A DNA stretch of 64,000 nt from Spirochaetia bacterium (GTDB taxonomy: Bacteria; Spirochaetota; Spirochaetia; UBA9216): the NCBI GenBank assembly GCA_965140585.1, contig OZ223265.1, positions 1 through 64,000 on the forward strand. Reading direction: 5' to 3'. This document shows positions 1 to 64,000 of this stretch, piece by piece (position 1 is the stretch's first letter; every line of letters starts with the position of its first letter). The notes under the pieces were generated by a model. That model searched no databases. It had not been told where the DNA came from and saw only the letters and a program-made list of their open reading frames with translations. Both the position numbers and the translations under genes were made by a program.

Positions 1-2
1 AT

Positions 3-1160
3 GACTTTCTAAGCTGGTACAACACAATGATAGAAAACAGTCTCTATCCTGATAAATCGCCCTTTGCATGCGCACTCTTTGATCTCAGAGCCCTGCCATA
101 TACCGACCGGATGACGCTGAGCCGTGAAGAGCAGAACCGCATGAATATTTTCAACTATCCATCTCCCCAGGGACTGCCGGAGCTCAGAACCGAGATCGCC
201 CGTCGCAGTATTGATGCTGGGATTATGACTGATCCGGAGGATATTATTATCACCGAGGGAAGCATGAGCGCAATTGCCCTGGCGGTAAAGCTGCATACAA
301 AACCCGGAGATACGGTGGCTCTCGAAAGTCCTTTTTACTATAACTTTCTCTATCTGCTAAGAGAGTACGGTCTGAAGGTTATAGAAATCCCGACGGATCC
401 CGCAACCGGTATGAATCTTGATGTTCTGGAGTTTGTAATAAACAGGCACCCGGTAAAAGCGGTTATTACTGTTCCCACAAACCACAACCCGCTCGGCTTC
501 ACTATGCCTGCTGAAAATAAAAAAAGGCTTGTTGAACTTCTTCAGCTCCGGGATATTCTGCTTTTTGAAGACGATATTTACGGAGATATAAGTTTTACCG
601 AAAAAAGGGAGCCTGCCTGTAAGGCATTTGATAAATCAGGGCGGGTGATTCTGTGTTCATCCTTCTCGAAAAGTCTCTCACCCGGGCTGCGGCTGGGATG
701 GCTGATTCCGGGAATATGGAAAGAGAAAATACTGGCGTTGAAAACAATGACGAATATTTCAACCTCCCTGCCCTCCCAGATGATAGCCCTTAATTTTATG
801 CAGAGCGGCTACTATGACAGACATCTGCGTCAGCTGCGGAAGAAGGCCGCTGAAAGACTTACAGCACTCAGGGAAGCCGTATGCAGGCATCTGCCTCCGG
901 AGGTCAAGGTTACAGATCCTTCAGGCGGCTTTATACTCTGGCTTACACTTCCGGGAAACGGTGATATGGACCGGATTTATGAGCTGTGTAAAGCAGGCGG
1001 TATGGTATTCTCACCCGGCAGACTCTTCAGTCTTGAAGGCCGCTGGAACAATTGCTTACGGCTCAGTGCCGGCTACTATACACCCGAACTCGAGGATATG
1101 GTTAAACTGCTCGGGAATGTAATCAGGGAAAACTGGAACTTCAGTCAGAACCGCTTCTGA
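3..1160 (+). CDS. MocR/GabR-family PLP-dependent aminotransferase-like regulator (5' partial, HTH probably upstream of window)
   Basis: Class I/II aminotransferase motifs (EDDIYGD, SFSKSLSPGLRLGW); frame open back to the window edge. Confidence 0.85.
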   Translation, partial: DFLSWYNTMIENSLYPDKSPFACALFDLRALPYTDRMTLSREEQNRMNIFNYPSPQGLPELRTEIARRSIDAGIMTDPEDIIITEGSMSAIALAVKLHTKPGDTVALESPFYYNFLYLLREYGLKVIEIPTDPATGMNLDVLEFVINRHPVKAVITVPTNHNPLGFTMPAENKKRLVELLQLRDILLFEDDIYGDISFTEKREPACKAFDKSGRVILCSSFSKSLSPGLRLGWLIPGIWKEKILALKTMTNISTSLPSQMIALNFMQSGYYDRHLRQLRKKAAERLTALREAVCRHLPPEVKVTDPSGGFILWLTLPGNGDMDRIYELCKAGGMVFSPGRLFSLEGRWNNCLRLSAGYYTPELEDMVKLLGNVIRENWNFSQNRF

Positions 1161-1539
1161 AGTCGGTGTAATCCTTAAGTTCCCGGTTATCGGCCAGCCC
1201 GAAAACTGAAATCAGAGTTTCCAGCTCGCATTTGCTCTGCTCAGATACATCAGTAATCACACCGCCGTTTGTATAATATCTGGGATTTTTGTCTTTTCTG
1301 GCCCAGAGGAACTGAATCTCCAGTTCTGCGTATTCAAGCAGATATCTGCCAGTACGCGGCAGCTCCAGGAAAAACTTTTTCCTGCTCCCCGATTCAAAGG
1401 GTTCGGTGCTGATAATCATTATTCCTGTTTCGGATAAATCGCCAAGCCATCCAATCTGCGGACCGTCCTTCTTCGAATAAATTTTCGGATACAGAAGTAT
1501 ATGGCGCCTGGTTTCTTCGCGTTTCGACTCATCATTCAT
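1141..1539 (-). CDS. Stand-alone PilZ-domain protein
   Basis: RxxxR (KREETRR) and DxSxxG (DLSETG) motifs; last gene of the chemosensory operon. Confidence 0.8.
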   Translation of the reverse strand: MNDESKREETRRHILLYPKIYSKKDGPQIGWLGDLSETGIMIISTEPFESGSRKKFFLELPRTGRYLLEYAELEIQFLWARKDKNPRYYTNGGVITDVSEQSKCELETLISVFGLADNRELKDYTDFRSGSD

Positions 1540-3557
1540 TACAGTCCTCCGGAATTGAAGTGCTCAACCTCCCCCGAAAGCTTCTGAAGATCGCCCACTG
1601 TTGCTTCAAAATTGGTTATCTGAGTGCCGAGGATTTCGCTGATATGTTCATAGGAGGCTTCAGACTGACTTAACAGCCTTTCAAAAACCTGCTCCATAAG
1701 ATGAGAAAGATCCCTGCCCTCCTTTATCTTTAAAGCCTCATCCTGCCCGGCTCCCACAAGCTCACTGGATGATTCCTGGATTTCCCTTATTCTCTTTTTT
1801 ATTTCCTCGGTGGAAATTACTGTATTATCCGCCAGCCGCCGGATCTCGGAAGCAACTATTTCAAAATTCTTCCCCTTCTCCCCGGCGGAGGATGCTTCAA
1901 GCTCGGCATTGAAGGCTATGATTTTTGTCTGGGCCGCTATGGAATTGATGATGCCGACAATCTCCCAGATACCCTCGATCTGTTCACCGAGATTCCTGAT
2001 ACCCTTTACCGTATCATTGCTGGTAAGCTGTATCTCCTCCATTTTTTTCATCGTGTCCTGGATGTACTCTACTCCGTTATTTACCAGTTCATTATTTTCC
2101 TTTGAAAGATCGTAAATCTTTGATATTCCGGATTTGCTGCCGCCTCCGTTTTTATCACCGGAAAGAACTACTACAAACTGCATTATTTTGCCGATGGAAT
2201 CCTTAAGCCGTCTGCTCAGCAGATCCGACATCTCGCGCCGGCTGAGTCTTTCATAATGAAAGCAGTTTTCGGGCTTATTAAGGCCATTGTATATTGCGAC
2301 TGCCATCTTCTCACAGCAGCCGTAACCGCATGCGCCGCAGTTTAAAAAATCATCTTTCGCATATTTATGCATCCGCTTGTAAACACGGTCGAGCTCCATA
2401 TTATCAGGAAAAGTAATCAGGTTCTCATGGCTGCGATCCAGATATTCCCTTTTATACAGGTCTGCCTGCCAGTACCGGTTCACCGTCCGCCTGACCCTTG
2501 CATCAGCCATTTTCATCGTCCTGAACCCCTTATATTTCTTCCGCATCTCCTGGTTACGCTGTTCTACCGCAAATTCAATATCATCCGGAGACTTACCGAG
2601 GTTGAGTGTTCCGGGGCCTCCGTTGCAGCCTAGTTCACAGTTAAGGCAGTCAACAACAGCAGGGGCATGTCCTTCATCTATGGATCTTTTCAGATGATCC
2701 AGATAATGGTAGATAATATCCGGCCCCTCAATCTTTCTGGTTTTGCGCGCATATGACGGAGCCTCCCTTTCAAGAGTCCGCAGAAGTCCGCCGGGAGTTG
2801 AAAACAGAACAGCGCGTTCGGCCGGTGAATTGGAGAAATTTATTTCATTAAACATTGAAAAACTCAGCCCGTTTTTATTAATATAGCCGGCGATTGACTG
2901 ATAAGTGATATTGTAATCTCCGAATCCGGTATCATCAAACTCGCGTCTTTTTGCATAGCATGGAGAGATTATAACAACCTTGTATCCTGAGTACTGCGGG
3001 TAGTATTCCTGTATCATCTTTATTGTATGAAGCATCGGGCTGTCGGCGGGAGCCAGATAGGGCAGCAGTTCCGGTCTATATGTCTCAATGTATGTGACTA
3101 TGGCGGGGCATGGCTGCGCAATAACAGTATCAGGTTTTGCACTCTTAATGTATTCAATATAACTTTTGACTGTCAGTTCCGCTCCGAAGCTCACATCAAA
3201 AAAGGCTTCAACACCAATTGTATTAAGCCAGCCGTTCACCCGTAAATAATCACCTGGAAAGTTGGAGGCCACCGCCGGCGCAGCTATTGCAATAAGCTTT
3301 TCCTCCCTGGATCCGGCCTGCAGAAATGCCTCAAAATCATCAATTCCGTGTCTGGCATCATGCGTGCATGCAGTGATGCAGCTGCCGCAGCCTATGCAAA
3401 GCTGAGGATTAATTGACACGTGATCTCCGCTGCCGTCATTGCAGTACTTCACCGGGCAGGCGTCTATGCATGCATGGCAGTTAACACAGTTATCAAAATC
3501 AACTTCAATTATTTTCCTAAGCTCTCTCACGCTCATCAGCAGTCCTCCGGCTGTCAT
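1539..3557 (-). CDS. Group C-type (sensory) [FeFe]-hydrogenase-like domain fused to a cytoplasmic methyl-accepting chemotaxis domain
   Basis: Two N-terminal CxxCxxCxxxC ferredoxin motifs; H-cluster-like motifs AQPCP, SPCYAKRRE, CELGCNGGPG; CGACGYGCC FeS domain; C-terminal MCP hairpin; no TM segment. Confidence 0.8.
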   Translation of the reverse strand: MTAGGLLMSVRELRKIIEVDFDNCVNCHACIDACPVKYCNDGSGDHVSINPQLCIGCGSCITACTHDARHGIDDFEAFLQAGSREEKLIAIAAPAVASNFPGDYLRVNGWLNTIGVEAFFDVSFGAELTVKSYIEYIKSAKPDTVIAQPCPAIVTYIETYRPELLPYLAPADSPMLHTIKMIQEYYPQYSGYKVVIISPCYAKRREFDDTGFGDYNITYQSIAGYINKNGLSFSMFNEINFSNSPAERAVLFSTPGGLLRTLEREAPSYARKTRKIEGPDIIYHYLDHLKRSIDEGHAPAVVDCLNCELGCNGGPGTLNLGKSPDDIEFAVEQRNQEMRKKYKGFRTMKMADARVRRTVNRYWQADLYKREYLDRSHENLITFPDNMELDRVYKRMHKYAKDDFLNCGACGYGCCEKMAVAIYNGLNKPENCFHYERLSRREMSDLLSRRLKDSIGKIMQFVVVLSGDKNGGGSKSGISKIYDLSKENNELVNNGVEYIQDTMKKMEEIQLTSNDTVKGIRNLGEQIEGIWEIVGIINSIAAQTKIIAFNAELEASSAGEKGKNFEIVASEIRRLADNTVISTEEIKKRIREIQESSSELVGAGQDEALKIKEGRDLSHLMEQVFERLLSQSEASYEHISEILGTQITNFEATVGDLQKLSGEVEHFNSGGL

Positions 3558-5404
3558 TATTTAAAATCAAGAGCAAGAGACCCGTTCCAGCCTTCCGGCG
3601 GTTGCTCTTCAAATTCTTCACATCGTTTTATAAAATTTTGTACTATGAAATCGTTCTCAATCTTTTTATTCAGCTGTCTGAAGTATTCAAGGGCGCTGGT
3701 AAAATTACCGAGCTTATACATTTTATAAGCCTTGTAGTAATCTTTCAGATAATCTTCATCCATAATCCGTTTATCAAACTCAACAGAATAAAGACTTGTA
3801 GCAATATCCTTTCCCTTAACTTTTACAAAATCAACTTCACGAAGCGGAAATTCACTTCCTATCTGCTTATATACCTCTTCCGATACAAGGATCTCGCGTT
3901 TATAGTGCTTTGTAAGGCCTTCAAGCCTGGCGGCAAGGTTTACAGCGTCTCCGATTGCTGTATAGTCAAACTTTGTTGATGATCCGATATTCCCTACGAT
4001 GACACTGCCCTCATGAAGCCCAATTCCGATATGTACGCTTCCGCCTGGAATATCCATGCCTTCGGTGCTAATCCCCGGAAGAGCTTCAATCATTTCCCTG
4101 GCTGCAAGCGCTGCCCGCATTGCGTTATCTTCGTAGCTGATCGGAGCTCCGAAAATAGCGAAGATTGCATCACCGATAAACTTGTCTATATTTCCGCCGT
4201 GCTTTTTAATTATTGCAACCTGGGTATCGAAATAGCGGTTAAGAAATCCGACAACATGTTCAGGAGAATTGGTTTCAGAGATGGTAGTGAATGATCTTAT
4301 ATCCGAAAAAAGTATGGCAACGCGGCGCTTTTCACCTACCATCAGGTCCTTGTCTGATTCCTTGTCTATCAGGTCATTTATAATTTCTTCAGGCACAAAT
4401 TTCGAAAAAACATGCCTTATGCGGTCTTTCATTTCAACGACTTCCCTGAACAGAAGCGAATTTTCAACTATCATTCCGGCACCGTCTGCAAATATATTGA
4501 TATTATTTACGATCAGGTCCGAGAAATAGTTATTTGAAAAGTTTCCAAGATGAAGCGTCGCTACAACCTTTCCGCCCTTGCCCTTCAGTCTGAAACATGA
4601 ATATGAACTTATCTTTTTGCCGTCAAGTCTTTCACGGTCAAAATCATCCCGGTTTTCCAGATCAAAAACGGTATTTTCAATCATATCCATGTTTAGTGAA
4701 GGAAAACTTTCATAGAAATCGTTTAGACAAATCTGCTCAAAATCATCCATATCAGGTTTAAAGATATTGTCTTCAATCCGGATATACGCATAAGGCCGTT
4801 TTTTGTATTCAAGCATCAGAACGGCAATGTGACTTTCGCATACTTTTTTTAGCAGAAGCAGGATTTCTTTTATTGTATCCTGAAGTGAGCGCATGGATGA
4901 GTGACCTATTTCACCCAGCAGGTTATGGATTGTCGAATTAAAAAGCTGAACATCAAGGGTCATCCCGATCATTTCAAAAATTTTGTCCCGGGTGAGATTC
5001 TCCGCTTCTTCGGTTAATCCTTCAAAATCCAGCGGCTCATGGTTAATCAGCTGTTCCACCCGGGAAAGCAGGAGGTCGAGGTTGTCGAAATCCTTGTTTA
5101 TAAACTCGTCTGCCCCGCAGGAAATTGCCCAGTACTTATCGCGGTCGTCAGTGAGGCTTGTGTGCATCAGAATCGGGATATCGCGAATCCAGCGTCTTGA
5201 TTTAAGAAGGCGGCTGGCCTGGTAGCCCTGCATCAGCGGCATTTCAACATCCATGATTATGAGATCGGGTATTATCTGATATGCAGCCTCCACCCCCTCA
5301 ACACCGTTTGCCGCCCGGCTGATCTCATATCCGTGTTCCTCAAGAAACTGTGTCAGCATTCCTGCTACGAGATCGGAATCATCAACAATCAGGATCTTCT
5401 TCAT
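3557..5404 (-). CDS. Response regulator with class III adenylate/guanylate cyclase domain
   Basis: N-terminal REC (VDDS...IMD); cyclase motifs FSDIRSFT, DKFIGDA, DYTAIGDAVNLAARLE. Confidence 0.9.
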   Translation of the reverse strand: MKKILIVDDSDLVAGMLTQFLEEHGYEISRAANGVEGVEAAYQIIPDLIIMDVEMPLMQGYQASRLLKSRRWIRDIPILMHTSLTDDRDKYWAISCGADEFINKDFDNLDLLLSRVEQLINHEPLDFEGLTEEAENLTRDKIFEMIGMTLDVQLFNSTIHNLLGEIGHSSMRSLQDTIKEILLLLKKVCESHIAVLMLEYKKRPYAYIRIEDNIFKPDMDDFEQICLNDFYESFPSLNMDMIENTVFDLENRDDFDRERLDGKKISSYSCFRLKGKGGKVVATLHLGNFSNNYFSDLIVNNINIFADGAGMIVENSLLFREVVEMKDRIRHVFSKFVPEEIINDLIDKESDKDLMVGEKRRVAILFSDIRSFTTISETNSPEHVVGFLNRYFDTQVAIIKKHGGNIDKFIGDAIFAIFGAPISYEDNAMRAALAAREMIEALPGISTEGMDIPGGSVHIGIGLHEGSVIVGNIGSSTKFDYTAIGDAVNLAARLEGLTKHYKREILVSEEVYKQIGSEFPLREVDFVKVKGKDIATSLYSVEFDKRIMDEDYLKDYYKAYKMYKLGNFTSALEYFRQLNKKIENDFIVQNFIKRCEEFEEQPPEGWNGSLALDFK

Positions 5405-5408
5405 AATA

Positions 5409-7643
5409 TCAGCCGATAAGCCTTTTCACCTCATCCATCAGATTGCCCCTCTCAAACTCGGACTTCACAATGTATGAATCAGCACCAAGCTGAGCAAATT
5501 TCTCACGTGATTCAGCGGTATCCACAGATGAAATAACAATTATCGGGGTGTCATCATAGTTTTTGTTTTTACGCAGATTCTCAACAAATGTGTATCCGTC
5601 CATACGCGGCATCTGAATATCTGTTAAAACAAGATGGTAATACTGCTCCTTTGCCTTCTCAAGACCGTCTATCCCGTCCACCGCGGTTTCTACGCTGTAA
5701 TTCTCTGCTTCTAGAATTGACTTTTCAATCTCTCTTGTCGTAAGCGAATCATCAACAACAAGAACCTTTTTATATTCACGATTGGACAGGGAGAAGCGTT
5801 TTTTTGAATCAATATTTCTCATACGCTTGAACCGGTTTATGACATCAGGTATATAGAGAATGTTTACGATATTGAAACTCTCATCAAAGACTATTCCCTG
5901 AATTATTTTAAGCCTGTTCAGACTTGCAGGAAGGGGCTTGTAAACAAGTGAAGCATACTGAATTACCGAGTCAACAACTATGCCTATCATCTCGCCCAGA
6001 GATTCCGCGACTACAACGAAGTATTTCTGCAAGCCCTCTGTTTCCTCACGGTCGAGGATTGATGAAAGATGATAAACAGGAATTATTTTGTCCCGCAGTT
6101 TAATTGCCTTCCGGTTAAGAAGATCCAGCTTATCTTCTTCCTTTATTATGAGAAGCTCCTTTACAAAATTTGTAGGGACAAGAAACTTCTCTCCGGCTGC
6201 TGACAGGAAGAAGCCCTCGACTGTTGCAAGGCTGAGAGGAAGTGCAAGGATAAACTCGCTGCCTTCTTCCAGTTCGGTATTCAGAGTTACCTTCCCCTTA
6301 ATCTTTTCAATATTGAAGCGGACAATATCAAGGCCCACACCCCTGCCTGATAAATCGGTTATGCTGTCTTTTGTTGAAAAACCGGACTGGAACAGGAAAG
6401 TATTAAGAGAATTCTCCTCCATGACCAGAATCTCCTCTTCCTGGGAGGGATTGAGTTCGACAGCCTTTCGTCTCAGTTTATTGTAATCAATACCGCGTCC
6501 GTCATCCCTGATGGAGATTATTATATTCCCGCCCTCGGAACTGCATTTTATCGATATTCTGCCGGCCCGTGGTTTACCCTTCTCTTCCCTTGTATCAGGA
6601 TCTTCAATTCCGTGATCTATGGAATTTCTGACGATGTGTATTATCGGGTCATGCAGATTTTCGAGGATTACCTTGTCGATCAGGATATCTGTCCCCGTCA
6701 TTTCAAGTTCAATTTCCTTGCCTATCTGCAGGGCTGTTTCCTCTATCATCTTGCCAAGGCTTCCGAGGATCAGCTCAAGCGGCAGCATTCTGAGGCTGAG
6801 AATTTCCTCCTGAACCTCGAAGGTCCCGCGTTCGAGAAGCGGCAGCTCTTCACTGAAGTTTTTCCGTATCTGCTGGATCAGTTTCAGACATTCGGTGTAT
6901 CTGCGGTTGTATTCGCTGCTCTCATGCCCGCCGTCGCCGCCTGTATACGAGGCAAGCTCCCTGAAACTGGTTTCAAGTTCGGTGAGTACATCGTTTTCCT
7001 TTTTAAACTGGAACTGGCGGATAATGAGGTTGTTCAGAGATTTGACTATCTTGTCCACCTGGCTGATTTTTATCCTGATGCTTTCCTGCTCTGCAAGCTC
7101 CTGCTTTCCGCTTGAAGCCGAGGGAGGCATAACTTCCTCAGCCGGTTTCTCTCTCTGAGAATCCACTGCCGGTGCGGCCGGTGCTGCAGCCGTCGAGCCG
7201 TCGAGGCTTTCCTCTTTCTGCAGACGGACGTCCTCGATAGTATAGGGTTCGTTGTTGTAGGCGCTTTCGTACACCTTCAGCAGCCTGTCGATATTGATTG
7301 ATTCGTCGGACTTTTCACTTTTTACCGCTGCAGATGCAGCCTCAAGATAATCGGTAGTAATAAAAACCAGCTGTATTACTCCCTTTGAAATCTCGTAACG
7401 GCCCTCCTTGACCCCCTTAAAAACGTTCTCAAGGCCATGGGATATCTGTTCGATCTGCCTGAATTTGAGCATTCTGGAGGAGCCTTTCACTGTATGCAGA
7501 GCTCTGAGAACCGAGCTGAGTTCCTCCTCGTTTTGAGGATCCTTTTTAAGTTTAAGAATTCCGGAATTTAGAAGTTCCATATTATCCTTCAACTCATCGA
7601 GAAAATTATCTATAAACACGTTCCGATCAAGAGCCATCTGCAC
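5409..7643 (-). CDS. cheA: CheA-type histidine kinase with C-terminal receiver (WspE-like)
   Basis: HPt (LHTVKGSS), HIVRNSIDHGIE, GRGVGLD, CheW domain, C-terminal REC. Confidence 0.92.
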   Translation of the reverse strand: MQMALDRNVFIDNFLDELKDNMELLNSGILKLKKDPQNEEELSSVLRALHTVKGSSRMLKFRQIEQISHGLENVFKGVKEGRYEISKGVIQLVFITTDYLEAASAAVKSEKSDESINIDRLLKVYESAYNNEPYTIEDVRLQKEESLDGSTAAAPAAPAVDSQREKPAEEVMPPSASSGKQELAEQESIRIKISQVDKIVKSLNNLIIRQFQFKKENDVLTELETSFRELASYTGGDGGHESSEYNRRYTECLKLIQQIRKNFSEELPLLERGTFEVQEEILSLRMLPLELILGSLGKMIEETALQIGKEIELEMTGTDILIDKVILENLHDPIIHIVRNSIDHGIEDPDTREEKGKPRAGRISIKCSSEGGNIIISIRDDGRGIDYNKLRRKAVELNPSQEEEILVMEENSLNTFLFQSGFSTKDSITDLSGRGVGLDIVRFNIEKIKGKVTLNTELEEGSEFILALPLSLATVEGFFLSAAGEKFLVPTNFVKELLIIKEEDKLDLLNRKAIKLRDKIIPVYHLSSILDREETEGLQKYFVVVAESLGEMIGIVVDSVIQYASLVYKPLPASLNRLKIIQGIVFDESFNIVNILYIPDVINRFKRMRNIDSKKRFSLSNREYKKVLVVDDSLTTREIEKSILEAENYSVETAVDGIDGLEKAKEQYYHLVLTDIQMPRMDGYTFVENLRKNKNYDDTPIIVISSVDTAESREKFAQLGADSYIVKSEFERGNLMDEVKRLIG

Positions 7644-9072
7644 CTCTCATTCTGTTCTGAAACTGTTCACATGCGCGCAGAAAGTATTTTCCGTTAAAAC
7701 CTTCAAGAAGTATCTGATACCTGAAGCTCCCCTCTTCAATATATTTTCTGATGCTTCCTATACAGCTTCTTATTACCGGATGAGCCTCTGCAGTTTCCGA
7801 CCCTGAAAGGATGACAGCAATATGGAACCCGGCCGGCCAGAAAGTGCTGTCACGGCCCAGGGAGTTTTTAAAGTAATTCAATGCCTCCTGCCGGTCGCCT
7901 TTCATATAGGCGATGTATCCGTACAGATAGTCGGTAAGCTTGCTGCTGCCTGCTGATTTTTCAAGATCTGAGGTAAGCTGCTCAGCTTCTTCTGAAGAGC
8001 TGATATTTATCTGATGGATTATCCGGATGAGTATGAGTGAAAGTTCATAATTAGGATCATTTGCAATATAGAAAATCCGGTTATTCACCCTGTTCCCTGC
8101 ATATTCAATGATCAAATCCGGATCAGGAGCGGCCATAAACGGTGCCGGCTTTTCTTCTGTATCTTTTATATGAACCGGGGCTCTTTCAGCGATAGCTGTT
8201 ACAGCCTGTTCTTTTATTGCAGTATTTATATACGTAACAATTGCCTCATCCGGTGACTTGTCTTCACTGCTTTTCTTTCTGAAAAAGTAGACACCATCAT
8301 CTTCTTCAAGCGCCAGATCGGCATGCGAAATGAGCGGCATTTCCGTTGAAGACAGGAAAAGATAGCCGTCAGGTTTCAGCCTGCCAAGAACATTAGCAAG
8401 AATACTTCTCCGGTTTTCAGTATTAAAATAAATCATTGTATTTCGTAGAAAAATAATATCAAAAACAGGTGAATCTTCCGGATTGGCGGTAAATAGGTTA
8501 CGGTTCTCAATATTAATACGGTTAATCAGATCATGGCTGATTAATGTGTCATTACCGCTTTTTACAGAGTGATTCCTAATCAGTTCGTGATATCCTCTTC
8601 CATCATCTCTGAATGAATTAGGCCTGTATTTACCGATTCTGAAGCGTATAAGCACTTCCTCACTTATATCGGAGGCATGAACTTTAAATCGCCCCTGCCC
8701 AAGTGTTTTATCTGCGGCGAGATACAGTGATATGGGCTCCTCACCGGACGAGCAGGAGGCACTCCACAGGCTGATTGGGTCTGTAGTGGCAGCTTTATGT
8801 TCGAGAAGCTTATTTAAAACCCTGAAATGCTTCTCTTCACGGAAAAAGTAGGTTTCATTAATTGTTACTGCGTCAATGAACTGAAAATACTCCTGCCTGT
8901 CCGCCTCAATGAAGCGGATATATTCACCTATATCAAGATTCCGCTCAGCGGTCTGTTTTTCAAGAAAAGTCCTGACAATCCTGTAGTTGGTTTCAGGCAG
9001 ATCGATCCCTGTACGGGAAGCAATATAATCCAGGGCTGTTCTGAACTCTGATTCGTCTATGTTTATTCTCAA
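7627..9072 (-). CDS. cheR: CheR methyltransferase with C-terminal TPR-like extension (WspC-like)
   Basis: TINETYFFRE, WSASCSSGEEP, FDIIFLRN motifs; helical C-terminus. Confidence 0.9.
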   Translation of the reverse strand: MRINIDESEFRTALDYIASRTGIDLPETNYRIVRTFLEKQTAERNLDIGEYIRFIEADRQEYFQFIDAVTINETYFFREEKHFRVLNKLLEHKAATTDPISLWSASCSSGEEPISLYLAADKTLGQGRFKVHASDISEEVLIRFRIGKYRPNSFRDDGRGYHELIRNHSVKSGNDTLISHDLINRINIENRNLFTANPEDSPVFDIIFLRNTMIYFNTENRRSILANVLGRLKPDGYLFLSSTEMPLISHADLALEEDDGVYFFRKKSSEDKSPDEAIVTYINTAIKEQAVTAIAERAPVHIKDTEEKPAPFMAAPDPDLIIEYAGNRVNNRIFYIANDPNYELSLILIRIIHQINISSSEEAEQLTSDLEKSAGSSKLTDYLYGYIAYMKGDRQEALNYFKNSLGRDSTFWPAGFHIAVILSGSETAEAHPVIRSCIGSIRKYIEEGSFRYQILLEGFNGKYFLRACEQFQNRMRGADGS

Positions 9073-10118
9073 CCTGCAGCCACCTTTTTCATTACAGCCG
9101 GAATCTCATCTAGCGGAAGCACCTGTGTAGCTGCTCCAAGACGTACTGCCTCTTTGGGCATACCGTAAATCGCCGATGTCGCCTGATCCTGTACGAGGGT
9201 AATGCCGCCCTGCTCAATGATACTCAGGCAGCCCGCGGCTCCGTCGCTGCCCATTCCGGTCAGCAGCACTCCTGCAATTTCACTGCCGTAGGCGGCGGCG
9301 GCGGATTTAAAAAGTACATCGACCGCCGGTTTCTGATTCAAAACCTTATCTCCGTCGTCCGGCATGATTACCGGTCCCTTTTTCAGGATAATATGCCGGT
9401 CATTCGGGGCCAGATAGACATACCCGGGCTTACAGTCCATCTTCTCATGTACAAGGATCACCTTTAGAGCAGAGAGTTCATTCAGCCAGTCGCAGTAGCC
9501 CTGATCAAATCCGGTTTCAAGATGCTGTACAAGAGCAACCGGTACCGGAAGATCCGAAGGAAGCATTGAAAGTATTGTTCTGACAGCCTTCGGTCCTCCC
9601 GTGGACGCCCCCATCACAATCATTGCCGGGTTAAAGCCCCGCAGAATACTTTTCTGCTGATTAGCGGTATCAGAAACCTCATCCTTTCTTAGACTACTGA
9701 AATCCGGTGCCGTGACTTCAGACTTTTTAATACCCTTGCCTGAACCAAGCATTCTCAGCTTTGAATAAAACTCGTTTAGAAATTGCGGATCGTTATACTG
9801 TCCGATATCAGGCTTTGTCATTACATCCACAGCGCCGGCATTGCATGCCTGAAAACTGACATCCGCATCAACAGATGTTGAGAAAATTATTATAGGAACC
9901 GGATAGCTGGCCATAATAGCTTTTGTGGCTTCAATTCCATTCATAATCGGCATATTCACATCGAGCAGAACCAGGTCCGGCTTGATTTTTTCAACGGCCT
10001 CCGCGCCTGCCTTACCGTTGGACGCTTCACCCGCGAGTTCCATATCAGGAGCTTCGGAGAGAATCTGTTTAACAATGCTTCTTACGAGGGCTGAATCGTC
10101 TATGATAAAAACTCTCAT
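9069..10118 (-). CDS. cheB: CheB methylesterase with receiver domain
   Basis: REC plus GASTGGP, VQH, LTGMGSDG motifs. Confidence 0.93.
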   Translation of the reverse strand: MRVFIIDDSALVRSIVKQILSEAPDMELAGEASNGKAGAEAVEKIKPDLVLLDVNMPIMNGIEATKAIMASYPVPIIIFSTSVDADVSFQACNAGAVDVMTKPDIGQYNDPQFLNEFYSKLRMLGSGKGIKKSEVTAPDFSSLRKDEVSDTANQQKSILRGFNPAMIVMGASTGGPKAVRTILSMLPSDLPVPVALVQHLETGFDQGYCDWLNELSALKVILVHEKMDCKPGYVYLAPNDRHIILKKGPVIMPDDGDKVLNQKPAVDVLFKSAAAAYGSEIAGVLLTGMGSDGAAGCLSIIEQGGITLVQDQATSAIYGMPKEAVRLGAATQVLPLDEIPAVMKKVAAG

Positions 10119-10618
10119 ACGGGAACCTTCCTTTCTATGCCGGAGGAATTAAAAACGAAAGCTTCCAGATCAATAAGAAACTGCGGGTATTCCGGTTTGC
10201 GGAACCGGCAGCCGAGAAGCCCTTCATTTAAAAGACGTTTCCGCAGCGATACAGGTATCAGTTTGATCTCATCAAGCAGTATTGAATTAATCTCAGCCTG
10301 GCTTCCAATCTTGAGAGCAATATATCTTGTCGAGATATCATCCAGTTCTTTTACCAGCCCGCTGAATTTTTTTCGGCTTTCCTCGGTATATCCTTCTGTA
10401 TCACAGATCAGTGCTAGCTTCAGGCTTTCAGATTCCTTCAGCTTAAATTCCCTGCCCAGCAGCCTGTCCATATTGAAAGTAAAGATATTATCACCGTTGA
10501 ACTCTACAATCCCGGATTCACGCTCAAGATAGAGGCTTGAAAAAAAACTGTCCCGATCTACAAGAAATCCAAGCCCGTCATATGAAAGTTCAAGAAAATC
10601 ATGCCTTCTCTGCATCAA
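10115..10618 (-). CDS. Probable divergent CheW-like protein
   Basis: Position between cheW and cheB as in Wsp operons; CheW-like C-terminus (FLIDLE); weak similarity only. Confidence 0.5.
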   Translation of the reverse strand: MMQRRHDFLELSYDGLGFLVDRDSFFSSLYLERESGIVEFNGDNIFTFNMDRLLGREFKLKESESLKLALICDTEGYTEESRKKFSGLVKELDDISTRYIALKIGSQAEINSILLDEIKLIPVSLRKRLLNEGLLGCRFRKPEYPQFLIDLEAFVFNSSGIERKVPV

Positions 10619-11114
10619 GATCCCTCTCCAGTCTTTTCAAAACAGCCTCTGAATTAAGAATGAAGATTTCACTGCCGTCGGCAGCGGTTACCGAACTGAT
10701 AAAAAAATCCTCATGATCATCCCGTAGTGTCAGCTTATGTATTCTGGACTCTGGAGTCTTCTGAATTTCACTTACATCAGTAATCATAAATGCGGCCTGA
10801 TCCCCTTCAATATTAAGAATGAAGAATGTTGAAGATTCGAGTTTCTTCTGCTCGAAAAGCATATTAAGATCAATTACTGTGTATGGCTCACCATGCCTGT
10901 TAATAAATCCCCGGACATAGGGCGGTACGAAGGGAACATAGAAAAGAGGGACATCAAGAACAATCTCTCTTATCAGGCTGGCCGGTAGAGCGTAAGTTTT
11001 TTCATTAATTCTGAATACTATAAGTTTTATCAGTACTTCACTTACTTCAGCCTTTTTCTCACGGCTTTCCCGTCCTGCTGTTTCTATCTCATTTACCAGC
11101 TCTTTACTGTCCAT
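10599..11114 (-). CDS. cheW: CheW coupling protein
   Basis: VPFVPPYVRGFINRHGEPYTVIDL motif; start taken at ATG 11114 just after the MCP stop. Confidence 0.85.
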   Translation of the reverse strand: MDSKELVNEIETAGRESREKKAEVSEVLIKLIVFRINEKTYALPASLIREIVLDVPLFYVPFVPPYVRGFINRHGEPYTVIDLNMLFEQKKLESSTFFILNIEGDQAAFMITDVSEIQKTPESRIHKLTLRDDHEDFFISSVTAADGSEIFILNSEAVLKRLERDLDAEKA

Positions 11115-11115
11115 A

Positions 11116-13140
11116 TCAGATACCTTCACGTACCCTGTACTCAGCCACAGTTTCACTGAGAGTATCGGCCTGCTCCTTAAGGTTCTGTGAAGCTGCAGTT
11201 GTTGCACGCGTGGAAACTACAAAATTATCGATGCCCTCCGAAATCTGCTTAAGAGTTAGCAGTATCTGTTCAAAGGCCTGGACCTGCTGTTTGATTGACA
11301 TGAGTATATGCTCTGCCGAGGTTGCAGAGATTTCCGAGGAGGAAAGAACATCGTTAAAAAGCTTATTAAGTCTGTTGGAAAGTTCCCAGCCCTCGGTAAT
11401 CTTTGAGGTTCCCTCCTCGCTGCTGATAATAAGACGATCAGAGGAATGCTGTATTTCATTTATCTTGGTTTTTATTTCGTTTGTGGAAGATACGGTACTG
11501 TCCGCAAGACGCCTTATTTCTGTAGCAACAATCTGGAAGTTCTTACCTGCCTCACCTGCCGCAGAGGCTTCAAGTTCGGCATTGAATGCGATAATCTTAG
11601 TCTGATCAGCAATTCCATTAATTATATTTACGATATCCCAGATACTCTCGATCTTTTCACCAAGCATCTTTATCCCAGATATCGTACCGGTATTCGCCTG
11701 CCTGATATCATCCATCTTTGACAATGTTTCCTTGATGATTGAAAAACCGTCATTGACAACATCCTTGGTATTAGTTGAAACTCTGGTAACTTCCTCTATC
11801 TTTACAGCTATATTTTTAGACAGCTGGTCGGAGTCCTCCATTGTACTGACTATTTCCTTAACAGCAGCGGCCTGTTCATTGGATGTACTGGAAATTTCCT
11901 GACTTGATACAGAGAGTTCCTGAACTGAATCAAGAAGTACCGAACTTGTTTTTCTTACTTTCACAAGCATAGCTGAAAAATTCTCAATAACAGTATTAAA
12001 CTGCTGAGCCATATCGCCTATTTCATCACGGCTTTTCACATCTATCCGGAGAGACAGGTTGCCTTCCGAAACCAGTTTACTCACCTCCTTAACCTTTGAT
12101 ACAGGAGCAAGCATTCTGGTAAATATAATATTAACAACGATATTTATCAGGAGTATGCAGACCAGGGTCAAAAGAGCCAGAACTATCAGAATCCTGTTCA
12201 GAACCGAAATTGATTCAATCAGCGGCACCTGAGTGAAAACCATCCAGTCGAGATCTTCGATATATTCACAGACAATCTGCATTTGACCTTCTGAATAACT
12301 GTTACCGGTTGAATACGAGATCAGTCCCTGCCTAACTTCTCCCGGCTTCTGCAGTGCTGAATCAAACATCATGCCGAACGCTCTGACATCAGAGTCGATG
12401 ATAATTGAACTGTACTCGGTTCCCGATTTTATATCCGGATGATAAAGAATCCGGCCCCGTTTATCAGTAAGCCAGATATATCCCTTTTCACCTACGCTTA
12501 TCTCAGAAAGTGTTTTAAATATCTGCTCTTTATTTACAAGCGATGAAAATTCAGTTTTATAGGATGAAGCCCAGATAAGCAGATCCCATGGTTTAAAATA
12601 AGCCATACCCCCTGCCTTGAGCCTTGGGACATCCTCCCCTACGTTTGCCCATTCATATTCAATGTAACCGTTTTTCATCTCAACGGCCTTCTTCATAAAA
12701 TCGTATCCGCTTGCATCAACCCCGGGAGATTTAGGATGAATTTCAAGGATTCCCTCTCCTGTAATTCCGGTAAGATAACCGGTATCCCCGACTTTTCCGT
12801 ATACAGGATCCAGAATAAATTCACTAAGACTGCTGTAGGCCTGTCTCTCGGTCTGCAGCCCCTCAGTATATTTTTTATACTCAAACTCAGCAAAATTGCG
12901 GACTGTATCTGCGAGCAGAACAAGATGGTTCTCTACAGATGAATTTACACTGTCAGTAAGAGTGGATGATGCCATATCGGTGACTGTTTCGAGTTCTCTG
13001 TATGTTTTAGCAATCAGGTCGGGTTTTATTGTGAAGAAAAGAATAAAACTAAGGACTATCAGTGTAAGAAGAAATGATACGACAAATACGAGCTGAATCT
13101 TTCCCTTCAGCCCTTTAAAAAAACGAAATGAAAACTTCAT
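11116..13140 (-). CDS. Transmembrane methyl-accepting chemotaxis protein (Cache sensor, HAMP)
   Basis: Two TM helices, Cache-like periplasmic region, HAMP (DEIGDMA), MCP signalling domain. Confidence 0.9.
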   Translation of the reverse strand: MKFSFRFFKGLKGKIQLVFVVSFLLTLIVLSFILFFTIKPDLIAKTYRELETVTDMASSTLTDSVNSSVENHLVLLADTVRNFAEFEYKKYTEGLQTERQAYSSLSEFILDPVYGKVGDTGYLTGITGEGILEIHPKSPGVDASGYDFMKKAVEMKNGYIEYEWANVGEDVPRLKAGGMAYFKPWDLLIWASSYKTEFSSLVNKEQIFKTLSEISVGEKGYIWLTDKRGRILYHPDIKSGTEYSSIIIDSDVRAFGMMFDSALQKPGEVRQGLISYSTGNSYSEGQMQIVCEYIEDLDWMVFTQVPLIESISVLNRILIVLALLTLVCILLINIVVNIIFTRMLAPVSKVKEVSKLVSEGNLSLRIDVKSRDEIGDMAQQFNTVIENFSAMLVKVRKTSSVLLDSVQELSVSSQEISSTSNEQAAAVKEIVSTMEDSDQLSKNIAVKIEEVTRVSTNTKDVVNDGFSIIKETLSKMDDIRQANTGTISGIKMLGEKIESIWDIVNIINGIADQTKIIAFNAELEASAAGEAGKNFQIVATEIRRLADSTVSSTNEIKTKINEIQHSSDRLIISSEEGTSKITEGWELSNRLNKLFNDVLSSSEISATSAEHILMSIKQQVQAFEQILLTLKQISEGIDNFVVSTRATTAASQNLKEQADTLSETVAEYRVREGI

Positions 13141-13257
13141 GATCCACCTCTGAACCGGAGGAAAATGAAATAGCTGTTACTTTTTTAACGTATTATAAAA
13201 ACCTGTTCTCCGGCCCGATAATAAATAAGTATCGTGGATCAAATATCAAATTACAAA

Positions 13258-13623
13258 TCAGAATATCTCTTCAAGTCCAAATTTTTTCATCATCAGCTGT
13301 ACATCCCGGCGTGCAGTTTCAGGTAAATTTATAATATTACCGCCGTGTGCATAAAGCTTAAGATCTTCATCGATGCGGGACCAGAGCAATACGATTGTCA
13401 TCTCCATATAGCCTGAAGAGAATCCGGGATCGTCAGGAAGTTCCACCCACACCAGATGCTCTTCACCTGTGCAGAGAACCTCTTCCGAAAGTATCATCAG
13501 TCCGTTTTCGGAAATATCCCTGATCCTGCCGATTAAGGAAATTCCGCCCTGTTCGGTAACCCTCAGATTATCAACAATATAGCGAGGTTCTTTTCGTCTG
13601 TTTCTTCCACTATAATTTTCCAC
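13258..13623 (-). CDS. Stand-alone PilZ-domain protein
   Basis: RRKEPR and DISENG motifs; similar to 1141-1539. Confidence 0.8.
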   Translation of the reverse strand: MENYSGRNRRKEPRYIVDNLRVTEQGGISLIGRIRDISENGLMILSEEVLCTGEEHLVWVELPDDPGFSSGYMEMTIVLLWSRIDEDLKLYAHGGNIINLPETARRDVQLMMKKFGLEEIF

Positions 13624-13660
13624 TGTTCAGCCCCTTTATTACATTTTAAATTATAAGCGG

Positions 13661-14623
13661 TTAAAACGGATTTAGCCAGTAATCCGGAACACCACCGGTT
13701 AGAACCTTTACTATATTTTTAGCAGCCTTGCTTTTAAGTTCAACAAACCCCTCTTCGGTATTGTAACCGCAGTGATCACTTAGAACACAGTTTGAAAGCT
13801 GAAGCAGAGGGTCATCCCCCGGCAGGGGCTCTATATGATGTGTATCAAGCCCGGCAAAGGCAATCCTGTTCTCCGAAAGAGCTTCAACCAGTGATTGATG
13901 TTCGATTATACCGCCGCGTGAGGTATTGATTATTATTGCGCCCGGCTTCATCATCCTGAATTCCTTTTCTGAAAAGAGACCGAGAGTTTCAGTACTCAGG
14001 GGAACATGAATTGAAATAATATCTGCTTCCGTTACAGCTGTTGCAAAGTCTGCGGGTTCACCCTGATTTATTTTGATTTCCTCTTCATGGACATAGGGAT
14101 CATAAACAAGGACACGAGAGAGGCCCATGGCCGACATCTTTCTATGCAGACATCGTCCGCTTCGTCCATACCCTATAATAGCAAGCACCTTTCCCCTGAT
14201 CCTTGTATTATTTTTTCGGCCAATATTCCAATCGCCGTTTCTTATAAGCCTGTCACGGAAGGAGAGCTGACGCAGTGATGCAAAAATATGTGCAACAGCC
14301 AGGTCCGAAACATCTTCAAAACAGTAGTCCGGTACATTTGCAAGATATATTCCCTTTGCTGTACAGGCAGCCGGATCCACATTATCGTAGCCGACTCCGT
14401 AACGGGAAATTACACGGACAGTGTCGAGTTTTTTTATAACATCCTTACTCATCGGTGCCAGATTGAGAAGAACCCCGTCTGCTCCTCTACAGGCTTCAAG
14501 GACATCCTCCTCTGTTCTGCAGTCGAAGATCTCCAGTTCAGCACCGCATTCTGTCAATATATCCTTTTCAATTGAATATTCACCATGCCGGTCGTCTGTA
14601 ACAATAACTCTGAAATTACTCAT
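13661..14623 (-). CDS. D-isomer-specific 2-hydroxyacid dehydrogenase (CtBP-like)
   Basis: RYGVGYDNVD, GYGRSG, INTSRGG motifs. Confidence 0.88.
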   Translation of the reverse strand: MSNFRVIVTDDRHGEYSIEKDILTECGAELEIFDCRTEEDVLEACRGADGVLLNLAPMSKDVIKKLDTVRVISRYGVGYDNVDPAACTAKGIYLANVPDYCFEDVSDLAVAHIFASLRQLSFRDRLIRNGDWNIGRKNNTRIRGKVLAIIGYGRSGRCLHRKMSAMGLSRVLVYDPYVHEEEIKINQGEPADFATAVTEADIISIHVPLSTETLGLFSEKEFRMMKPGAIIINTSRGGIIEHQSLVEALSENRIAFAGLDTHHIEPLPGDDPLLQLSNCVLSDHCGYNTEEGFVELKSKAAKNIVKVLTGGVPDYWLNPF

Positions 14624-14733
14624 ATGCTATGCCTCCATTTATCTGTCGGCCTGGAGGTATTTAGTCTTGAACGCTGTTGATTATTACTTGTATTCCACTG
14701 TATAAATTCTTATCAAAATGATAATATCCGCAC

Positions 14734-15186
14734 ATGCGATTTGTGATTCAGAGAGTTAACCATGCCGAAGTAACGATAAACAGTGTTAGAGGCGGAAAAA
14801 TAGGAAAAGGCCTTATGATACTTGCCGGAATCGGCAGAGATGATACGGAAGCAGATCTTCAGTGGATGATCCGCAAAGCTCTGAATTTGCGGATATTTGA
14901 AGATGACAAGGGTCTTATGAATCTGTCCGTTCTTGATACTGAGGGTGAAATAATGATTGTCAGCCAGTTTACCCTCTATGCTACTACCAAAAAAGGAAAC
15001 AGGCCCGGATTCAGCCCGGCAGCTGCACCGGAGCAGGCAGTGCCTCTGTATGAGAAACTTGTTTCTGAAGCGGAAAAGCTGCTCGGCAGGACAATTGTCA
15101 CCGGCGAGTTCGGTGCTGATATGCAGATTGATCTGGAAAATAACGGGCCGGTCACGATCATCCTTGATTCAAAGAATCCGGAATAA
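14734..15186 (+). CDS. dtd: D-aminoacyl-tRNA deacylase
   Basis: MRxVIQRV, SQFTL, GEFGADM, NNGPVT signatures. Confidence 0.95.
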   Translation: MRFVIQRVNHAEVTINSVRGGKIGKGLMILAGIGRDDTEADLQWMIRKALNLRIFEDDKGLMNLSVLDTEGEIMIVSQFTLYATTKKGNRPGFSPAAAPEQAVPLYEKLVSEAEKLLGRTIVTGEFGADMQIDLENNGPVTIILDSKNPE

Positions 15187-15189
15187 ACG

Positions 15190-15387
15190 CTAAACCTCGG
15201 ACTGCTCCAGATACCTTATAACGCTGCCTATATCAATATAATCCAGGTCTACCGCTATCTCTCCGAAAAGTCGGCTGTCTCCATCTTTCTGCCGTTGAAG
15301 AACCTCTATGACCTGTTCCGAGGTCATCTCGCCCAGTTTAACCATTCCGTCACCGATTCTGCCGTCGATTAACTTTTCAATATCCAT
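15190..15387 (-). CDS. Small hypothetical protein (MshEN-like RIG..LxxQ..RLFGE pattern)
   Basis: 65 aa, co-oriented after fliG; RIGDGMVKLG...LQRQK...RLFGEI resembles the MshEN c-di-GMP-binding repeat. Confidence 0.5.
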   Translation of the reverse strand: MDIEKLIDGRIGDGMVKLGEMTSEQVIEVLQRQKDGDSRLFGEIAVDLDYIDIGSVIRYLEQSEV

Positions 15388-15402
15388 ACGCCCCCGCAGA
15401 CT

Positions 15403-16608
15403 TTAAATAAATTCGTCATCCCCTCGCATAATTGTGATTTCATCTTTCTGTTCGAGGTCTATTATATAATCGACAAATTCTCGGGTAGATTTATCAACAT
15501 CTGCTCTTCTCATCTCTCCAAGGTAGACAGATTCTTCTAAAATCATTTCTTTCCGGCGTTCAGAAAGGTTATCGAGTATTCTAGCCCGTTTATCAGGGGT
15601 TTTGCCCTTGATTATTACCGCAAGTTCTGAGTTATCAAAATCTCTGAGCAGGTACTGCATATCGCGGTCATCAATATGTTCAACCAGCTCAAAGGTATAA
15701 ATACGCTCTTTTATCTCCTCGGCAAGCTCACGGCTGTGATCCGAGAGGTCATCAAGAATTTCATCCTCAAAGGAAAGCGGCATGTGCTTGAGAATTCCTG
15801 CGAGAATAGATTTACCGTCAATTTCTTCGGTTACAACCCTCCCCTGTGCCCGGATTCTTTCCTGAAAAATTGCTTCCATCTTTGAAACAACGCCTGGTGC
15901 AATTTCACCCTGCCTTGCAATTCTTATAATTATCTCTTTCCGGCTTGTCTCGGGAAGCTTGCTTATGATAGCCGATGACAGCTGCGGTTCTAAAAAAGAA
16001 AGAACCACACTCATAACATACGGAGGCTCATTCTTGATAACCATAAGAATCTGTTCGGGCTCAAGTTCATCAAGAAAGTCAAACGGCCGCCTTCCTCCGA
16101 AAGGCAGAACCTTATCAAAAATCTGCCGGCTTTTCTCATCTCCGAACGCTGCCGTAAGCATTCTGAGAGCCTTATCAGGTCCGCTTTCGGAATATTCAGT
16201 GTTGAAATCTTTTTTTGCTGATGCAGCGGCCTTGCGGTCAAGATGTCCGAAATCCTTCAGCACTTCAGCAGATTCTGATTTTGAAATTTTCCTTACTGCA
16301 GTGATTTCACGGACTATCTTTTCAACATCTTCTGCTGAAAAATGTTTGAGAACCTCCGCAGCCTGCTGAGGACCTACCAGCAGCAGAAACTTGGCGGCCT
16401 TAGCGTAGCCTGCATCAGCGCCGGATGAAGAAGACCCTGTCTTCGCAACCGGTTTCTGAGTAGTCTTTGCAGGCCCGGGCTTTTTAGGCGTTCCGTTTCC
16501 GCTTTTTTCCGAGGTCTTTATAAATCCGTCATTTATGTCACTGGAAACATTTTGTTTGTATGCGTTTAATGCTCTGTCGATTTTTTTCATATCAATTCTC
16601 AGTTCCAT
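15403..16608 (-). CDS. fliG: FliG-like flagellar motor switch protein (spirochaete FliG1 type)
   Basis: KAAKFLLLVG, PFDFL, NLSERR motifs; extended N-terminus; outside a flagellar operon. Confidence 0.8.
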   Translation of the reverse strand: MELRIDMKKIDRALNAYKQNVSSDINDGFIKTSEKSGNGTPKKPGPAKTTQKPVAKTGSSSSGADAGYAKAAKFLLLVGPQQAAEVLKHFSAEDVEKIVREITAVRKISKSESAEVLKDFGHLDRKAAASAKKDFNTEYSESGPDKALRMLTAAFGDEKSRQIFDKVLPFGGRRPFDFLDELEPEQILMVIKNEPPYVMSVVLSFLEPQLSSAIISKLPETSRKEIIIRIARQGEIAPGVVSKMEAIFQERIRAQGRVVTEEIDGKSILAGILKHMPLSFEDEILDDLSDHSRELAEEIKERIYTFELVEHIDDRDMQYLLRDFDNSELAVIIKGKTPDKRARILDNLSERRKEMILEESVYLGEMRRADVDKSTREFVDYIIDLEQKDEITIMRGDDEFI

Positions 16609-18118
16609 TCAAGGAAATAATACCATCACTGGTATTATTCAGAAAGCTGTAGAAGTCTTCCATCTTGAGCGGTCTACTGAAAAGATATCCCTGAAATGTT
16701 GAACATCCAAGTTTTATTGCAGATTTCAACTGATTTAAGTTCTCTATACCCTCAAAAACAACATCCATATTGAGTTCTTTACCGATTCGTACTATGGACT
16801 GAATTACATCTCTTTTTTTACCCTCAGCCTGAAGTCCTTCCGTAAAAACCTTATCGATTTTAAGAACCTGTGCCCTGAATCGGTTAAGATAACCCAGAGA
16901 AGAGTATCCGGTTCCGAAATCATCCAGTGAGATGCGGAATCCCATATCATTCAGCCGTTCAATCTCATTTACAGCATGATCCTGATCATCAAAAAGACAT
17001 GTTTCAGTTATTTCCAGAAAGATATCAGAGGAATTAGCACCTGTCTCATTCAGAAGTTCTGAAAGGTCTTCTGCAAAGCGTTTATGAAAAAACTGCCTGG
17101 GAGAGATATTGATGGACAGCTGAAGATTCGGAAATTTTTCCTGCCATTCACGAAGCTGCTCCATTGCTGATTTTATTAGCCATCTGCCGATCGGCAGAAT
17201 CAGACCGGTTTCTTCGGCAACTTCAATAAGATTCTGAGGCAGATGACTTCCGCGGTTTTCATCGCACCATCTAATCAGAACCTCCGCCTTGATTTTATCA
17301 ACCATAATTCTATCGCTTTCAAGACGGGAAACAGAAATTATAGGTTGAAAAAACAGCGTAAACCTGTCGCTGAGGATACTTTCATTCCGCACTTCCATTG
17401 CAGAGAGAAGATTATTCTGCATCTCAATATTTCCGATGACAGTATTTCTCATTTCTTCATTGAAGAAAATAATGGGAAGGCTGCGTTGTATGGCCTGCTT
17501 TAACGCCATATCAGCATTGGATAGCAGAATCTTCTTATTCAATCCGTCATCGGGAAAAGATGCTATACCTACGTTTGCCCCCACCTTTACCTTGTAAATA
17601 TTTCCTTCAATTACCCGCTCTACAGATTTAAGAATTTCATCTGCAATTTCTCTAAGACTGTCAGGCTGGAGGCTGTCGAAAATAAAAACAGCAAATTCCT
17701 CGGTTCTGGGATGATAGAGGAGCCCTTTATGATTTAAAAGCTCTTTAAGCCGGTTGGAAATGGTATAAAGAATATTATTGAATACATCATTATTGAATGT
17801 CTGACGGCAGCGGTCGAAATTTTCGTCCAGTTTTATCAGAATTACTGATATTTGCGGAGGATTTGATAAATTGAAAAAGCCCCACAGGAGAGGACCGATA
17901 TCCGAGTCCATTTTTCGGTGATTAGGCAAACCGGTGATCTCATTATACAGAAGTTTTGAGCTGATATTTTCTTCCCGGCGCTCTGCGTGATCCAGTCTGT
18001 TGAGAAGTTCACGGACTTTTTCAAGTAGGATGTCCTTTTCTTCCAGCAGATTGAGGATATAATCGCGTGCCTGTTCCAGGCTGTTAATTCTGCTTAAATC
18101 AGTTAAATGGTTTTCCAA
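16592..18118 (-). CDS. Degenerate GGDEF + EAL protein (probable c-di-GMP phosphodiesterase)
   Basis: GGDEF replaced by RTEEF; EVLIRW and DDFGTGYSS retained. Confidence 0.85.
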   Translation of the reverse strand: MENHLTDLSRINSLEQARDYILNLLEEKDILLEKVRELLNRLDHAERREENISSKLLYNEITGLPNHRKMDSDIGPLLWGFFNLSNPPQISVILIKLDENFDRCRQTFNNDVFNNILYTISNRLKELLNHKGLLYHPRTEEFAVFIFDSLQPDSLREIADEILKSVERVIEGNIYKVKVGANVGIASFPDDGLNKKILLSNADMALKQAIQRSLPIIFFNEEMRNTVIGNIEMQNNLLSAMEVRNESILSDRFTLFFQPIISVSRLESDRIMVDKIKAEVLIRWCDENRGSHLPQNLIEVAEETGLILPIGRWLIKSAMEQLREWQEKFPNLQLSINISPRQFFHKRFAEDLSELLNETGANSSDIFLEITETCLFDDQDHAVNEIERLNDMGFRISLDDFGTGYSSLGYLNRFRAQVLKIDKVFTEGLQAEGKKRDVIQSIVRIGKELNMDVVFEGIENLNQLKSAIKLGCSTFQGYLFSRPLKMEDFYSFLNNTSDGIISLNGTEN

Positions 18119-18216
18119 TGCCCTTCCTCTTCAACTTTTTTATTGTAAGTAAAACTTACCTTTAAGTACAGCTTTTTTTGAATTTTTACACTTTTCTTTG
18201 TAGATTGGTTTCCGGC

Positions 18217-18250
18217 AAAAAAAAGCTGCCGGGGAGAATCCCCCGACAGC
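18217..18250 (-). terminator. Rho-independent terminator of the sulfur-relay operon
   Basis: GCTGTCGGGGG/CCCCGGCAGC hairpin followed by T8 on the minus strand. Confidence 0.8.
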
Positions 18251-18289
18251 ATGTATTCTAACTATTTCTGTTCGATTTATCGCAGTTGA

Positions 18290-19213
18290 TTACTGAACTA
18301 CAGGAAAACCCTCTTCGCCCCAGCCTGTTCCACCGGTTGCAGCAGAGCCCATACCGCTTTTCATCGATACGGCATTGTATCCCAGAAGTCTGAGGATACC
18401 TACAGTCTGTCCTGCTGTCTGACCGGTATAGCAGTAAACTACAATAACTTCATCCTTGGGAAGCGCAGTGAATTTTTCCTGCATTCCCTTAGCCCAGGGG
18501 ATATTTATAGCCGATTCAACATGTCCGCCTGCATATGCATCAGGCTGTCTGATTGAAACTATGGTAATATCATCTTCGGCATCAAGTGCTTCTTTAACCT
18601 TTGAAGCAGGCCAAATGTTGCTGCCTGCATCAGGAATAGCCTTGAAGTATCCTTCAGCAGCAGCTTTTATTGCTGCATCATATTTTACACCTGAAGCATC
18701 CGGTGTAAGAGCAGCTTCGGTAGTTGTGTAAGCTTCGTATCCTTCAGTCTTAGAAATACCGAAGTTCCAGCCTGACTTGATTGACTGAGCCTGAATTCCT
18801 GCAACATTAAGAACAGCAACAGTCTGACCTGCAGTCTGACCTGAGTAACAGTTTACATAAACAGGCTTGTCATCTGGAAGCCATGCAAGAGCATCTGCAA
18901 TTGCAGGCCCCCATGGAGCGTTAACTGCACCTTTGAGGTGACCTTTTTCATAATCTGCTGCACTTCTGATGTCAACGATAAGCATGTCTTCACCGGCATC
19001 CATTTTTGCAAATAAATCTGCTGATGCAATTATTCTTGAACCGGGCATTTCCGCAAAATATGCATTAGCGGCTTCGGCTACAGTATCAACCTGAGGGGCA
19101 GCCTTTACTTCAGTTGCTGGTGCAGATGCGGCTTCCTGATCTCCGTTTGCAAATACTGCCGCAGGAACAAAAAGTACTGCAAGCAGAATCAAAATTGCTG
19201 TTAATTTTTTCAT
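18290..19213 (-). CDS. Secreted tandem rhodanese-domain protein
   Basis: Signal peptide MKKL...VFANGDQE; two repeats with CY(S/T)GQTAGQ active-site loops. Confidence 0.85.
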   Translation of the reverse strand: MKKLTAILILLAVLFVPAAVFANGDQEAASAPATEVKAAPQVDTVAEAANAYFAEMPGSRIIASADLFAKMDAGEDMLIVDIRSAADYEKGHLKGAVNAPWGPAIADALAWLPDDKPVYVNCYSGQTAGQTVAVLNVAGIQAQSIKSGWNFGISKTEGYEAYTTTEAALTPDASGVKYDAAIKAAAEGYFKAIPDAGSNIWPASKVKEALDAEDDITIVSIRQPDAYAGGHVESAINIPWAKGMQEKFTALPKDEVIVVYCYTGQTAGQTVGILRLLGYNAVSMKSGMGSAATGGTGWGEEGFPVVQ

Positions 19214-19244
19214 CTCAAATTTCTCCTTTAATTTTATCCTGAAA

Positions 19245-20162
19245 TTATGAGGCATCCTGAACTTCTATGCGGACATCTCCAGGAATTTCAGGTTTGTACA
19301 CTGGTAATGATTTATCAGAACTCCATTCCAGCCATGCACCGTCATATATTTTAAGGTTACGGTAGCCGGCATTGTAGAGAGCTGCATAAGTTTCTGCAGC
19401 TCTGATTGATGTTTTACAGTACATAATTATGGTATCCTCAGGCATTATTCCGGCATCTTTATATAGAATGCGAATATGCTGTACAGGTTTATATGTACCG
19501 TCTTTGAAATTATTCTGAACATAGTCAATGTGAATTGACCCCGGTATGGTTCCGGCATTGTATTCTTCATCTGTCCTTACATCGAGGATAACCACATTTT
19601 TAGCAGGCTTATCGATCTGCTCCATTATTTCTGCTTTATCAGCAAGCATCGATTGAACAGCAGAACCGGCATTGTAGGAAGCTTTAGAGGCTGAGGCCTT
19701 GCCTGAAACAATTGACGCACCCTCTGCTTTCAATGCAGCAAGACCGCCTGAAACAATTTTCACCTGCCCCTTATGACTGTAGAACATAAGAGTCCAGGCC
19801 AGTCGGCCCGAATCCATGTTGCTGTTATCATCATAAATAATAACATTTGAGTCGGCTGTCAGACCTGCAGCAGAAGCAGCCGCTGCAATATCGGAAGCCG
19901 GAGCAAGTGAATTGGCAACAGGGTTTGAGACAGTTATCTGAGCACGTTCAATGTTTGCTGCGCCTTCAAGGTGTTCCTTTTCAAACGAAGTCTTTTTCTG
20001 TGCATCGAGAACCGTCCAGTCACCGCCGGCAGCAAGTTTAAGAGCATCATCCGCATCAATTATCAGCGAGCCTGATTCCTCATATTTGCCGTTTCCGCAG
20101 CCGGAACTTAAAAGAATAAGTAAAACAGACAGAACAGACAGTATAATCAGTCTTTTCTTCAT
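19245..20162 (-). CDS. Sulfurtransferase (rhodanese/3-MST-like) lipoprotein
   Basis: Lipobox-like LSSGC; YCKTSIRA, IYDGAWLEW motifs. Confidence 0.85.
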   Translation of the reverse strand: MKKRLIILSVLSVLLILLSSGCGNGKYEESGSLIIDADDALKLAAGGDWTVLDAQKKTSFEKEHLEGAANIERAQITVSNPVANSLAPASDIAAAASAAGLTADSNVIIYDDNSNMDSGRLAWTLMFYSHKGQVKIVSGGLAALKAEGASIVSGKASASKASYNAGSAVQSMLADKAEIMEQIDKPAKNVVILDVRTDEEYNAGTIPGSIHIDYVQNNFKDGTYKPVQHIRILYKDAGIMPEDTIIMYCKTSIRAAETYAALYNAGYRNLKIYDGAWLEWSSDKSLPVYKPEIPGDVRIEVQDAS

Positions 20163-20175
20163 GATATTAACTCCA

Positions 20176-21399
20176 TCAGTTCAGCTGGGAAAGAACATCG
20201 TCCCGATCAAATCCCTGATCAAGGACCTTTATAATCTTTCCGCCTTTGACAATAGCCAGTTTAGGAACTTCAGTGATATTCATCCTGTTTGAAAGGCCTT
20301 TTGATTTGTAGATATCAATCTTGGTAAGACTCTTGTTCTTCTCAAGAAGCTTTTCAAGGACTTCAACTTCCTGAAGACATTCACGACAGCCTTCTTCCGA
20401 GGCATCGTAAACAAAAACAAGTCCGTCCCTGCCGAGAATCTGGCTGTGATAGATCTCTTCTTCAGCAATATACTTTTCCGCTGCGTAGCCGGCAATCGCG
20501 CCGTCGCCTACTGCAGTAGCAACCTGCTTCAGAAATTTATCAGTAACATCACCTACTGCATAAACACCCGGAGCTGTAGTTTCCATGTTTACAGATACCG
20601 GAATGTATCCTTTCTCGGTTATTGTAATCTTATCTTTAAAGATTTCAGTATTCGGAAGATATCCGATAAACTCAAAGCAGGTCGGAACCTTTACGTTTAT
20701 ATCTTCCTTAGTCTTCAGGTTGGTAAGAACTACATTTTCAAGGTGATCTCCGCCTTCAAAACGTTTAACAACCGTATTCCACAGAAATTCCATTTTCGGA
20801 TTGGCAAGTGCTTCAGCTTTTGCAATCTCATTACAGTCCATTTTCCCATCATCATGAATAACCGAGACATAAACCTTGTTTGCAAATTTTGTAAGGAACA
20901 TACCTTCTTCGATAGCCGCATCTCCGGAACCGATGATAAGAACATCCTTTCCTGTATTAGCCGCAGCATCACAAGTCGCACAGAATGAAATTCCTTTATC
21001 AAAAAGAAATTCTTCTTCACCTTCTGCACCGGTTGTTCTGGGTCGTCCTCCGGATGCAATAATAACAACCTTCGCCTGAAAGATATTTCTGAATGTCTCA
21101 ACTTTTTTGACTTCGCCGCTGAAATCAACTGATTTAACGTCAGTACCCTTGAATTTTACACCGAATTTCTTGGCCTGCTGTTCAAACAGCTTCATCAGAC
21201 CGAGACCTGTGGTTCCATCCGGAAATCCAGGGTAATTTTCAATTTCATTAGTATATGTAGCAAGTCCGCCCACAAGAGCCTTTTCAATAAGAAGGGTCTT
21301 GAGCCGGGCTCTTCCGCAGTAGATTCCGGCAGTAAGGCCTCCAGCCCCCCCGCCGATGATCACTACATCATAATCTTCTATCTGCTTCTCTCTAGCCAT
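20176..21399 (-). CDS. Thioredoxin reductase-like FAD oxidoreductase with C-terminal thioredoxin-like extension
   Basis: GGGAGGL, CATCD, GSGDAA motifs; C-terminal CREC domain. Confidence 0.85.
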   Translation of the reverse strand: MAREKQIEDYDVVIIGGGAGGLTAGIYCGRARLKTLLIEKALVGGLATYTNEIENYPGFPDGTTGLGLMKLFEQQAKKFGVKFKGTDVKSVDFSGEVKKVETFRNIFQAKVVIIASGGRPRTTGAEGEEEFLFDKGISFCATCDAAANTGKDVLIIGSGDAAIEEGMFLTKFANKVYVSVIHDDGKMDCNEIAKAEALANPKMEFLWNTVVKRFEGGDHLENVVLTNLKTKEDINVKVPTCFEFIGYLPNTEIFKDKITITEKGYIPVSVNMETTAPGVYAVGDVTDKFLKQVATAVGDGAIAGYAAEKYIAEEEIYHSQILGRDGLVFVYDASEEGCRECLQEVEVLEKLLEKNKSLTKIDIYKSKGLSNRMNITEVPKLAIVKGGKIIKVLDQGFDRDDVLSQLN

Positions 21400-21494
21400 T
21401 TTTTCTCCAGATAATTGTGGATGTTTATTTATTTCAAAAAATAAATAATCTCCGGAAAAACCTGATAATCCCCGTAAGGGTTTCTCAGTTTTTC

Positions 21495-22028
21495 CTACAT
21501 AAAGAACTTAACAAGCAGTTTGCTTCCCACAAATGCCCCCGCGAAGAGGAATATTGCATAAACCCAGCCTGAAACCGAGAATGAAGCGATACCGCTGAAA
21601 AGCGCACCGATATTACAGCCGAAACCGATTCTGGCCCCGTATCCCATGGCAAGTCCGCCGAGGATAGCCGCAACAACCTGTCTCCAGGTTTTAATCTTCT
21701 TTATCTTCAGCTGGCTTGCCATCAGACTGGCAAAAAGAGCGCCTATGATAATTCCGATATTCCTCATGCTGCCCGGATGGTTCAGAAATCCGTTTTCAAG
21801 CGTTCTCTGGGCACCTTCGGATGCAAAGTAGTACCATTTTTCAACACTTCCGCCGACAGCCTCATATATCCATGCTCCCCAGTTTGCGAGAACCCCGGAT
21901 ACACCCCATGGGCTTCCTGTAGCTGCCAGTGTATATATTTGAAATACTGATAAAAGTACTGCGCCCGTAATATAGGGCCAGGCATCCTTGAACCAGAGCT
22001 TATAAAATTTATTATCTTTTAAAGCCAT
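21495..22028 (-). CDS. YeeE/YedE sulfur transporter half-protein
   Basis: PWGVSG, GYGARIGFGCNIG motifs. Confidence 0.85.
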   Translation of the reverse strand: MALKDNKFYKLWFKDAWPYITGAVLLSVFQIYTLAATGSPWGVSGVLANWGAWIYEAVGGSVEKWYYFASEGAQRTLENGFLNHPGSMRNIGIIIGALFASLMASQLKIKKIKTWRQVVAAILGGLAMGYGARIGFGCNIGALFSGIASFSVSGWVYAIFLFAGAFVGSKLLVKFFM

Positions 22029-22030
22029 AA

Positions 22031-22258
22031 TTATTTTACTTTCTCAATAATAACTTCCCATTCACCGTCATCAACTTCTTCAATTTCAACGTTGTGACCC
22101 TCTTTTCTGGCCCATTCCGGAACGTTCTTCATTGCACAGCTGTGATCAATCTGAACGATCAGCAGATCGCCTACTGCGAGTTCCGCAAGTTTTTTTTCTG
22201 CCTTTACCAGGGGTACCGGACAAGCTTCTCCCAAACAATCAAGTTCATATTCTGCCAT
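22031..22258 (-). CDS. TusA/YeeD-family sulfur carrier
   Basis: LDCLGEACPVP motif, 75 aa. Confidence 0.9.
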   Translation of the reverse strand: MAEYELDCLGEACPVPLVKAEKKLAELAVGDLLIVQIDHSCAMKNVPEWARKEGHNVEIEEVDDGEWEVIIEKVK

Positions 22259-22287
22259 TTTATTTCTCCTCTAATATAGTGTTAATT

Positions 22288-22995
22288 TTAATGCTGCGAA
22301 GATTCATTTTTCCTGTTTTCCCATTTATCCGCAGCGATAAACAGGCAGGCAATTATAAGCAGCTGGACAACAAGCGCACCCGCCCATCCAAGAACGTCAG
22401 GCATGAAGATCGCCTTGCCGTTGCTTATTACATTAAGTTTCCACCATCCGAAATCATGAGCACCCCAAAGGGAGCCGATGACGAAAAAAGCGAGCGAAAG
22501 GATCTGCATCATAAATCCCTCACCTACTCTCATAAGTGTTCCGGAAGCACATCCACCGGCGATAACCATTCCTATACCGAAAATAAATGCACCTGCTGCC
22601 GTTGCAAGGCTCACAGGAACAACGTAAGACTGACCCGGTATTGGAAGTCCCTGTCTGAAAGCCCCGTATTTGATTGCCCAGAAACCGATTGAAGTCAGGG
22701 CAAAGGCTATCAGTACAGCACGTGTCACCGTTGTACTTCCAGTAAGCGATGGATCACGCATACTGGCTGTGAAACAGAACCGTGCTTTTTGCAGGATGAA
22801 TCCGAAGACAATTCCTGTAAACCAGAAAAGACCAAGATTAGGATTCTTCAGCCACAGAAGTGCACCGAGAATGAACATGATCACACCGGTAGCTATACCG
22901 AATGGAATCTGGTTTTTCTTCTTCTTTCTGGTCCTGGTCCGGGCAGACCGCTGGATTCCGCCGGTTGATGCATCTTTATTAGAAGCATCGCTCAT
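22288..22995 (-). CDS. YeeE/YedE sulfur transporter half-protein
   Basis: RFCF and GMVIAGGCASG motifs. Confidence 0.85.
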   Translation of the reverse strand: MSDASNKDASTGGIQRSARTRTRKKKKNQIPFGIATGVIMFILGALLWLKNPNLGLFWFTGIVFGFILQKARFCFTASMRDPSLTGSTTVTRAVLIAFALTSIGFWAIKYGAFRQGLPIPGQSYVVPVSLATAAGAFIFGIGMVIAGGCASGTLMRVGEGFMMQILSLAFFVIGSLWGAHDFGWWKLNVISNGKAIFMPDVLGWAGALVVQLLIIACLFIAADKWENRKNESSQH

Positions 22996-23202
22996 TAACT
23001 CACCTCCTATCCTTTTTTATTGTGATTTTATTCACGCAGACATCATTTTATTGTGACTTTATATCGTTTAAAATCATTCTGTTGTATGCCCGCATTCGGA
23101 TTCATTATAAGCCATAAATATGCAGAAGACAATATAAAGTTTTATAAATATCGATAAAAATCTATACTTGACAGCAGCCCCGGACGCCAATAATATAATT
23201 CA

Positions 23203-24759
23203 GTGAAGCAGAATGTCGACAAATACCATAGCTTTTTAGTCATATATATCGTTATCTGGACATTAATTAACTTTTTCGTACTTACAGCCTGGCCCTTCAT
23301 GCATACCGATGAGTCCTGGCTGGCATCGCTGAGCAGAGAAATGCTCTCGACAGGCAATGCTGCTGCAACTGAACCTTTTTTCGATCTGTTGTACCGGACT
23401 CCCCACGCAGTCAGACTTTTATTTCATGCTACACAAGGCCTGTTTATTGCGTCCGGAGGTTTTTCTTTGGCGACAGTCAGAACATTATCATTGCTTTCGG
23501 CAAGCATCTGTCTGTATCTGTTCTACCGCATTGCAAAAAACTACAGACTTCCCGGGCTGCCTGCGGCTATTCTTCTTTCAGTGGATATGCAGTTTATCTA
23601 TTCCGCGCATATGGCAAGGCAGGAGATTATCATCCTCCTGCTGATGCTTGCCGGAATTGAGCTTATATCAGGCTCGCAGCCTTCATCATTAAAAAAGGGA
23701 ATTATTTCGGGTATTCCTATAGCATTGTCATTTTTCATTCATCCGTATGGAGCACTTGCCGCCCTGCCCTCCGGTCTTGTGATTCTAATTGGGCTGATAC
23801 AGGGTAAACGTAGGCTTCAGGAGCTTGCTGGCTATGCTGGTGTTACAGCAACAGCGGCCGTGGCTGTTGTATCTGTAAGCATGCTGATGAATCTCAATTT
23901 TATTTCAGAATATCCCCGCTATGGGTCTAGCGAAGGTGTTTCAGATACACTGTCAGTTAAGCTTCTGGGATTTGATGATTTTTACCGCAAACTCTTCCTC
24001 CGTATTAGCGGAACTTATTATATTCCTGAGATACGACCGCTTTTCATTACCGGAGCAGCAGCCTTTATCGCAGGGCTCTTCTGCAGGAACCTGAGAAAAA
24101 GCAGCCTGTACCGTGATGCACTGACCGGATTTGCAGCAGTTAATGCAGGGATTCTCCTTATCGGCAAGTACAGCCCGGTATCTGTGCTTTTCACTGTCCC
24201 CTTTCTGATGCTTCTGATAAACGGTGCTTTAAACTGTCTGAAAGGCATCTATACAAAAGTGGCGGCAGGTGTACTTATTGCAGTTTTTACCGCCAGTTCA
24301 ATCACAGGAATCGTTTCAGATATAAAAAATGAAAAAGAGAGCTATAATGATTTCTGCGAATCTCTGGCCGACAGTACGGAACCGGGAGAAGCCGTACTGG
24401 GCGGACTTCAGCTGAGCTTTGCCCTTCCGGATAATCAGTTATATGACTGGCGGAACCTGGAGCATCTGAATGATGCAGGACTGAATATCCCGACCTATAT
24501 AGAAAAGAACCATATCAGTTACATCTTTATGACTGATGAAATTGATTATATTTATGCTTCAAGACCTGTATGGAACATAATGTACGGAAATCCGTCAGGA
24601 TGGTATCAGGAGCTTAAGGAATTCATTTCCGGGAACTGCGTTCTGCTAAGAGAACTGAAAAGTCCGGGCTATGCGGAAAGGCTGGTTCACAGAAGAAACG
24701 GAGACGGAAGTTTCCGTATTTATAAGGTAAATCAGGATTATTTCATCAACAGTGAATAG
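23203..24759 (+). CDS. GT-C fold membrane glycosyltransferase (ArnT/PMT-like)
   Basis: DE motif after first TM (HTDES), many TM helices, soluble C-terminus. Confidence 0.7.
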   Translation: MKQNVDKYHSFLVIYIVIWTLINFFVLTAWPFMHTDESWLASLSREMLSTGNAAATEPFFDLLYRTPHAVRLLFHATQGLFIASGGFSLATVRTLSLLSASICLYLFYRIAKNYRLPGLPAAILLSVDMQFIYSAHMARQEIIILLLMLAGIELISGSQPSSLKKGIISGIPIALSFFIHPYGALAALPSGLVILIGLIQGKRRLQELAGYAGVTATAAVAVVSVSMLMNLNFISEYPRYGSSEGVSDTLSVKLLGFDDFYRKLFLRISGTYYIPEIRPLFITGAAAFIAGLFCRNLRKSSLYRDALTGFAAVNAGILLIGKYSPVSVLFTVPFLMLLINGALNCLKGIYTKVAAGVLIAVFTASSITGIVSDIKNEKESYNDFCESLADSTEPGEAVLGGLQLSFALPDNQLYDWRNLEHLNDAGLNIPTYIEKNHISYIFMTDEIDYIYASRPVWNIMYGNPSGWYQELKEFISGNCVLLRELKSPGYAERLVHRRNGDGSFRIYKVNQDYFINSE

Positions 24760-25493
24760 AGTTTTCGTTCAAGAGCTATGAACGCATCCGAAAACTCATT
24801 ATCACGATCTTCAATATCAACATCGATCTCAACAGGCTGTTCCCCGCCCAGAATAATCACCCTATCGGCTATATACACTGCTTCACGGATATCATGAGTC
24901 ACAAAAAGTACAGAAGAATCAACGCCTTTTTTCAGTGAGCGTATCATTTTCTGAAGCTCCTTTCTGGTTGGAGCATCAAGAGCGGTAAAAGGTTCATCAA
25001 GAAGAAGTACCCCCGGGTCTGAGATAAGAGCCCTTGCGATCACCGCTCTCTGCTTCATCCCTCCGGAAAGCCGTGCGGGATAATAATCAGAAAAACCTTT
25101 AAGTCCCGCCAGTTCAAGCAGCATCTCAGCTTTTTCTGAATATCCCCCACTGCCTTTGAGAGGCAGCAGAATATTTGATTTCACATCAAGCCAGGGGAAA
25201 AGCTGGTTCATATCCTGAAAAACCATAATACGTCCCGGCCCCGGAGAGGAATCAGGCTTGCCAAGAAAGAAAACACTGCCGCCTGAAGGCCTAAGAAAAC
25301 CTGCGGCTATATTGAGAAGTGTTGTTTTACCGCAGCCCGAAGCCCCGAGGATACAGACAATCTCCCTCTTAAAAAGTGATATGGAAACATCATTCAGGAC
25401 CTCCGGTCCATCAGGATATTTATAACTGATGTTATTTAGACTCAGAACGGGATTTTCAGATTCGTGTTTATTCATTTCTCCGACATCCCCCAC
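24738..25493 (-). CDS. ABC transporter ATP-binding protein (TauB/SsuB-like)
   Basis: GASGCGKT, LSGGMKQR, LLLDEPF. Confidence 0.9.
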   Translation of the reverse strand: MGDVGEMNKHESENPVLSLNNISYKYPDGPEVLNDVSISLFKREIVCILGASGCGKTTLLNIAAGFLRPSGGSVFFLGKPDSSPGPGRIMVFQDMNQLFPWLDVKSNILLPLKGSGGYSEKAEMLLELAGLKGFSDYYPARLSGGMKQRAVIARALISDPGVLLLDEPFTALDAPTRKELQKMIRSLKKGVDSSVLFVTHDIREAVYIADRVIILGGEQPVEIDVDIEDRDNEFSDAFIALERKLYSLLMK

Positions 25494-26251
25494 TTAACCA
25501 GCGTTCTAAGTTCAATCTGCCTAAACAGTACACTTTCAACAAGAAGCCCTATTAGCGCAAGCATGATTATCCCGGCATACATCCCCTGAGTATCCATGAA
25601 TACCCTGCGGCTGAAGATATACCAGCCAAGGCCTCCCCCGCTTCCTGTAATTCCGAAAAGCATCTCCGCACTGATAGCTGCACGCCAGGCTCTTGCCCAT
25701 GCAGTCCGGAGACCTGCGAAAATATGGGGAAATGCAGCAGGGACCATTATCCTGAAAAAAAATTGAGTCCGGCTGAATCCGTAGTTATATCCTATTTTTT
25801 TGTACAGCTCAGGAACTGAATTGAACCCTGCACTGATATTGATGAACAAAGGCCATAAGACAGAATGCAGTATAACCATCAGAACAGTCAGCCGCCCTAT
25901 ACCGAAGAAAAGAATAAAAAGCGGCATAAGTGCAATTCCGGGAAGCGGATGAAAAACTGCAGTAAGAAGATTACCGAGGCTCCGGATTAATTTGAACTGA
26001 AAAGAAAGCGAAGCTAGCAGAACCGAGACGATTATCCCTGCAGATATACCAGAAAGAACAAAAAGCAGAGAAACTGCTGTGCCTGCCGCCAGATTACCGG
26101 AAACAAGATTGGTGAAAAATGCAAGCAGGGTATTTTCAACATTAGGCAGTATAAGTGGAGAAATGATACCGCTTCTTGAAGCCGCCTCCCAGGCAGCCAG
26201 CAATATAATGAACCAGATCACGCTGCTTAATGTATACCGGCTGATTTTCAT
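25472..26251 (-). CDS. ABC transporter permease (TauC/SsuC-like)
   Basis: Six-TM pattern, AEM...GGLG motif. Confidence 0.88.
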   Translation of the reverse strand: MKISRYTLSSVIWFIILLAAWEAASRSGIISPLILPNVENTLLAFFTNLVSGNLAAGTAVSLLFVLSGISAGIIVSVLLASLSFQFKLIRSLGNLLTAVFHPLPGIALMPLFILFFGIGRLTVLMVILHSVLWPLFINISAGFNSVPELYKKIGYNYGFSRTQFFFRIMVPAAFPHIFAGLRTAWARAWRAAISAEMLFGITGSGGGLGWYIFSRRVFMDTQGMYAGIIMLALIGLLVESVLFRQIELRTLVKWGMSEK

Positions 26252-27213
26252 CTTTGATAAACAGCCTCTTCATAAGATCTGCTGCCGGAAAGGTATTCCT
26301 GCTCAATCATGAAGGATACAAAGCACTCATACCCCTTAACCTCGTCGGTGAAGATGAAGCCGGGTTCAGACAGATATGCAAGAACTGTATCTGCGGGGAT
26401 GTCATAAAACTCTGAGAGAATCTCTGAAGCATCTGACGGATTAGTACTTATAAAATCAATAGCTTTGTCCAATGCACTTAAATATTCATTCAGCAGTTCC
26501 GGCTCTTCTTCTATAAATGCATTTGATGCCATACCTGCTATAAAGGTGAACTCCCCGCCGAAAGCTTCCTCACCCGTGAGGATAATCTCAAAGTCGCCGT
26601 TATTCCCGTTTGTTTCATCAAAAATGTAGGGAGGTGATGTAAAATGAGCATCAACAGAACCCGAGAATAGAGCGGTTTCACCGTCAGGATGCTTCATTGT
26701 TACAAGGCTTGAATCAAATCTGGCAGCATTTCCAAACTCACGATCGGAAGCCATAGACAGCAGTATGTGCTGAATGCTTCCCGGCTGGGGAAGCGCAATC
26801 CGCTGTCCGGGTTCAAGTGCAGAAAGATCCGGAATCTTGTTGGGATCTGCAACAAGCCCCACAGGGCAGATGCTGAGGCCGGTGACAAGCTGCCACTCCA
26901 TCCCCTTATCGTAGCCGATTAGAAAAGGGGGAATTCCCATAAAACCGGCATCAACATCACCGGCAAGTACGGCTTCTCTTATAGCAGCAGTATTTCCAAG
27001 CTTTACCCACTTAACCGTGAGGCCGGGCACTGCTTTTTCAAGAAATCCCTTCGCTTTCATTATCTGAAGCGGAGCATAGGCAAGCCCGTACTGCTCTGCT
27101 ATTGTTATAGAGGCTTCTTTTGAGCATGAAACCGAAAGAAAAGCTGTTGCAAGTAAAATAAGCGGAATAAATTTTTTAGCCACTATAGCCCCCGAAAAGC
27201 ATTTTATTGTCAA
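26248..27213 (-). CDS. ABC transporter substrate-binding lipoprotein (NMT1/SsuA-like)
   Basis: Lipobox SVSC; adjacent permease and ATPase. Confidence 0.82.
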   Translation of the reverse strand: MTIKCFSGAIVAKKFIPLILLATAFLSVSCSKEASITIAEQYGLAYAPLQIMKAKGFLEKAVPGLTVKWVKLGNTAAIREAVLAGDVDAGFMGIPPFLIGYDKGMEWQLVTGLSICPVGLVADPNKIPDLSALEPGQRIALPQPGSIQHILLSMASDREFGNAARFDSSLVTMKHPDGETALFSGSVDAHFTSPPYIFDETNGNNGDFEIILTGEEAFGGEFTFIAGMASNAFIEEEPELLNEYLSALDKAIDFISTNPSDASEILSEFYDIPADTVLAYLSEPGFIFTDEVKGYECFVSFMIEQEYLSGSRSYEEAVYQR

Positions 27214-28450
27214 AGATTATCATATTTTTCCCATGCAGGTCGCGGATCTCAAGATTTTTATATGCCGTTGAAACTGCAGCATCCGCATCCTCCCTGGATC
27301 CTGTACAGACAAGGAAATATCCGGCACGCTGAGTCGAATCCTGCATCGGCCTTATTGCAGTTCCTTCAGACTGAAGAAAACCTCCGGCAGTAACGTCATC
27401 AAGGCTTAGAACCTCATTCATTCCAGAGCATGATTTAATCACACCTTCGCAGCAGTAAAACATCTGCAGTGAAACAACCCTGTCAATCTTATTGAAGTCA
27501 GGCTCATTTATAATGTTCTTCCCTGCCAGCTGCCCGGTTGCAAGGCTTATACTCAGATCAAGAAGATCCGTTCCGCAGATAAAGGGTATAAAACGGTCCT
27601 CATATGCCCCGCCCAGCCGGGCGGCAGCTTCATTCAGAAAAACTCCGCGTCCGCCGCAGAGAAACTGCATGTATGCAGGACCTGATTTAATTCCGATATG
27701 TTCGATTACACGGGAGGCAATACTCCGTATCTGTTCAAGCTTATCCATATGTTTCGATGGATAATGATGTGCAATACAGACCCCGATATGAGGAAAGTTC
27801 TGTATGGTGACCCTGTCTGTGAGAGATAATACATGAAGCCTTCCATTTTCAACCCATCCGCTGAGCGTTACCTCCTCCGACTCGTAATACTCCTCAACAA
27901 GAATCCCCTGCCTCCTGCTGTGCGATTCTACTTCTCCGTAGAAGTCACTCACCTCTTCCGGACTTCCCGCTAGTATAACTCCACGCTGCCCCTGGGAATC
28001 CGCCGGCTTGCAGACAACCGGAAACGCCATTCCATCAAGAGCCCCTGAACTTAAGCCTTTTTCGAGTACCCGGTATGGAAGTAATGGAATCCCATGGCTT
28101 TTCAGAAAATTCTTCTGCTCGATTTTATCTGTTACAAGCTCTGCCTGCCGCCGGGTTAGATGATAGTGAATGCCGAGTGATTCTGAAACAATTGCTGCAG
28201 TAAGTACAGGCTGATCGGTTGCAGCAGCGATAATACCGTCAATATGCTCCCCGGACCGGCTCATAAAAGCGGTAAGCGCAACCGCGGTTTGCTCCGCATC
28301 GAATGTTGAAGCCTCAATAAAATTATCAGCAAGCAGGCAGCCCGGAGCATCCGGATTTCTGTCGGAAACCGAGACTTTACAGCCTAGCTCACGACATCTG
28401 CTTATCAGGCTGAGCTGCCCGGAGCCCCCGCCAAGAATATGAATCAGCAA
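27176..28450 (-). CDS. ATP-grasp domain protein
   Basis: ILGGG, KPADSQGQRGV, EEY, NEAAARLGG motifs. Confidence 0.85.
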   Translation of the reverse strand: MLIHILGGGSGQLSLISRCRELGCKVSVSDRNPDAPGCLLADNFIEASTFDAEQTAVALTAFMSRSGEHIDGIIAAATDQPVLTAAIVSESLGIHYHLTRRQAELVTDKIEQKNFLKSHGIPLLPYRVLEKGLSSGALDGMAFPVVCKPADSQGQRGVILAGSPEEVSDFYGEVESHSRRQGILVEEYYESEEVTLSGWVENGRLHVLSLTDRVTIQNFPHIGVCIAHHYPSKHMDKLEQIRSIASRVIEHIGIKSGPAYMQFLCGGRGVFLNEAAARLGGAYEDRFIPFICGTDLLDLSISLATGQLAGKNIINEPDFNKIDRVVSLQMFYCCEGVIKSCSGMNEVLSLDDVTAGGFLQSEGTAIRPMQDSTQRAGYFLVCTGSREDADAAVSTAYKNLEIRDLHGKNMIIFDNKMLFGGYSG

Positions 28451-29214
28451 AGACAGCCTCCCTTTTCAGCGATTGTACACTGAACAGAACCGGAAGTATT
28501 ACAACCCGTGTCTGTTCGATAATTTCTGAAGGTATATTTTGATATCAGTCCGGCAAACAGTATAAATCTGCGCAGAACAGAATATCTGCCCCGCCGGCCC
28601 CGTAATTCTGTTCCGGAGTAGTACACGTTGGATGCCTTCAGTTCATTATCTCTGAGAACCTCGGCAGAAATATAGAATCCATCACCTTCTAAATCAAGTA
28701 ATTTATTCACAGCATTTTTCCCGAGTAGACGGTAGCTTGAAACCTTGACACTGCCGGTACGGGTAATATATGAAAAAAAGAGATCACGCATTCTGCTGCC
28801 GAAAGTCCTTTTTTCATTTATACCCTTCACAGCAAAAACGGCATCATACCCAAGTCCCAGGAGCTTGAGCATATCAGGGATAAGCTCGGGCGGATGCTGA
28901 AGATCATCATCTATTGTTAAAACCGGAACGCCCCTGCCAAGCCTCATACCGCAGATCGTAGCAGGCTGCTGTCCGAAATTCCGTTCAAGTCTAATCCATC
29001 CTGCCTGAATGTTCTCTGACGCAATTTCTTTCATCACTGAAACAGACCCATCGGAGCTGCCGTCATCAATAAAGATAATTTTGTAGTCCGTTCCGCATCC
29101 GGCAAGTACTGAGCTCAGTTTACTGTATGTTTCATAAAGATATTCCGAACCGTTGAATACAGGAATAATGACATCGAGTGAAGCCTGTTCCGCGGATATG
29201 GAGCTGTCATTCAT
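28444..29214 (-). CDS. GT2 glycosyltransferase (ArnC/DPM synthase-like)
   Basis: IIPVFN, DDGSSD, RNFGQ, DDDLQHPPE. Confidence 0.88.
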   Translation of the reverse strand: MNDSSISAEQASLDVIIPVFNGSEYLYETYSKLSSVLAGCGTDYKIIFIDDGSSDGSVSVMKEIASENIQAGWIRLERNFGQQPATICGMRLGRGVPVLTIDDDLQHPPELIPDMLKLLGLGYDAVFAVKGINEKRTFGSRMRDLFFSYITRTGSVKVSSYRLLGKNAVNKLLDLEGDGFYISAEVLRDNELKASNVYYSGTELRGRRGRYSVLRRFILFAGLISKYTFRNYRTDTGCNTSGSVQCTIAEKGGCLC

Positions 29215-29273
29215 AGGCGGATTATAACCGAAGCTTCATAAATTATAAAGCAAAGTTTTCTGCCGTATATCTA

Positions 29274-29302
29274 TTGACATTTTTTCTGCATTTAAGTATA
29301 AA
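29274..29302 (+). promoter_or_regulatory. Sigma70-type promoter of tRNA-Phe
   Basis: TTGACA-17 bp-TATAAA ending 10 bp before the tRNA. Confidence 0.75.
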
Positions 29303-29312
29303 TTACTCCATT

Positions 29313-29385
<73 letters not shown>

Positions 29386-29396
29386 AACCATTAAAA

Positions 29397-29437
29397 GCCT
29401 GTAATTTATTAACTTATAATGAATTACAGGCCTTTTT
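29397..29437 (+). terminator. Element-supplied terminator after the reconstituted tRNA
   Basis: GCCTGTAATTTATTA/TAATGAATTACAGGC hairpin then T5. Confidence 0.65.
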
Positions 29438-29520
29438 ACAGACTACCGGACAACCGGCGTCGTAACAAAATCATCTAAAGTGTCACCAAAATGACACTAT
29501 CAGAAGAATTGGAGTACACG

Positions 29521-30687
29521 ATGCTGGAAAGATTACCCTTCACTCTCTATAAAAGAACATTAAAATCAGGAAAAAAAGTTTATTACGCAAAATTCCTTCA
29601 GATGAATGGTAAATATACTGCTGGCCGGAGTACAGGAAAGGCAAATAGAAAAGCTGCAGAAATTGAAGCCTGGAAATATATCTCAACTGGTCGAATTTCA
29701 GAGAAACAAAATATTAAGTTGAAGGAATTTTCTAAAGACTTTTTCTCCTGGAATGGAGACTGGGCCTTATACAAAAGAAGTGCTGGAATGCGTCTCTCTG
29801 AAGATCATTGCAAAAGGAATCAATCTTTAACATCTTGTCATGTAGAAAATAGAATTGGAGATCTATATCTTACAGATATTGATACAGTCGTCGTAAAAAA
29901 TCTACGAAATCAACTCTACTCTGAAGGATATGCGGGGAGCACAATCAATAAGGTACTAGGCTGTTTAAAGGCAATCCTTGAATCAGCAGAAGAGAAACGT
30001 CTTCTCAGATATATGCCAAGATTTGAGAGAGCGGCTTTGAATCAGGAGGAAAGAGGCATCTTAACACAAGAAGAAGTTTCAGAACTATTTTCTTTAGAAT
30101 GGACAGATAAAAGAGTATACGCGGGTAACCTTATAAGCGCGGCAACTGGATTCAGATTATCAGAGGTGTTGGGAATAAAGAGGAACAATATAAAACCAGG
30201 ATATTTAGAAATCAAGGGCTCATGGTCCACTCGAACGCGCACATATAAATCAGGTTTAAAGAACGGCTCGAAAACAAAGGCTGTCCCAATTCCACAATCT
30301 ATTCAGACAGTTATCACAGAATTACTGGAAGAATCTCCATATAAACATCCAGATGCATATCTATTATTTTGTCCAGGATATCCCGAAAAACCAATTGAAC
30401 ATATCAAGCTAACAAAAGGTTTTGCAGAGATGCTCACAAAGTTGGATATACCTATCACTGAAGAACTTCGAAAATCTCGAAATATTAGTTTTCACAGTCA
30501 TAGGCATTTCTTTAATAGTCTTTTAGTTGAATCAAGGATACCACTTCAGAAAATACAAAAACTCACCGGACATTTAAGCCCTGAAATGACTCAGAGATAT
30601 TATCATACAGATGATCTATCAGATGTTGAAATGGTTACAGGCGAAATTTTCAATAAAGTAATAGCATTCCGACAAAAAGCTGTATAG
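29521..30687 (+). CDS. Tyrosine recombinase / phage integrase
   Basis: TGFRLSE, HSHRH, GH...YY catalytic motifs; N-terminal arm-binding-like region; GGAG before ATG 29521 (alternative start 29491). Confidence 0.93.
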   Translation: MLERLPFTLYKRTLKSGKKVYYAKFLQMNGKYTAGRSTGKANRKAAEIEAWKYISTGRISEKQNIKLKEFSKDFFSWNGDWALYKRSAGMRLSEDHCKRNQSLTSCHVENRIGDLYLTDIDTVVVKNLRNQLYSEGYAGSTINKVLGCLKAILESAEEKRLLRYMPRFERAALNQEERGILTQEEVSELFSLEWTDKRVYAGNLISAATGFRLSEVLGIKRNNIKPGYLEIKGSWSTRTRTYKSGLKNGSKTKAVPIPQSIQTVITELLEESPYKHPDAYLLFCPGYPEKPIEHIKLTKGFAEMLTKLDIPITEELRKSRNISFHSHRHFFNSLLVESRIPLQKIQKLTGHLSPEMTQRYYHTDDLSDVEMVTGEIFNKVIAFRQKAV

Positions 30688-30819
30688 CACAAATGCTCGC
30701 ATTTTTAAAATTTGCGACAGGAAGCTATTGCAAATTATTTCAATTTCAATGTAGATTTATTATGCAGTTATCAAGATTAGATTACCATTACGTCTGTTAA
30801 TCATTTTAACAGAGGTATT

Positions 30820-31029
30820 ATGATTTCAACACCACAGAACATTTCCAAAGACGTAGCGTTAAAACGTGCAGCATTAACAGTTACAGAATTATCAGAACTC
30901 ATTGGGGTATCTAGGATTACTATCTATCGAAAGGTTGAATCTGGGGAGATACCTTCTATATCAATAGGCAGCAGACGTCTAATTCCATTCAGCTATTTCA
31001 GCCAATTTATTCTCGGAGGTACAGAATGA
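30820..31029 (+). CDS. Excisionase/AlpA-like HTH protein
   Basis: LTVxELSELIGVSRITIYR...GEIPS..IG.RRLIP pattern next to integrase. Confidence 0.8.
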   Translation: MISTPQNISKDVALKRAALTVTELSELIGVSRITIYRKVESGEIPSISIGSRRLIPFSYFSQFILGGTE

Positions 31030-31187
31030 ATCTTGGAATATCAAAACTTTCATCCTGGATTGAGGATAAAATCAAGACTGAGCAATATGGTGAGATACAG
31101 ATCACCATTAAAATTCATGATGGGAAACCTACTCTCTTAGAAAGATCATTTGTTGAGAAAATTCAATTAGATAAATTAAAATCTTAA
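31026..31187 (+). CDS. Small DUF2292/YezD-like protein (53 aa, not in ORF track)
   Basis: ATGA overlap with the xis-like gene; YGEIQITIKIHDGK motif. Confidence 0.6.
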   Translation: MNLGISKLSSWIEDKIKTEQYGEIQITIKIHDGKPTLLERSFVEKIQLDKLKS

Positions 31188-31290
31188 CATTGACCAATAT
31201 TCTATTTTTTATTTTTTAGAGTACTATCTCTTAACATAATCAGCAATCAGTCCCTGGAATCAGAACTGGGACTATAAAATTTTTCTTTTT

Positions 31291-31311
31291 GACTACTCGA
31301 AATCTCTTGTT
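31291..31311 (-). repeat. Remnant arm of an attC-like repeat
   Basis: GACTACTCGAAATCTCTTGTT differs by one base from 34256-34276. Confidence 0.55.
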
Positions 31312-31347
31312 CTTCCATAAATTTACCCTATCTATAGCATCTATAGG

Positions 31348-31683
31348 TTAATAGAAATTATTTGATGGGATTTCTTCGATAACTAATTCTTGCATGAGTT
31401 TCAACTCTGTACGATAATTTACTTGATTTTGCTCCGTTTCCTTTAAAACCGTCAAAATCTCGAATATAAAGTTCTCTTCTCCTATCTCATTCCAATCCTT
31501 CAATAGTTGTTTATTCTGATGAGTTCCCATTTTCAATTCTAATGTGTGTCTATTCCATTTTGAGGTCATATCCAGACTACTATCAATCAATATCCTGTTA
31601 TTGGTAATATTTCTTATCTGGAAAACTCCCATCTGAGATTTCCTTTTCTTATATTCTTCCTTAAGTTCTTTTTTTGTCCTCAT
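31348..31683 (-). CDS. GIY-YIG nuclease-family small protein
   Basis: GVFQIRN...NRH...HQNKQL..DW...GEENF.FEIL pattern. Confidence 0.7.
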   Translation of the reverse strand: MRTKKELKEEYKKRKSQMGVFQIRNITNNRILIDSSLDMTSKWNRHTLELKMGTHQNKQLLKDWNEIGEENFIFEILTVLKETEQNQVNYRTELKLMQELVIEEIPSNNFY

Positions 31684-31684
31684 T

Positions 31685-32359
31685 TTACTTTCCACTAATA
31701 TATTCGAGATATCTTTCTGCTGGCATTAATTCCATACGAAGTCCATCTAAAACATCTTCTGAAACATTATCTTTTTTCCCGATTGCCGCCCCAGCTTTAT
31801 TAACATAATTCAAGTAATTATCAACCATTTCCATTACATCATTTTTTTTGCTTTGCAATAGCATTCCACAATTTCGATATATTTCCAGAATAGGATTGGC
31901 AGCAGCAACCACTTTCTTTATTGTTTTGAAATTATTATCACCAGGGAATCCTGCATTTGATATGATTACTATATCAGGATTCTTGTTTGTTTTATTCTGC
32001 ATATCATAATTACCATTACCTTCAACTACAGCAAAACTCTTTAATGGTATCAATCGGTCTATAAAGTTTTTAAGACAAGCAGTCATATCCCATGTATAAA
32101 CCGGTGTGGCATAACAAACAACATCTGACTGTTTATAAGCGTCAATCAGTTCCTTCATATCATCGTTATATACACACTGGCTATATTCTGTACGCCAACA
32201 AGAAAAACATCCTTTGCAATGATTTATTTTTTTATCAATTAAAAAGTAGTTTGTTACTTCTGCACCTGAAGACTCAGCCCCCTCTTTAAATGCATTTACA
32301 ATTATATTAGTATTGCTATTTTTTCCACGAGGACTTCCGTTAAAAATTGATATTTTCAT
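31685..32359 (-). CDS. Iron-sulfur flavoprotein / NADPH-dependent FMN reductase
   Basis: NGSPRG..SNT, CxxCxxCW...C, TPVY, KNFIDR. Confidence 0.85.
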   Translation of the reverse strand: MKISIFNGSPRGKNSNTNIIVNAFKEGAESSGAEVTNYFLIDKKINHCKGCFSCWRTEYSQCVYNDDMKELIDAYKQSDVVCYATPVYTWDMTACLKNFIDRLIPLKSFAVVEGNGNYDMQNKTNKNPDIVIISNAGFPGDNNFKTIKKVVAAANPILEIYRNCGMLLQSKKNDVMEMVDNYLNYVNKAGAAIGKKDNVSEDVLDGLRMELMPAERYLEYISGK

Positions 32360-32922
32360 ATTATTATTTCCTTAATCAAATCAATATGCTTCTCGATTTC
32401 AGTTTCAGTCATTATTAAAATGGTTGATGAAGTTTTTAAGCTATCCCAAAAGTGAAGAATATGTTTTGCGACGACTTCAATATCAAAACTTTTGAACTCG
32501 CCCCTACTCTGACCATAACTAAAAATCTTTGATAATATTTTGCATGAGTTTCTAACTCTTTCATTGAAATATTCTTGATAATCTGGTTCTATGAAAGCAA
32601 ATTCATGAATTGCAAAATAAAAGCCTTTCGTTTTACTAAATACAGCCCTTTTTTCATGATTTAAATAATGTTGAAAAATATCGATTGCAGGAAAATTATT
32701 TTGTATAGCCTCATTGACCGCAGTACTATTAATCTCAATATCTCTATTTAGAATTTGAATAAAGATATCTTTCGTCGAGGAGAAATATCTATAAAGTCCA
32801 CCGCGACTTAGTTCTGTAGATTCACAAATATCTTGCATTGTTACTTTTGCATATCCTTTAATTGCGAAAAGTTCATATGCTTTCTCGAGAATATTTTCTT
32901 TGGTATTTTTCCCCTTGTTCAT
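32356..32922 (-). CDS. TetR/AcrR-family regulator
   Basis: N-terminal HTH (GGLYRYFSSTKD). Confidence 0.9.
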   Translation of the reverse strand: MNKGKNTKENILEKAYELFAIKGYAKVTMQDICESTELSRGGLYRYFSSTKDIFIQILNRDIEINSTAVNEAIQNNFPAIDIFQHYLNHEKRAVFSKTKGFYFAIHEFAFIEPDYQEYFNERVRNSCKILSKIFSYGQSRGEFKSFDIEVVAKHILHFWDSLKTSSTILIMTETEIEKHIDLIKEIII

Positions 32923-32946
32923 AGCATTCCTTTCATACACAAAAAC

Positions 32947-33005
32947 GACACTCGTGTCTTTTTATGTATGAAACTCAATTTACGACACCAGTGTCGCTTT
33001 GTCAA
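32947..33005 (-). promoter_or_regulatory. tetR promoter with two GACAC-N2-GTGTC operators
   Basis: TTGACA(33005-33000)-17-TAAATT; palindromes at 32983-32996 (inside the spacer) and 32947-32958. Confidence 0.7.
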
Positions 33006-33100
33006 GCTTTTTCCGTTATTTATGTAAGATTTCCAATTATCTATGCGTTAAATTTAAAAGAGTATTAATTGTACCTGAATGTGATATATACCCGTCTGCC

Positions 33101-33240
33101 ATTTAACGACGTTTTGAGCTGCCTGACGGCGCGTGTCTTCACGCGCATTGGCGTGATTCTGGAGTGGAGCGCGATCAGCGCGAAACGTCTCTGCCAGAAT
33201 CATGACAATAGCCAGGACTGCTCCAAAACTTTTGTTATAA
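33101..33240 (-). repeat. attC-like palindromic element (140 bp)
   Basis: TAAC...GTTA ends, paired arms with two unpaired bases, conserved inner stems shared with 34153-34280 and 35098-35245. Confidence 0.75.
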
Positions 33241-33375
33241 ATAGTTTTTCCTATATATCATACTACATTCACAATTTTACTTTAAATGAAACATACTATA
33301 TTCTTCATATAAACATACTTTTTTACTTCCACTGGGGTTATAAAAGTTATAGATTTACTGATAAGTTAAGAATTT

Positions 33376-33993
33376 CTATTTCCATCTATTTGTTAGGATA
33401 TGTTGATTAATATCTAATTCCTTCTGTGGAATTTCTTTGATCCTATCTTTTTTATATCCAATAGGAATAATCGATGCAATCTCGAATTCATTTGGAATTC
33501 CTAATATTTCTTTAACAGCTTCAGTATTTTTTGGAATAAATGTTACTCCAAATATATTTTTCTCAGCCAATGAAAGTAATAGGTTTTCTATTGCACACCA
33601 AATAGAAGCAAATCCATTAATATCATAAACTCGGATAGCATCTTTAATATCTGTTTTTGGCTTATATATTACTACAATTGATAAAGAGGCTTCCAAGATC
33701 ATTCGTTTCTGTTTTGGAATTGCATCAAAATACATCTTTTGGGCGATTGGATCATGGTCCTTAAACAATACTTTCATTTCTTCAGATATTGTTTCATACA
33801 TCTCTTCTGTTTGAGTAAGTTTAACCTTTTGCTCAAAATCATCAATTATTAAAAAATACCATTGTTTTAGATGATCGTAAGTTGGAGCAAGAAAGGCATC
33901 ATTGATTGCTTCTTTTATTACATTAATATCTAATTCTTGATCTGAAAAATCACGTATGGTTCGTCTTCTCATGATTACCTGTTTAAATTCCAT
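33376..33993 (-). CDS. Nitroreductase-family protein
   Basis: RRTIRDF, AP...QW.F, AIENLLL motifs. Confidence 0.88.
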   Translation of the reverse strand: MEFKQVIMRRRTIRDFSDQELDINVIKEAINDAFLAPTYDHLKQWYFLIIDDFEQKVKLTQTEEMYETISEEMKVLFKDHDPIAQKMYFDAIPKQKRMILEASLSIVVIYKPKTDIKDAIRVYDINGFASIWCAIENLLLSLAEKNIFGVTFIPKNTEAVKEILGIPNEFEIASIIPIGYKKDRIKEIPQKELDINQHILTNRWK

Positions 33994-34152
33994 AGTTGCG
34001 TCCTTATATACTATAAAGATTATCAAGATATTTTAGTGTTTTATTATATATTCTTTAAATCTTCGCTACCATTGGGATTCCTTATTGTAATCCCTATTTT
34101 AATGATTTCCTATTTTTTTATTGACACAATATTTTAATTTATCCGTTTCCTC

Positions 34153-34280
34153 ATTCAACTGTAAAAACCGACCGAGTCTTCGAGGCATGGCACAGTTCTG
34201 GAACGTAGTGCGAGCAGCGCGGAGTGTCTTTAGCCAGAACTGTGTCAAAGGTTTTGACTACTCCAAATCTCTTGTTATGT
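34153..34280 (-). repeat. attC-like element, one arm degenerate
   Basis: Same inner stem (CACAGTTCTGG/CCAGAACTGTG) and GTTA end; about 20 bp downstream of the lysE stop. Confidence 0.62.
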
Positions 34281-34299
34281 GCTAATTTAATTATTTTTT

Positions 34300-34920
34300 T
34301 TAATCCTCAAAAGCTAATTTACCAGCAAATCCTATTAGCAATATTCCAAAACTTTGCTCGATTCTCTTTAAAATTATAGGAGATTTCATTAATACTTTTT
34401 TAAACAGATTAGCCAGTAATCCATAAATACAGAATATAATAAATGTTAATACCATAAATATTAAACCCAAACTGATCATTTTGATCTTGGAATTTTCATC
34501 ATTTATATCAATAAATTGTGGTAAAAATGAGAAGAAAAATAATGTTAATTTGGGATTTAGAAGATTAATAAGTACTGCTTTAATAATTATATTTATATAA
34601 TTTTCCTTATCTTTATCTTGAATTTCAATAAGTTTTTTATTTCTAAGTAATCCTAAACTTATGTATAAAAGATATATTATTCCTATAATTTTTATTATTT
34701 TAAATATAATAGCTCCAGTGTTCATAACTGCGGATATGCCAAGAATTGCAGCAGTAATATGTGGTATTATTCCTAAAGTACACCCAAAAGCAGCCAAGAT
34801 TGCACGTTGTTTATTACTAGATAAACTTGTTGTTATTGTATAAATAACACCGGTTCCAGGAATAATAATAACAACTAATGAAGTAACTAAAAAACTTATA
34901 TTGAACACTATTTCCTCCAA
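34300..34920 (-). CDS. LysE/RhtB-family exporter
   Basis: PGTG, NLLNPK, FLPQF motifs. Confidence 0.9.
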   Translation of the reverse strand: MEEIVFNISFLVTSLVVIIIPGTGVIYTITTSLSSNKQRAILAAFGCTLGIIPHITAAILGISAVMNTGAIIFKIIKIIGIIYLLYISLGLLRNKKLIEIQDKDKENYINIIIKAVLINLLNPKLTLFFFSFLPQFIDINDENSKIKMISLGLIFMVLTFIIFCIYGLLANLFKKVLMKSPIILKRIEQSFGILLIGFAGKLAFED

Positions 34921-35097
34921 ATACTACGAAAGGTTATCTTAAAACTATATATCTTTCAGAAATCTCTATTAACCTTTTTATAGTTTATTTATACTATTCA
35001 AATTATTGATTCTATCCAATCCTTCTAATAATTTTTTATTTTTCGAATAATCTATTAGACATTTGTTAACCAAATTACTGAACGTTATCTTTTGTGC

Positions 35098-35245
35098 AAA
35101 TAACGACGAAATCAGTTGCGCCCTCGATCCTGAGCCGCAGGCGAAGGAATTGGCGCGGTTCTGGAGTGGAGGCATGATCAGTGCCGGAACGTCTCCGCCA
35201 GAACCGTGACAATAGATGGCGACAACTGCATTTCTCATGTTATCT
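35098..35245 (-). repeat. attC-like palindromic element (148 bp)
   Basis: AAATAAC...GTTATCT ends, AAATCAGTTGCGCC pairing with GGCG(A)CAACTG(C)ATTT. Confidence 0.75.
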
Positions 35246-35381
35246 TTCTGTATTTTATTTGATGAAGTACAGATATTTTCATTTCTCATAAGATTATCTC
35301 TACCTACTTATCTTTTACCTTTTGATATGGCAATTTCACTTATTACAGTCTGTGATCGTCATTATTTTTCCGATATATTTT

Positions 35382-35858
35382 TTACTTTTTTTGATCAATT
35401 TTCTGTGACATATATTTTTTCATGACATCTTTAGCCTTTTTCTCCGCCCATTCTTCCAGTCCTATTTTTTTTATTAAGCATAAATTATAGATCTTTGTAT
35501 TATGAGGTATAATATTTGCTTTATCAGCATAAGGCTGTAATTTATCGCATGGGAAATTATCACATTCACTACAGTTATGAATCTTTTTTTGCTCTACACA
35601 CAGATAAATAAAGCACTGTCCCTTTTTATTTAATAATAAGCATTTACCATTAGGAAAAACATTATTATGCTCGGAGAAATATCCGATTCCTTTTCGATCT
35701 CGACAACCATGGCAATCTGATTTTTCATAATCCAGACCTAATTTATTAGATATCTGCTTTTTTATCTGGTCATTAGATGTTGCCTTATATGCGCCACATT
35801 CAAAGCAGGGGATTCCACAAGGAGCTGTCATTTCTTTAAAATTCATTTGATCCTCCAT
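35382..35858 (-). CDS. Cys-rich DUF3795-like protein
   Basis: APCGxxCxxC, CxGC, CxxCxxFPC pattern. Confidence 0.7.
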   Translation of the reverse strand: MEDQMNFKEMTAPCGIPCFECGAYKATSNDQIKKQISNKLGLDYEKSDCHGCRDRKGIGYFSEHNNVFPNGKCLLLNKKGQCFIYLCVEQKKIHNCSECDNFPCDKLQPYADKANIIPHNTKIYNLCLIKKIGLEEWAEKKAKDVMKKYMSQKIDQKK

Positions 35859-35944
35859 AAACTATTCTTTCATTGATAGTTATTTGTTTTTCCCAATAGT
35901 ACATCTTGACAGGAGATTTAAAAATTGTCATATTTGACAAAATT

Positions 35945-36961
35945 ATGGCTAATTACGTCACTTTAAACAAAAAAAGAAAACGTATTATAATCTTGGCACT
36001 ACCAGGAACTCCTCTCATGTCTATCTCTTCTGCTATTGATGTATTCCAAAATGCTCCTGAAATTTTTAACAAAATCATGAATAACGAAAATCCAACCCCT
36101 TTTGACGTAGACTTAGTTTCACCATCAGGAGAATATATTCAGTGTATGGGAGGTTTTAGGCTTGAAGTAAATACTTCGATGAATGAAATCAAAAAAGCTG
36201 ATTTAGTCATAGTTACTTCATTATATTCGGAAGATGAAACAAAATTGTTTTTGCCAGAAATCCGTAAATGGTTACTTAAAATGCACCTTAGTGGTTCAAT
36301 GCTAGCCAGTTTCTGTACAGGTACATTTGTTCTAGCATCAACAGGATTATTAAACGGAAAGACTGCAACAACTCATTGGGCATCAGCAAGAAAATTATCA
36401 CAAAGGTACCCCCAAATTCATGTAAAGCCTCATAAAATGATTTGTGATGAAGGAACTATTTTTACATCAGGAGGAAGTCATGGAGCTCTTGATTTATGCC
36501 TCTATTTAGTTGAGAAGCTTTATGGAAAAGCTCTTGCTTTGAATTATGCTAAAATTTTAGTTCACGATATCTCTTTTACAGAACAATCAGCTTATGCTAT
36601 TTTCAAAGGCTTACGAGATCATAGAGATACGAAAATCTGGGAAATACAGGACTATATAGAATCTCATTATTCAGAACATTTAGGAATTTCTTATCTGGCT
36701 AATAAGGCTGCTATGTCACGCAGAACATTCGAACGTCGTTTTAAAGCTGCCACAGGAGAATCTCCAGGGGACTACATACAACAGCTGAGGATTGAAGCTG
36801 CTAAACGTATATTAGAAATGGAGTTCGATACATTTGAACAAATTACATTACGTGTGGGGTATGAAGATGCAACAACATTTAGTAAATTATTCTCTAAACG
36901 TGTTGGAGTAACCCCAACTTCTTATCGTAATAAATTCCATTCTGGACAAACTATTCCTTGA
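35945..36961 (+). CDS. GlxA/FtrA-family AraC regulator (DJ-1 domain + HTH)
   Basis: CTGTF, ATTHW, SRRTFERRF, VGYED motifs; divergent from the DUF3795 gene. Confidence 0.9.
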   Translation: MANYVTLNKKRKRIIILALPGTPLMSISSAIDVFQNAPEIFNKIMNNENPTPFDVDLVSPSGEYIQCMGGFRLEVNTSMNEIKKADLVIVTSLYSEDETKLFLPEIRKWLLKMHLSGSMLASFCTGTFVLASTGLLNGKTATTHWASARKLSQRYPQIHVKPHKMICDEGTIFTSGGSHGALDLCLYLVEKLYGKALALNYAKILVHDISFTEQSAYAIFKGLRDHRDTKIWEIQDYIESHYSEHLGISYLANKAAMSRRTFERRFKAATGESPGDYIQQLRIEAAKRILEMEFDTFEQITLRVGYEDATTFSKLFSKRVGVTPTSYRNKFHSGQTIP

Positions 36962-37367
36962 TATATTTTTTGCAATGCAATTTCGTTTTACATTTTTGTA
37001 AAGATAACATATTATATTTAATACTTTTCCATATAACTTGAAGTACACACAAGTTTTGAATATTCCATCTAACATACATAATTCACAATGTGGCTCACTT
37101 CTTAATAGACAGAAAATCATTTTCAGAAATTATTTCAATAAATATGTCGTCTCAAGCCCTTCTTTTTCTCAGTTATTATCTGTTTATTACTTTCATCCTT
37201 GTCTATAAGCTTCGAAATATTCTGCCGACTAAATATTAAAATTGCGCCTCTCTTTGTTGCGTAATTGTTCACATTATAACTTACCTCAACTGCAATCTGC
37301 GACGTTTATTCTATGGTAATATTATAGCCAGACTTTCTCCATATAATTAACAATCTACATTACAATC

Positions 37368-37422
37368 TCTCTTAACTACTATTAAATACCAGAATATCGG
37401 GTATTTAATAGTAGTTAAGAGA
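37368..37422. repeat. Perfect 23-bp inverted repeat with 9-nt loop
   Basis: TCTCTTAACTACTATTAAATACC / GGTATTTAATAGTAGTTAAGAGA. Confidence 0.9.
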
Positions 37423-37722
37423 CTCTGGATTATTATAGTTATCAAACTAACTTTTTCTTTTCCATTGACGAATATAACTATTCTATCCTGGCATATTCTT
37501 GAATAATCAGAATTTGCAGTCTATACATCAAGCGCAAAGAATCTCGTTCTTAAATACATCTGTATAGAAATGATATTAATAATAACGCCTGATAGACGGA
37601 AATAAAAGTATTTTTAAATGGTATAAATAAAGTGTTTAAATAATGCAATTTCTATCTGGATAAATGACACAAATTGAAGAGAAAATGATAGGATTGGAAA
37701 CTGATAGAGTTTCTTCCAAGAG

Positions 37723-38082
37723 TTAAGCGAGGTTTTCTCTCTCTTGCTTCTCTTCAATCTCTTTTTGAAGTCTCCCCTTACATCCTGCAATTATATCTCG
37801 AATTGAAGTCAATCCTGTTTCATCTATTATTGCAAGATCTTCGATAATGTCAGCATATCTCGGTGGTGGTGTCCATTTTGATTGTTTTTCTCCAGTAAGA
37901 AGGTATTCGATAGTCACACCTAAAGCGGAAGCAATCTTTCCAGCCTGATCGACATTAGGCATAGTATTCCTCTGAATCCAACGGCTAAATGTATCTTGTC
38001 GAACCGGAATTTTCGATGCAACCCAATCTTGAGTTGTATTTTGTCTTTTAATCTCTTCTTTTACTCGTTTCCAGAAGTCCAT
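37723..38082 (-). CDS. XRE-family HTH repressor (CI-like, no peptidase domain)
   Basis: TQDWVA...FSRW...IASALGVTIEYLLTG; divergent from early genes. Confidence 0.85.
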   Translation of the reverse strand: MDFWKRVKEEIKRQNTTQDWVASKIPVRQDTFSRWIQRNTMPNVDQAGKIASALGVTIEYLLTGEKQSKWTPPPRYADIIEDLAIIDETGLTSIRDIIAGCKGRLQKEIEEKQERENLA

Positions 38083-38101
38083 ATTGGTAATATCGGTATA
38101 A

Positions 38102-38183
38102 AATTAGGCAAAAGTGCATAAAAAGTTATTGACTATTTTGCATTTTTGCCTAATTATTAGATTATAAATTCGGCAAAAATGCC
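38102..38183. promoter_or_regulatory. Immunity region: three 17-bp operator-like sites
   Basis: AATTAGGCAAAAGTGCA (38102-38118), inverted copy 38139-38155, AATTCGGCAAAAATGCC (38167-38183), around TTGACT at 38129. Confidence 0.75.
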
Positions 38184-38361
38184 TAACGGCAACATTAGAT
38201 ATCCATTAGCGGTATATGTATCACTCTCAGAAAAAGCCATCATAGACTCATTCTTTCATTCTCGTCCAAGGCTTAAGAAAGGAGAATCGGTTAAGAAATG
38301 GATTCTTGAAGCAATTGAGTGTGAAGATAACAATAATTCTCAAGAATCCGCTCATTCATAA
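38179..38361 (+). CDS. Small Cro-position protein, possibly ribbon-helix-helix
   Basis: First gene divergent from the repressor; beta-helix-helix pattern. Confidence 0.5.
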   Translation: MPNGNIRYPLAVYVSLSEKAIIDSFFHSRPRLKKGESVKKWILEAIECEDNNNSQESAHS

Positions 38362-38661
38362 ATCGGTTATAAAAGAAATTCAACCCCTCAATGGGTATCA
38401 GTTGCGTTGCTCTGATTGTTGGATTTCTTATCAAAACTTTGCCACAGGAGTAATGGTTTTCTAATCTTAATAACATGCAAACATTATTTACGGTCGAAAA
38501 GCGGCGACTACTCCGTTTTACAAATTATTTCGAATTAATTTTTTGTATGAGTTATTGCAGATGAACAGCTGAGATGCATGTTTTTACTACTTCATTGAGC
38601 ATCATCCAGCATCAAGGTTGTTCATCTGTTTCTTGATTGATTCAGGAGGTAATGGGTATCT

Positions 38662-38844
38662 ATGAGCGAAAAGATTAAACGAAAAAGAATAAATCTATTG
38701 CTTCCAGAAGATCTTCTAAAACGAGCTGAATCCGTAGGAGCTTTGAAACACAAAAGCCTCACAGCTTATATCACAGACTTGATCTATACAGATGTAACAA
38801 ACAAAGAGAAGGCAAATATAAACTCCTTCTTTGGGAATGATTAG
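38662..38844 (+). CDS. Ribbon-helix-helix DNA-binding protein
   Basis: GGAGG RBS; KRINLLLPEDL...SLTAYI pattern. Confidence 0.65.
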   Translation: MSEKIKRKRINLLLPEDLLKRAESVGALKHKSLTAYITDLIYTDVTNKEKANINSFFGND

Positions 38845-38845
38845 C

Positions 38846-38904
38846 GGTATCAAGGTGGAATACATGAGTATTTCAAAGCTCAGGTTCGATTCCTGAAAAT
38901 ACCA
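38846..38904 (+). ncRNA. Minimal tRNA-like fold (acceptor + T-arm, no D-arm), ending ACCA
   Basis: GGTAT/ATACC acceptor-like pairing; TCAGG-TTCGATT-CCTGA T-arm. Confidence 0.45.
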
Positions 38905-39215
38905 TACGGCATACGGTGAGCCTTTGTTGATGAGTGAGAAACACCATACCAGTTGAGAAATAAATACCATCAACTTAGGCAAGACCAAGCCTGCAGACCT
39001 TGAGTAAGTCTGCAGCCCTCCGGGACCGGGTGAAAGCCCCGGATTTTTATAAGGCGGGTAAAATAATGAATAACAAAGAACTTGAATCAGCATAAGAAAT
39101 TGATAGTGCATGAGGCTAAAGGCTGTTTCAGGTCATTCTGAACATGTGCTTAAGGTGGGATGGTTTTTCGATGATAAATGAGCCGCACCTTTTTTAAAAA
39201 CACAGAATCATCGGT

Positions 39216-39311
39216 TGGAACGTGATGCAGTTGGAAAGCATGGGTCGGGACAGGAAAGTCCCGGAGAGTTTTACTCTCCCCTTATCGTCCGTTCAAATCG
39301 GACCGTTCCAG
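39216..39311 (+). ncRNA. tRNA-like RNA with canonical acceptor, D- and T-arms but a branched anticodon domain
   Basis: TGGAACG/CGTTCCA, U8, ATGC-AGTTGGAAA-GCAT, GTCCG-TTCAAAT-CGGAC; two hairpins replace the anticodon arm. Confidence 0.65.
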
Positions 39312-39350
39312 TACTTTTAGAATTTTGAAACATCTTTTTAGGAGGTATGT

Positions 39351-39539
39351 ATGCCGGAAGTAGAGATCACCTTAAGTGAAAAAGAAGCAGCTGAAATTCT
39401 TGATAGTTTAACTTTCATCGAATCAAAGAGTAGGCAAATGTCGCTTGCAACAAGTCAGATGGATTCAAGACTTCTGCAGATTTCCCATCATGCACAGAGG
39501 ATATCTGAGAAGCTGAAAGATAAAGGCGTTGTTGTATGA
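39351..39539 (+). CDS. Phage hypothetical protein
   Basis: AGGAGG RBS; ATGA overlap with bet. Confidence 0.7.
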   Translation: MPEVEITLSEKEAAEILDSLTFIESKSRQMSLATSQMDSRLLQISHHAQRISEKLKDKGVVV

Positions 39540-40528
39540 ACACTGAGCATGCCCTGGCTGTGATTAATGAGCAGAAGATCATCGAATACTTGGATATTAC
39601 CGGTACCGGATCAAACCTTACGGATAACGAAAAGCGGCAGTTTATCGAGGTAGCAAAGGGATGTAACCTAAACCCTTTCAAAAGAGAAATCTACTGCCTG
39701 GCATACGATACACAGGATGGCCGGAAGTTATCAATCATCACAGGGTATGAGGTGTATCTTAAACGGGCGGAGCGGACTGGGATGCTTGATGGATGGAAAG
39801 TTGAGGTTAAAGGTTCGAGGAAAGATAATACTTTCCGGGCTATTCTAACAATCTTTCGGAAGGACTGGGATAAACCATTCATCCATGAGGCATACTTTGT
39901 TGAGTATAACCAAAGAAAGGCGCTATGGAAAACCAAGCCCATCACCATGATTAAAAAGGTAGCCATAGCCCAGGGTTTTAGGATGTGCTTCCCCGACATC
40001 TTTTCAGGCATGCCCTACACCGCCGAGGAATCAGGAGAAGACTTCCGGAACATCACACCAGAGGATTCTTCAGATGATGTTATGCAGCCGAAACCTGAGT
40101 CCTTTGAACCTGTCACAGATCCAGATAGCCCAGATTACATACCAGAAGATGATTACATCTTAAAACCAGAAGATTTCCAAATCGAAGATGCAGACAATAC
40201 CCCGGATTACGAGACTCCTGAAGATAAACACCAAACAATCGGTATACCAGCTGATGAAGCCAAACAGAGTCATATTGATATGGATTTCATTCATGAGGTT
40301 GAAGCCAGGGCAGATGAGATTCGGCAGTTTGCAGAAGCTCACAGAGAGTATATCAGGCCTGATGCATATGCGGCTCTTAATGATCTTGATATAAGAGCTT
40401 TGAAACAAGATGAACCTCATTTATACCTGGACTCAGTTTCAGAGAGGTTGAGAAATACCGTGAAACTTCGAATTGAACAAAAGAAGAGTAAACAAACCGG
40501 AACCCTTGAGAATCCGGAAATCTTTTAA
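39536..40528 (+). CDS. bet: Phage recombination protein Bet (RecT-family single-strand annealing protein)
   Basis: LNPFKREIY, W...P.TMIKKVA.AQGFR..FP...SG.PY..EE motifs. Confidence 0.88.
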   Translation: MNTEHALAVINEQKIIEYLDITGTGSNLTDNEKRQFIEVAKGCNLNPFKREIYCLAYDTQDGRKLSIITGYEVYLKRAERTGMLDGWKVEVKGSRKDNTFRAILTIFRKDWDKPFIHEAYFVEYNQRKALWKTKPITMIKKVAIAQGFRMCFPDIFSGMPYTAEESGEDFRNITPEDSSDDVMQPKPESFEPVTDPDSPDYIPEDDYILKPEDFQIEDADNTPDYETPEDKHQTIGIPADEAKQSHIDMDFIHEVEARADEIRQFAEAHREYIRPDAYAALNDLDIRALKQDEPHLYLDSVSERLRNTVKLRIEQKKSKQTGTLENPEIF

Positions 40529-40549
40529 ACACATAGGAGATAGAATATT

Positions 40550-40795
40550 TTGAAAATAGGAGCCTGTTGGATAAAGAAATCCAGTACCAATAATGAAACC
40601 TACCTATCCTGCGCACTTGAGATAGTCCCAGTTGAGCTAATGCTTGGAAGCAAAAACTTTGCACTTTTCAAGAACAAGGAAAAGAAAAAAGCTGAACAGC
40701 CGGATTATATAATCTCATTCAATCCACAAAAGCCTTCAAACACCCAGTCTAATAACAACAGCTATGGCGATTTTGAGGATGATATTCCCTTCTAA
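40550..40795 (+). CDS. DUF736-like ssDNA-binding protein with SSB-type acidic tail
   Basis: IGACW..K, N..K....PDY motifs; C-terminal FEDDIPF. Confidence 0.65.
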   Translation: MKIGACWIKKSSTNNETYLSCALEIVPVELMLGSKNFALFKNKEKKKAEQPDYIISFNPQKPSNTQSNNNSYGDFEDDIPF

Positions 40796-40806
40796 GGTCG
40801 GAAACA

Positions 40807-42126
40807 ATGAAAAGTCATCTGATGCAGGTAACAGACAGCACAGCCTTTCTCAAAAACGTTCCGGATAACACTTTCACCGCCTGTGTCACTGATGGTCCTT
40901 ATGGAATATCGTTCATGAACTCAGCCTGGGATACTTTCAATCCGGAAGTCCTTAGAGAAAAGATTGAGACAAATAAAAGCACCTTCCAGGGGAAAGAAGT
41001 CAGAAGACCTGCATGTGAGGCTGGACGATACAACCGGGATTTGGAATCAAACAGGGCTTTCCAGGCATGGTGTGAATCATGGGCCTCTGAAGTTTTACGC
41101 ACAGTAAAACCCGGCGGGATTCTTCTTTCATTTTGCGGACCGCGGACATATCACCGGATGGTTGCAGGTATTGAGGATGCAGGATGGATTGTCAAAGATA
41201 CCATGATGTGGATTTATGGTTCTGGGTTTCCAAAGTCTCACAATATCGGAAACTCTGTTGATAAGCAGCTTGGATGTTCAAACCGCGGTCATGCAATAAG
41301 CAGTGGAAACAAGTACCACCCTTCAACTGGTATTGCCAGAGCCTCCGGGGATAAACTTTCAAAGTACCAGGGAAGAACACAAGAAGGTTCTATTTGGGAA
41401 GGCTACGGAACAGCGCTTAAACCTGCTTATGAACCCATAGTTCTTGCTATGAAACCTCTTGATGGAACCTATGCAAACAATGCACTTACCTGGGGAGTTT
41501 CTGGGATAAACATCGATGAAACCAGAATTGAGAATAACGACCGGGAACTCTACGGGATTTCCGGGGATGAAGGGAAAACAAAGGTTTCCTGTTACAAGGA
41601 CCGTGAGCGGGTCTCATATGTTCCTAATGAGCTTGGCCGCTGGCCATCAAACATCCTCCTTGAGCAATATTCCAGAGGTTACCTTGATGCTCAGGCTGAT
41701 GAGAATATAAGCCGGTTTTTCTATTGTTCAAAATCAAGCAAAGCAGAACGGGAAGCAGGCCTATCTGATTTCGAATCCTTCCAGGTAAATGACGGCCGGA
41801 AATCAGAGATTGATAATGCCTACCAGCGCGGAGAGACCAGAAGAAAGAATATCCACCCTACAGTGAAACCTCTATCAGTTATGAGGTACCTGGTGAAGCT
41901 TGTTAAGATGCCTAAAGACAACCACATCCTTGATTTATTCATGGGTTCAGGGACTACCGGCTGTGCATGCGCACTTGAAGGGATAGAAGAGTTTACCGGG
42001 CTTGATAAAACCCCTGATTACCTTCCAATTGCAGAGGCACGAATCAAACACTGGGAAAAGGTTTCAGTTCGGGGGAAAGATTTTGACGAGCTGCAGGGGG
42101 ATTTATTCAATGCTGTTTGCTCATAA
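40807..42126 (+). CDS. Phage DNA methyltransferase (N4/N6, beta class)
   Basis: TDGPY (DPPY variant), YGSGFPKS, HPTVKP, DLFMGSGTTG. Confidence 0.88.
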   Translation: MKSHLMQVTDSTAFLKNVPDNTFTACVTDGPYGISFMNSAWDTFNPEVLREKIETNKSTFQGKEVRRPACEAGRYNRDLESNRAFQAWCESWASEVLRTVKPGGILLSFCGPRTYHRMVAGIEDAGWIVKDTMMWIYGSGFPKSHNIGNSVDKQLGCSNRGHAISSGNKYHPSTGIARASGDKLSKYQGRTQEGSIWEGYGTALKPAYEPIVLAMKPLDGTYANNALTWGVSGINIDETRIENNDRELYGISGDEGKTKVSCYKDRERVSYVPNELGRWPSNILLEQYSRGYLDAQADENISRFFYCSKSSKAEREAGLSDFESFQVNDGRKSEIDNAYQRGETRRKNIHPTVKPLSVMRYLVKLVKMPKDNHILDLFMGSGTTGCACALEGIEEFTGLDKTPDYLPIAEARIKHWEKVSVRGKDFDELQGDLFNAVCS

Positions 42127-42138
42127 GGTTGTAATCTG

Positions 42139-42606
42139 ATGGAAAAACTGAAACTAAAAGTCCTTCCTGCAAGCTCTAAAGACCCGCTTACAATCTCTTT
42201 CACCATCGAAAGAGAGGACCTGTATCTAACCAAGGCCTTTTATAAACAATACATCACTCCATGTCTTGATCATTATCTCACCATTGAAGTTAAGAAATGG
42301 TACCGGGAAAGAAGCCTCAATCAGAACAAGCTCTGGCACAAGATGCTCCGGGAACTTTCGGCCGGGCTTCAAACAGATATGGAGCTTATAAAGCAGGGAA
42401 TAAAGGAAGTGGCTGCAGATGAATACGGCTACCCTTCAGCGGTTAACCCGTTTAATAAAAACCGAACACCAAAGCCAAGCAGCCAGGCGACTGTTAAAGA
42501 AATGGGAATACTCATTGAAACAACCTTCATCGAGGGAGGCCAGTCTGGAGTTGATTTATCTGAATACGCGAATGATTACAGGAAGCTTAAGAATGACAGA
42601 GCGTGA
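42139..42606 (+). CDS. NinB/Orf-like recombination protein
   Basis: RSLNQNKLWH and PSS.ATVKEM..LIE motifs. Confidence 0.6.
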   Translation: MEKLKLKVLPASSKDPLTISFTIEREDLYLTKAFYKQYITPCLDHYLTIEVKKWYRERSLNQNKLWHKMLRELSAGLQTDMELIKQGIKEVAADEYGYPSAVNPFNKNRTPKPSSQATVKEMGILIETTFIEGGQSGVDLSEYANDYRKLKNDRA

Positions 42607-42883
42607 ATCATTTAAGCTGCAGGAGCTTAAACAGAAGAAGTTTTTCATCCAGGGCGGTCAGTGCGCGGTCTGCGGGAAAATGCTTCTGGATGGTACTCCC
42701 CAGCTTGCTCACAGAATCCCTCAGTCAGAAATGTTTCTACAGAAATACGGGGAAGCGGTTATTCATCATGAGAAAAACCTGGTACTTGTGTGCAGTGGGA
42801 AGTGTAATGATTCAGTACTTATTCAGAATAACCCGGTGGAAATACAAAGGCTCATCGATGAGATAGAAGGAGAGATTTTATGA
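42593..42883 (+). CDS. HNH-like zinc-finger protein
   Basis: CAVC...AHRIP...NLVLVC...CN; start at ATG 42593. Confidence 0.6.
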   Translation: MTERESFKLQELKQKKFFIQGGQCAVCGKMLLDGTPQLAHRIPQSEMFLQKYGEAVIHHEKNLVLVCSGKCNDSVLIQNNPVEIQRLIDEIEGEIL

Positions 42884-43704
42884 ATGGACAGATGAAAAAT
42901 ATCCCAATGGAACAGGTCCGGTTTATTGGAAACATTCGTGATGCAGATATCGAGATTGATGAGCTGGCTTCATCGATTAAGTACCAGGGATTATTACAGC
43001 CGGTTGTTGTGAGTCAAACCGGAGAGGGATACAACCTCATTGCCGGACACAGACGATTTAGAGCCTGTACCCTTCTTGGATGGACTGAGATCCCCGCGGT
43101 AATCAGAGACTTTGAGAATAACCGGGCTGTACAGCTTACAGAGAACATCCAGCGCAAGGAAATGACCAAACTTGAGGAAAGTACTGCAGTCTATAACCTT
43201 ATGAAAGATATAAAAGTCAATAAATCAAGGCTTGGGAAAATCCTGGGACGAAATCCAAACTGGATTGATAAGCGCTTAAGCTTCTACGAGGTTCGGGAGT
43301 TTCTTCTGGGCGCTGGAATCCTTCCGCTGAAGCTCATTGATACTATGAGTTTTGATATCGCAAAAATCGTGAGCAAGTATAACAGAAAATACTGGTTGCA
43401 GTTATGCTCAAACCTTCTTGGTAAACGCTGGCTCCCTGAACAGATCCGTGCTTACTGTGAGAGTGTTACAAATCCTAATTACAAACCCGCTCAGAACAAG
43501 AAGCCTGGGAATAAATCTGAGAAACGTACTCCGGAGCCCGGTTCTGATAACAAGATAATCCTTGATCTTCTAAACAGTGAAGAGGATGAGTTTTCAATAG
43601 TCCTTGATAAGAAAGATCTTGTAATAAAGCTTATGTTCCCAACTGATAAAGGCTTCAAGACCGTTAGTAACATCCTTCAGAAAGTCGGTGGGGAAATACT
43701 TTGA
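42880..43704 (+). CDS. ParB/RepB/Spo0J-family protein
   Basis: GLLQPVVV, IAGHRR, ENIQR motifs. Confidence 0.88.
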   Translation: MNGQMKNIPMEQVRFIGNIRDADIEIDELASSIKYQGLLQPVVVSQTGEGYNLIAGHRRFRACTLLGWTEIPAVIRDFENNRAVQLTENIQRKEMTKLEESTAVYNLMKDIKVNKSRLGKILGRNPNWIDKRLSFYEVREFLLGAGILPLKLIDTMSFDIAKIVSKYNRKYWLQLCSNLLGKRWLPEQIRAYCESVTNPNYKPAQNKKPGNKSEKRTPEPGSDNKIILDLLNSEEDEFSIVLDKKDLVIKLMFPTDKGFKTVSNILQKVGGEIL

Positions 43705-43734
43705 AAAGCATCTATTAAACAAAAGGTTAATACT

Positions 43735-44787
43735 ATGGCAGATAAGAAATACTACTGGTTGAAACTTCAAAAGAACTTTTTCAAGCGGCATGATGTAAAA
43801 ATAATCAAGGCAATGGATAACGGATTACAGCATGTTCATAACTACCTGCAGTTGATGCTTGAAAGCATTGATCATGAAGGCACCCTTCGATTCAGTGATG
43901 AAATACCCTATACCGTTTCAATGCTTGCCGCGGTCATCGATGAGGATAAGGACACCTTAGAAAAGACTTTTGAAATTCTCAAGTCTTTCAGGCTGCTTGA
44001 AATCTGGGATGACGGGACCATCTTTCTTACAAAGATTCCGGAAATGCTTGGTTGCGAAAGTGAAGCTGCAGAAAGAGTCCGGAAGTACCGGGAGAAGAAA
44101 CAATCTGAATCTGATGATTCCTCAGAGGATGACCAGGGAGAAAGTTCTATGGATGAACCTGATAACTACCCAGAAAATCCATGTAACGAGGATGTAACAG
44201 ACCCCGCGTTACATTGTAACAACGCTGTAACATCATGTAACGCGCATGAAACGCCGTGTAACGGAGGTGAAACAAGCTGTAACGCTGATGTAACACAGAG
44301 TAAGAGTAAGAGTAAGAGAGAGATAAAGAGTAAGAGTATTAATATGGCGCCAGAGGCTGAGCCTCCCGCGCTTTTTGGTCCGGATGAGATTGAATCTCAG
44401 GAGGAGGCTCCCCCTTCCGGGGAAGAACCTCTGGGGAATATGCTTAGCTTTCCTGACCCTGATACTCTGCTTTATAACCGCGTGAAAGATCTCTTTGAAC
44501 AAAAGCAGCCTCAAGGTAAGTTCACCAACTACGGCAAGGAAGGCGCTGCAATCAAGCAGCTCATCGCGAAATCAAGAGCCAGATCCCCAGATGATGATTT
44601 TCTAATCGGCATGATTCAGATGTTTGATAGACTTCGGGAACAGGAGGGCTTCTACAGGAAACAACCGTTTTTACCTTCGGCGCTCAATTCCTCCGGAATT
44701 TGGGATCGGGTACTCAATGCGGCACAGTTAATCTGGGTAGAGGGACAAACTCTCAAGGACATGGAGGAAGAGGAGATACTATTTTGA
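43735..44787 (+). CDS. Phage replisome organizer / replication initiator
   Basis: YYWLKL..NFF N-terminal domain, AERVRKYR, internal iterons. Confidence 0.85.
   Translation: MADKKYYWLKLQKNFFKRHDVKIIKAMDNGLQHVHNYLQLMLESIDHEGTLRFSDEIPYTVSMLAAVIDEDKDTLEKTFEILKSFRLLEIWDDGTIFLTKIPEMLGCESEAAERVRKYREKKQSESDDSSEDDQGESSMDEPDNYPENPCNEDVTDPALHCNNAVTSCNAHETPCNGGETSCNADVTQSKSKSKREIKSKSINMAPEAEPPALFGPDEIESQEEAPPSGEEPLGNMLSFPDPDTLLYNRVKDLFEQKQPQGKFTNYGKEGAAIKQLIAKSRARSPDDDFLIGMIQMFDRLREQEGFYRKQPFLPSALNSSGIWDRVLNAAQLIWVEGQTLKDMEEEEILF
44182..44338 (+). repeat. Probable replication origin: TG(T/A)AAC iterons plus AGAGTA repeats
   Basis: Ten direct copies at 10-11 bp spacing inside the initiator gene. Confidence 0.75.
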
Positions 44788-45209
44788 CTGTTGAAAAGTT
44801 TATATCAAAGATTCAGGGATCATACGGGACCTACTCTGCAGGTCAGCTGACTGTTGTAAAACAGTACCTTGAAAAACAGAAACCGGCACTTATTGAGTAT
44901 TTATATGCTGAAGTCTTAAAAACTGTCTCCTGGCAATACAAGACCCCACCAGGGCCCAAAGAGTTTGAACAGGCTATGAAGAATGTGAAAGTCCGGCCGG
45001 AACTCAGGATTGAGTTACAGCCTGCCCCTGTACTGAAACTTGATGAACCAGAAGTCCCTGCAGAGGAGGCAAAGAAGTTCTTTGATGAGCTTAAGAGAGT
45101 CACCAGTAAAAAGAAGCCTGAAGGGAGGGTCATTGACTATGCAGAGCGAAAAGCTCAGCTGCAAAGACAAGCTGTTACCCTGCAGGATAAAGCGGCATCG
45201 ATGCGATGA
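44784..45209 (+). CDS. Phage hypothetical protein (helicase-loader position)
   Basis: TTGA overlap with the initiator stop; function not recognisable. Confidence 0.6.
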   Translation: MTVEKFISKIQGSYGTYSAGQLTVVKQYLEKQKPALIEYLYAEVLKTVSWQYKTPPGPKEFEQAMKNVKVRPELRIELQPAPVLKLDEPEVPAEEAKKFFDELKRVTSKKKPEGRVIDYAERKAQLQRQAVTLQDKAASMR

Positions 45210-45225
45210 GCTTGGAGATTGTATC

Positions 45226-45483
45226 ATGAAATTCTTAAAAGAGTTCTTAATCAATCTGGGTGCCCTACTGGCTGCACTGGTTCTGCTTTTCTTTCCGGAA
45301 ATCATTGCAGCAATTGCGTGTAGCTTTTTCGGTGTTTCGGAGAATGCTGGTTGGTGGATTGTTCTTATCGGGTTGATTCTTCAGATTGCGGGTGGCATCA
45401 CCCTTGTACATTTCCTGTTTCCTGAAGGAATGGTTATCTCTGAATCGAAAACTGTCATAACTGAAATCAAGGGAGGTAGATAA
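45226..45483 (+). CDS. Small two-TM membrane protein
   Basis: GGAG RBS, two hydrophobic segments. Confidence 0.6.
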   Translation: MKFLKEFLINLGALLAALVLLFFPEIIAAIACSFFGVSENAGWWIVLIGLILQIAGGITLVHFLFPEGMVISESKTVITEIKGGR

Positions 45484-45487
45484 CATC

Positions 45488-45628
45488 ATGATTCACTGGG
45501 CCTGGCTTTTACTGATATTCCCTGCATCTTTTTTGAGTTTCATTATGGGGGTGATTATCGCTCACGGTATGCAAATTGAAGTGATTCTCGCTCCTGCAGG
45601 AAAAGAAACCGTGGAGGATAGAACATGA
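45488..45628 (+). CDS. 46-aa single-TM protein (not in ORF track)
   Basis: GGAGG RBS; MIHWAWLLLIFPASF...; ATGA overlap with the next gene. Confidence 0.55.
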   Translation: MIHWAWLLLIFPASFLSFIMGVIIAHGMQIEVILAPAGKETVEDRT

Positions 45629-46011
45629 AAAAGGTGAAACAGTCTGTATGGACATTTCGAAAATCCTATTGCCGGAAACTGCTTAACCAGATATTCCGGA
45701 AAGACAATATCTGTCCAGACTGTGCTGGGCACGGTATCTCACTTGCATTCTGTGATTACGTTGATGAATCGAAAAATGGGCTTGAGATCCTTAAGTGTAG
45801 AAGATGCGCGGGCAAAGGTCATATCTCTTTCGTCATGAAAGACTGGATTGAAAAAGGTCTGCAGCTTCGAACGCTCATGCTTGAGAACCACTGGTCATTT
45901 AAGGATGTGTCGAAGCTTACCGGTTTCGGGGTAGTTGCTGTATCTGATGCGAAACATGGATATTCAGACCCCACTCCTGTACTTGAAGCACTCCCCGGAG
46001 GTTTCAAATGA
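45625..46011 (+). CDS. Zinc-finger (CxxCxGxG x2) protein with HTH-like C-terminus
   Basis: CPDCAGHG and CRRCAGKG motifs. Confidence 0.6.
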   Translation: MKKVKQSVWTFRKSYCRKLLNQIFRKDNICPDCAGHGISLAFCDYVDESKNGLEILKCRRCAGKGHISFVMKDWIEKGLQLRTLMLENHWSFKDVSKLTGFGVVAVSDAKHGYSDPTPVLEALPGGFK

Positions 46012-46039
46012 AACCACTTTCACAAGGATTGTTACAGAT

Positions 46040-46435
46040 ATGAGTAAATCTATTACAAAAACACCGGAAAAAGTTACAGATTCCCCGGATCATATAACAA
46101 AAGTCCTGGCAATTCTCACAAAGGTTGATTCCCAGAGATTGAAACCTGAAGCAGCTGTAGAAGAGATTGAGGAGGTATTTGCAGAACTCTATGCACCGGT
46201 AGTCACCCCGGTTATAAACACCTTGATTGAAGGATTCAGGACGCTTGTTCAGATGTATCCGGAACTCATAGACGGTTCATCACCTGAAAGTCAGCTGAAG
46301 CACTGCGGCACATGTGATAATTGGGCGGGTGCTGTTTACCAATGTATGTCTGAGATTGATGAGGAGGTAGGATACTTCGATTGTGCATGTATGGGTAAGC
46401 ACTGGGTACCAGAGACATCCGGGGAAAGGATATAA
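46040..46435 (+). CDS. Phage hypothetical protein with Cys-rich C-terminus
   Basis: CxxC...C...C cluster; AAGGA RBS. Confidence 0.55.
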   Translation: MSKSITKTPEKVTDSPDHITKVLAILTKVDSQRLKPEAAVEEIEEVFAELYAPVVTPVINTLIEGFRTLVQMYPELIDGSSPESQLKHCGTCDNWAGAVYQCMSEIDEEVGYFDCACMGKHWVPETSGERI

Positions 46436-46436
46436 G

Positions 46437-46895
46437 ATGCAAAACCGGCTTAAAATGTTGTTCTTCCGGATAATGCTCCTTGGTTGTGTGAACATGTACC
46501 AGAGTTTTGATTATCCGGAAAACCTTCTCCCCGGGATCACCTATTACCTACTTTCACTATTCTGTGCATATCATATTGTCAGAGTACATGGGGATAGAAA
46601 GGGTTGGAAAATAATCCTGGATGAAAGTATTTCAATATTCCTTGTTGCATTTGCCCTGTATCCGTTTTCTGAGTTTATACACTTTGGGAATGTCTATCTA
46701 TGGATGGGGATCATATTGTTACTCTATTTCATGAGTAAGAGGATTGGAAACCCGGGAATTGAAAACCGTATTTCCGGGGATTACAGCATCGGTAAAAATC
46801 GACAGTCTGTAGCGTTTTATTTGAAGGAAGTTAATCATTTTTCTACAGACAGGAAAATGAATAAACCTGTGGATTGCTCCACTGTCGATATTTAA
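46437..46895 (+). CDS. Hypothetical membrane protein
   Basis: About four hydrophobic segments. Confidence 0.5.
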   Translation: MQNRLKMLFFRIMLLGCVNMYQSFDYPENLLPGITYYLLSLFCAYHIVRVHGDRKGWKIILDESISIFLVAFALYPFSEFIHFGNVYLWMGIILLLYFMSKRIGNPGIENRISGDYSIGKNRQSVAFYLKEVNHFSTDRKMNKPVDCSTVDI

Positions 46896-47172
46896 TCAGC
46901 ATAGTTTGCACAGGAGAGCCTTTGGGTAAAAGAAACTCTCCTGCACAAGGGGTTATGTGTCTGCAATTAACACTTGTTTAGTACTTTATATCGGGGACAT
47001 GAATCAAACAACAGTAAAGGAGTCAATTTTACAATTTTAACATATTAAACGGCCCGGGAAGCTATGACGGCCAACATGCATTCCCGAACCGTATAAAGAA
47101 TAAGGAATTTCCCTAATGATAGTTTAGAGAATTCATTTAGAGATATCAAATTTATGATGAAATAAATCAAAC

Positions 47173-47299
47173 TCCTGCGGTAGGCAGGGAAAAAAAGACG
47201 GCAGTCCGGGGATTGCACTCCCCGAACAGGTGCGGAAACACCTACAGAAACTCTGCTACCGTCAATCATCTGCTTTGATGATAATCGGCGGGTTTCTAT
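47173..47299 (+). ncRNA. Candidate structured cis-regulatory RNA upstream of the Dam-like gene
   Basis: Several nested hairpins and a possible pseudoknot pairing in a 450-bp intergenic gap. Confidence 0.4.
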
Positions 47300-47347
47300 T
47301 GTTCATTAAGAGGATGCTGAAATAAAACATAGGATTATTACAACAGT

Positions 47348-48139
47348 ATGAAAACACCACTTACTTACTACGGCGGAAAGCAGCAGCTGGCATCTCTTAT
47401 CATTTCACTTATTCCGGAACATAAGCTCTATTGTGAACCCTTTGTCGGAGGGGGCGCGGTATTCTTCCGGAAAGAGCCTTCTTCAGTAGAAGTTGTCAAC
47501 GATATCAACAGTGAACTGGTCAACTTCTATGAGGTCGTGAAAAACGATTTTCAGGCGCTTGAGAAGGAAATCAGGATAACCCTTCACAGCCGGGACCAGC
47601 ACAGGAAAGCAACTGTAATCTATAACAATCCGGATATGTTTGACCGGGTAAAACGAGCCTGGGCGCTGTGGGTAATGTCGAATGAATCCTACTGTGGAAA
47701 GCTTGACGGGTCATTCGGATATGACAGGAAAGGTCAAACAGTAAAGACTATCACCAACAAACGTGAAGGGTTCACAGAGGACTATGCTATCAGGCTTCAG
47801 AATGTACAAATTGAATGTGCCGGGGCACTCCGGATTATCAGAAGCTATGACACCGAGGGTTCATTTTTCTACTGTGACCCACCGTATTTCAATTCTGATA
47901 TGGGGCATTATGACGGGTACACCAAGGAAGATTTTATTGAGCTGCTTGAAACCCTATCAAACATCAAGGGGAAATTCCTTCTCAGCTCATACCCCTCAGA
48001 CATTATTGAGGATTACACCAGGAATAATAACTGGTGGAGGTATGAAAAAACCATGAGTCTTTGTATGACTCATCCTATAAATGGGGCTAAGAGGCAGAAA
48101 CGGGAAATCCTTACAGCCAATTACATTCCGGGGACATAG
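47348..48139 (+). CDS. Dam-like (D12 class) DNA adenine methyltransferase
   Basis: YYGGK, EPFVGGG, NDIN, DPPY motifs. Confidence 0.92.
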   Translation: MKTPLTYYGGKQQLASLIISLIPEHKLYCEPFVGGGAVFFRKEPSSVEVVNDINSELVNFYEVVKNDFQALEKEIRITLHSRDQHRKATVIYNNPDMFDRVKRAWALWVMSNESYCGKLDGSFGYDRKGQTVKTITNKREGFTEDYAIRLQNVQIECAGALRIIRSYDTEGSFFYCDPPYFNSDMGHYDGYTKEDFIELLETLSNIKGKFLLSSYPSDIIEDYTRNNNWWRYEKTMSLCMTHPINGAKRQKREILTANYIPGT

Positions 48140-48210
48140 AAATCGGATTAATAAGTAAATGTAATCATAGGTCTGGTTCCATTAGATCACGTCTTATAAA
48201 AGGAGATTGA

Positions 48211-48477
48211 ATGAAGCTTGCAGAGCCTACAACGACAGTATCAGATTGGATGATTGAGAAGGCAGGGTATGAAAACTGGGTGGAGTTTTGTAAACGGTTC
48301 GGAGGTCAAAACTGGTGGATTCCAACTACTCCGGCAATCGTTCAAAGGGATGAGGAAATCCGAAGGCTTTATAATGATCTTATATTAACGCCTGGAACCA
48401 AGCAAACGATTATTTTAAAGAAATTATCTCAAAAGTATAAAATTTCAATTCGAACATTAAGAAGAGTCATATCATAA
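48211..48477 (+). CDS. Mor/C-family transcription activator
   Basis: FGG..WWIP, RDEEI, C-terminal HTH (LSQKYKISIRTLRRVI). Confidence 0.72.
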   Translation: MKLAEPTTTVSDWMIEKAGYENWVEFCKRFGGQNWWIPTTPAIVQRDEEIRRLYNDLILTPGTKQTIILKKLSQKYKISIRTLRRVIS

Positions 48478-48583
48478 TATGTCAATTTGACTTTCATGTA
48501 ATGAATTATTAAAATTCAATTACTACATTTCTTCATAGCCTTCAACTTATTTCTTTAATATTTAATTTCAAAAGGAGAAACCC

Positions 48584-49021
48584 TTGAGAAGTATAGATAA
48601 GATAATGGTAATTGAAAGAGACTTTCCACTAGCCCTTTATATGAAAATCAGGATACATGCTCTGGGCTTAAAAGTTGATAAAATCTATTCAGATTATGAC
48701 CAGGCAAAAAGAGAATTTAAATTAAATAGACCTGATTTAATCATAGTTGATGTAGAAAAGAATGATGAAAACCTGGCAACTGAAACAGTGAAAAAGATGC
48801 AGGAGATTGATGACTCCATAAAGGTTATTTTTATCATCGATGCTCATCATAATGATAATCTTTCAGAAAATCTATCAGAGATACAACCATATATGGTTTT
48901 AACAAAACCGATTGGAAATAGGCAATTTGCCTACTCGATACTTTCCGCGTTAAGTGAGAAAAATAGTGGTTCTGTTGTTGAAACACAAAAAACAACTAAT
49001 AAACAGAAGAATATTAAATAA
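48584..49021 (+). CDS. Atypical single-domain response regulator
   Basis: PDLIIVD and KP motifs; acidic pocket degenerate. Confidence 0.7.
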   Translation: MRSIDKIMVIERDFPLALYMKIRIHALGLKVDKIYSDYDQAKREFKLNRPDLIIVDVEKNDENLATETVKKMQEIDDSIKVIFIIDAHHNDNLSENLSEIQPYMVLTKPIGNRQFAYSILSALSEKNSGSVVETQKTTNKQKNIK

Positions 49022-49585
49022 TCACTGAATTTGACGTCTAAAAGCTTCATCAACGCTTAGAAACTCCAACTTTCCTTTAAAATATTCACCAATAATATAC
49101 TTATCAGAATTAAATGCTAATCGAGGGATATTTTGGGAGTTAACCCATGCTAATTTAGTAATATCATCACCAGCCTCCATGTTCCCTGATACAACAGAGG
49201 CATAAAGAACGACAACCAGAGTTTCAAGATCAGCTCTTATAATATTTGTTGTAACATTTATAATTGATTTGATTTCTATCTTTAATCCTGTTTCTTCAAA
49301 GACTTCTCGATGCCCGGCTTGTAGAAAATTCTCATTAGTTTCAATAAATCCGCACGGCATACACCATAGATCATGATCACCTCTCCTTCTTCCCACCAAT
49401 ATTTCATTGTTGGAATTTTCTATTAAGACAGAGACTCCAGGAAGAGGATTCTTGTACTGAATAAACTTGCATGATGGACAGCTATTATTCGTATCCGATA
49501 TGAGCTCTTTACCACAACATGGACAATATTTATAGTCAGTAATGTTGGACTGAAATGAATTGATTTGAGAAAATGCCTGTTTCAA
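49022..49585 (-). CDS. Zinc-ribbon NUDIX hydrolase
   Basis: CPCC/CPSC, NUDIX box G..E..E......REVFEETG; TTG start matches the start of the paralog at 59995. Confidence 0.85.
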   Translation of the reverse strand: MKQAFSQINSFQSNITDYKYCPCCGKELISDTNNSCPSCKFIQYKNPLPGVSVLIENSNNEILVGRRRGDHDLWCMPCGFIETNENFLQAGHREVFEETGLKIEIKSIINVTTNIIRADLETLVVVLYASVVSGNMEAGDDITKLAWVNSQNIPRLAFNSDKYIIGEYFKGKLEFLSVDEAFRRQIQ

Positions 49586-49595
49586 TATAAAATCC

Positions 49596-49991
49596 TTATT
49601 GTTGGTTGAATATATCAGGAAGTTTAATGTCACAGCCTTTGTATAATATGGTTTCAACTTTCTCCATATGTAAAATCGTATTATTTCGGCTGTTTATCTG
49701 GGCATCAAGATAGGGACCGTTAAACCTCAATGTTGGGAAATTTAAATCTATTTTCGAAATGATGTTAAAATCTTTATCTATATATGAATGAGTTGATATG
49801 GTCCACCATTCATCTCCAGAGGTATTGATCTCAAGCAACCCAACAATATATTCACCCTCTATATTGTTTATTTTTTGAATGGCTGCAGCATATATTACTT
49901 CATTATTGTACTTGTACATGAAGAGATCTGCAGAAAAAAGGCTTTCTACACAAAAAATCATAAGAAATATCAATACAGCTCTTTTTATCAT
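49596..49991 (-). CDS. Secreted hypothetical protein
   Basis: Signal-peptide-like N-terminus. Confidence 0.55.
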   Translation of the reverse strand: MIKRAVLIFLMIFCVESLFSADLFMYKYNNEVIYAAAIQKINNIEGEYIVGLLEINTSGDEWWTISTHSYIDKDFNIISKIDLNFPTLRFNGPYLDAQINSRNNTILHMEKVETILYKGCDIKLPDIFNQQ

Positions 49992-50158
49992 GGGAATTCC
50001 TTAATATTCATCTTTTGGCTATATTTTATATGAATATGGAATAATATGTGAATACCAATTATAGATAAAATGTTCAAAAAGGAATCTTATTCAAATTCAT
50101 CTATCTTCGTTTTTAACTGCAAAAATAACTCATCAGACTCCGTCTGTACAATTTAACT

Positions 50159-52114
50159 TCAATTCAGCATTTTGCCTGCTTTCTCGAAATTAACCGGTTT
50201 ACTGAAGAAATAACCCTGCACATAGTCACATTTCATTCTTTGGATAATTTCATATTGTTCCAGAGTTTCAATACCTTCGATTACTACCTCAAGATTTAAT
50301 GTGTGAGCTAAATTAATTATCGCATTAACAATATTTGAATCATCATTTTCTAATTGTTCTATAAATGATTTATCAATTTTTAATATATCAATAGGGAATA
50401 AATGCAAATAACTTAAAGAAGAATATCCTGTACCAAAATCATCTATCATCATTTCTATACCCAATTGCTTTATCTGATAGAGTTGTTCATTCACTTCTAG
50501 TGAATCATCTATAATCAAACTCTCGGTTAATTCAAATTTCAACATAGAAGTCATTACTTCAGTATCATCAATTATTGATTTAATTTTATGAATGAAACCG
50601 GAATCTTGAAATTGTCGACTAGAGATATTGACACTGACATAAAAGTCCTTTTCGATATTATCATTATATGCCCAATATTTAATTTGTTCACACACTTTTC
50701 GTAGTATCTTATAACCAATAGGAATGATCAGCCCAGAACTTTCAGCAATTGGGATAAAATCTATAGGGGGTATAAGCCCAACATCATGTTTGTTCCACCT
50801 GATTAAGGCCTCAAATCCAGCAACTTTCTGTGTCTCAGTGACTAAAATTGGTTGATAATAAACAATAAACTCATCGTTCTCTATAGCCTCCCGCAATTCA
50901 GATTCAATTCGTAATGAAGCCTTAACAGACTCTAGCATTCCTTCATCAAAGAATTCAAAACTAGATCCTGACTTTTTTTTCTTAGCCTTATACATTGCAA
51001 TATCAGCATTGCGTAAAATATCATCAGAACTAACATATTCTTCCTTACCAATAAGAATTCCAAAGCTTGCTGAAGAATTTAGATTATGACCCTCTATAGA
51101 GACACGCTCTTTAATCGATCCAGTTAACCTATTTATCACACGCATAACTTCTGCTACATCTTCAATTTCTTCTAGTAAAATAACAAATTCATCACCGCTA
51201 AATCTACAAACTAAATCCTGTTCTCTCACTGAAGATAATAACCTTTTACTCATTTCAACTAAAAAAAGGTCTCCATATTGATGTCCCAAAGTATCATTTA
51301 TATTTTTAAATCTATCAAAATCAATGAAAATTACAGCGTAATTGCGATCAGGATAACGTTTATAAGAATGGATCGCATGCTCGATCCTATCGTTTAAGAC
51401 TATTCGATTGGGCAAATCTGTAAGAAGATCGTGAGTGGCATTATACGTTAATCTGTCTTGAATCGTATCTTTATATATTAATTCTCCTTCCAATCTATTA
51501 TTAATTTCAAGAATCTCACCGATTCTATCTTTTTCTATACGAGATCTATGCATAGATGCAATTAGAATCCCTGCAGGTATTATTATATTATAGATAAGGG
51601 GAAGGGTTATTGTGTTAAAAGTTATATCTCTATCTATTATAGGTAAGAGAGTGATGCTAATTATGTTCAGGCAGACAAAAAGCAATATTAGATGAAGAGG
51701 CAATAATGCACAACTTACAATGACAGTAAGCGCATTCCATATTAAGATTAATAAAATGGCATTGGCTGAATGGTCATGACTAAATATAATGTTAAAAACC
51801 GGAATAAAACTTAGTATCGAAATGCCCAATATTGCTGCGTAATAAAAATACTCGGTCCTGGAGATAATATATGATATTAAGAATAGGATCTCTGAGAAAA
51901 ATAAAACTAATCCAACTTGAGGATTGGAGCTGAAATAAGTCATATAGATTACACCAGAATTGATACCGATGGTCAGAAAGAGCAATAATTGTGTAGTCAA
52001 GTATGCTTGTTTATATTCATATACATCTTTTATCTTTTTAGATGGTTTTAGAAAGATAGTTTCGATTTTCTTGAGAACTTCGAGCAAAAATGATTTGATA
52101 CTCATATCTATCAA
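50159..52114 (-). CDS. Membrane GGDEF-EAL protein
   Basis: Multi-TM N-terminus, SGDEF, EALIRW, DDFGTGYSS. Confidence 0.92.
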   Translation of the reverse strand: MIDMSIKSFLLEVLKKIETIFLKPSKKIKDVYEYKQAYLTTQLLLFLTIGINSGVIYMTYFSSNPQVGLVLFFSEILFLISYIISRTEYFYYAAILGISILSFIPVFNIIFSHDHSANAILLILIWNALTVIVSCALLPLHLILLFVCLNIISITLLPIIDRDITFNTITLPLIYNIIIPAGILIASMHRSRIEKDRIGEILEINNRLEGELIYKDTIQDRLTYNATHDLLTDLPNRIVLNDRIEHAIHSYKRYPDRNYAVIFIDFDRFKNINDTLGHQYGDLFLVEMSKRLLSSVREQDLVCRFSGDEFVILLEEIEDVAEVMRVINRLTGSIKERVSIEGHNLNSSASFGILIGKEEYVSSDDILRNADIAMYKAKKKKSGSSFEFFDEGMLESVKASLRIESELREAIENDEFIVYYQPILVTETQKVAGFEALIRWNKHDVGLIPPIDFIPIAESSGLIIPIGYKILRKVCEQIKYWAYNDNIEKDFYVSVNISSRQFQDSGFIHKIKSIIDDTEVMTSMLKFELTESLIIDDSLEVNEQLYQIKQLGIEMMIDDFGTGYSSLSYLHLFPIDILKIDKSFIEQLENDDSNIVNAIINLAHTLNLEVVIEGIETLEQYEIIQRMKCDYVQGYFFSKPVNFEKAGKMLN

Positions 52115-52268
52115 ATTTAGTTATTATTATTAGATAGATCAAGAACATTAATTTTCTTTTACTCTTCACACTATACTTTTGTACATTTCATATCTAAATC
52201 AACGAAAAAAAATTGATACAATCATCCTTAACGTCTTCTATTTGGATTCAGCTCAATTGTTCAATCTA

Positions 52269-52679
52269 TCAGTAACTATTTAAATAATTATCAACAATTT
52301 GATAAAATTTATCTTTGTCCAAAGGTTTAATAATAAAATCTGAAACCTCATTCATAGTCTTTGCTCTCTGAATATCACTTGGACTAATAGATGAAGATAT
52401 AATATAGATAGTAATTTCTTTTTTTATCATTTCTTTCATTTTAGTATATTCTTCTAGGAATCCCCAACCATCCATTATTGGCATAAACAGATCTAAAAAA
52501 ATTATATCAGGCAGCTCAGATGGTTGATCTTTTTTTGCTTTTAAGAATTCTATCGCTTCATATCCATTAAAAAAATATTCTACATTTTCTACTATATGTG
52601 TGTTTTTTATCATATGTGAGGTAATTAAATGATAAATGCTATCATCATCAACGACAAAAAGCTTATTTAAGCCTTTCAT
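52269..52679 (-). CDS. Single-domain response regulator
   Basis: VVDDD, FLDLFMP, KPL. Confidence 0.9.
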   Translation of the reverse strand: MKGLNKLFVVDDDSIYHLITSHMIKNTHIVENVEYFFNGYEAIEFLKAKKDQPSELPDIIFLDLFMPIMDGWGFLEEYTKMKEMIKKEITIYIISSSISPSDIQRAKTMNEVSDFIIKPLDKDKFYQIVDNYLNSY

Positions 52680-52685
52680 AATATT

Positions 52686-53906
52686 TCAATTCTTATCCTT
52701 TATTAACTGTATTTGAAAAGTTGTTCCCTGTTCTGGAATACTCTCTAAACTAATATTACCTCCCATCGCTTCTATCTGTGTTTTAATTATATATAATCCA
52801 AATCCGTGTGCATCTGGATGATTATGAAAAACTTTGTGTAATTTAAACATATCATCTTTATGCTTAGTAAGGTCGATTCCAATCCCATTATCTTGAAAAA
52901 TCAGAGAGGACCACCCATCCTTCTTAAATGATTTTATATGCAATTTAGGTTTACGATTAGGACTCGAGTACTTTAAAGCATTCTCAATAAGATTTTGAAA
53001 AATACTGTTAAGGTATTCTTTTGGATAATTTATAGTCTTTAACTCAGAAATATCAAATGTTATATCTGCTTCCTTTTTTTGTATATCTCCAGACAATAGC
53101 TCTATACTACTTTCAATAAAATCCTGAAGTTCAATATAATCAGATTTGATTGAAAAATCCATTTTCACTCGTGATGCTTCTGTTAGCTCCTCGAAAGTAT
53201 TAGAAAAATGTTTTATCACCAATTTTAATTTATCAATATACAGAAGCTTTTCTTCAATTTCTTCACTTTCCTCTACCATATCATTCAGAATAAGCATATT
53301 TGAAAGCGGGGCTCTCAAATTATGAGAGATTATTTGGTTAAATTCCTCAAGCTTTTCATTCTGATTTTTAAGTTGTTCAAGCATAGTATTTCTTTCTGTG
53401 ATTTTCTCTTCCAATTCATTTCGAAAATAGATATTTTCAATGGAGACAGCAGTTATATCAGCAAGCGCTTGAAGAATTGAAACTTCTTCATGAGTTGGAT
53501 CATGAATATCAGCCCAGTAATTTCCTATAGCGCCCAATGGATCAATAACTCGAATAGGAACAGTAATTAAGCTTTTTACAAACGTTGGTTTATATGCATC
53601 AATAGGGATTCTGTCATCTTGATAAATATCTTTAATTACAGCAGGTTTTTTATTAATCATAGCCCAGCCGCTAATACATATTTTCATTGGAAATCGTGAA
53701 CCTTTCCATAACGGGCTTATTGCATCTTCTTCAGCATAATAGCACATATCATGATCTTTCAAGACGAAAGTAGCCCCATCAGCGCCTGTAACGTTTCTGG
53801 CTACGGTACGTACGATTTCCATAACTGATTGTATATCTTTAGCCAATGAAAGTTTTTGTACCGTCTCAACAAGCATTTCCATTCGCCAAATGTCTAAAGA
53901 TTCCAT
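52686..53906 (-). CDS. Cytoplasmic GAF-domain sensor histidine kinase
   Basis: GAF, SHNLRAP H-box, NALKY, DNGIG, GFGL. Confidence 0.9.
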   Translation of the reverse strand: MESLDIWRMEMLVETVQKLSLAKDIQSVMEIVRTVARNVTGADGATFVLKDHDMCYYAEEDAISPLWKGSRFPMKICISGWAMINKKPAVIKDIYQDDRIPIDAYKPTFVKSLITVPIRVIDPLGAIGNYWADIHDPTHEEVSILQALADITAVSIENIYFRNELEEKITERNTMLEQLKNQNEKLEEFNQIISHNLRAPLSNMLILNDMVEESEEIEEKLLYIDKLKLVIKHFSNTFEELTEASRVKMDFSIKSDYIELQDFIESSIELLSGDIQKKEADITFDISELKTINYPKEYLNSIFQNLIENALKYSSPNRKPKLHIKSFKKDGWSSLIFQDNGIGIDLTKHKDDMFKLHKVFHNHPDAHGFGLYIIKTQIEAMGGNISLESIPEQGTTFQIQLIKDKN

Positions 53907-54070
53907 ACTTCTAATACTATGAGATCTAAATTGAAAATCAAATTTATTGTGATAATTTTACAATTCTAAATAGAGGTCTATTATGTACGATAGATTTTTG
54001 TCATTCTCTATAGTGAAATGTCACATCAATAAGTTTTATTATTTGTTCAGAACGATTGATAAGGCTTTAA

Positions 54071-54685
54071 GTGACTACAAGAGAGATTTTACAGCATCAA
54101 AACAATTACATTTCCAACCCTTCCGATTCCAACCTCATAATCCTTATTAGCTGCTTTAAACCCCTTTATGCTAAAATAATCTCTATCATCACAAATAAAA
54201 CCAACTTTTCATTGAGTTATGCCAGATATGGTGAAATATGGGATGAAGTGGAGTTCCTACTCTATGAATACTACCTCGGTCGACCGGACTTCTATATCGA
54301 GAATCCATATACCTACACTTACAAAATGACCTGGAATTTTTTATTCAACAGGAAAGCCCAGAAGAAAGATAAGATGGTGTATAACAGTGAAATACTTGAT
54401 TTCTTCGCCTATGATGATGAACAATTCGATATAATCAACAATTCCTTTCTATGTCAGAGTGTGATTACAGAACTTGAGCACCAAATCCAAACCAATCTTG
54501 AATTATCCTCAATCAATGATAAAACAGCTGCAGAAACGAACATAAGAGCTTTTATCCGCAAACTGCAGGCAGATGGTAAGGATTACCACAAAAGATTGTA
54601 CAAATTGAAGGTAAAAGAACGAACTATCCTCAATGAAGCGGTGAAAGCCACCAGTGAGAAGATGTATGAAAAAGCTGTGTCTTAG
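54071..54685 (+). CDS. Phage hypothetical protein (possibly sigma-like regulator)
   Basis: 204-aa ORF overlapping the HNH gene start; only vague sigma-like layout. Confidence 0.5.
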   Translation: MTTREILQHQNNYISNPSDSNLIILISCFKPLYAKIISIITNKTNFSLSYARYGEIWDEVEFLLYEYYLGRPDFYIENPYTYTYKMTWNFLFNRKAQKKDKMVYNSEILDFFAYDDEQFDIINNSFLCQSVITELEHQIQTNLELSSINDKTAAETNIRAFIRKLQADGKDYHKRLYKLKVKERTILNEAVKATSEKMYEKAVS

Positions 54686-55061
54686 ACCAGGCTGTGGCAG
54701 AATCGCTGATAAAGATACCGGATATTGTTCTCTTCACTACAATATGTATCTTGATAAGCTTGAGAAGCAGAAAGAATACCAGAAAGGTCCAGAAGCCTAC
54801 CAGAGAAAGCTTGAGAACCGGCCTTATATCAAGCTTTACAACTCTGTTCAATGGAAACGAATGAGCAAGCAGAAGCTTAATGATAATCCAATCAGCCAAG
54901 ATTGTGAGAAGAGATTATCAACTGAAGTAGATCACATTACTCCCCATCATGGAGATCTTAAGCTGTTCTTTGATTACCTCAACCTTCAGTCATTATGTAA
55001 GAGCTGTCACAGCAAGAAGACAGTTAAAGAACAGTTTCAGAAGTCCATGAAAATGGATTGA
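54666..55061 (+). CDS. Terminase-associated-type HNH endonuclease (HK97 gp74-like)
   Basis: C..PGC...YC..H N-terminus, VDHITPH.GD, NLQSLC.SCH..KT. Confidence 0.85.
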   Translation: MKKLCLRPGCGRIADKDTGYCSLHYNMYLDKLEKQKEYQKGPEAYQRKLENRPYIKLYNSVQWKRMSKQKLNDNPISQDCEKRLSTEVDHITPHHGDLKLFFDYLNLQSLCKSCHSKKTVKEQFQKSMKMD

Positions 55062-55114
55062 TTCACATATTTAAAGTTCATTTAAAAAAGTATCCTTCTT
55101 TATTAACTTGCCAT

Positions 55115-55240
55115 TGGGACTGGTTGACCGCCAGTCCCATCCTCTTCTTCCCCCCGGGGGGATAGGCTTAAAAATCACGAAGATCTAAATCTACATAGTA
55201 CATATACCCGCTCTTTTAGTTTTATGCAATGTCATTTGAA
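55115..55240 (+). other. cos-like packaging region
   Basis: Hairpin 55115-55139 and TCCCCCCGGGGGGA palindrome 55149-55162 directly after the HNH gene, the usual cos position. Confidence 0.5.
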
Positions 55241-55351
55241 CATATAAGGGGTCCACCCAATTATCTCTATTAATTTTATACATTTTTTACATAAATTACG
55301 TTAATTAATACCCAATAAACCACGATAGATTTAGCAGAGGAGTACAAACCC

Positions 55352-55699
55352 ATGAATAACTCACGCTATTCCATCAGAATTGATTTTGAAACAATAAAAA
55401 TTCCACCAGTTACTGATATCCTTGTTCTAGGAAGTGCATACAGACATGGGAGATTAGGCATTTTGGAGTCATTCAAGTTTTTAGTACCAGACGAATTTGA
55501 ATACTTTGATTATACTAAAAAAATATACCCTAACATTGGAACACTCGTGATAAGCAAAAAATTGCTCAAAAAGATTCCATATGATAGAATCCTAAAAGTG
55601 TTGGAAACAAATGTATTCAAAAACGTTGAGGAATCAGAAGCGATCAATATAAATTTCAATGTCCGATATTATGTAGATAATATTGAAATTGAAGATTAA
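55352..55699 (+). CDS. Hypothetical protein
   Basis: GAGGAG RBS; overlaps the next gene. Confidence 0.65.
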   Translation: MNNSRYSIRIDFETIKIPPVTDILVLGSAYRHGRLGILESFKFLVPDEFEYFDYTKKIYPNIGTLVISKKLLKKIPYDRILKVLETNVFKNVEESEAININFNVRYYVDNIEIED

Positions 55700-56318
55700 T
55701 AATTGCATGATTGAAGATCTATTAGAGAAAAATTTTCCGAGACTATCCCCTCTCGATCCAACGCTGACAGCAGTTAGAACATTGAAAACTTATCCATTTG
55801 TGGTTATTCAGGAGGATGAATGCTTTATCGGTGTCTTTACAAAAGAAGATTTAGTTGAGAAACAAAAAGTATTGATAGGCGACACATTGAAAAGAAAGCC
55901 TGTCATTGATATTGATCTCACAATAAATCAAGCTATCAAATCAATACTAAATTCTGGATTCACAGCCTTGCCTTGTATTAAAGATGAAATATTTATTGGA
56001 GTCCTTACGTTAAAGAATATTTACGATTACATAGAGAGAATGAATGGGCTAAAAAGTCTGGATATGGGGATTTTGGGGCAGTTTGACAATAAAGATGATA
56101 AGCTTCATGTTTTACAAAAAATGACACATTTCACAGGGAATAATATTCAGGTTTTGTTGAGTGGATTAGAAATTCTTCGCGAGACGAAGCTAACCGAAGA
56201 ACAGTCTGAGATATTGGATTCAATGTATAACATCACCTCACAATTTGAAAATACAATGATGGAATTTTTTCGAACATATTTTCCAAATGAGATAATGATT
56301 GAATCACAAAGTTTTTAG
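55683..56318 (+). CDS. CBS-pair protein with degenerate HisKA-like C-terminus
   Basis: Two CBS repeats (FIGV.T); MTHF.GN...LEIL.ETKLTEEQ. Confidence 0.65.
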   Translation: MKLKINNCMIEDLLEKNFPRLSPLDPTLTAVRTLKTYPFVVIQEDECFIGVFTKEDLVEKQKVLIGDTLKRKPVIDIDLTINQAIKSILNSGFTALPCIKDEIFIGVLTLKNIYDYIERMNGLKSLDMGILGQFDNKDDKLHVLQKMTHFTGNNIQVLLSGLEILRETKLTEEQSEILDSMYNITSQFENTMMEFFRTYFPNEIMIESQSF

Positions 56319-56490
56319 AAAATTATTATTGAGCATGCTCCCTTTTTAAACTCGATATCAGACTTATAATATAGATTATCTTAATAATTTATATTATTAA
56401 GTTGATTTAATAACACTAATTAACCATTTCTCACATATAGTCGATTAATTTAATTTTATACGATGTAGTTTGCATATAGAGATTTTGATG

Positions 56491-56889
56491 CTATTGATTT
56501 AAAAAAAATTGTGAATATTTCATATCTTCAATGAGAATATGCTCCTTAAACCATCTCTTAAGTTCCGTTGTTAGCGTCATAGAAATAATCAACTTTCCCT
56601 GCTCTGCTTTATCTCTATATCCTTTTATCATATCTATGATATCTGAATGCATCTGTTTCTGATCCTCAATATTTGGGTAATGAATAGATGTTAAGAATCT
56701 TTCTTCCTCCTTGAAATGGTAATTAGTATAATCTAACACCTCATCAATTAATATTTTAACATTTTCTGATATTTGATCATTATCCATTTTTTCGTAGAAA
56801 TTATTGAGAATTTCTAACCAACGTTGATGTTGTTTATCCATATCAGGTATACCAAGCTCGAATTTTGAACTCCATTCCATAAATTTCAT
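56491..56889 (-). CDS. Bacteriohemerythrin
   Basis: W......G...D.QH, HF..EE, H, WF..HI...D motifs; GGAGG before ATG 56889. Confidence 0.9.
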   Translation of the reverse strand: MKFMEWSSKFELGIPDMDKQHQRWLEILNNFYEKMDNDQISENVKILIDEVLDYTNYHFKEEERFLTSIHYPNIEDQKQMHSDIIDMIKGYRDKAEQGKLIISMTLTTELKRWFKEHILIEDMKYSQFFLNQ

Positions 56890-57187
56890 TTTTGCCTCCA
56901 AACAATAGTTTTTATATATTGTGATAATCCTATTGTAATAAGCAAAGCTCACCACATGCAAATGATAATATGGAAATACATGCAAAAAAATGACAATTAA
57001 AAATTGTTAGTATTCTATTCAATTTAATTATTAAATCATTGTTGACATTAGAAACTTGATACATAGACTTTAATATATAGAAATTCTTTTAAATCTTAGT
57101 AATAATTTGTATATGCTTTCCCATATGTGTTATGAAAGAACTTCTTATTCTTAAGACAGTATCAGCGTTAAGTCAAAATTTATAATT

Positions 57188-58867
57188 ATGAAAAAGAAAA
57201 AGAATATACATATAAAATGGTTAATTTTCTGTCTATCCTTTATAGTCATGGGTATTTTCCCAATAAGCCTATTGATATATTCAAAATACAGAGACCAAAA
57301 ACAAATTATTGCAGTTTATAAGTCTAATCAGAATAAACTATTTGAAAAAATTCAGAAAACTATTGATTTAAACTATAATCGAATCTTTTCTGATTTAGAG
57401 TTTCTCGCACAATCTTGCTTTCTTAACAAATTCCTTTCGACCAATTCAGATTTAGAAACACTTAAAAGTAATTGGCAATTATTTTCTAAAACAAGCGGGT
57501 TATATGATCAAATCCGTTACATTGACAAGACAGGTCAGGAAGTGATTAGAGTAAACTATAATAAAGGTACCCCGGTTAGTGTACAGAATGAGTTTTTACA
57601 AAATAAAAGTGATCGGTACTACTTTTCTATGTTAAAAGATTTACCTGCTTATACAATTGTTATCTCTCCATGTGACTTAAATATTGAGAATAAAGAAATT
57701 GAAACCCCAATAAAACCAATGATAAGATTTTCGCTACCTCTTTATGATGATTCTAATAATTTTATTGGTGCAATAATCCTTAATTATTTTGGTCAAATAT
57801 TGATAAATGACATTAATTCTGAAATTTTAATTGATACAGAACTATACATTTTAAATCAAAATAAATATATTCTATCAGGTCCCAAAGAAAACCAACTTTG
57901 GGGTTTTATGTATACAGATAAAAAAGATTATACATTTGATAAGCTATTTGATGTTAATTCACAATTATTTTTAAATTCTAAAGGTGAGCTATTTAATTTC
58001 AGGAATAAACTTCTTAGAAGTGAAAAAATTGATTTTAAATCAAGTTACCCCAAATTACACATCATCGAAAATTCATATAGTTTACATTTCATGGAGCCTT
58101 GGTGGCAAATAATCACAATCGGATTTGAAAATACCAAAGAAAATGTTTATCTGTCAATAATTGGACAATTTTGGATTATTCTAATATTATATCTCTTAAT
58201 TTCATTATTCCTTTCGATTTTAGTTGCATGGCAATATTCGAGGCGTATTGAAGCTGAAAAAAAAACTACTGCTTATCAAAACACAATGTATAAAATTATT
58301 AATACACTTGAGATTACCTCTTCTTATAAAGATGATGATACTGGTAATCATATAAAAAGAGTATGTGAATATTCAAATATATTATCGAACAACCTAGGCT
58401 TATCATTCGATCAAGTTGATTTGATTACTGAATTCGCCTCATTACATGATATTGGTAAGATTGGTATACCGGATAATATTTTAAAAAAACCTGCAAAATT
58501 AACAGAACCCGAATGGGAAATAATGAAAAAGCATGTTTTAATCGGATATAATATGATAAAAAAAATGGATTTTCATAAAACTGCTGAGCATATCATTTTA
58601 TATCATCATGAAAATTGGGATGGGTCAGGTTATATAAATGGTTTAAAAGAGTTTCAAATTCCAATTGAAGCACGGATAGTTAGTTTAGCAGATGTCTATG
58701 ATGCACTTCGATCTCGACGAGTTTATAAAGAACCTTTCTCACATGAATCAGCAACTAAGATTATTAAATCAGAATCTGGAAAAAAATTTGATCCTCAAAT
58801 AGTTGCAATCTTCTTAGAAAAGAATATAGATTTTCTTAATATCTCAATTAAATATTCGGATCAATAA
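57188..58867 (+). CDS. Cache-sensor HD-GYP phosphodiesterase
   Basis: Two TMs around a Cache-like domain; HDIGK, HHENWDGSGY, ADVYDAL. Confidence 0.88.
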   Translation: MKKKKNIHIKWLIFCLSFIVMGIFPISLLIYSKYRDQKQIIAVYKSNQNKLFEKIQKTIDLNYNRIFSDLEFLAQSCFLNKFLSTNSDLETLKSNWQLFSKTSGLYDQIRYIDKTGQEVIRVNYNKGTPVSVQNEFLQNKSDRYYFSMLKDLPAYTIVISPCDLNIENKEIETPIKPMIRFSLPLYDDSNNFIGAIILNYFGQILINDINSEILIDTELYILNQNKYILSGPKENQLWGFMYTDKKDYTFDKLFDVNSQLFLNSKGELFNFRNKLLRSEKIDFKSSYPKLHIIENSYSLHFMEPWWQIITIGFENTKENVYLSIIGQFWIILILYLLISLFLSILVAWQYSRRIEAEKKTTAYQNTMYKIINTLEITSSYKDDDTGNHIKRVCEYSNILSNNLGLSFDQVDLITEFASLHDIGKIGIPDNILKKPAKLTEPEWEIMKKHVLIGYNMIKKMDFHKTAEHIILYHHENWDGSGYINGLKEFQIPIEARIVSLADVYDALRSRRVYKEPFSHESATKIIKSESGKKFDPQIVAIFLEKNIDFLNISIKYSDQ

Positions 58868-59351
58868 CAGTTTGTATTGGAGGCAAACGGAAGTCGTCTT
58901 TTCCCTACTCCAAAAGTCTCCTCTATGATAAAATCAGAGAAAATATTATACCACTCCAAGCTTTTCAACTCACGAGAGACGGGAGTGGTTTTACAAAGAC
59001 ATAAATGTTTGACCATATTACAACTGGGGAAAATAATACAGCCTAACATCCAGTAAAAGTAATGTACTTTTTATATCAAAAAAAAGTGTAAGAAAGAAAA
59101 TGACCGTCATATCGATAAATTTCAAGATAATTTTGATATAGCGTCTCGCCTTCCTTATAACATGGTGCTGGATAGTTATTTAAATTCAAAATTATGTCTA
59201 ATAGATAGATATCTCTGACACAATATTGTCACCAAAATGGGGATTAATCCTGATAAACAGAGAAACAAAAATACTTGATAATTCTTTATAATATGATAAG
59301 ATAGATAAAAATTGATTACGGCGCTTAAAGAGCGATAAATCGTAGGGGGCT

Positions 59352-59395
59352 GACTGAAAATCCTCGTGTCAAGGGTTCGATTCCCCTCGGCGGCA
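59352..59395 (+). repeat. attR core (displaced 3' part of tRNA-Phe)
   Basis: Identical to 29342-29385. Confidence 0.95.
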
Positions 59396-59403
59396 TGTGA
59401 ATG

Positions 59404-59439
59404 GACTAACTAAGATAAATCTTAGTTAGTCTTTTTTTT
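59404..59439 (+). terminator. Probable original tRNA-Phe terminator
   Basis: GACTAACTAAGA/TCTTAGTTAGTC hairpin + T8 just after attR. Confidence 0.75.
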
Positions 59440-59995
59440 ATATTTTCCTGAAAGCTTCATCAATTCCAAGATATTTCAGGTTGCCTTTAAAATATTCGTT
59501 TATGATATATTTATCTGATTGAAAAGCCAGCCGGGGAATATTATTTGAATTCACCCGGCACAATTCAACGATATCATCACCCGGAACCATATCCCCTGAA
59601 AAAACTTCAGCCTTAAGTACGATCACTAATGTTTCCAGATCGGTTTTAATGATATTATTACAGACATTGATGATAGACTTTATTTCAATCTTCAATCCGG
59701 TTTCTTCAAATACTTCCCGATGTCCGACCTGAAGGAAATTCTCATTTGTTTCGATATACCCGCATGGCAGACACCATAACCCGGCTTCTCCTTTTCGTTT
59801 TCCAAGCAGAACTTCATCATCAGAATTTGCAATTAAAACAGAATCCCCGGGAAACGGATTCTTATTCTGGATATACCCGCATGACGGGCATCTATTGTTC
59901 CCGTCAAATATGAGTCTATTTCCGAAGTACGGAAAAAAGCAGTAATCCGACATACTGGATAGAAATGACTCAGTTTTGGTGAACGCTTGTTTCAT
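59438..59995 (-). CDS. NUDIX hydrolase (paralog of 49022-49585; first zinc knuckle lost)
   Basis: NUDIX box; true start MKQAF at 59995. Confidence 0.82.
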   Translation of the reverse strand: MKQAFTKTESFLSSMSDYCFFPYFGNRLIFDGNNRCPSCGYIQNKNPFPGDSVLIANSDDEVLLGKRKGEAGLWCLPCGYIETNENFLQVGHREVFEETGLKIEIKSIINVCNNIIKTDLETLVIVLKAEVFSGDMVPGDDIVELCRVNSNNIPRLAFQSDKYIINEYFKGNLKYLGIDEAFRKI

Positions 59996-60047
59996 AATAT
60001 TCCATTTTATGTAGAAATAGTTTAAATTAAACAATATGGAGTAGAAA

Positions 60048-60656
60048 ATGGTTAGTTTAGGATTTCTGGCGACATCACTGATTGTTATCATCATACCAGG
60101 AACAGGAGTTATATATACAGTTACAACCAGTCTGTCCGGAAATAAACGCAGTGCTTTTCTGGCAGCCTTCGGATGTACTCTGGGGATCCTGCCCCACATA
60201 CTGGCTGCTATTCTCGGCATTTCTGTCATATTAAATACAGGAGCCCAAATATTTAAAATAATCAGAATTATCGGAGTCTTATACCTGATATACCTTGGAA
60301 TTGGTCTCCTGAAAGCTGAGAACGGTATTAAAATTGGTGAGAAGAAGAAGGAAAGGCCATTTCTTATAATAACCAAGGCTATCCTCATAAACCTGCTGAA
60401 TCCTAAATTAACATTATTCTTCCTTTCTTTCCTGCCGCAGTTCATTGAACCGGACAGCCTGAATACCAGAATAGAGATGATATCCCTGAGTCTGGTCTTC
60501 ATGGGATTAACCTTTATCATTTTCTGCTCTTATGGTTTACTGGCAAATTCATTCCGTTCTGTCTTAATAAAATCACCGAAGCTTTTTAATAGAATACAGC
60601 AGGGATTTGGGATCATACTTATAGGATTTGCTGGTAAAATCGCACTGGATAGATAG
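60048..60656 (+). CDS. LysE/RhtB-family exporter (paralog of 34300-34920)
   Basis: PGTG, NLLNPK, FLPQF. Confidence 0.9.
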   Translation: MVSLGFLATSLIVIIIPGTGVIYTVTTSLSGNKRSAFLAAFGCTLGILPHILAAILGISVILNTGAQIFKIIRIIGVLYLIYLGIGLLKAENGIKIGEKKKERPFLIITKAILINLLNPKLTLFFLSFLPQFIEPDSLNTRIEMISLSLVFMGLTFIIFCSYGLLANSFRSVLIKSPKLFNRIQQGFGIILIGFAGKIALDR

Positions 60657-60826
60657 TAAACATGCTATATTTTTCAATATAAAATGAGAGCTGCTGCTTC
60701 GGCATCTATATACCTGAGGTAGTTTTAATCGATAAAGAACACACTGATATTTGACTTCCGCATCACCATCTCCTAACATTAATACTACAGATTATTATTC
60801 GGCATTCGTATAAAGGAGATCCGGAC

Positions 60827-61252
60827 ATGAAAATCACATCCATGATAATTATCACTGAGACTGATATTATGTTCGCTATAGAATTAAAAGTAAAACTCTA
60901 TAATTACGGGTACAGGGTAAACCAAATCTTTTCAGACAGTGACGCTGCAGTTGAATATTCCTCTATACATGATCCAGATCTGGTTTTAATTGAGGCTGAA
61001 AATCCGACTGAAACTGCAATTATAGACACAGGAATGAGGCTTAAAGAGCTTAATCCTGCTGTTCAGATTATATTTATAACCGGCAGTTCCGATCCTGAGT
61101 TCCTGAACAAAGTACAGCAGACGGCTCCCTTTGCGGTTTTAAGCAAACCTGTCGGCAACAAGCAGCTGCTTTATGCCATAAACTCTGCGTTATGCAGTAA
61201 GACCTTCAGCAGTAATAATGTACGAGTTGTAAATGAGAGTGCAGCCGGCTGA
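60827..61252 (+). CDS. Pseudo-receiver protein (phospho-Asp replaced by Glu)
   Basis: PDLVLIE; KP motif retained. Confidence 0.72.
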   Translation: MKITSMIIITETDIMFAIELKVKLYNYGYRVNQIFSDSDAAVEYSSIHDPDLVLIEAENPTETAIIDTGMRLKELNPAVQIIFITGSSDPEFLNKVQQTAPFAVLSKPVGNKQLLYAINSALCSKTFSSNNVRVVNESAAG

Positions 61253-61271
61253 TTATCGGTTTCTATAGGTT

Positions 61272-64000
61272 TTACATATATTTCCCGATATCAACAAAAT
61301 CCATTTGCTCAGACGGAAGATATTTTTCTGCATAATCCATATAAATACCTGATTCAAGGAAAAAAATAAAAATCTCCCGGTCTATATGCCCATCCATTGA
61401 CATTGTATTAAGAATCTCAATTGCTTCAGATAACTTTTTAGCCTTTTTATAAGGCCGGTCGGAGGCTGTTAATGCCTCAAAAATATCAGCAATTGTCATG
61501 ATTCTCGCAGGTACAGAGAGTTCTGAAGAATCAAGCCCCTTAGGATAGCCTCTCCCGTTCAGAGCTTCATGGTGAGTGCCTCCGAATTCCGGAATTCTGG
61601 ACATCCCTCTTGGAAGCGGCAAACTCTTCAGCATCACAATAGTCTGCATTATATGTTCATTTATCTTGTATCGTTCCTCTGCTGTCAGTGTTCCGTATGG
61701 AATCTGAAGGTTGTACAATTCCCCCCGGTTATACAGCACATCGGGATGCGGTATTATAAAACCGTACTCATTATAGAGATCTTTTGACCTGTGATCTTTT
61801 TCCTGTATTAAGTGGGAGGCTTTATCTGAAATCAGAAACTCAGTAATCGGTTCGCCTTTTATATAACCGGTGCTTAATCTTTTGGATTCTTCCCGGGAAA
61901 GTCCGGCAGTATGATCAAAATGACTCAGCCAGGTTATCCTGCTGATCTCTATCAAGCGATGCAGATTCTCTTCAGTCATACTGATATCTCCGGTATTGCA
62001 CCGTGCTACAAAGATAAAATCATCATAAAGCTTTTCTTCCTTCTGTTTTCGTTCAGAAAGGGCATTTTCCGGAGTGTCTCCCTTCGAAATGTTTTCAAAT
62101 TCTTCAATTCTGATATCACGAAGGAGAATTTCAAACCTCGTTCTTATCTCATGGATTCTGTTATAAATAGTTTCAAGTTTGACTGCTTTATCGACTACAA
62201 ATTCAGGAGTAGTCATCTTTCCGGCATCATGAAGCCATGCGCCTATAATAAAAGCCCTTTTTTCCTCTTTCGAAACAAATCTGAAGTCAGCCAGTTTACC
62301 TGTATCAGTTTTCTCTGCAGCGTCAGCGATCATTTCAGCAAGCACCGGCACTCTTGCACAGTGCCCTCCTGTGTAAGGGCTTTTGGTATCAATTGCATTG
62401 GCTATCAGCTTTATCAATGCCTCAAACAGTTCATCCTGTGAATCCATCAAATTCCTGTTATATAAAATAGCGGCGGCCTGCGCACTGAGAGCTTCAACAA
62501 AGCTGCGGATATTTCTGCTGAAAGATATTATTTCTCCTGTCTGCTTTGACTGACAGTTTATCAGCTGGAGGGCACCAATTATTTCACTGCCCTGAAGTTT
62601 TAGAGGAACCGTCATAAATGATTTTGAGTAATAGTTATTAAGTTCATCAAATTTTTTGGTACCTGAAAAATCAAACTCAGGGTCGGAATAAGCATCATCA
62701 ATGATTATAGTTTCACCTTTATGGAAGGCACTGGAAACCACATTATGGAAATTCGGCTTCCCATTTTCTTCATAGAGCTTTACAGCAGGAAGTGTGACAG
62801 GAGTCGAACTCGTCCCTCCCTGAGCTATTCCCAGACTGTCATTTAATACTATTTTAAACTCCAGCTCATCACTTTTACCCTTCAGATAAAGACTTCCTCC
62901 GTCTGCTCCCGAAAGTTCTTTGGCTCCCATCAGTATCATTTCAACAAGAGCCTCAGGGCTCTCCTCTATAGACATGGCAATACCCAGTTCAATAATCCTT
63001 TCAAGTTTGCCCATACTTATTTTAAGTTCTTCGGTTTTTACAGCAATTGCAGATTTCATAACCTTAAAAGCAACCGCAAGCTCTTCAAATTCAACAATTG
63101 GAGAATGTTCATTAATCTCGCCGTTAAAGATAAAATCCTGAATCCTGCCGGCATCAAGAGCCAGATGCTCAAGAAATCTGCTCATGTAGCGGCTGAGAAT
63201 CACAACCATCGGAATAATCAGAATGAAAATCACCAGAGAGACAATGATTATTCTCCGCTGAATAAGAAGCTGATGCCCCATAAAGTCTTTTTTGGGAGCC
63301 GTAATAAGAATTCGGTAATCAGCACCACCGGGAATTTTCCATGGATGATCCCATATAAAATAATCCTCCGACTGAAAATCGGAATATCCAAGTGCATTCA
63401 AACTGTTCAATGTTACGAGGTTATCCCCGGAAAAGCTGAAACTATCTGTTATGGCGCTGTTTGCTGCTATAATTCGATCATTATCATCAAGAATGAGAAC
63501 TCCTGCGTTTTCAGATATATGAATATTATCTACAAACTGTTTTAAATTTGACAATGTTATATCAACCCCGGTTACAATATCTTCAGATACTGCTGCGGCT
63601 GCCGTAATACCCGGGTGTTTAAGTGAATTAAACATGTAAGGATCCGTGAGAATTACATTTGGCGCTTCCCGTAAGGCATCCTGAAACCAGGGTCTGTCCG
63701 ACGGTATATATTGAGGATCCGTCTTCACATACTGATCAAGAATCTTTAGTCCCGAATTAAAAAATACCCACTGTTCCTGCCTGTTTTCATCTGATTGCGA
63801 GATAAGTCTTAGAATATATTCTGTATTTTCCGGTGCCGAATGTGCAGAAAGAACAACTGGATTTGCAGATGTTTTTATTATCTGAAGGAATTCACCGCTT
63901 TTATATCCGATGTAAACAGAATATAAAGAACTATTTTGTTCAAGAGCCCTAATGATAAATCTTAAATAACTGTAATCTGTTTTTTCCGGTTCAATTCCAT
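61272..64000 (-). CDS. Cache-HAMP-GAF-HD-GYP phosphodiesterase (5' partial)
   Basis: RPWF Cache motif, TM, GAF, split HD (LHDAGK ... HHEALNGRGYP); frame continues upstream of the GTG toward the window edge. Confidence 0.88.
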   Translation of the reverse strand, partial: GIEPEKTDYSYLRFIIRALEQNSSLYSVYIGYKSGEFLQIIKTSANPVVLSAHSAPENTEYILRLISQSDENRQEQWVFFNSGLKILDQYVKTDPQYIPSDRPWFQDALREAPNVILTDPYMFNSLKHPGITAAAAVSEDIVTGVDITLSNLKQFVDNIHISENAGVLILDDNDRIIAANSAITDSFSFSGDNLVTLNSLNALGYSDFQSEDYFIWDHPWKIPGGADYRILITAPKKDFMGHQLLIQRRIIIVSLVIFILIIPMVVILSRYMSRFLEHLALDAGRIQDFIFNGEINEHSPIVEFEELAVAFKVMKSAIAVKTEELKISMGKLERIIELGIAMSIEESPEALVEMILMGAKELSGADGGSLYLKGKSDELEFKIVLNDSLGIAQGGTSSTPVTLPAVKLYEENGKPNFHNVVSSAFHKGETIIIDDAYSDPEFDFSGTKKFDELNNYYSKSFMTVPLKLQGSEIIGALQLINCQSKQTGEIISFSRNIRSFVEALSAQAAAILYNRNLMDSQDELFEALIKLIANAIDTKSPYTGGHCARVPVLAEMIADAAEKTDTGKLADFRFVSKEEKRAFIIGAWLHDAGKMTTPEFVVDKAVKLETIYNRIHEIRTRFEILLRDIRIEEFENISKGDTPENALSERKQKEEKLYDDFIFVARCNTGDISMTEENLHRLIEISRITWLSHFDHTAGLSREESKRLSTGYIKGEPITEFLISDKASHLIQEKDHRSKDLYNEYGFIIPHPDVLYNRGELYNLQIPYGTLTAEERYKINEHIMQTIVMLKSLPLPRGMSRIPEFGGTHHEALNGRGYPKGLDSSELSVPARIMTIADIFEALTASDRPYKKAKKLSEAIEILNTMSMDGHIDREIFIFFLESGIYMDYAEKYLPSEQMDFVDIGKYM

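Follow-up and report, generated by a model that had tools for sequence, protein, structure and literature searches.

A probable piece of a Spirochaetia-type integron array carried as cargo by a phage-derived island at tRNA-Phe

The window, by which we mean the whole 64-kb stretch of DNA analysed here, contains an AT-rich region that is probably a CALIN. It would be a piece of a Spirochaetia-type integron array, four cassettes long, carried as cargo by a phage-derived island that it is likely to have entered as a block. Read along the minus strand, the order would be a DUF3795 cassette, a LysE cassette, a nitroreductase cassette, and a unit of TetR, FMN reductase and a GIY-YIG-like ORF (Table 1). 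Three co-oriented copies of one family of GC-rich hairpins of about 140 nt, E1, E2 and E3, punctuate these genes, together with a remnant at the left edge. The interpretation of these palindromes as attC sites is supported by their family link to arrays that adjoin intI and by their structural hallmarks.

Table 1. Features of the cassette array and of the island that carries it (positions in the window).
Feature	Position	Strand	Evidence
tRNA-Phe (GAA), integration target of the element	29312..29386	+	ARAGORN; Rfam tRNA 68.2 bits
attL core, left copy of 44-bp exact direct repeat	29342..29385	+	exact match to 59352-59395
Phage-type tyrosine integrase of the element	29491..30687	+	Pfam Phage_integrase 66.7 bits; phrog_1 147 bits
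Excisionase-like HTH_17 protein	30820..31029	+	PF12728; TIGR01764 45.4 bits
Small DUF2292-like ORF, final gene ahead of the array	31026..31187	+	PF10055 21.4 bits, slightly below cut-off 22
attC remnant, L''/R'' end only; truncated attC of the TetR/FMN-reductase/ORF115 cassette, array left edge	31261..31311	-
ORF115, GIY-YIG homing-endonuclease-like, last gene of three-gene cassette	31348..31695	-	TIGR01453; phrog_7168
NAD(P)H-dependent FMN reductase / flavodoxin-like	31685..32359	-	PF03358 65.8 bits
TetR-family regulator	32356..32940	-	PF00440; PF17922
attC E1, intact, nitroreductase cassette	33101..33240	-	CM R1 161.3 bits, E=3.5e-38
Nitroreductase cassette gene	33376..33993	-	PF00881
attC E2, defective, LysE cassette	34153..34280	-	CM R1 81.6 bits
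LysE-family exporter cassette gene	34300..34920	-	PF01810 125 bits
attC E3, intact, DUF3795 cassette	35098..35245	-	CM R1 119.5 bits, E=1e-27
DUF3795 cassette gene, first of array	35382..35858	-	PF12675 53.4 bits
AraC/DJ-1 (FtrA-like) regulator, divergent from DUF3795	35906..36961	+	PF12833; PF01965; NF006902 211.8 bits, below cut-off
CI/RstR-like repressor; phage early region begins here	37723..38082	-	PF07022; NF041951; phrog_8; phrog_3
attR core, right copy of 44-bp direct repeat; right end of 30-kb element	59352..59395	+

A preliminary description of this DNA had reported GC-rich palindromes in AT-rich surroundings, and its coordinates for E1, E2, E3 and the remnant all hold, as do the three covarying stems that it quoted, which are present exactly as written; GC content is 47–55% in the sites and 29% in the surrounding DNA. 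A TTCTGGN{20,45}CCAGAA core occurs three times in the window against 0.24 expected, with none of 100 shuffles reaching three. E1 (ends ATTTAAC...GTTATAA) shares 97.8% identity over 139 nt with an attC from an array on contig OY776510.1 and folds as single-stranded DNA at -35.9 kcal/mol (z -5.5), and E3 (AAATAAC...GTTATCT) shares 90.8% identity over 142 nt with another sequence of that array's attC family on the same contig and folds at -36.1 kcal/mol (z -5.5); no shuffle among 200 is as good in either case, and the two represent different subtypes of the attC family. The predicted IntI cleavage points, which separate A from C in the 5' AAC, would be A33106|C33107 in E1 and A35103|C35104 in E3. 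E2 (ATTCAAC...GTTATGT) retains R' (ATTCAAC) and R'', but the L' box is gone and the 5' arm is about 11 nt short, a gap visible in a global alignment to the closest family member; the nhmmer match covers profile positions 30–148 only, and the fold is not beyond that of shuffles (z -1.3, 27/200 as good). The TAAC...GTTA ends that had been taken as common to the sites are thus seen in E1 and E3, whereas E2 starts with CAAC. At 31287–31311 the remnant agrees with the terminal part of E2 in 24 of 25 bases, and nhmmer with a family profile free of window sequences extends it to 31261–31313 (profile positions 101–144, E=0.01), so that it probably starts at 31261; an unanchored local alignment of 31200–31286 alone is not significant, scores as high being reached by 15/200 shuffles and 12/100 control windows.

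The same repeat family is found in other Spirochaetia, and a genome scan yielded 37 loci from seven contigs, the relatives being uncultured Spirochaetia MAGs and Candidatus Thalassospirochaeta. In the parts of two MAG contigs that were fetched, nhmmer finds at least 52 copies (OY776510.1) and at least 39 copies (CAXXYH010000003.1), in arrays spanning about 106 and 75 kb, with all sites on one strand in each (52/52 and 39/39). Each array stops 1–1.4 kb away from a divergently oriented intI, and the two integrases reach 392.5 and 382.5 bits with TIGR02249 (cut-off 265). Over the seven contigs 115 of 116 nhmmer matches are co-oriented within their own contig, the sole exception being a 20-bit match that overlaps a stronger one on the opposite strand. 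The median site spacing is 1360 bp (all 104 intervals), and the longest ORF of an interval lies on the strand opposite to the sites, the one expected for cassette genes, in 71 cases and on the same strand in 23, with none in 10. Comparison of the window with the loci by blastn gives four matching intervals only, the three sites and the nitroreductase ORF. Two of the four window sites are defective, compared with 2/91 in the two MAG arrays (Fisher p=0.008).

The family has the architecture of attC sites, an imperfect hairpin in which an unpaired spacer parts the R box from the L box and which carries a variable terminal structure. A covariance model, CM R1, built solely from the MAG arrays with the window sequences left out, picks E1, E3 and E2 and nothing else above 14 bits in 64 kb (next match 13.7 bits, E=0.31), in agreement with the attC-like nature originally proposed for the palindromes. 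Structure statistics were drawn from 81 array sites with no window rows: 96.8% of cells are paired, against at most 42.9% with slid partners, and 22 of 39 pairs vary on both sides, with a covariation score that none of 500 shuffles reaches. AAC is present at the 5' end in 80/81 family sites and GTT at the 3' end in 81/81, while the strict RYYYAAC and GTTRRRY 7-mers are found in only 29/81 and 20/81; E1, E2 and E3 all carry the AAC and GTT triplets of inverse core sites. Two extrahelical bases lie on the 3' arm facing AAC, six pairs apart (alignment columns 137 and 144), and are A (80/81) and C (81/81), a deviation from the usual T and G; the unpaired central spacer is 3 and 4 nt, compared with the usual 5–6. 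The + (model) strand is the stabler in 80/81 sites (mean -32.4 vs -26.5 kcal/mol), and the fold energies of E1, E2 and E3 likewise favor the + strand, the window strand that is their folded bottom strand. The AAC/GTT ends, extrahelical bases and folding bias agree with the description of the attC bottom strand in PMC5027507. The model fits E1 and E3 over their full length; E2, with its missing L' box, does not form the full hairpin, and its alignment has 13 non-standard pairs marked, nearly all in the outer helix. At 133–148 nt the family sites are at or beyond the published range of 57–141 bp, and Rfam at gathering thresholds reports tRNA only, with no family for the palindromes.

As had been described, each of the four window sites directly follows a gene unit on the minus strand (4/4); the gaps between the upstream site and the ORF start (159–177 nt) and between the stop codon and the cassette's own site (19–136 nt) fall within the ranges of the MAG arrays (medians 160 and 84 nt), and the GC content of the array without its sites is 29%, compared with 25–33%. 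The names DUF3795, LysE, nitroreductase, and TetR with FMN_red agree with Pfam. The GIY-YIG label fares less well, for although ORF115 has weak homing-endonuclease matches (TIGR01453 of NCBIfam, 33.3 bits; phrog_7168 of PHROGs, 43.9 bits), the former is below its cut-off of 56.05 and there is no Pfam match. In a comparison of window proteins with the loci (n=33), matches were found for the nitroreductase and the phage-type integrase only, leaving 6/7 array-region proteins without a match. The nitroreductase, whose start at 33993 was chosen by homology (the ORF listing instead puts a TTG at 34026), matches a gene from the distal end of the CAXXYH010000003.1 array at 83% nucleotide identity over 621 nt and 82% amino acid identity, but the homology ends at the ORF ends and the flanks differ, so that it does not identify a donor array. 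No attC is found upstream of DUF3795, where the covariance model gives nothing above 7.8 bits between 35858 and 37723, and no attI is recognisable there, attI sequence not being diagnostic. Promoter-like sites are not enriched (36 vs 28.1 +/- 5.6 expected), and since there is no integron Pc upstream the cassette genes would have to be expressed, if at all, from their own promoters.

Two copies of a 44-bp direct repeat, which corresponds to the 3' half of tRNA-Phe, enclose the 30-kb element in which the array lies, and the window has no third copy even when three mismatches are allowed. The element encodes an integrase, Xis, a CI-like repressor, RecT, NinB, a replisome organiser and methylases, while matches to head, tail and lysis families number zero among the 30 ORFs tested against PHROGs; because structural and lysis genes are absent from these ORFs, we regard the element as a phage-derived island or prophage remnant. 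The earlier designation as a prophage is thus correct as to the tRNA-Phe repeats and early genes but not as to a full prophage. We note an HNH endonuclease at 54654–55061, the sole packaging-linked hint in the element. GC content is patchy along it: it is 36–39% in int and 29–31% in the array, rises to 43% between 39.5 and 48.2 kb, and is 31% between 48.5 and 59.35 kb. The AraC/DJ-1 regulator may belong to the cargo because the GC profile places it within the same low-GC block as the array.

An integron integrase is absent from the 64 kb, as searched with the TIGR02249 profile and by tblastn with two real IntI proteins. The best tblastn match (E=5e-4) is to the phage-type integrase, the sole tyrosine recombinase in the window, which was rejected as an integron integrase at 30.3 bits with TIGR02249. 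A CALIN, in the wording of PMC7923331, is a cluster of at least two attC sites that has no intI in its vicinity, and here three model-positive sites and a remnant lie within 4 kb, so the CALIN assignment, made earlier, is supported by the sequence. A complete integron (intI, attI and Pc) is not present; there is no IntI, and an AraC/DJ-1 regulator lies upstream of the first cassette.

Could the palindromes be REP- or MITE-like repeats, or plain terminators, unrelated to integrons? They are GC-rich hairpins after genes in AT-rich DNA, the fold of E2 is no better than shuffles, and no Rfam family matches. Dispersed repeats of the REP/MITE type are nonetheless contradicted by copies that are co-oriented, located at gene ends and linked to intI, so the scatter without regard to genes that would have spoken against attC sites is not what is seen. 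The conserved ends, the unpaired spacer and the confinement of the extrahelical bases to one arm also argue against this reading, as do the lack of T-runs after the sites (a terminator scan of 31000–36100 gave one site, within the DUF3795 ORF) and the absence of further copies in the 64 kb and of any in phage and plasmid collections, and we consider it scarcely credible. It is also quite improbable that the array is not mobile cargo at all, being either a chromosomal CALIN beside an int-xis remnant or part of several islands accreted in tandem. The patchy GC content and the lack of structural phage genes would fit such an origin, but the array sits between xis and the CI-like repressor, well within a single 44-bp repeat pair that has no third copy, even degenerate.

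A stronger competitor, though one we hold to be unlikely, is stepwise loading, in which a host IntI first used a secondary GTT-type site and then the resident attC sites, with the truncations as later damage. IntI is able to use secondary sites at low frequency, the attC family is linked to IntI in relatives, the two intact sites, E1 and E3, differ in subtype, and where E3 meets LysE and E1 meets TetR the junction has the canonical form of a full site followed by the next cassette. Against this, the left junction holds the L''/R'' end only, which is the side of the site away from the AA|C cleavage point; it was therefore not made by IntI, and stepwise loading needs an extra deletion. Moreover, the expected G|TT junction is not identifiable at the right end, half of the sites are defective, and no IntI occurs within 31 kb to the left or 28 kb to the right. 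The preliminary description had the element acquiring its cassettes through an IntI acting in trans. The left break falls within an attC, E2 has lost its L' box and the right end has no attC or recognisable attI, and therefore at least one event not due to IntI took place. A trans-acting IntI is an assumption, the 64 kb having neither IntI nor attI, and loading by it is plausible; judged by the junctions, we infer that block entry would be at least as likely as stepwise loading.

Under block entry, the cassettes would have been made by IntI in a chromosomal integron, and a fragment of the array would then have entered the island most likely through recombination not involving IntI, or been trimmed later by such an event, and now occupies an accessory slot of the tRNA-Phe island between xis and the immunity repressor. 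The array would have decayed since, and only E1 and E3 look usable today. A host IntI acting in trans could use either of them to add further cassettes, and recombination of E3 with E1 could excise LysE together with nitroreductase in the form of a single fused cassette, about 2.0 kb long, while DUF3795 and the TetR unit would be fixed in place. The cassettes would provide the lysogen with redox/detoxification functions and with export, much as phage morons do.

Damage to the attC that separates two cassettes gives rise to fused cassettes, and LysE and nitroreductase, parted by an attC without its L' box, resemble them; with E2 in this state the two could therefore move only jointly, between E3 and E1, and a fused cassette is predicted purely from structure. 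Wu and colleagues are said to have reported on chromosomal integrons of Treponema in 2013. The sites resemble the Spirochaetes-type attC of Ghaly et al. 2021 (PMC8352920), described there as a taxon-specific, sequence-conserved family of spirochaete chromosomal integrons, a comparison made by description only; the relatives here are uncultured MAGs and Candidatus Thalassospirochaeta, and their intI is divergent from the cassettes. VCR2 of Vibrio cholerae, a 133-bp attC of a large chromosomal integron in the account of PMC5027507, offers a further parallel in its length, its branched or large variable terminal structure, the high identity within arrays and the better folding of the bottom strand, but differs in its extrahelical bases (G/T/T, against A and C here) and in the usual spacer of 5–6 nt, against 3 and 4 nt.

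CALINs in phages are an already published kind of finding: chromosomal-integron fragments and 17 CALINs have been described in phage genomes (2023, PMC9892861), including Vibrio anguillarum prophages in which part of the chromosomal integron of the host is present, its attC sites being of the type native to that host. Unlike in those cases, the carrier here is an island at tRNA-Phe without structural genes, which is not integrated at attC and has captured no intI, and the attC sites are spirochaetal, about 140 nt long and defective in two of four instances. In being a cluster of attC sites without intI, the array is nevertheless like the CALINs that the same work reports from temperate or virulent phages.

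Between 31.2 and 35.9 kb of the window, where GC content is ~29%, lie three GC-rich hairpin elements of 47-55% GC (E1, E2, and E3), and the coordinates and stems quoted for these palindromes in the preliminary description proved correct when checked against the window sequence. The arms of E1, E2, and E3 align with one another in a repeat finder (families D4 and D16), placing all three in one family, and their core pattern, TTCTGGN{20,45}CCAGAA, occurs three times in 64 kb against an expectation of 0.24, a number reached by none of 100 shuffles. A fourth copy consists of the last 25 nt only (31287-31311), 24 of its 25 bases being those of the end of E2 (repeat family D10). Each of the four elements is preceded by a minus-strand gene unit. 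The putative GIY-YIG-like label is the weakest of the gene assignments, with an NCBIfam match under its cut-off, a PHROGs homing-endonuclease match, and no match in a Pfam search. Mechanical ORF calling puts the nitroreductase start at a TTG (34026), and homology to a copy in a Spirochaetia MAG begins at the ATG at 33993.

Positions of the repeat elements and gene units of the window, and of related sites and island junctions in other genomes
Feature	Sequence	Position	Strand	Description
E1	window	33101-33240		GC-rich element, intact attC
E2	window	34153-34280		GC-rich element, attC short in 5' arm
E3	window	35098-35245		GC-rich element, intact attC
DUF3795 gene	window	35382-35858	minus	cassette gene
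LysE exporter gene	window	34300-34920	minus	cassette gene
Nitroreductase gene	window	33376-33993	minus	cassette gene
TetR, then FMN reductase, then GIY-YIG-like ORF	window	32940 down to 31348	minus	gene unit
Long array	OY776510.1	4,417,879-4,524,345		Spirochaetia MAG; span of sites from profile search
Long array	CAXXYH010000003.1	51,593-126,786		Spirochaetia MAG; span of sites from profile search
Second cluster	CAXXYH010000004.1			same MAG as CAXXYH010000003.1
Sites in two places	OY759746.1			third Spirochaetia MAG
Scan locus	JAQQAL010000022.1			Candidatus Thalassospirochaeta sargassi
Scan loci	JAEIOE010000093.1, JAEIOE010000098.1			short contigs binned as Mycoplasmatota
Island junctions	CAXXYH010000003.1	L006:12440-12640 with L012:9940-10090		positions in fetched loci
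Island junctions	OY776510.1	L036:19400-19600 with L031:9940-10090		positions in fetched loci; island middle not in fetched DNA

A genome scan with a degenerate pattern taking in all three window copies returned 37 loci on seven contigs. A search profile made from 81 of the scanned sites gave 116 matches in the fetched DNA, with 52 sites in the long array of OY776510.1 and 39 in that of CAXXYH010000003.1, counts that leave out two unfetched stretches within these spans (16.4 kb and 4.4 kb). All matches lie on one strand per contig, except for one 20-bit match that overlaps a stronger match on the opposite strand. Between neighbouring sites the longest ORF runs opposite to the model in 71 intervals and with it in 23, and 10 intervals have none; gene orientation agrees with the attC strand assignment. 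Both MAG arrays end 1-1.4 kb from an opposite-strand gene that scores 392.5 bits in one and 382.5 in the other against the NCBIfam integron integrase model TIGR02249 (cut-off 265). Both therefore show the canonical arrangement of sedentary chromosomal integrons, in which intI points away from a long series of co-oriented cassettes; the two IntI proteins are 58% identical. The window elements match sites within these arrays closely: E1 with 97.8% identity over 139 nt and E3 with 90.8% over 142 nt to sites of OY776510.1, and E2 with 94.0% over 117 nt to a site of CAXXYH010000003.1. A distant-mode search of phage and plasmid collections with E1 gave no match.

Several other features of these genomes are evident. 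The two contigs labelled Mycoplasmatota, JAEIOE010000093.1 (4.4 kb, L017) and JAEIOE010000098.1 (3.2 kb, L037), are composed of cassettes with the spirochaetal attC family, which could be either a binning error or a transfer. Four adjacent sites of CAXXYH010000003.1 (98298-102130, L019/L033), taken at one stage as truncated, are complete and ~190 nt long, with an extra ~45 nt inserted in the side hairpin. The second cluster of the family in the same MAG comprises four sites (L035:5396-16741) and adjoins a Xer-like recombinase that scores 194 bits with TIGR02249 and 232 vs 220 with a XerA-type model; a Shedu-like SduA_C protein likewise adjoins the cluster, and several toxin-antitoxin pairs follow downstream. 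Neither this recombinase (L035:5396-6469) nor that at L011:11325-12011 (129 bits) was accepted as an IntI, both scoring below 265.

The architecture of the family was derived from an alignment of 81 array sites that holds no window sequence (A3). RNAalifold predicts 35 pairs for it, 21 of them with compensatory changes; with four R-box pairs added before the recount, the resulting 39-pair structure has 96.8% of cells paired, against 31-43% with the partners shifted 1-3 columns, with both-sided changes in 22 of the 39 pairs and a covariation score reached by none of 500 shuffles. Read on the window + strand, the consensus has AAC at the 5' end (80/81) and GTT at the 3' end (81/81), short unpaired spacers of 3 and 4 nt, an L box of 6 bp, two unpaired bases in the 3' arm six pairs apart, a side hairpin, and a long central stem; site length ranges from 133 to 148 nt (median 139), and the + strand is the more stable one in 80 of the 81, and likewise in E1, E2, and E3. 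In the published description cited here (PMC5027507), the attC bottom strand has AAC in its R' box and, on the arm facing this triplet, extrahelical bases of which the first and last are 6 bp apart, and it folds at lower energy than the top strand; the family shares all of these traits. The family differs from the same description in its extrahelical bases, which are A (80/81) and C (81/81; A3 columns 137 and 144, corresponding in E1 to window positions 33217 and 33224) rather than T and G, and in its shorter spacer, the usual length being 5-6 nt; the strict RYYYAAC and GTTRRRY 7-mers of attC occur in only 29 and 20 of the 81 sites. The A and C bases suggest a lineage-specific fit between IntI and attC. 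Rfam at gathering thresholds finds only tRNA in the window. Together, family membership and architecture show that the window elements are integron attC sites.

With filters off and all 64 kb as target, a covariance model derived from A3 (R1) scores E1 at 161.3 bits (E=3.5e-38), E3 at 119.5 bits (E=1e-27), and E2 at 81.6 bits (E=3.2e-18); nothing in the rest of the window exceeds 13.7 bits (E at least 0.31), so the window has exactly three model-positive sites. E1 and E3 match the model over its full length, and their profile scores of 141.7 and 108.0 bits make E1 typical of the 91 array sites (quartiles 110.6, 122.2, and 141.6) and place E3 just under the first quartile. E2 retains a perfect R' (ATTCAAC) and its R'', but its 5' arm is ~11 nt short and the L' box is gone, a gap that is visible in global alignment to the nearest family member; it covers profile positions 30-148 only, shows 13 non-standard pairs in the covariance-model alignment, nearly all in the outer helix, and folds no better than shuffled sequence (z -1.3; 27/200 shuffles as good). 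The remnant is the L''/R'' end of a site, with the part containing the cleavage point missing. Its extension to 31261-31313, on profile positions 101-144, comes from the profile search alone (E=0.01), and an unanchored local alignment to the left of 31287 was not significant, being equalled in 15/200 shuffles and 12/100 control windows. Two of the four window sites are thus defective, compared with 2/91 in the two MAG arrays (Fisher p=0.008), a high share that fits erosion without an integrase. One site of CAXXYH010000003.1 (51593-51739, L018:6438-6584), directly upstream of that MAG's nitroreductase homologue, is degenerate in its R'/L' arm, where AAC is changed to TAC and the arm is A/T-mutated; it differs from E2 both in subtype and in lesion.

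The array is carried on a 30-kb island bounded by a tRNA-Phe gene (29312-29386), the last 44 nt of which (29342-29385) recur exactly at 59352-59395; there is no third copy of this repeat with three or fewer mismatches. The island begins with a phage-type integrase (only 30.3 bits with TIGR02249), an excisionase-like HTH_17 gene, and a small DUF2292-like ORF, followed by the cassette array, an AraC/DJ-1 regulator, a CI/RstR-like repressor, and then RecT, NinB, a ParB-like nuclease, a replisome organiser, and two DNA methylases. When 30 ORFs were tested against PHROGs, no head, tail, or lysis family was matched, and the element is therefore best labelled, on its gene content, a phage-derived island or prophage remnant and not a demonstrably complete prophage. 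Its phage module (39500-47400) has no known relative in the phage collection, where coverage was only 1-2%, on the RecT/Bet gene. Where phage structural genes would stand (48500-59350) there are ~11 kb at 31% GC with an HNH endonuclease and signalling genes, including two response regulators, a GGDEF-EAL protein, a GAF histidine kinase, a hemerythrin, a CBS protein, a NUDIX protein, and an HD-GYP protein with a Cache sensor; no attC was found in this segment. There is likewise no IntI in the 64-kb window, where the sole tblastn match to either MAG IntI protein is the phage-type integrase (E=5e-4), so that an array integrase is absent for 31 kb leftward and 28 kb rightward. The name CALIN, for an attC cluster without an integron integrase, accordingly applies.

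At 37368-37422, after the AraC/DJ-1 gene and before the repressor, is a perfect palindrome whose arms are 23 bp long and whose ends read TTAAC/GTTAA. It was rejected as a short attC, having no spacer and no bulges and scoring 7.8 bits with R1 (E=9.1). Its 9-mer TCTCTTAAC recurs at 31227-31235, such that copies bracket the low-GC cargo from 31.2 to 37.4 kb; this 9-mer has three matches against 0.65 expected, and 3/100 shuffles reach three.

Without its sites the window array is 29% GC, as compared with 25-33% in the MAG arrays and ~39-45% in host flanks of both window and MAGs. ORF starts lie 159-177 nt from the upstream site and stop codons 19-136 nt from the gene's own site, where the medians for 63 MAG-array cassettes are 160 and 84 nt. 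The composition and geometry of the window genes thus agree with those of array cassettes, and gene content is less informative of cassette status. The nitroreductase ORF shares 83% identity at the DNA level (621 nt) and 82% at the protein level with a distal-end gene of the CAXXYH010000003.1 array, and homology ends at the ORF boundaries. This and weak integrase matches were the only ones when 33 window proteins were compared by tblastn with the 37 loci; none of the other six array-region proteins is matched in the fetched arrays, among which no donor array for the window cassettes was found. Judged from the layout, cassette expression would have to come from cassette-internal promoters; a consensus promoter scan gave no enrichment (36 vs 28.1 +/- 5.6), with one good match upstream of TetR (33005-32977, minus strand).

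Both MAG arrays are broken inside an attC by homologous integrative islands, ~23 kb in CAXXYH010000003.1 and ~29 kb in OY776510.1. Each carries an HTH_17 gene and an integrase 28-30% identical to that of the window, and one of the two additionally encodes an AEP-TOTE primase-helicase and a type I R-M system. At the left junction R', the spacer, and 5-6 nt of L' are kept, and at the right junction there is a complete attC; the flanking repeat is TAACGACGATTT(G), 12-14 nt, covering the R'/L' arm. These look like attC-targeting islands, and a search of 11 loci for tRNA genes as possible targets found none. A limited literature search for islands integrating into attC had nothing on them among the entries listed, which does not establish their absence from print.

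How might the cassettes have reached the window island? The account needing the fewest events is that illegitimate recombination or imprecise excision brought in a block of cassettes out of a chromosomal array and that the block then eroded, and within our overall reading we regard this as about evenly poised between true and false. Such a capture is credible because there is a precedent in Vibrio anguillarum prophages that contain a subset of the host chromosomal integron, as Qi et al. (PMC9892861) report, and because the int/HTH_17 islands inside attC sites of both MAG arrays put islands and cassettes side by side in this lineage. The main rival, stepwise insertion by IntI at a secondary site with later deletions, strikes us as rather unlikely: IntI would cut the + strand after the second A of the 5' AAC, and the left junction of array and island lies at the opposite end of the attC, so that it was not made by IntI; at the right end of the array there is no recognisable site. 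A broader proposal is that the int/xis islands and chromosomal integrons are mechanistically coupled, the window island being an outgoing ferry of cassettes between cells that host IntI could load and unload at E1 and E3. We consider this improbable; were it true, the invariant extrahelical A and C would be the mark of an IntI-attC recognition code peculiar to the lineage.

In the present state of the array, only E1 and E3 are predicted to be usable by a host IntI. New cassettes would be inserted at one or the other, recombination of E3 with E1 would free LysE and the nitroreductase as a fused unit of 1,997 nt (33107-35103), and DUF3795 and the TetR unit would be fixed in place. The array illustrates the fate of cassette cargo without an integrase, with erosion of attC sites and cassettes fused or fixed.

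Three details may be new, for the family more than for the window: extrahelical bases that are invariably A and C, arrays exceeding 100 kb in Spirochaetia that live freely, and islands integrating into attC sites. A Spirochaetes-specific attC model has been built (Ghaly et al. 2021, PMC8352920), and free-living Spirochaetia are a lineage in which integrons have been little studied. The window provides a clean and well-controlled case of cassettes outside a chromosomal array, carried on a phage-derived element that integrates at a tRNA gene. A phage-borne CALIN is already a known kind, since the survey of 10,705 phage genomes by Qi et al. 2023 (PMC9892861) reports three complete integrons, one In0 element, and 17 CALINs, and recombination by IntI1 of some phage attC sites. 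The window array leaves the picture of how integrons work unchanged, and lends support to the published view that cassettes spread by way of phage-like elements.

What the first reader, a model, noticed from the sequence alone, without database searches (positions are those of the whole stretch)
39216..39311. tRNA mimic with a perfect elbow but a forked anticodon arm
Seen: 7-bp acceptor TGGAACG/CGTTCCA, U8, 4-bp D-stem with A14, GG and A21 in the loop, 5-nt variable loop and a perfect T-arm. In place of the anticodon arm, GGG/CCC closes two perfect hairpins (CGGGAC-AGGAAA-GTCCCG and GAGAG-TTTTA-CTCTC). Every stem is intact, unlike a decaying pseudo-tRNA, yet there is no 7-nt anticodon loop. 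Inference: a non-decoding tRNA-shaped RNA, e.g. a decoy for anticodon nucleases or tRNA-sensing defence, or a processing signal 40 nt before the recombination genes.
Basis: partly seen in the sequence, partly recalled or inferred. Interest (0 to 1): 0.8.

Follow-up and report, generated by a model that had tools for sequence, protein, structure and literature searches.

The report
tRNA-shaped RNA without an anticodon
A phage-like island carries a gene-sized stretch that folds like a transfer RNA but has two hairpins where the anticodon arm should be, and related prophages carry similar rebuilt tRNA look-alikes at the same spot, so it is probably a processing signal or small RNA rather than a decoder.

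Summary
Window 39216-39311 (+) has a perfect 7-bp acceptor stem, U8, a 4-bp D arm (A14, GG, A21) and a canonical T arm. Two stable hairpins replace the anticodon arm. A tRNA-shell descriptor finds it as the only oversized shell in the 4.85-Mb genome and finds nothing in 20 shuffled genomes. ARAGORN and Rfam do not call it.

It lies in the repressor-controlled early operon of a 30-kb island at tRNA-Phe, 40 nt before a small ORF and RecT. I found no sequence homologue.

Near homologous repressor switches in the same bacterial class, 46 loci were scanned. They hold 13 acceptor/T-arm shells on the early-operon strand, 11 of them not called by ARAGORN. Shuffles predict 0.17. The control compartments, three times larger, hold 1 uncalled shell. 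In two near-identical prophages only the body of the tRNA look-alike differs.

Best reading (about 0.5): a non-decoding tRNA-derived module, cut out by RNase P and RNase Z. The host has both, plus CCA-adding-type enzymes. Cutting would punctuate the early transcript and release a small RNA.

A decoy role remains possible. There is no expression evidence. I rate it a new variant of a known kind.

The parts
39216..39311 (+). tRNA-shaped element (96 nt). Acceptor 39216-39222/39304-39310; U8 39223; D arm 39225-39241; closing GGG/CCC 39242-39244/39279-39281; hairpin 1 39246-39263; hairpin 2 39264-39278; variable loop 39282-39286; T arm 39287-39303; discriminator G 39311. No encoded CCA.
   Evidence: Sequence. 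Shell descriptor: unique oversized hit in the genome, 0 in 20 shuffled genomes. Fold energies and pair probabilities. Single copy in the genome.
39312..39350 (+). U-rich trailer (TACTTTTAGAATTTT...) and Shine-Dalgarno AGGAGG (39340-39345) of the next ORF.
   Evidence: Sequence.
39351..39539 (+). 62-aa ORF with no relatives, overlapping the RecT start.
   Evidence: ORF list. No Pfam or PHROG family. Only itself among 5.8 billion proteins.
39536..40528 (+). RecT-family recombinase gene.
   Evidence: Pfam PF03837, E 2.8e-26. 2371 relatives found, best 47-50% identity.
39026..39042 (+). Terminator-like hairpin followed by a T run, upstream of the element.
   Evidence: Consensus scan.
38846..38908 (+). 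Candidate second, minimal tRNA-like: T arm TCAGG-TTCGATT-CCTGA at 38880-38896, one hairpin, 5-bp closing stem. Weak.
   Evidence: Sequence. Fold z-score -2.4. Rfam tRNA 18.3 bits, E 1.1, below the cut-off.
38101..38186 (.). Operator-like repeats around a promoter-like site (TTGACT-17-AATTAT, 38129-38157, +): the genetic switch that drives the early operon.
   Evidence: Repeats D3, I3, I6. Promoter scan.
37723..38082 (-). CI-like repressor gene, divergent from the early operon.
   Evidence: Pfam Phage_CI_repr and HTH_3. Relatives in 42 of 401 genomes of the class.
29342..59395 (.). Integrated island of about 30 kb bounded by a 44-nt direct repeat of the 3' end of tRNA-Phe (29342-29385 and 59352-59395). 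Integrase at 29491-30687.
   Evidence: Repeat. tRNA-Phe. Integrase and cargo genes.

Best explanation
The element is a real, tRNA-derived RNA module that cannot decode. It sits on the sense strand of the repressor-controlled early operon of a phage-like island.

It keeps everything that tRNA-maturation enzymes read:
- a 7-bp acceptor stem stacked on a 5-bp T stem;
- a canonical T loop;
- a D arm with GG for the elbow;
- U at -1 and U8;
- G73;
- a U-rich trailer;
- no encoded CCA, as in every host tRNA gene.
The anticodon arm is replaced by two stable hairpins.

Most likely (inferred, not shown) it is transcribed with the early operon and cut at its 5' end by RNase P. RNase Z then cuts after the discriminator, and CCA is added. 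This would separate the regulatory leader from the recombination/replication mRNA. It would also release a stable tRNA-shaped RNA of about 96 nt, whose rebuilt lower half carries whatever specific activity it has.

It is one instance of a recurrent class in related prophages of the same bacterial class. That class has a constant acceptor/T-arm chassis and a free, sometimes swapped, body. It always lies on the early-operon strand between genes.

Sub-odds: real and non-decoding, about 0.8. Processing by tRNA enzymes as the core of its function, about 0.5.
For: Shown:
- Anatomy and non-chance.
- Not called as tRNA.
- Host-style gene ends: 0 of 46 host tRNA genes encode CCA.
- The host has RNase P RNA (266 bits), RNase Z (354 bits, over the cut-off) and two CCA/poly(A)-polymerase family genes.
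- Operon position between switch and RecT.

Class evidence:
- 46 loci around homologous repressors were scanned. The early side, early strand (173.7 kb) holds 13 shells, 11 of them not called by ARAGORN.
- The other three compartments (496 kb) hold 7 shells, of which 6 are ordinary tRNAs and 1 is uncalled.
- 300 shuffles of the early side give a mean of 0.17 hits, and 0.027 with a perfect acceptor. Observed: 13 and 7.
- In 4 of 5 loci with a RecT gene, a tRNA look-alike lies 225-550 nt upstream of it.
- In some relatives the slot holds true tRNAs: Met in L107; Ser in L150 by the descriptor, plus a tRNA-Met called there by ARAGORN and Rfam.
- Pair-preserving changes occur in acceptor stems between paralogues: U.G to U-A in L108/L142, and G.U to G-C in L107/L141.
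Against: - There is no RNA evidence at all.
- No sequence homologue of this particular element was found anywhere searched, so there is no covariation for its own helices.
- A terminator-like hairpin (39026-39042) lies between the early promoter and the element, and no promoter is predicted just upstream of the element. Its transcription is therefore assumed.
- Thermodynamics alone does not favour the D stem or the GGG/CCC helix.
- The survey descriptor demands an intact T arm and acceptor, so 'chassis conserved' is partly built in. Only the excess over controls and the strand bias are independent.
- Loci are not independent: 4 of the 10 positive loci are from one genome (G078), so the positives come from 7 of 37 genomes.
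- The closest relative of the switch and RecT (L110) has no such element.
- A hypervariable body argues that processing is not the whole story.
Confidence: 0.5

Rival explanations
1. Trans-acting tRNA mimic. The released RNA binds a tRNA-recognising protein and blocks or titrates it. The target could be a tRNA-targeting defence nuclease, a tRNA-sensing system or a modification/charging enzyme, and the rebuilt body sets the specificity. This is compatible with processing by RNase P/Z; it differs in what the selected function is.
For: - Two prophages of one genome (L107, L141) are about 95-100% identical over roughly 2 kb, except in the body of the tRNA look-alike. The 40-nt flanks are identical and the chassis is kept. 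This is the pattern of a specificity cassette.
- It lies in the early operon, so it would be expressed first.
- Phage tRNAs are known counter-measures to tRNA-cutting defences: T5 tRNA-Lys against PARIS (PMC11464382, passages), and phage tRNA-Thr against P2 OLD, which cuts anticodon stems (PMC12445682, abstract).
Against: - Those known cases are decoding tRNAs that replace cut ones; none is a decoy.
- This element has no anticodon loop for loop-reading nucleases to bind.
- No tRNA-related enzyme or defence gene was seen beside it.
- There is no test of binding.
Confidence: 0.2
2. Relic. It is a phage tRNA gene whose anticodon region was scrambled by insertion or rearrangement, with no present function.
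For: - The same slot holds ordinary tRNAs in some relatives.
- The element is a singleton with no homologue.
- The acceptor stem differs from host tRNA-Gln(UUG) by one compensated pair. The best non-self model hits in the class are tRNA-Gln, 3 of the 4 hits that are tRNAs; a fifth hit is not a tRNA.
Against: - All 30 pairs are Watson-Crick, with no mismatch or wobble, including the 14 pairs of the new part.
- The extra 22 nt form two stable hairpins rather than disorder.
- Uncalled shells are strongly enriched, and only on the early strand.
- Acceptor changes in relatives preserve pairing.
Confidence: 0.15
3. Cis-acting protein- or polymerase-binding RNA (nut/put-like antitermination signal), or a DNA-level site, that merely resembles a tRNA.
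For: - It lies in an early operon close to terminator-like hairpins.
- Hairpin 1 has a purine-rich loop (AGGAAA), and the two hairpins abut.
Against: - The full set of tRNA tertiary-contact nucleotides and the 12-bp acceptor/T stack are not needed for such signals.
- It lies downstream, not upstream, of the terminator-like site.
- No antiterminator protein was recognised.
Confidence: 0.05
4. An unusual decoding tRNA. Either Lys(UUU), if hairpin 2 opens to a 7-nt loop GUUUUAC on a lengthened stem with hairpin 1 as an extra arm. Or a class II Ser(GGA)-like tRNA, with hairpin 1 as anticodon arm and hairpin 2 as long variable arm.
For: - ARAGORN gives Ser(GGA) with the intron option and Lys(UUU) at lowered thresholds.
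- The hairpin 1 loop AGGAAA resembles the host tRNA-Ser(GGA) loop TTGGAAA.
- G73 and G2-C71 fit Ser or Gln acceptor identity (recalled knowledge).
Against: - The Ser reading needs a 4-nt 'intron' and a U.U pair. Hairpin 1 has a 6-nt loop without U33.
- The Lys calls use other acceptor stems.
- Hairpin 2 closes to a 3-5-nt loop with probability 0.8-1.0.
- Rfam tRNA gives no hit even at E<=10.
- Island genes read normally under code 11.
Confidence: 0.03
5. c4-like antisense regulator, as in phages P1/P7. This would be an operon-embedded RNA, trimmed by RNase P, whose loops pair with the downstream mRNA.
For: Same kind of place (early or immunity operon, upstream of regulated genes) and a tRNA-like substrate for RNase P. 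The properties of c4 are recalled, not from a call.
Against: - No Rfam family hit at E<=10.
- The best duplexes of the loops and of the whole fork with 38100-42200 are no better than those of shuffled probes.
Confidence: 0.03

Closest known systems
Canonical bacterial or phage tRNA genes (Rfam RF00005), including tRNAs embedded in phage operons
   Same: 7-bp acceptor, U8, D arm with A14/GG/A21, 5-nt variable loop, T arm with G53-C61 and TTCAAAT loop, discriminator, and a CCA-less gene like the host's own. The same slot in relatives holds true tRNA-Met and tRNA-Ser.
   Different: There is no 5-bp/7-nt anticodon arm; 45 nt lie where 23 are expected. It is not called by ARAGORN or Rfam.
tRNA-Other of Bacillus cereus (a pseudo-tRNA next to a genomic island that does not act in translation but affects gene expression; PMC3399842, seen as search listing with start of abstract)
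   Same: A bacterial tRNA-shaped RNA tied to a genomic island, with a non-decoding role.
   Different: tRNA-Other keeps a cloverleaf with an anticodon arm and flanks an island. This element is internal to an early operon and has a forked body. No sequence relation was tested.
c4 antisense RNA of phages P1/P7 (recalled: cut from an operon leader by RNase P)
   Same: A phage regulatory-region RNA that would depend on RNase P recognition of a tRNA-like shape.
   Different: No Rfam match and no antisense target found. c4 is not a full cloverleaf.
tRNA punctuation of polycistronic transcripts (mitochondria; bacterial tRNA-mRNA co-transcripts; RNase P sites in operon mRNAs; recalled)
   Same: A tRNA shape between genes on the sense strand. 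The host has the RNase P/RNase Z route.
   Different: There the punctuating units are working tRNAs. Here the unit cannot decode, and cleavage has not been shown.
Non-decoding viral and cellular tRNA look-alikes of eukaryotes (gammaherpesvirus 68 vtRNAs, mascRNA; recalled)
   Same: A tRNA chassis used for RNase P/Z maturation and CCA addition, without decoding.
   Different: Eukaryotic, with pol III or lncRNA context, shortened rather than forked anticodon arms, and no phylogenetic link.
Phage rescue tRNAs against tRNA-cutting defences (T5 tRNA-Lys against PARIS, PMC11464382, passages; phage tRNA-Thr against P2 OLD, PMC12445682, abstract)
   Same: A mobile-element-encoded tRNA-type RNA with an altered anticodon arm.
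   Different: Those decode and replace the cut host tRNA. This one has no anticodon.

Membership tests
tRNA (RF00005 / ARAGORN) | 7-bp acceptor stem plus discriminator | tested here: met
   TGGAACG/CGTTCCA, with G at 39311.
tRNA (RF00005 / ARAGORN) | U8; D arm with A14, G18G19, A21 | tested here: met
   T39223; ATGC-AGTTGGAAA-GCAT.
tRNA (RF00005 / ARAGORN) | T arm: 5 bp ending in G53-C61, loop TTCRANN | tested here: met
   GTCCG-TTCAAAT-CGGAC.
tRNA (RF00005 / ARAGORN) | Anticodon arm: 5-bp stem, 7-nt loop with U33 and purine 37 | tested here: not met
   Two hairpins with 6-nt and 5-nt (or 3-nt) loops. The only 7-nt reading needs two stable pairs opened on an over-long stem.
tRNA (RF00005 / ARAGORN) | Score above the detectors' thresholds | tested here: not met
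   ARAGORN default: no call. Rfam gathering: no call. No RF00005 hit on the element at E<=10.
Class II tRNA (Ser/Leu/Tyr type) | Canonical anticodon arm followed by a long variable arm | tested here: not met
   Called Ser(GGA) only with a 4-nt intron and a U.U pair. The extra GGU and CCC have no place in a class II tRNA.
tmRNA tRNA-like domain | Detected by ARAGORN's tmRNA search | tested here: not met
   The only tmRNA found is on contig C6. The element has G3-C70; the G3.U70 rule is recalled.
c4 antisense RNA (P1/P7) | Match to the described RNA family; loops complementary to the downstream mRNA | tested here: not met
   No Rfam hit at E<=10 (that Rfam holds a C4 family is recalled). Duplex energies lie within shuffles.
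Early-operon tRNA-chassis elements (class defined here) | Canonical T arm directly followed by an acceptor strand that pairs with a strand 55-135 nt upstream; not a detector-called tRNA | tested here: met
   Window element: perfect acceptor, 95 nt.
Early-operon tRNA-chassis elements (class defined here) | On the early-operon strand, 0.4-2.4 kb from a homologous CI-type switch, between ORFs | tested here: met
   At +1134 from the repressor start, between the RHH ORF and the 62-aa ORF.
Early-operon tRNA-chassis elements (class defined here) | Cut by RNase P and RNase Z; exists as a discrete RNA | not testable with these tools
   No RNA run is listed for this organism. The enzymes are present in the host.

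The most novel reading that the evidence does not exclude
Temperate phage-like elements of this bacterial class carry a family of 'chassis-and-cassette' tRNA mimics. A constant acceptor/T-arm chassis recruits RNase P, RNase Z and the CCA enzyme. It is joined to an exchangeable, fast-evolving body that replaces the D and anticodon arms.

The window's forked RNA would be one allele. The body would be the specificity part of an early-expressed inhibitor or decoy of tRNA-recognising host proteins. Candidate targets are tRNA-cutting defence nucleases, tRNA sensors, or a synthetase such as SerRS, which reads the long extra arm rather than the anticodon. Bodies would be swapped between prophages under arms-race selection.
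Probability: 0.15. Interest if true: 0.85.

Novelty: new variant of a known kind. Interest (0 to 1): 0.62.

Why it matters
Standard annotation misses these elements. ARAGORN calls none of the 11, and Rfam of them.

If they are processing signals, they are bacterial prophage examples of tRNA punctuation by units that no longer decode. That would explain how early operons are cut into separately stable messages.

If the variable body is the functional part, they would be a new kind of phage small RNA built on a tRNA chassis. That bears on the open question of why phages carry odd tRNAs, and on the growing list of tRNA-targeting defence systems.

Either way the class gives a concrete, testable set. 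It includes a natural 'body swap' pair in one genome.

Tried and rejected
**Homologue searches that found nothing for this element**
- blastn of 38700-39900 and of 39210-39316 against phage records. No match for the first. Only 19-25-nt T-arm matches to phage tRNAs, plus one 22-nt match to an ssRNA phage record, for the second.
- Plasmids: only chance 20-32-nt matches.
- Four IMG/VR pattern scans: two exact strings, one loop-only pattern and one D-loop/T-loop pattern. All gave 0.
- One JGI metagenome pattern scan: 8 matches, none tRNA-like by model R1 or ARAGORN.
- Own genome: single copy.
- Family or order, 11 genomes. One 20-nt match inside a coding region by BLAST; 0 by model.
- Class sample, 151 genomes, with model R1. 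Only 4 ordinary tRNAs and one poor 105-nt hit.
- 24-nt chassis pattern with up to 3 mismatches in 401 genomes: only itself.
- 80 RecT loci with R1 at default filters: 0.
- RecT and repressor as single proteins in IMG/VR: no relatives.
- Repressor alignment in IMG/VR: 9 loci. Three of them repeat the G078 elements; the other six have no early-side shell.

**Origin ideas rejected**
- No host tRNA is close overall.
- The hairpins are not genomic repeats.
- A resemblance I noticed by eye between hairpin 1 and the upstream terminator was not picked up by the repeat finder and was dropped.

**Function ideas rejected or unsupported**
- The c4-like antisense idea was rejected.
- No own promoter was found by the consensus scan.
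- PHROG and Pfam scans of neighbouring ORFs gave no tRNA-related enzyme.

**Expression**
No RNA holder is listed. One run holds the stretch, and it is probably the source assembly's own data. Two further runs of the same organism label hold next to none of its words.

- The look-up of encoding contigs was not called because it is stated closed.
- Supplementary files of papers were not opened and bear on no claim here.

**Literature**
Searches listed no paper describing such elements, judged from the listed titles and abstract starts, within that library only.
Full report
**1. What is there**

Window 39216-39311 (+) reads as follows:
- TGGAACG, T, G;
- ATGC-AGTTGGAAA-GCAT;
- GGG, T;
- CGGGAC-AGGAAA-GTCCCG;
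- GAGAG-TTTTA-CTCTC;
- CCC, TTATC;
- GTCCG-TTCAAAT-CGGAC;
- CGTTCCA, G.

There are 30 Watson-Crick pairs without a mismatch or wobble. The tRNA landmarks are in place: U8, A14, GG, A21, the G53-C61 equivalent, the TTCRA loop and a discriminator. No CCA is encoded.

The base before the element is T (39215), and the trailer is U-rich. AGGAGG (39340-39345) and the ATG of a 62-aa ORF (39351) follow. RecT starts at 39536.

**2. Is it more than chance?**

I wrote a descriptor with these requirements:
- a T arm;
- a directly adjacent 7-bp acceptor;
- U8;
- a 4-bp D stem;
- a D loop of the form A..GG..A;
- a middle region left free at 17-60 nt.

Over both strands of the 4.85-Mb genome it gives 29 hits. 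Of these, 28 have the canonical middle of 22-23 nt, and this one has 45 nt. Twenty shuffled genomes give 0 hits. The element is single-copy, and its hairpins are not genomic repeats.

**3. Is it a tRNA?**

- Default ARAGORN finds only tRNA-Phe in the window.
- Rfam at gathering thresholds finds the same.
- Rfam at E<=10 gives no tRNA hit on the element.
- At lowered thresholds ARAGORN offers Lys(UUU) using other acceptor stems.

Neither relaxed reading is credible. Hairpin 1 has a 6-nt loop without U33. Hairpin 2 closes to a 3-5-nt loop with pair probabilities of 0.8-1.0.

The MFE (-41.4 kcal/mol, z -3.9) keeps the acceptor, the T arm and both hairpins but folds the D region differently. As a control, 17 of 46 genuine host tRNAs also lack their D stem in the MFE. 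Thermodynamics therefore neither confirms nor excludes the cloverleaf core. I treat the closing helix of the 'fork' as the weakest part of the observation.

**4. Context**

tRNA-Phe (29312-29386) is followed by an integrase. A 44-nt repeat of the 3' end of that tRNA recurs at 59352-59395, so the island spans about 30 kb. The island holds:
- low-GC cargo genes;
- a CI-like repressor (37723-38082, minus strand);
- operator-like repeats around a promoter-like site (38101-38186);
- two small RHH-type ORFs;
- a terminator-like hairpin (39026-39042);
- the element;
- the 62-aa orphan ORF;
- RecT, a DNA methylase, a NinB/Orf-like protein, a ParB-N protein, a replisome organiser and a Dam methylase;
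- signalling genes.

No virion genes were seen.

The host's own tRNA genes never encode CCA (0 of 46). The host has type-A RNase P RNA, RNase Z and two CCA/poly(A)-polymerase family genes. The element is therefore built like a host-style tRNA gene at both ends.

**5. Relatives of the sequence itself**

None was found. I searched:
- phage and plasmid collections;
- IMG/VR patterns;
- one metagenome pattern, which gave 8 chance matches;
- 11 genomes of the family and order;
- 151 genomes of the class with a single-sequence covariance model;
- a chassis pattern in 401 genomes;
- 80 RecT loci.

The 62-aa neighbour has no relative among 5.8 billion proteins.

The best non-self model hits in the class are ordinary tRNAs, and 3 of those 4 are tRNA-Gln(UUG). 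The acceptor stem differs from the host tRNA-Gln(UUG) stem by one compensated pair and shares G73. The chassis is thus Gln-like, while the D arm and body are not.

**6. Relatives of the place**

blastn of 38000-39560 against 401 genomes of the class matched only the repressor N-terminus and operator region (70-76% identity) in four other genomes. Downstream of these switches, on the same strand, the model gave weak hits that ARAGORN does not call.

I then located repressor relatives: 54 places in 42 of 401 genomes. I fetched about 4 kb on each side for 46 loci. Eight places were left out:
- one place lying inside L107;
- one contig with only 658 nt on the early side;
- the six weakest matches.

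I scanned the 46 loci with a relaxed descriptor. It requires a T stem of 5 bp with at least 3 G-C pairs and a loop TTCRANN. The 7 nt after the T stem must pair, with at most 1 mismatch, to a strand 55-135 nt upstream.

Result:

| Compartment | Size | Hits | Not called by ARAGORN |
|---|---|---|---|
| Early side, early strand | 173.7 kb | 13 | 11 |
| Early side, opposite strand | 173.7 kb | 1 (tRNA-Ala) | 0 |
| Behind the repressor, forward | 161.2 kb | 5 (all ordinary tRNAs) | 0 |
| Behind the repressor, reverse | 161.2 kb | 1 | 1 (GC-rich, looks coding) |

- The 11 uncalled early-strand hits are the window, L106, L107b, L108, L109b, L141, L142, L151a, L151b, L170 and L172. The other two hits are tRNA-Met in L107 and tRNA-Ser in L150.
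- 300 shuffles of the early side give a mean of 0.17 hits, and 0.027 with a perfect acceptor. Observed: 13 and 7.
- Background in the whole own genome with a slightly wider length range is 28 uncalled hits in 9.7 Mb of strand. Only 3 of these have a perfect acceptor: this element and a pair on contig C7.
- The positives come from 10 loci in 7 of 37 genomes, and four loci are from one genome.
- Rfam calls two of the uncalled elements tRNA: L141 (41.9 bits) and L107 (38.2 bits over 139 nt).
- By ORF maps, most of them lie in gaps between same-strand ORFs.
- Where RecT is within 4 kb (5 loci), a look-alike lies 225-550 nt upstream in 4. The exception, L110, is the closest relative of both repressor and RecT.
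- In the 80 RecT loci from many phyla, the same descriptor finds 8 hits on the RecT strand and 1 on the other. The 8 comprise 5 ordinary tRNAs, the L172 element again, a 100-nt aberrant look-alike in a Fibrobacter contig, and one likely false hit. The single hit on the other strand also looks false.

**7. What varies and what does not**

The bodies differ completely among elements: 51 to 139 nt, with one to three hairpins, with or without a D arm.

Two prophages of genome G078 (L107, L141) are about 95-100% identical from +1765 to +3700, including RecT. The exception is +2063 to +2180, where identity collapses. That stretch is exactly the body of the look-alike. The 40-nt flanks are identical, and the acceptor and T arm differ by one pair-preserving change.

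Another pair (L108, L142) shows the opposite pattern. The element is 89/91 identical in flanks of 89.6% identity, and one of its two changes turns U.G into U-A.

The chassis is therefore kept, and the body behaves like an exchangeable cassette.

**8. Reading**

Shown: a tRNA-derived, non-decoding shape, placed on the sense strand of an early operon, belonging to a recurrent class.

Inferred: transcription with the operon, cleavage by RNase P and RNase Z, and CCA addition. This would punctuate the transcript and release a small RNA.

The conserved part is the acceptor/T stack, which I recall as the recognition unit of these enzymes. That is why I rank processing first (0.5). The cassette-like body is why I keep a trans-acting mimic as the main rival (0.2). 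It is also the most novel reading (0.15 for the full chassis-and-cassette decoy model).

Other rivals:
- a functionless relic (0.15), which is hard to square with 30 perfect pairs and the strand-specific excess;
- a decoding tRNA (0.03);
- a nut/put-like or DNA-level signal (0.05);
- a c4-like antisense RNA (0.03), for which no target complementarity beyond shuffles was found.

**9. Known things compared**

The nearest known items are:
- ordinary operon-embedded tRNAs;
- tRNA-Other of Bacillus cereus (PMC3399842, listing only);
- c4 RNA of P1/P7 (recalled);
- tRNA punctuation (recalled);
- eukaryotic viral and cellular tRNA look-alikes (recalled);
- phage rescue tRNAs (PMC11464382, passages; PMC12445682, abstract and outline).

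None has a forked body on a full tRNA core. Six literature searches listed no description of such early-operon elements in that library.

**10. Limits**

- There is no expression data: no RNA holder is listed.
- The class survey is a sample of one bacterial class, with non-independent loci, and its descriptor presupposes the chassis.
- For this particular element there is no covariation evidence.

Noticed in passing
window 38846-38908 (+): A second, minimal tRNA-like candidate right after the RHH ORF: T arm TCAGG-TTCGATT-CCTGA, one hairpin and a 5-bp closing stem. Rfam tRNA scores 18.3 bits (E 1.1) and the fold z-score is -2.4. It sits at the same offset from the switch (+764) as the elements of L106, L108 and L109.
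   Followed up: partly
L107 (G078:C1, about 2697.8-2700 kb) versus L141 (G078:C1, about 2130 kb): Two prophages of one genome are near-identical over about 2 kb, except for the body of their tRNA look-alike (139 nt versus 104 nt). The acceptor, T arm and 40-nt flanks are the same. This is a natural body swap.
   Followed up: partly
window 38101-38186: Three copies of an operator-like 16-20-nt motif (direct and inverted) bracket a promoter-like TTGACT-17-AATTAT. They lie between the CI-like repressor and the first rightward ORF: a classic genetic switch.
   Followed up: partly
window 29342-29385 and 59352-59395: A 44-nt direct repeat of the 3' end of tRNA-Phe bounds an island of about 30 kb. 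The island has an integrase, redox and efflux cargo, the phage-like module and c-di-GMP/two-component genes. No virion genes were recognised.
   Followed up: partly
L002 1499-1518 (G005:C28:47974-47993): A 20-nt exact match to the D arm of the element lies inside an apparent coding sequence of a same-family genome. It has no tRNA shape around it and is probably chance (E 0.002 per genome).
   Followed up: partly
L058 about 5522-5621 (+), a Fibrobacter contig: A 100-nt aberrant tRNA look-alike about 2.5 kb downstream of a RecT gene, not called by ARAGORN. Its acceptor is GGGAACG/CGTTCCC, 6 of 7 positions as in the window element, and its D region is expanded. Also, L055 4160-4245 is an ARAGORN 'tRNA-???' with a 2-nt anticodon next to RecT.
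   Followed up: no
genome contig C7 599200-599251 and 603514-603565 (+): Two similar 52-nt copies, 4.3 kb apart, of a mini tRNA-like with a T arm and a 7-bp closing stem, not called by ARAGORN. Their context was not examined.
   Followed up: no
genome contig C7 256259-256346 (+): Contains a copy of the 3' part of tRNA-Arg(CCT), whose full gene lies on contig C1. It is probably the far end of another island integrated at a tRNA.
   Followed up: no
genome contig C5 58213-58285 (-): ARAGORN's tRNA-Ala(CGC) here has an odd acceptor and folds poorly (-17.4 kcal/mol, no cloverleaf). It may be a false call or a pseudo-tRNA.
   Followed up: no
window 38216-38256 and 38792-38832: A 41-nt repeat at 71% identity lies within the two 60-aa ORFs (38179-38361 and 38662-38844), which may be paralogues.
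   Followed up: no
sequencing runs X1-X3: Only one of three listed runs with the same organism label holds the 2-kb stretch. The other two hold next to none of its sampled words.
   Followed up: no
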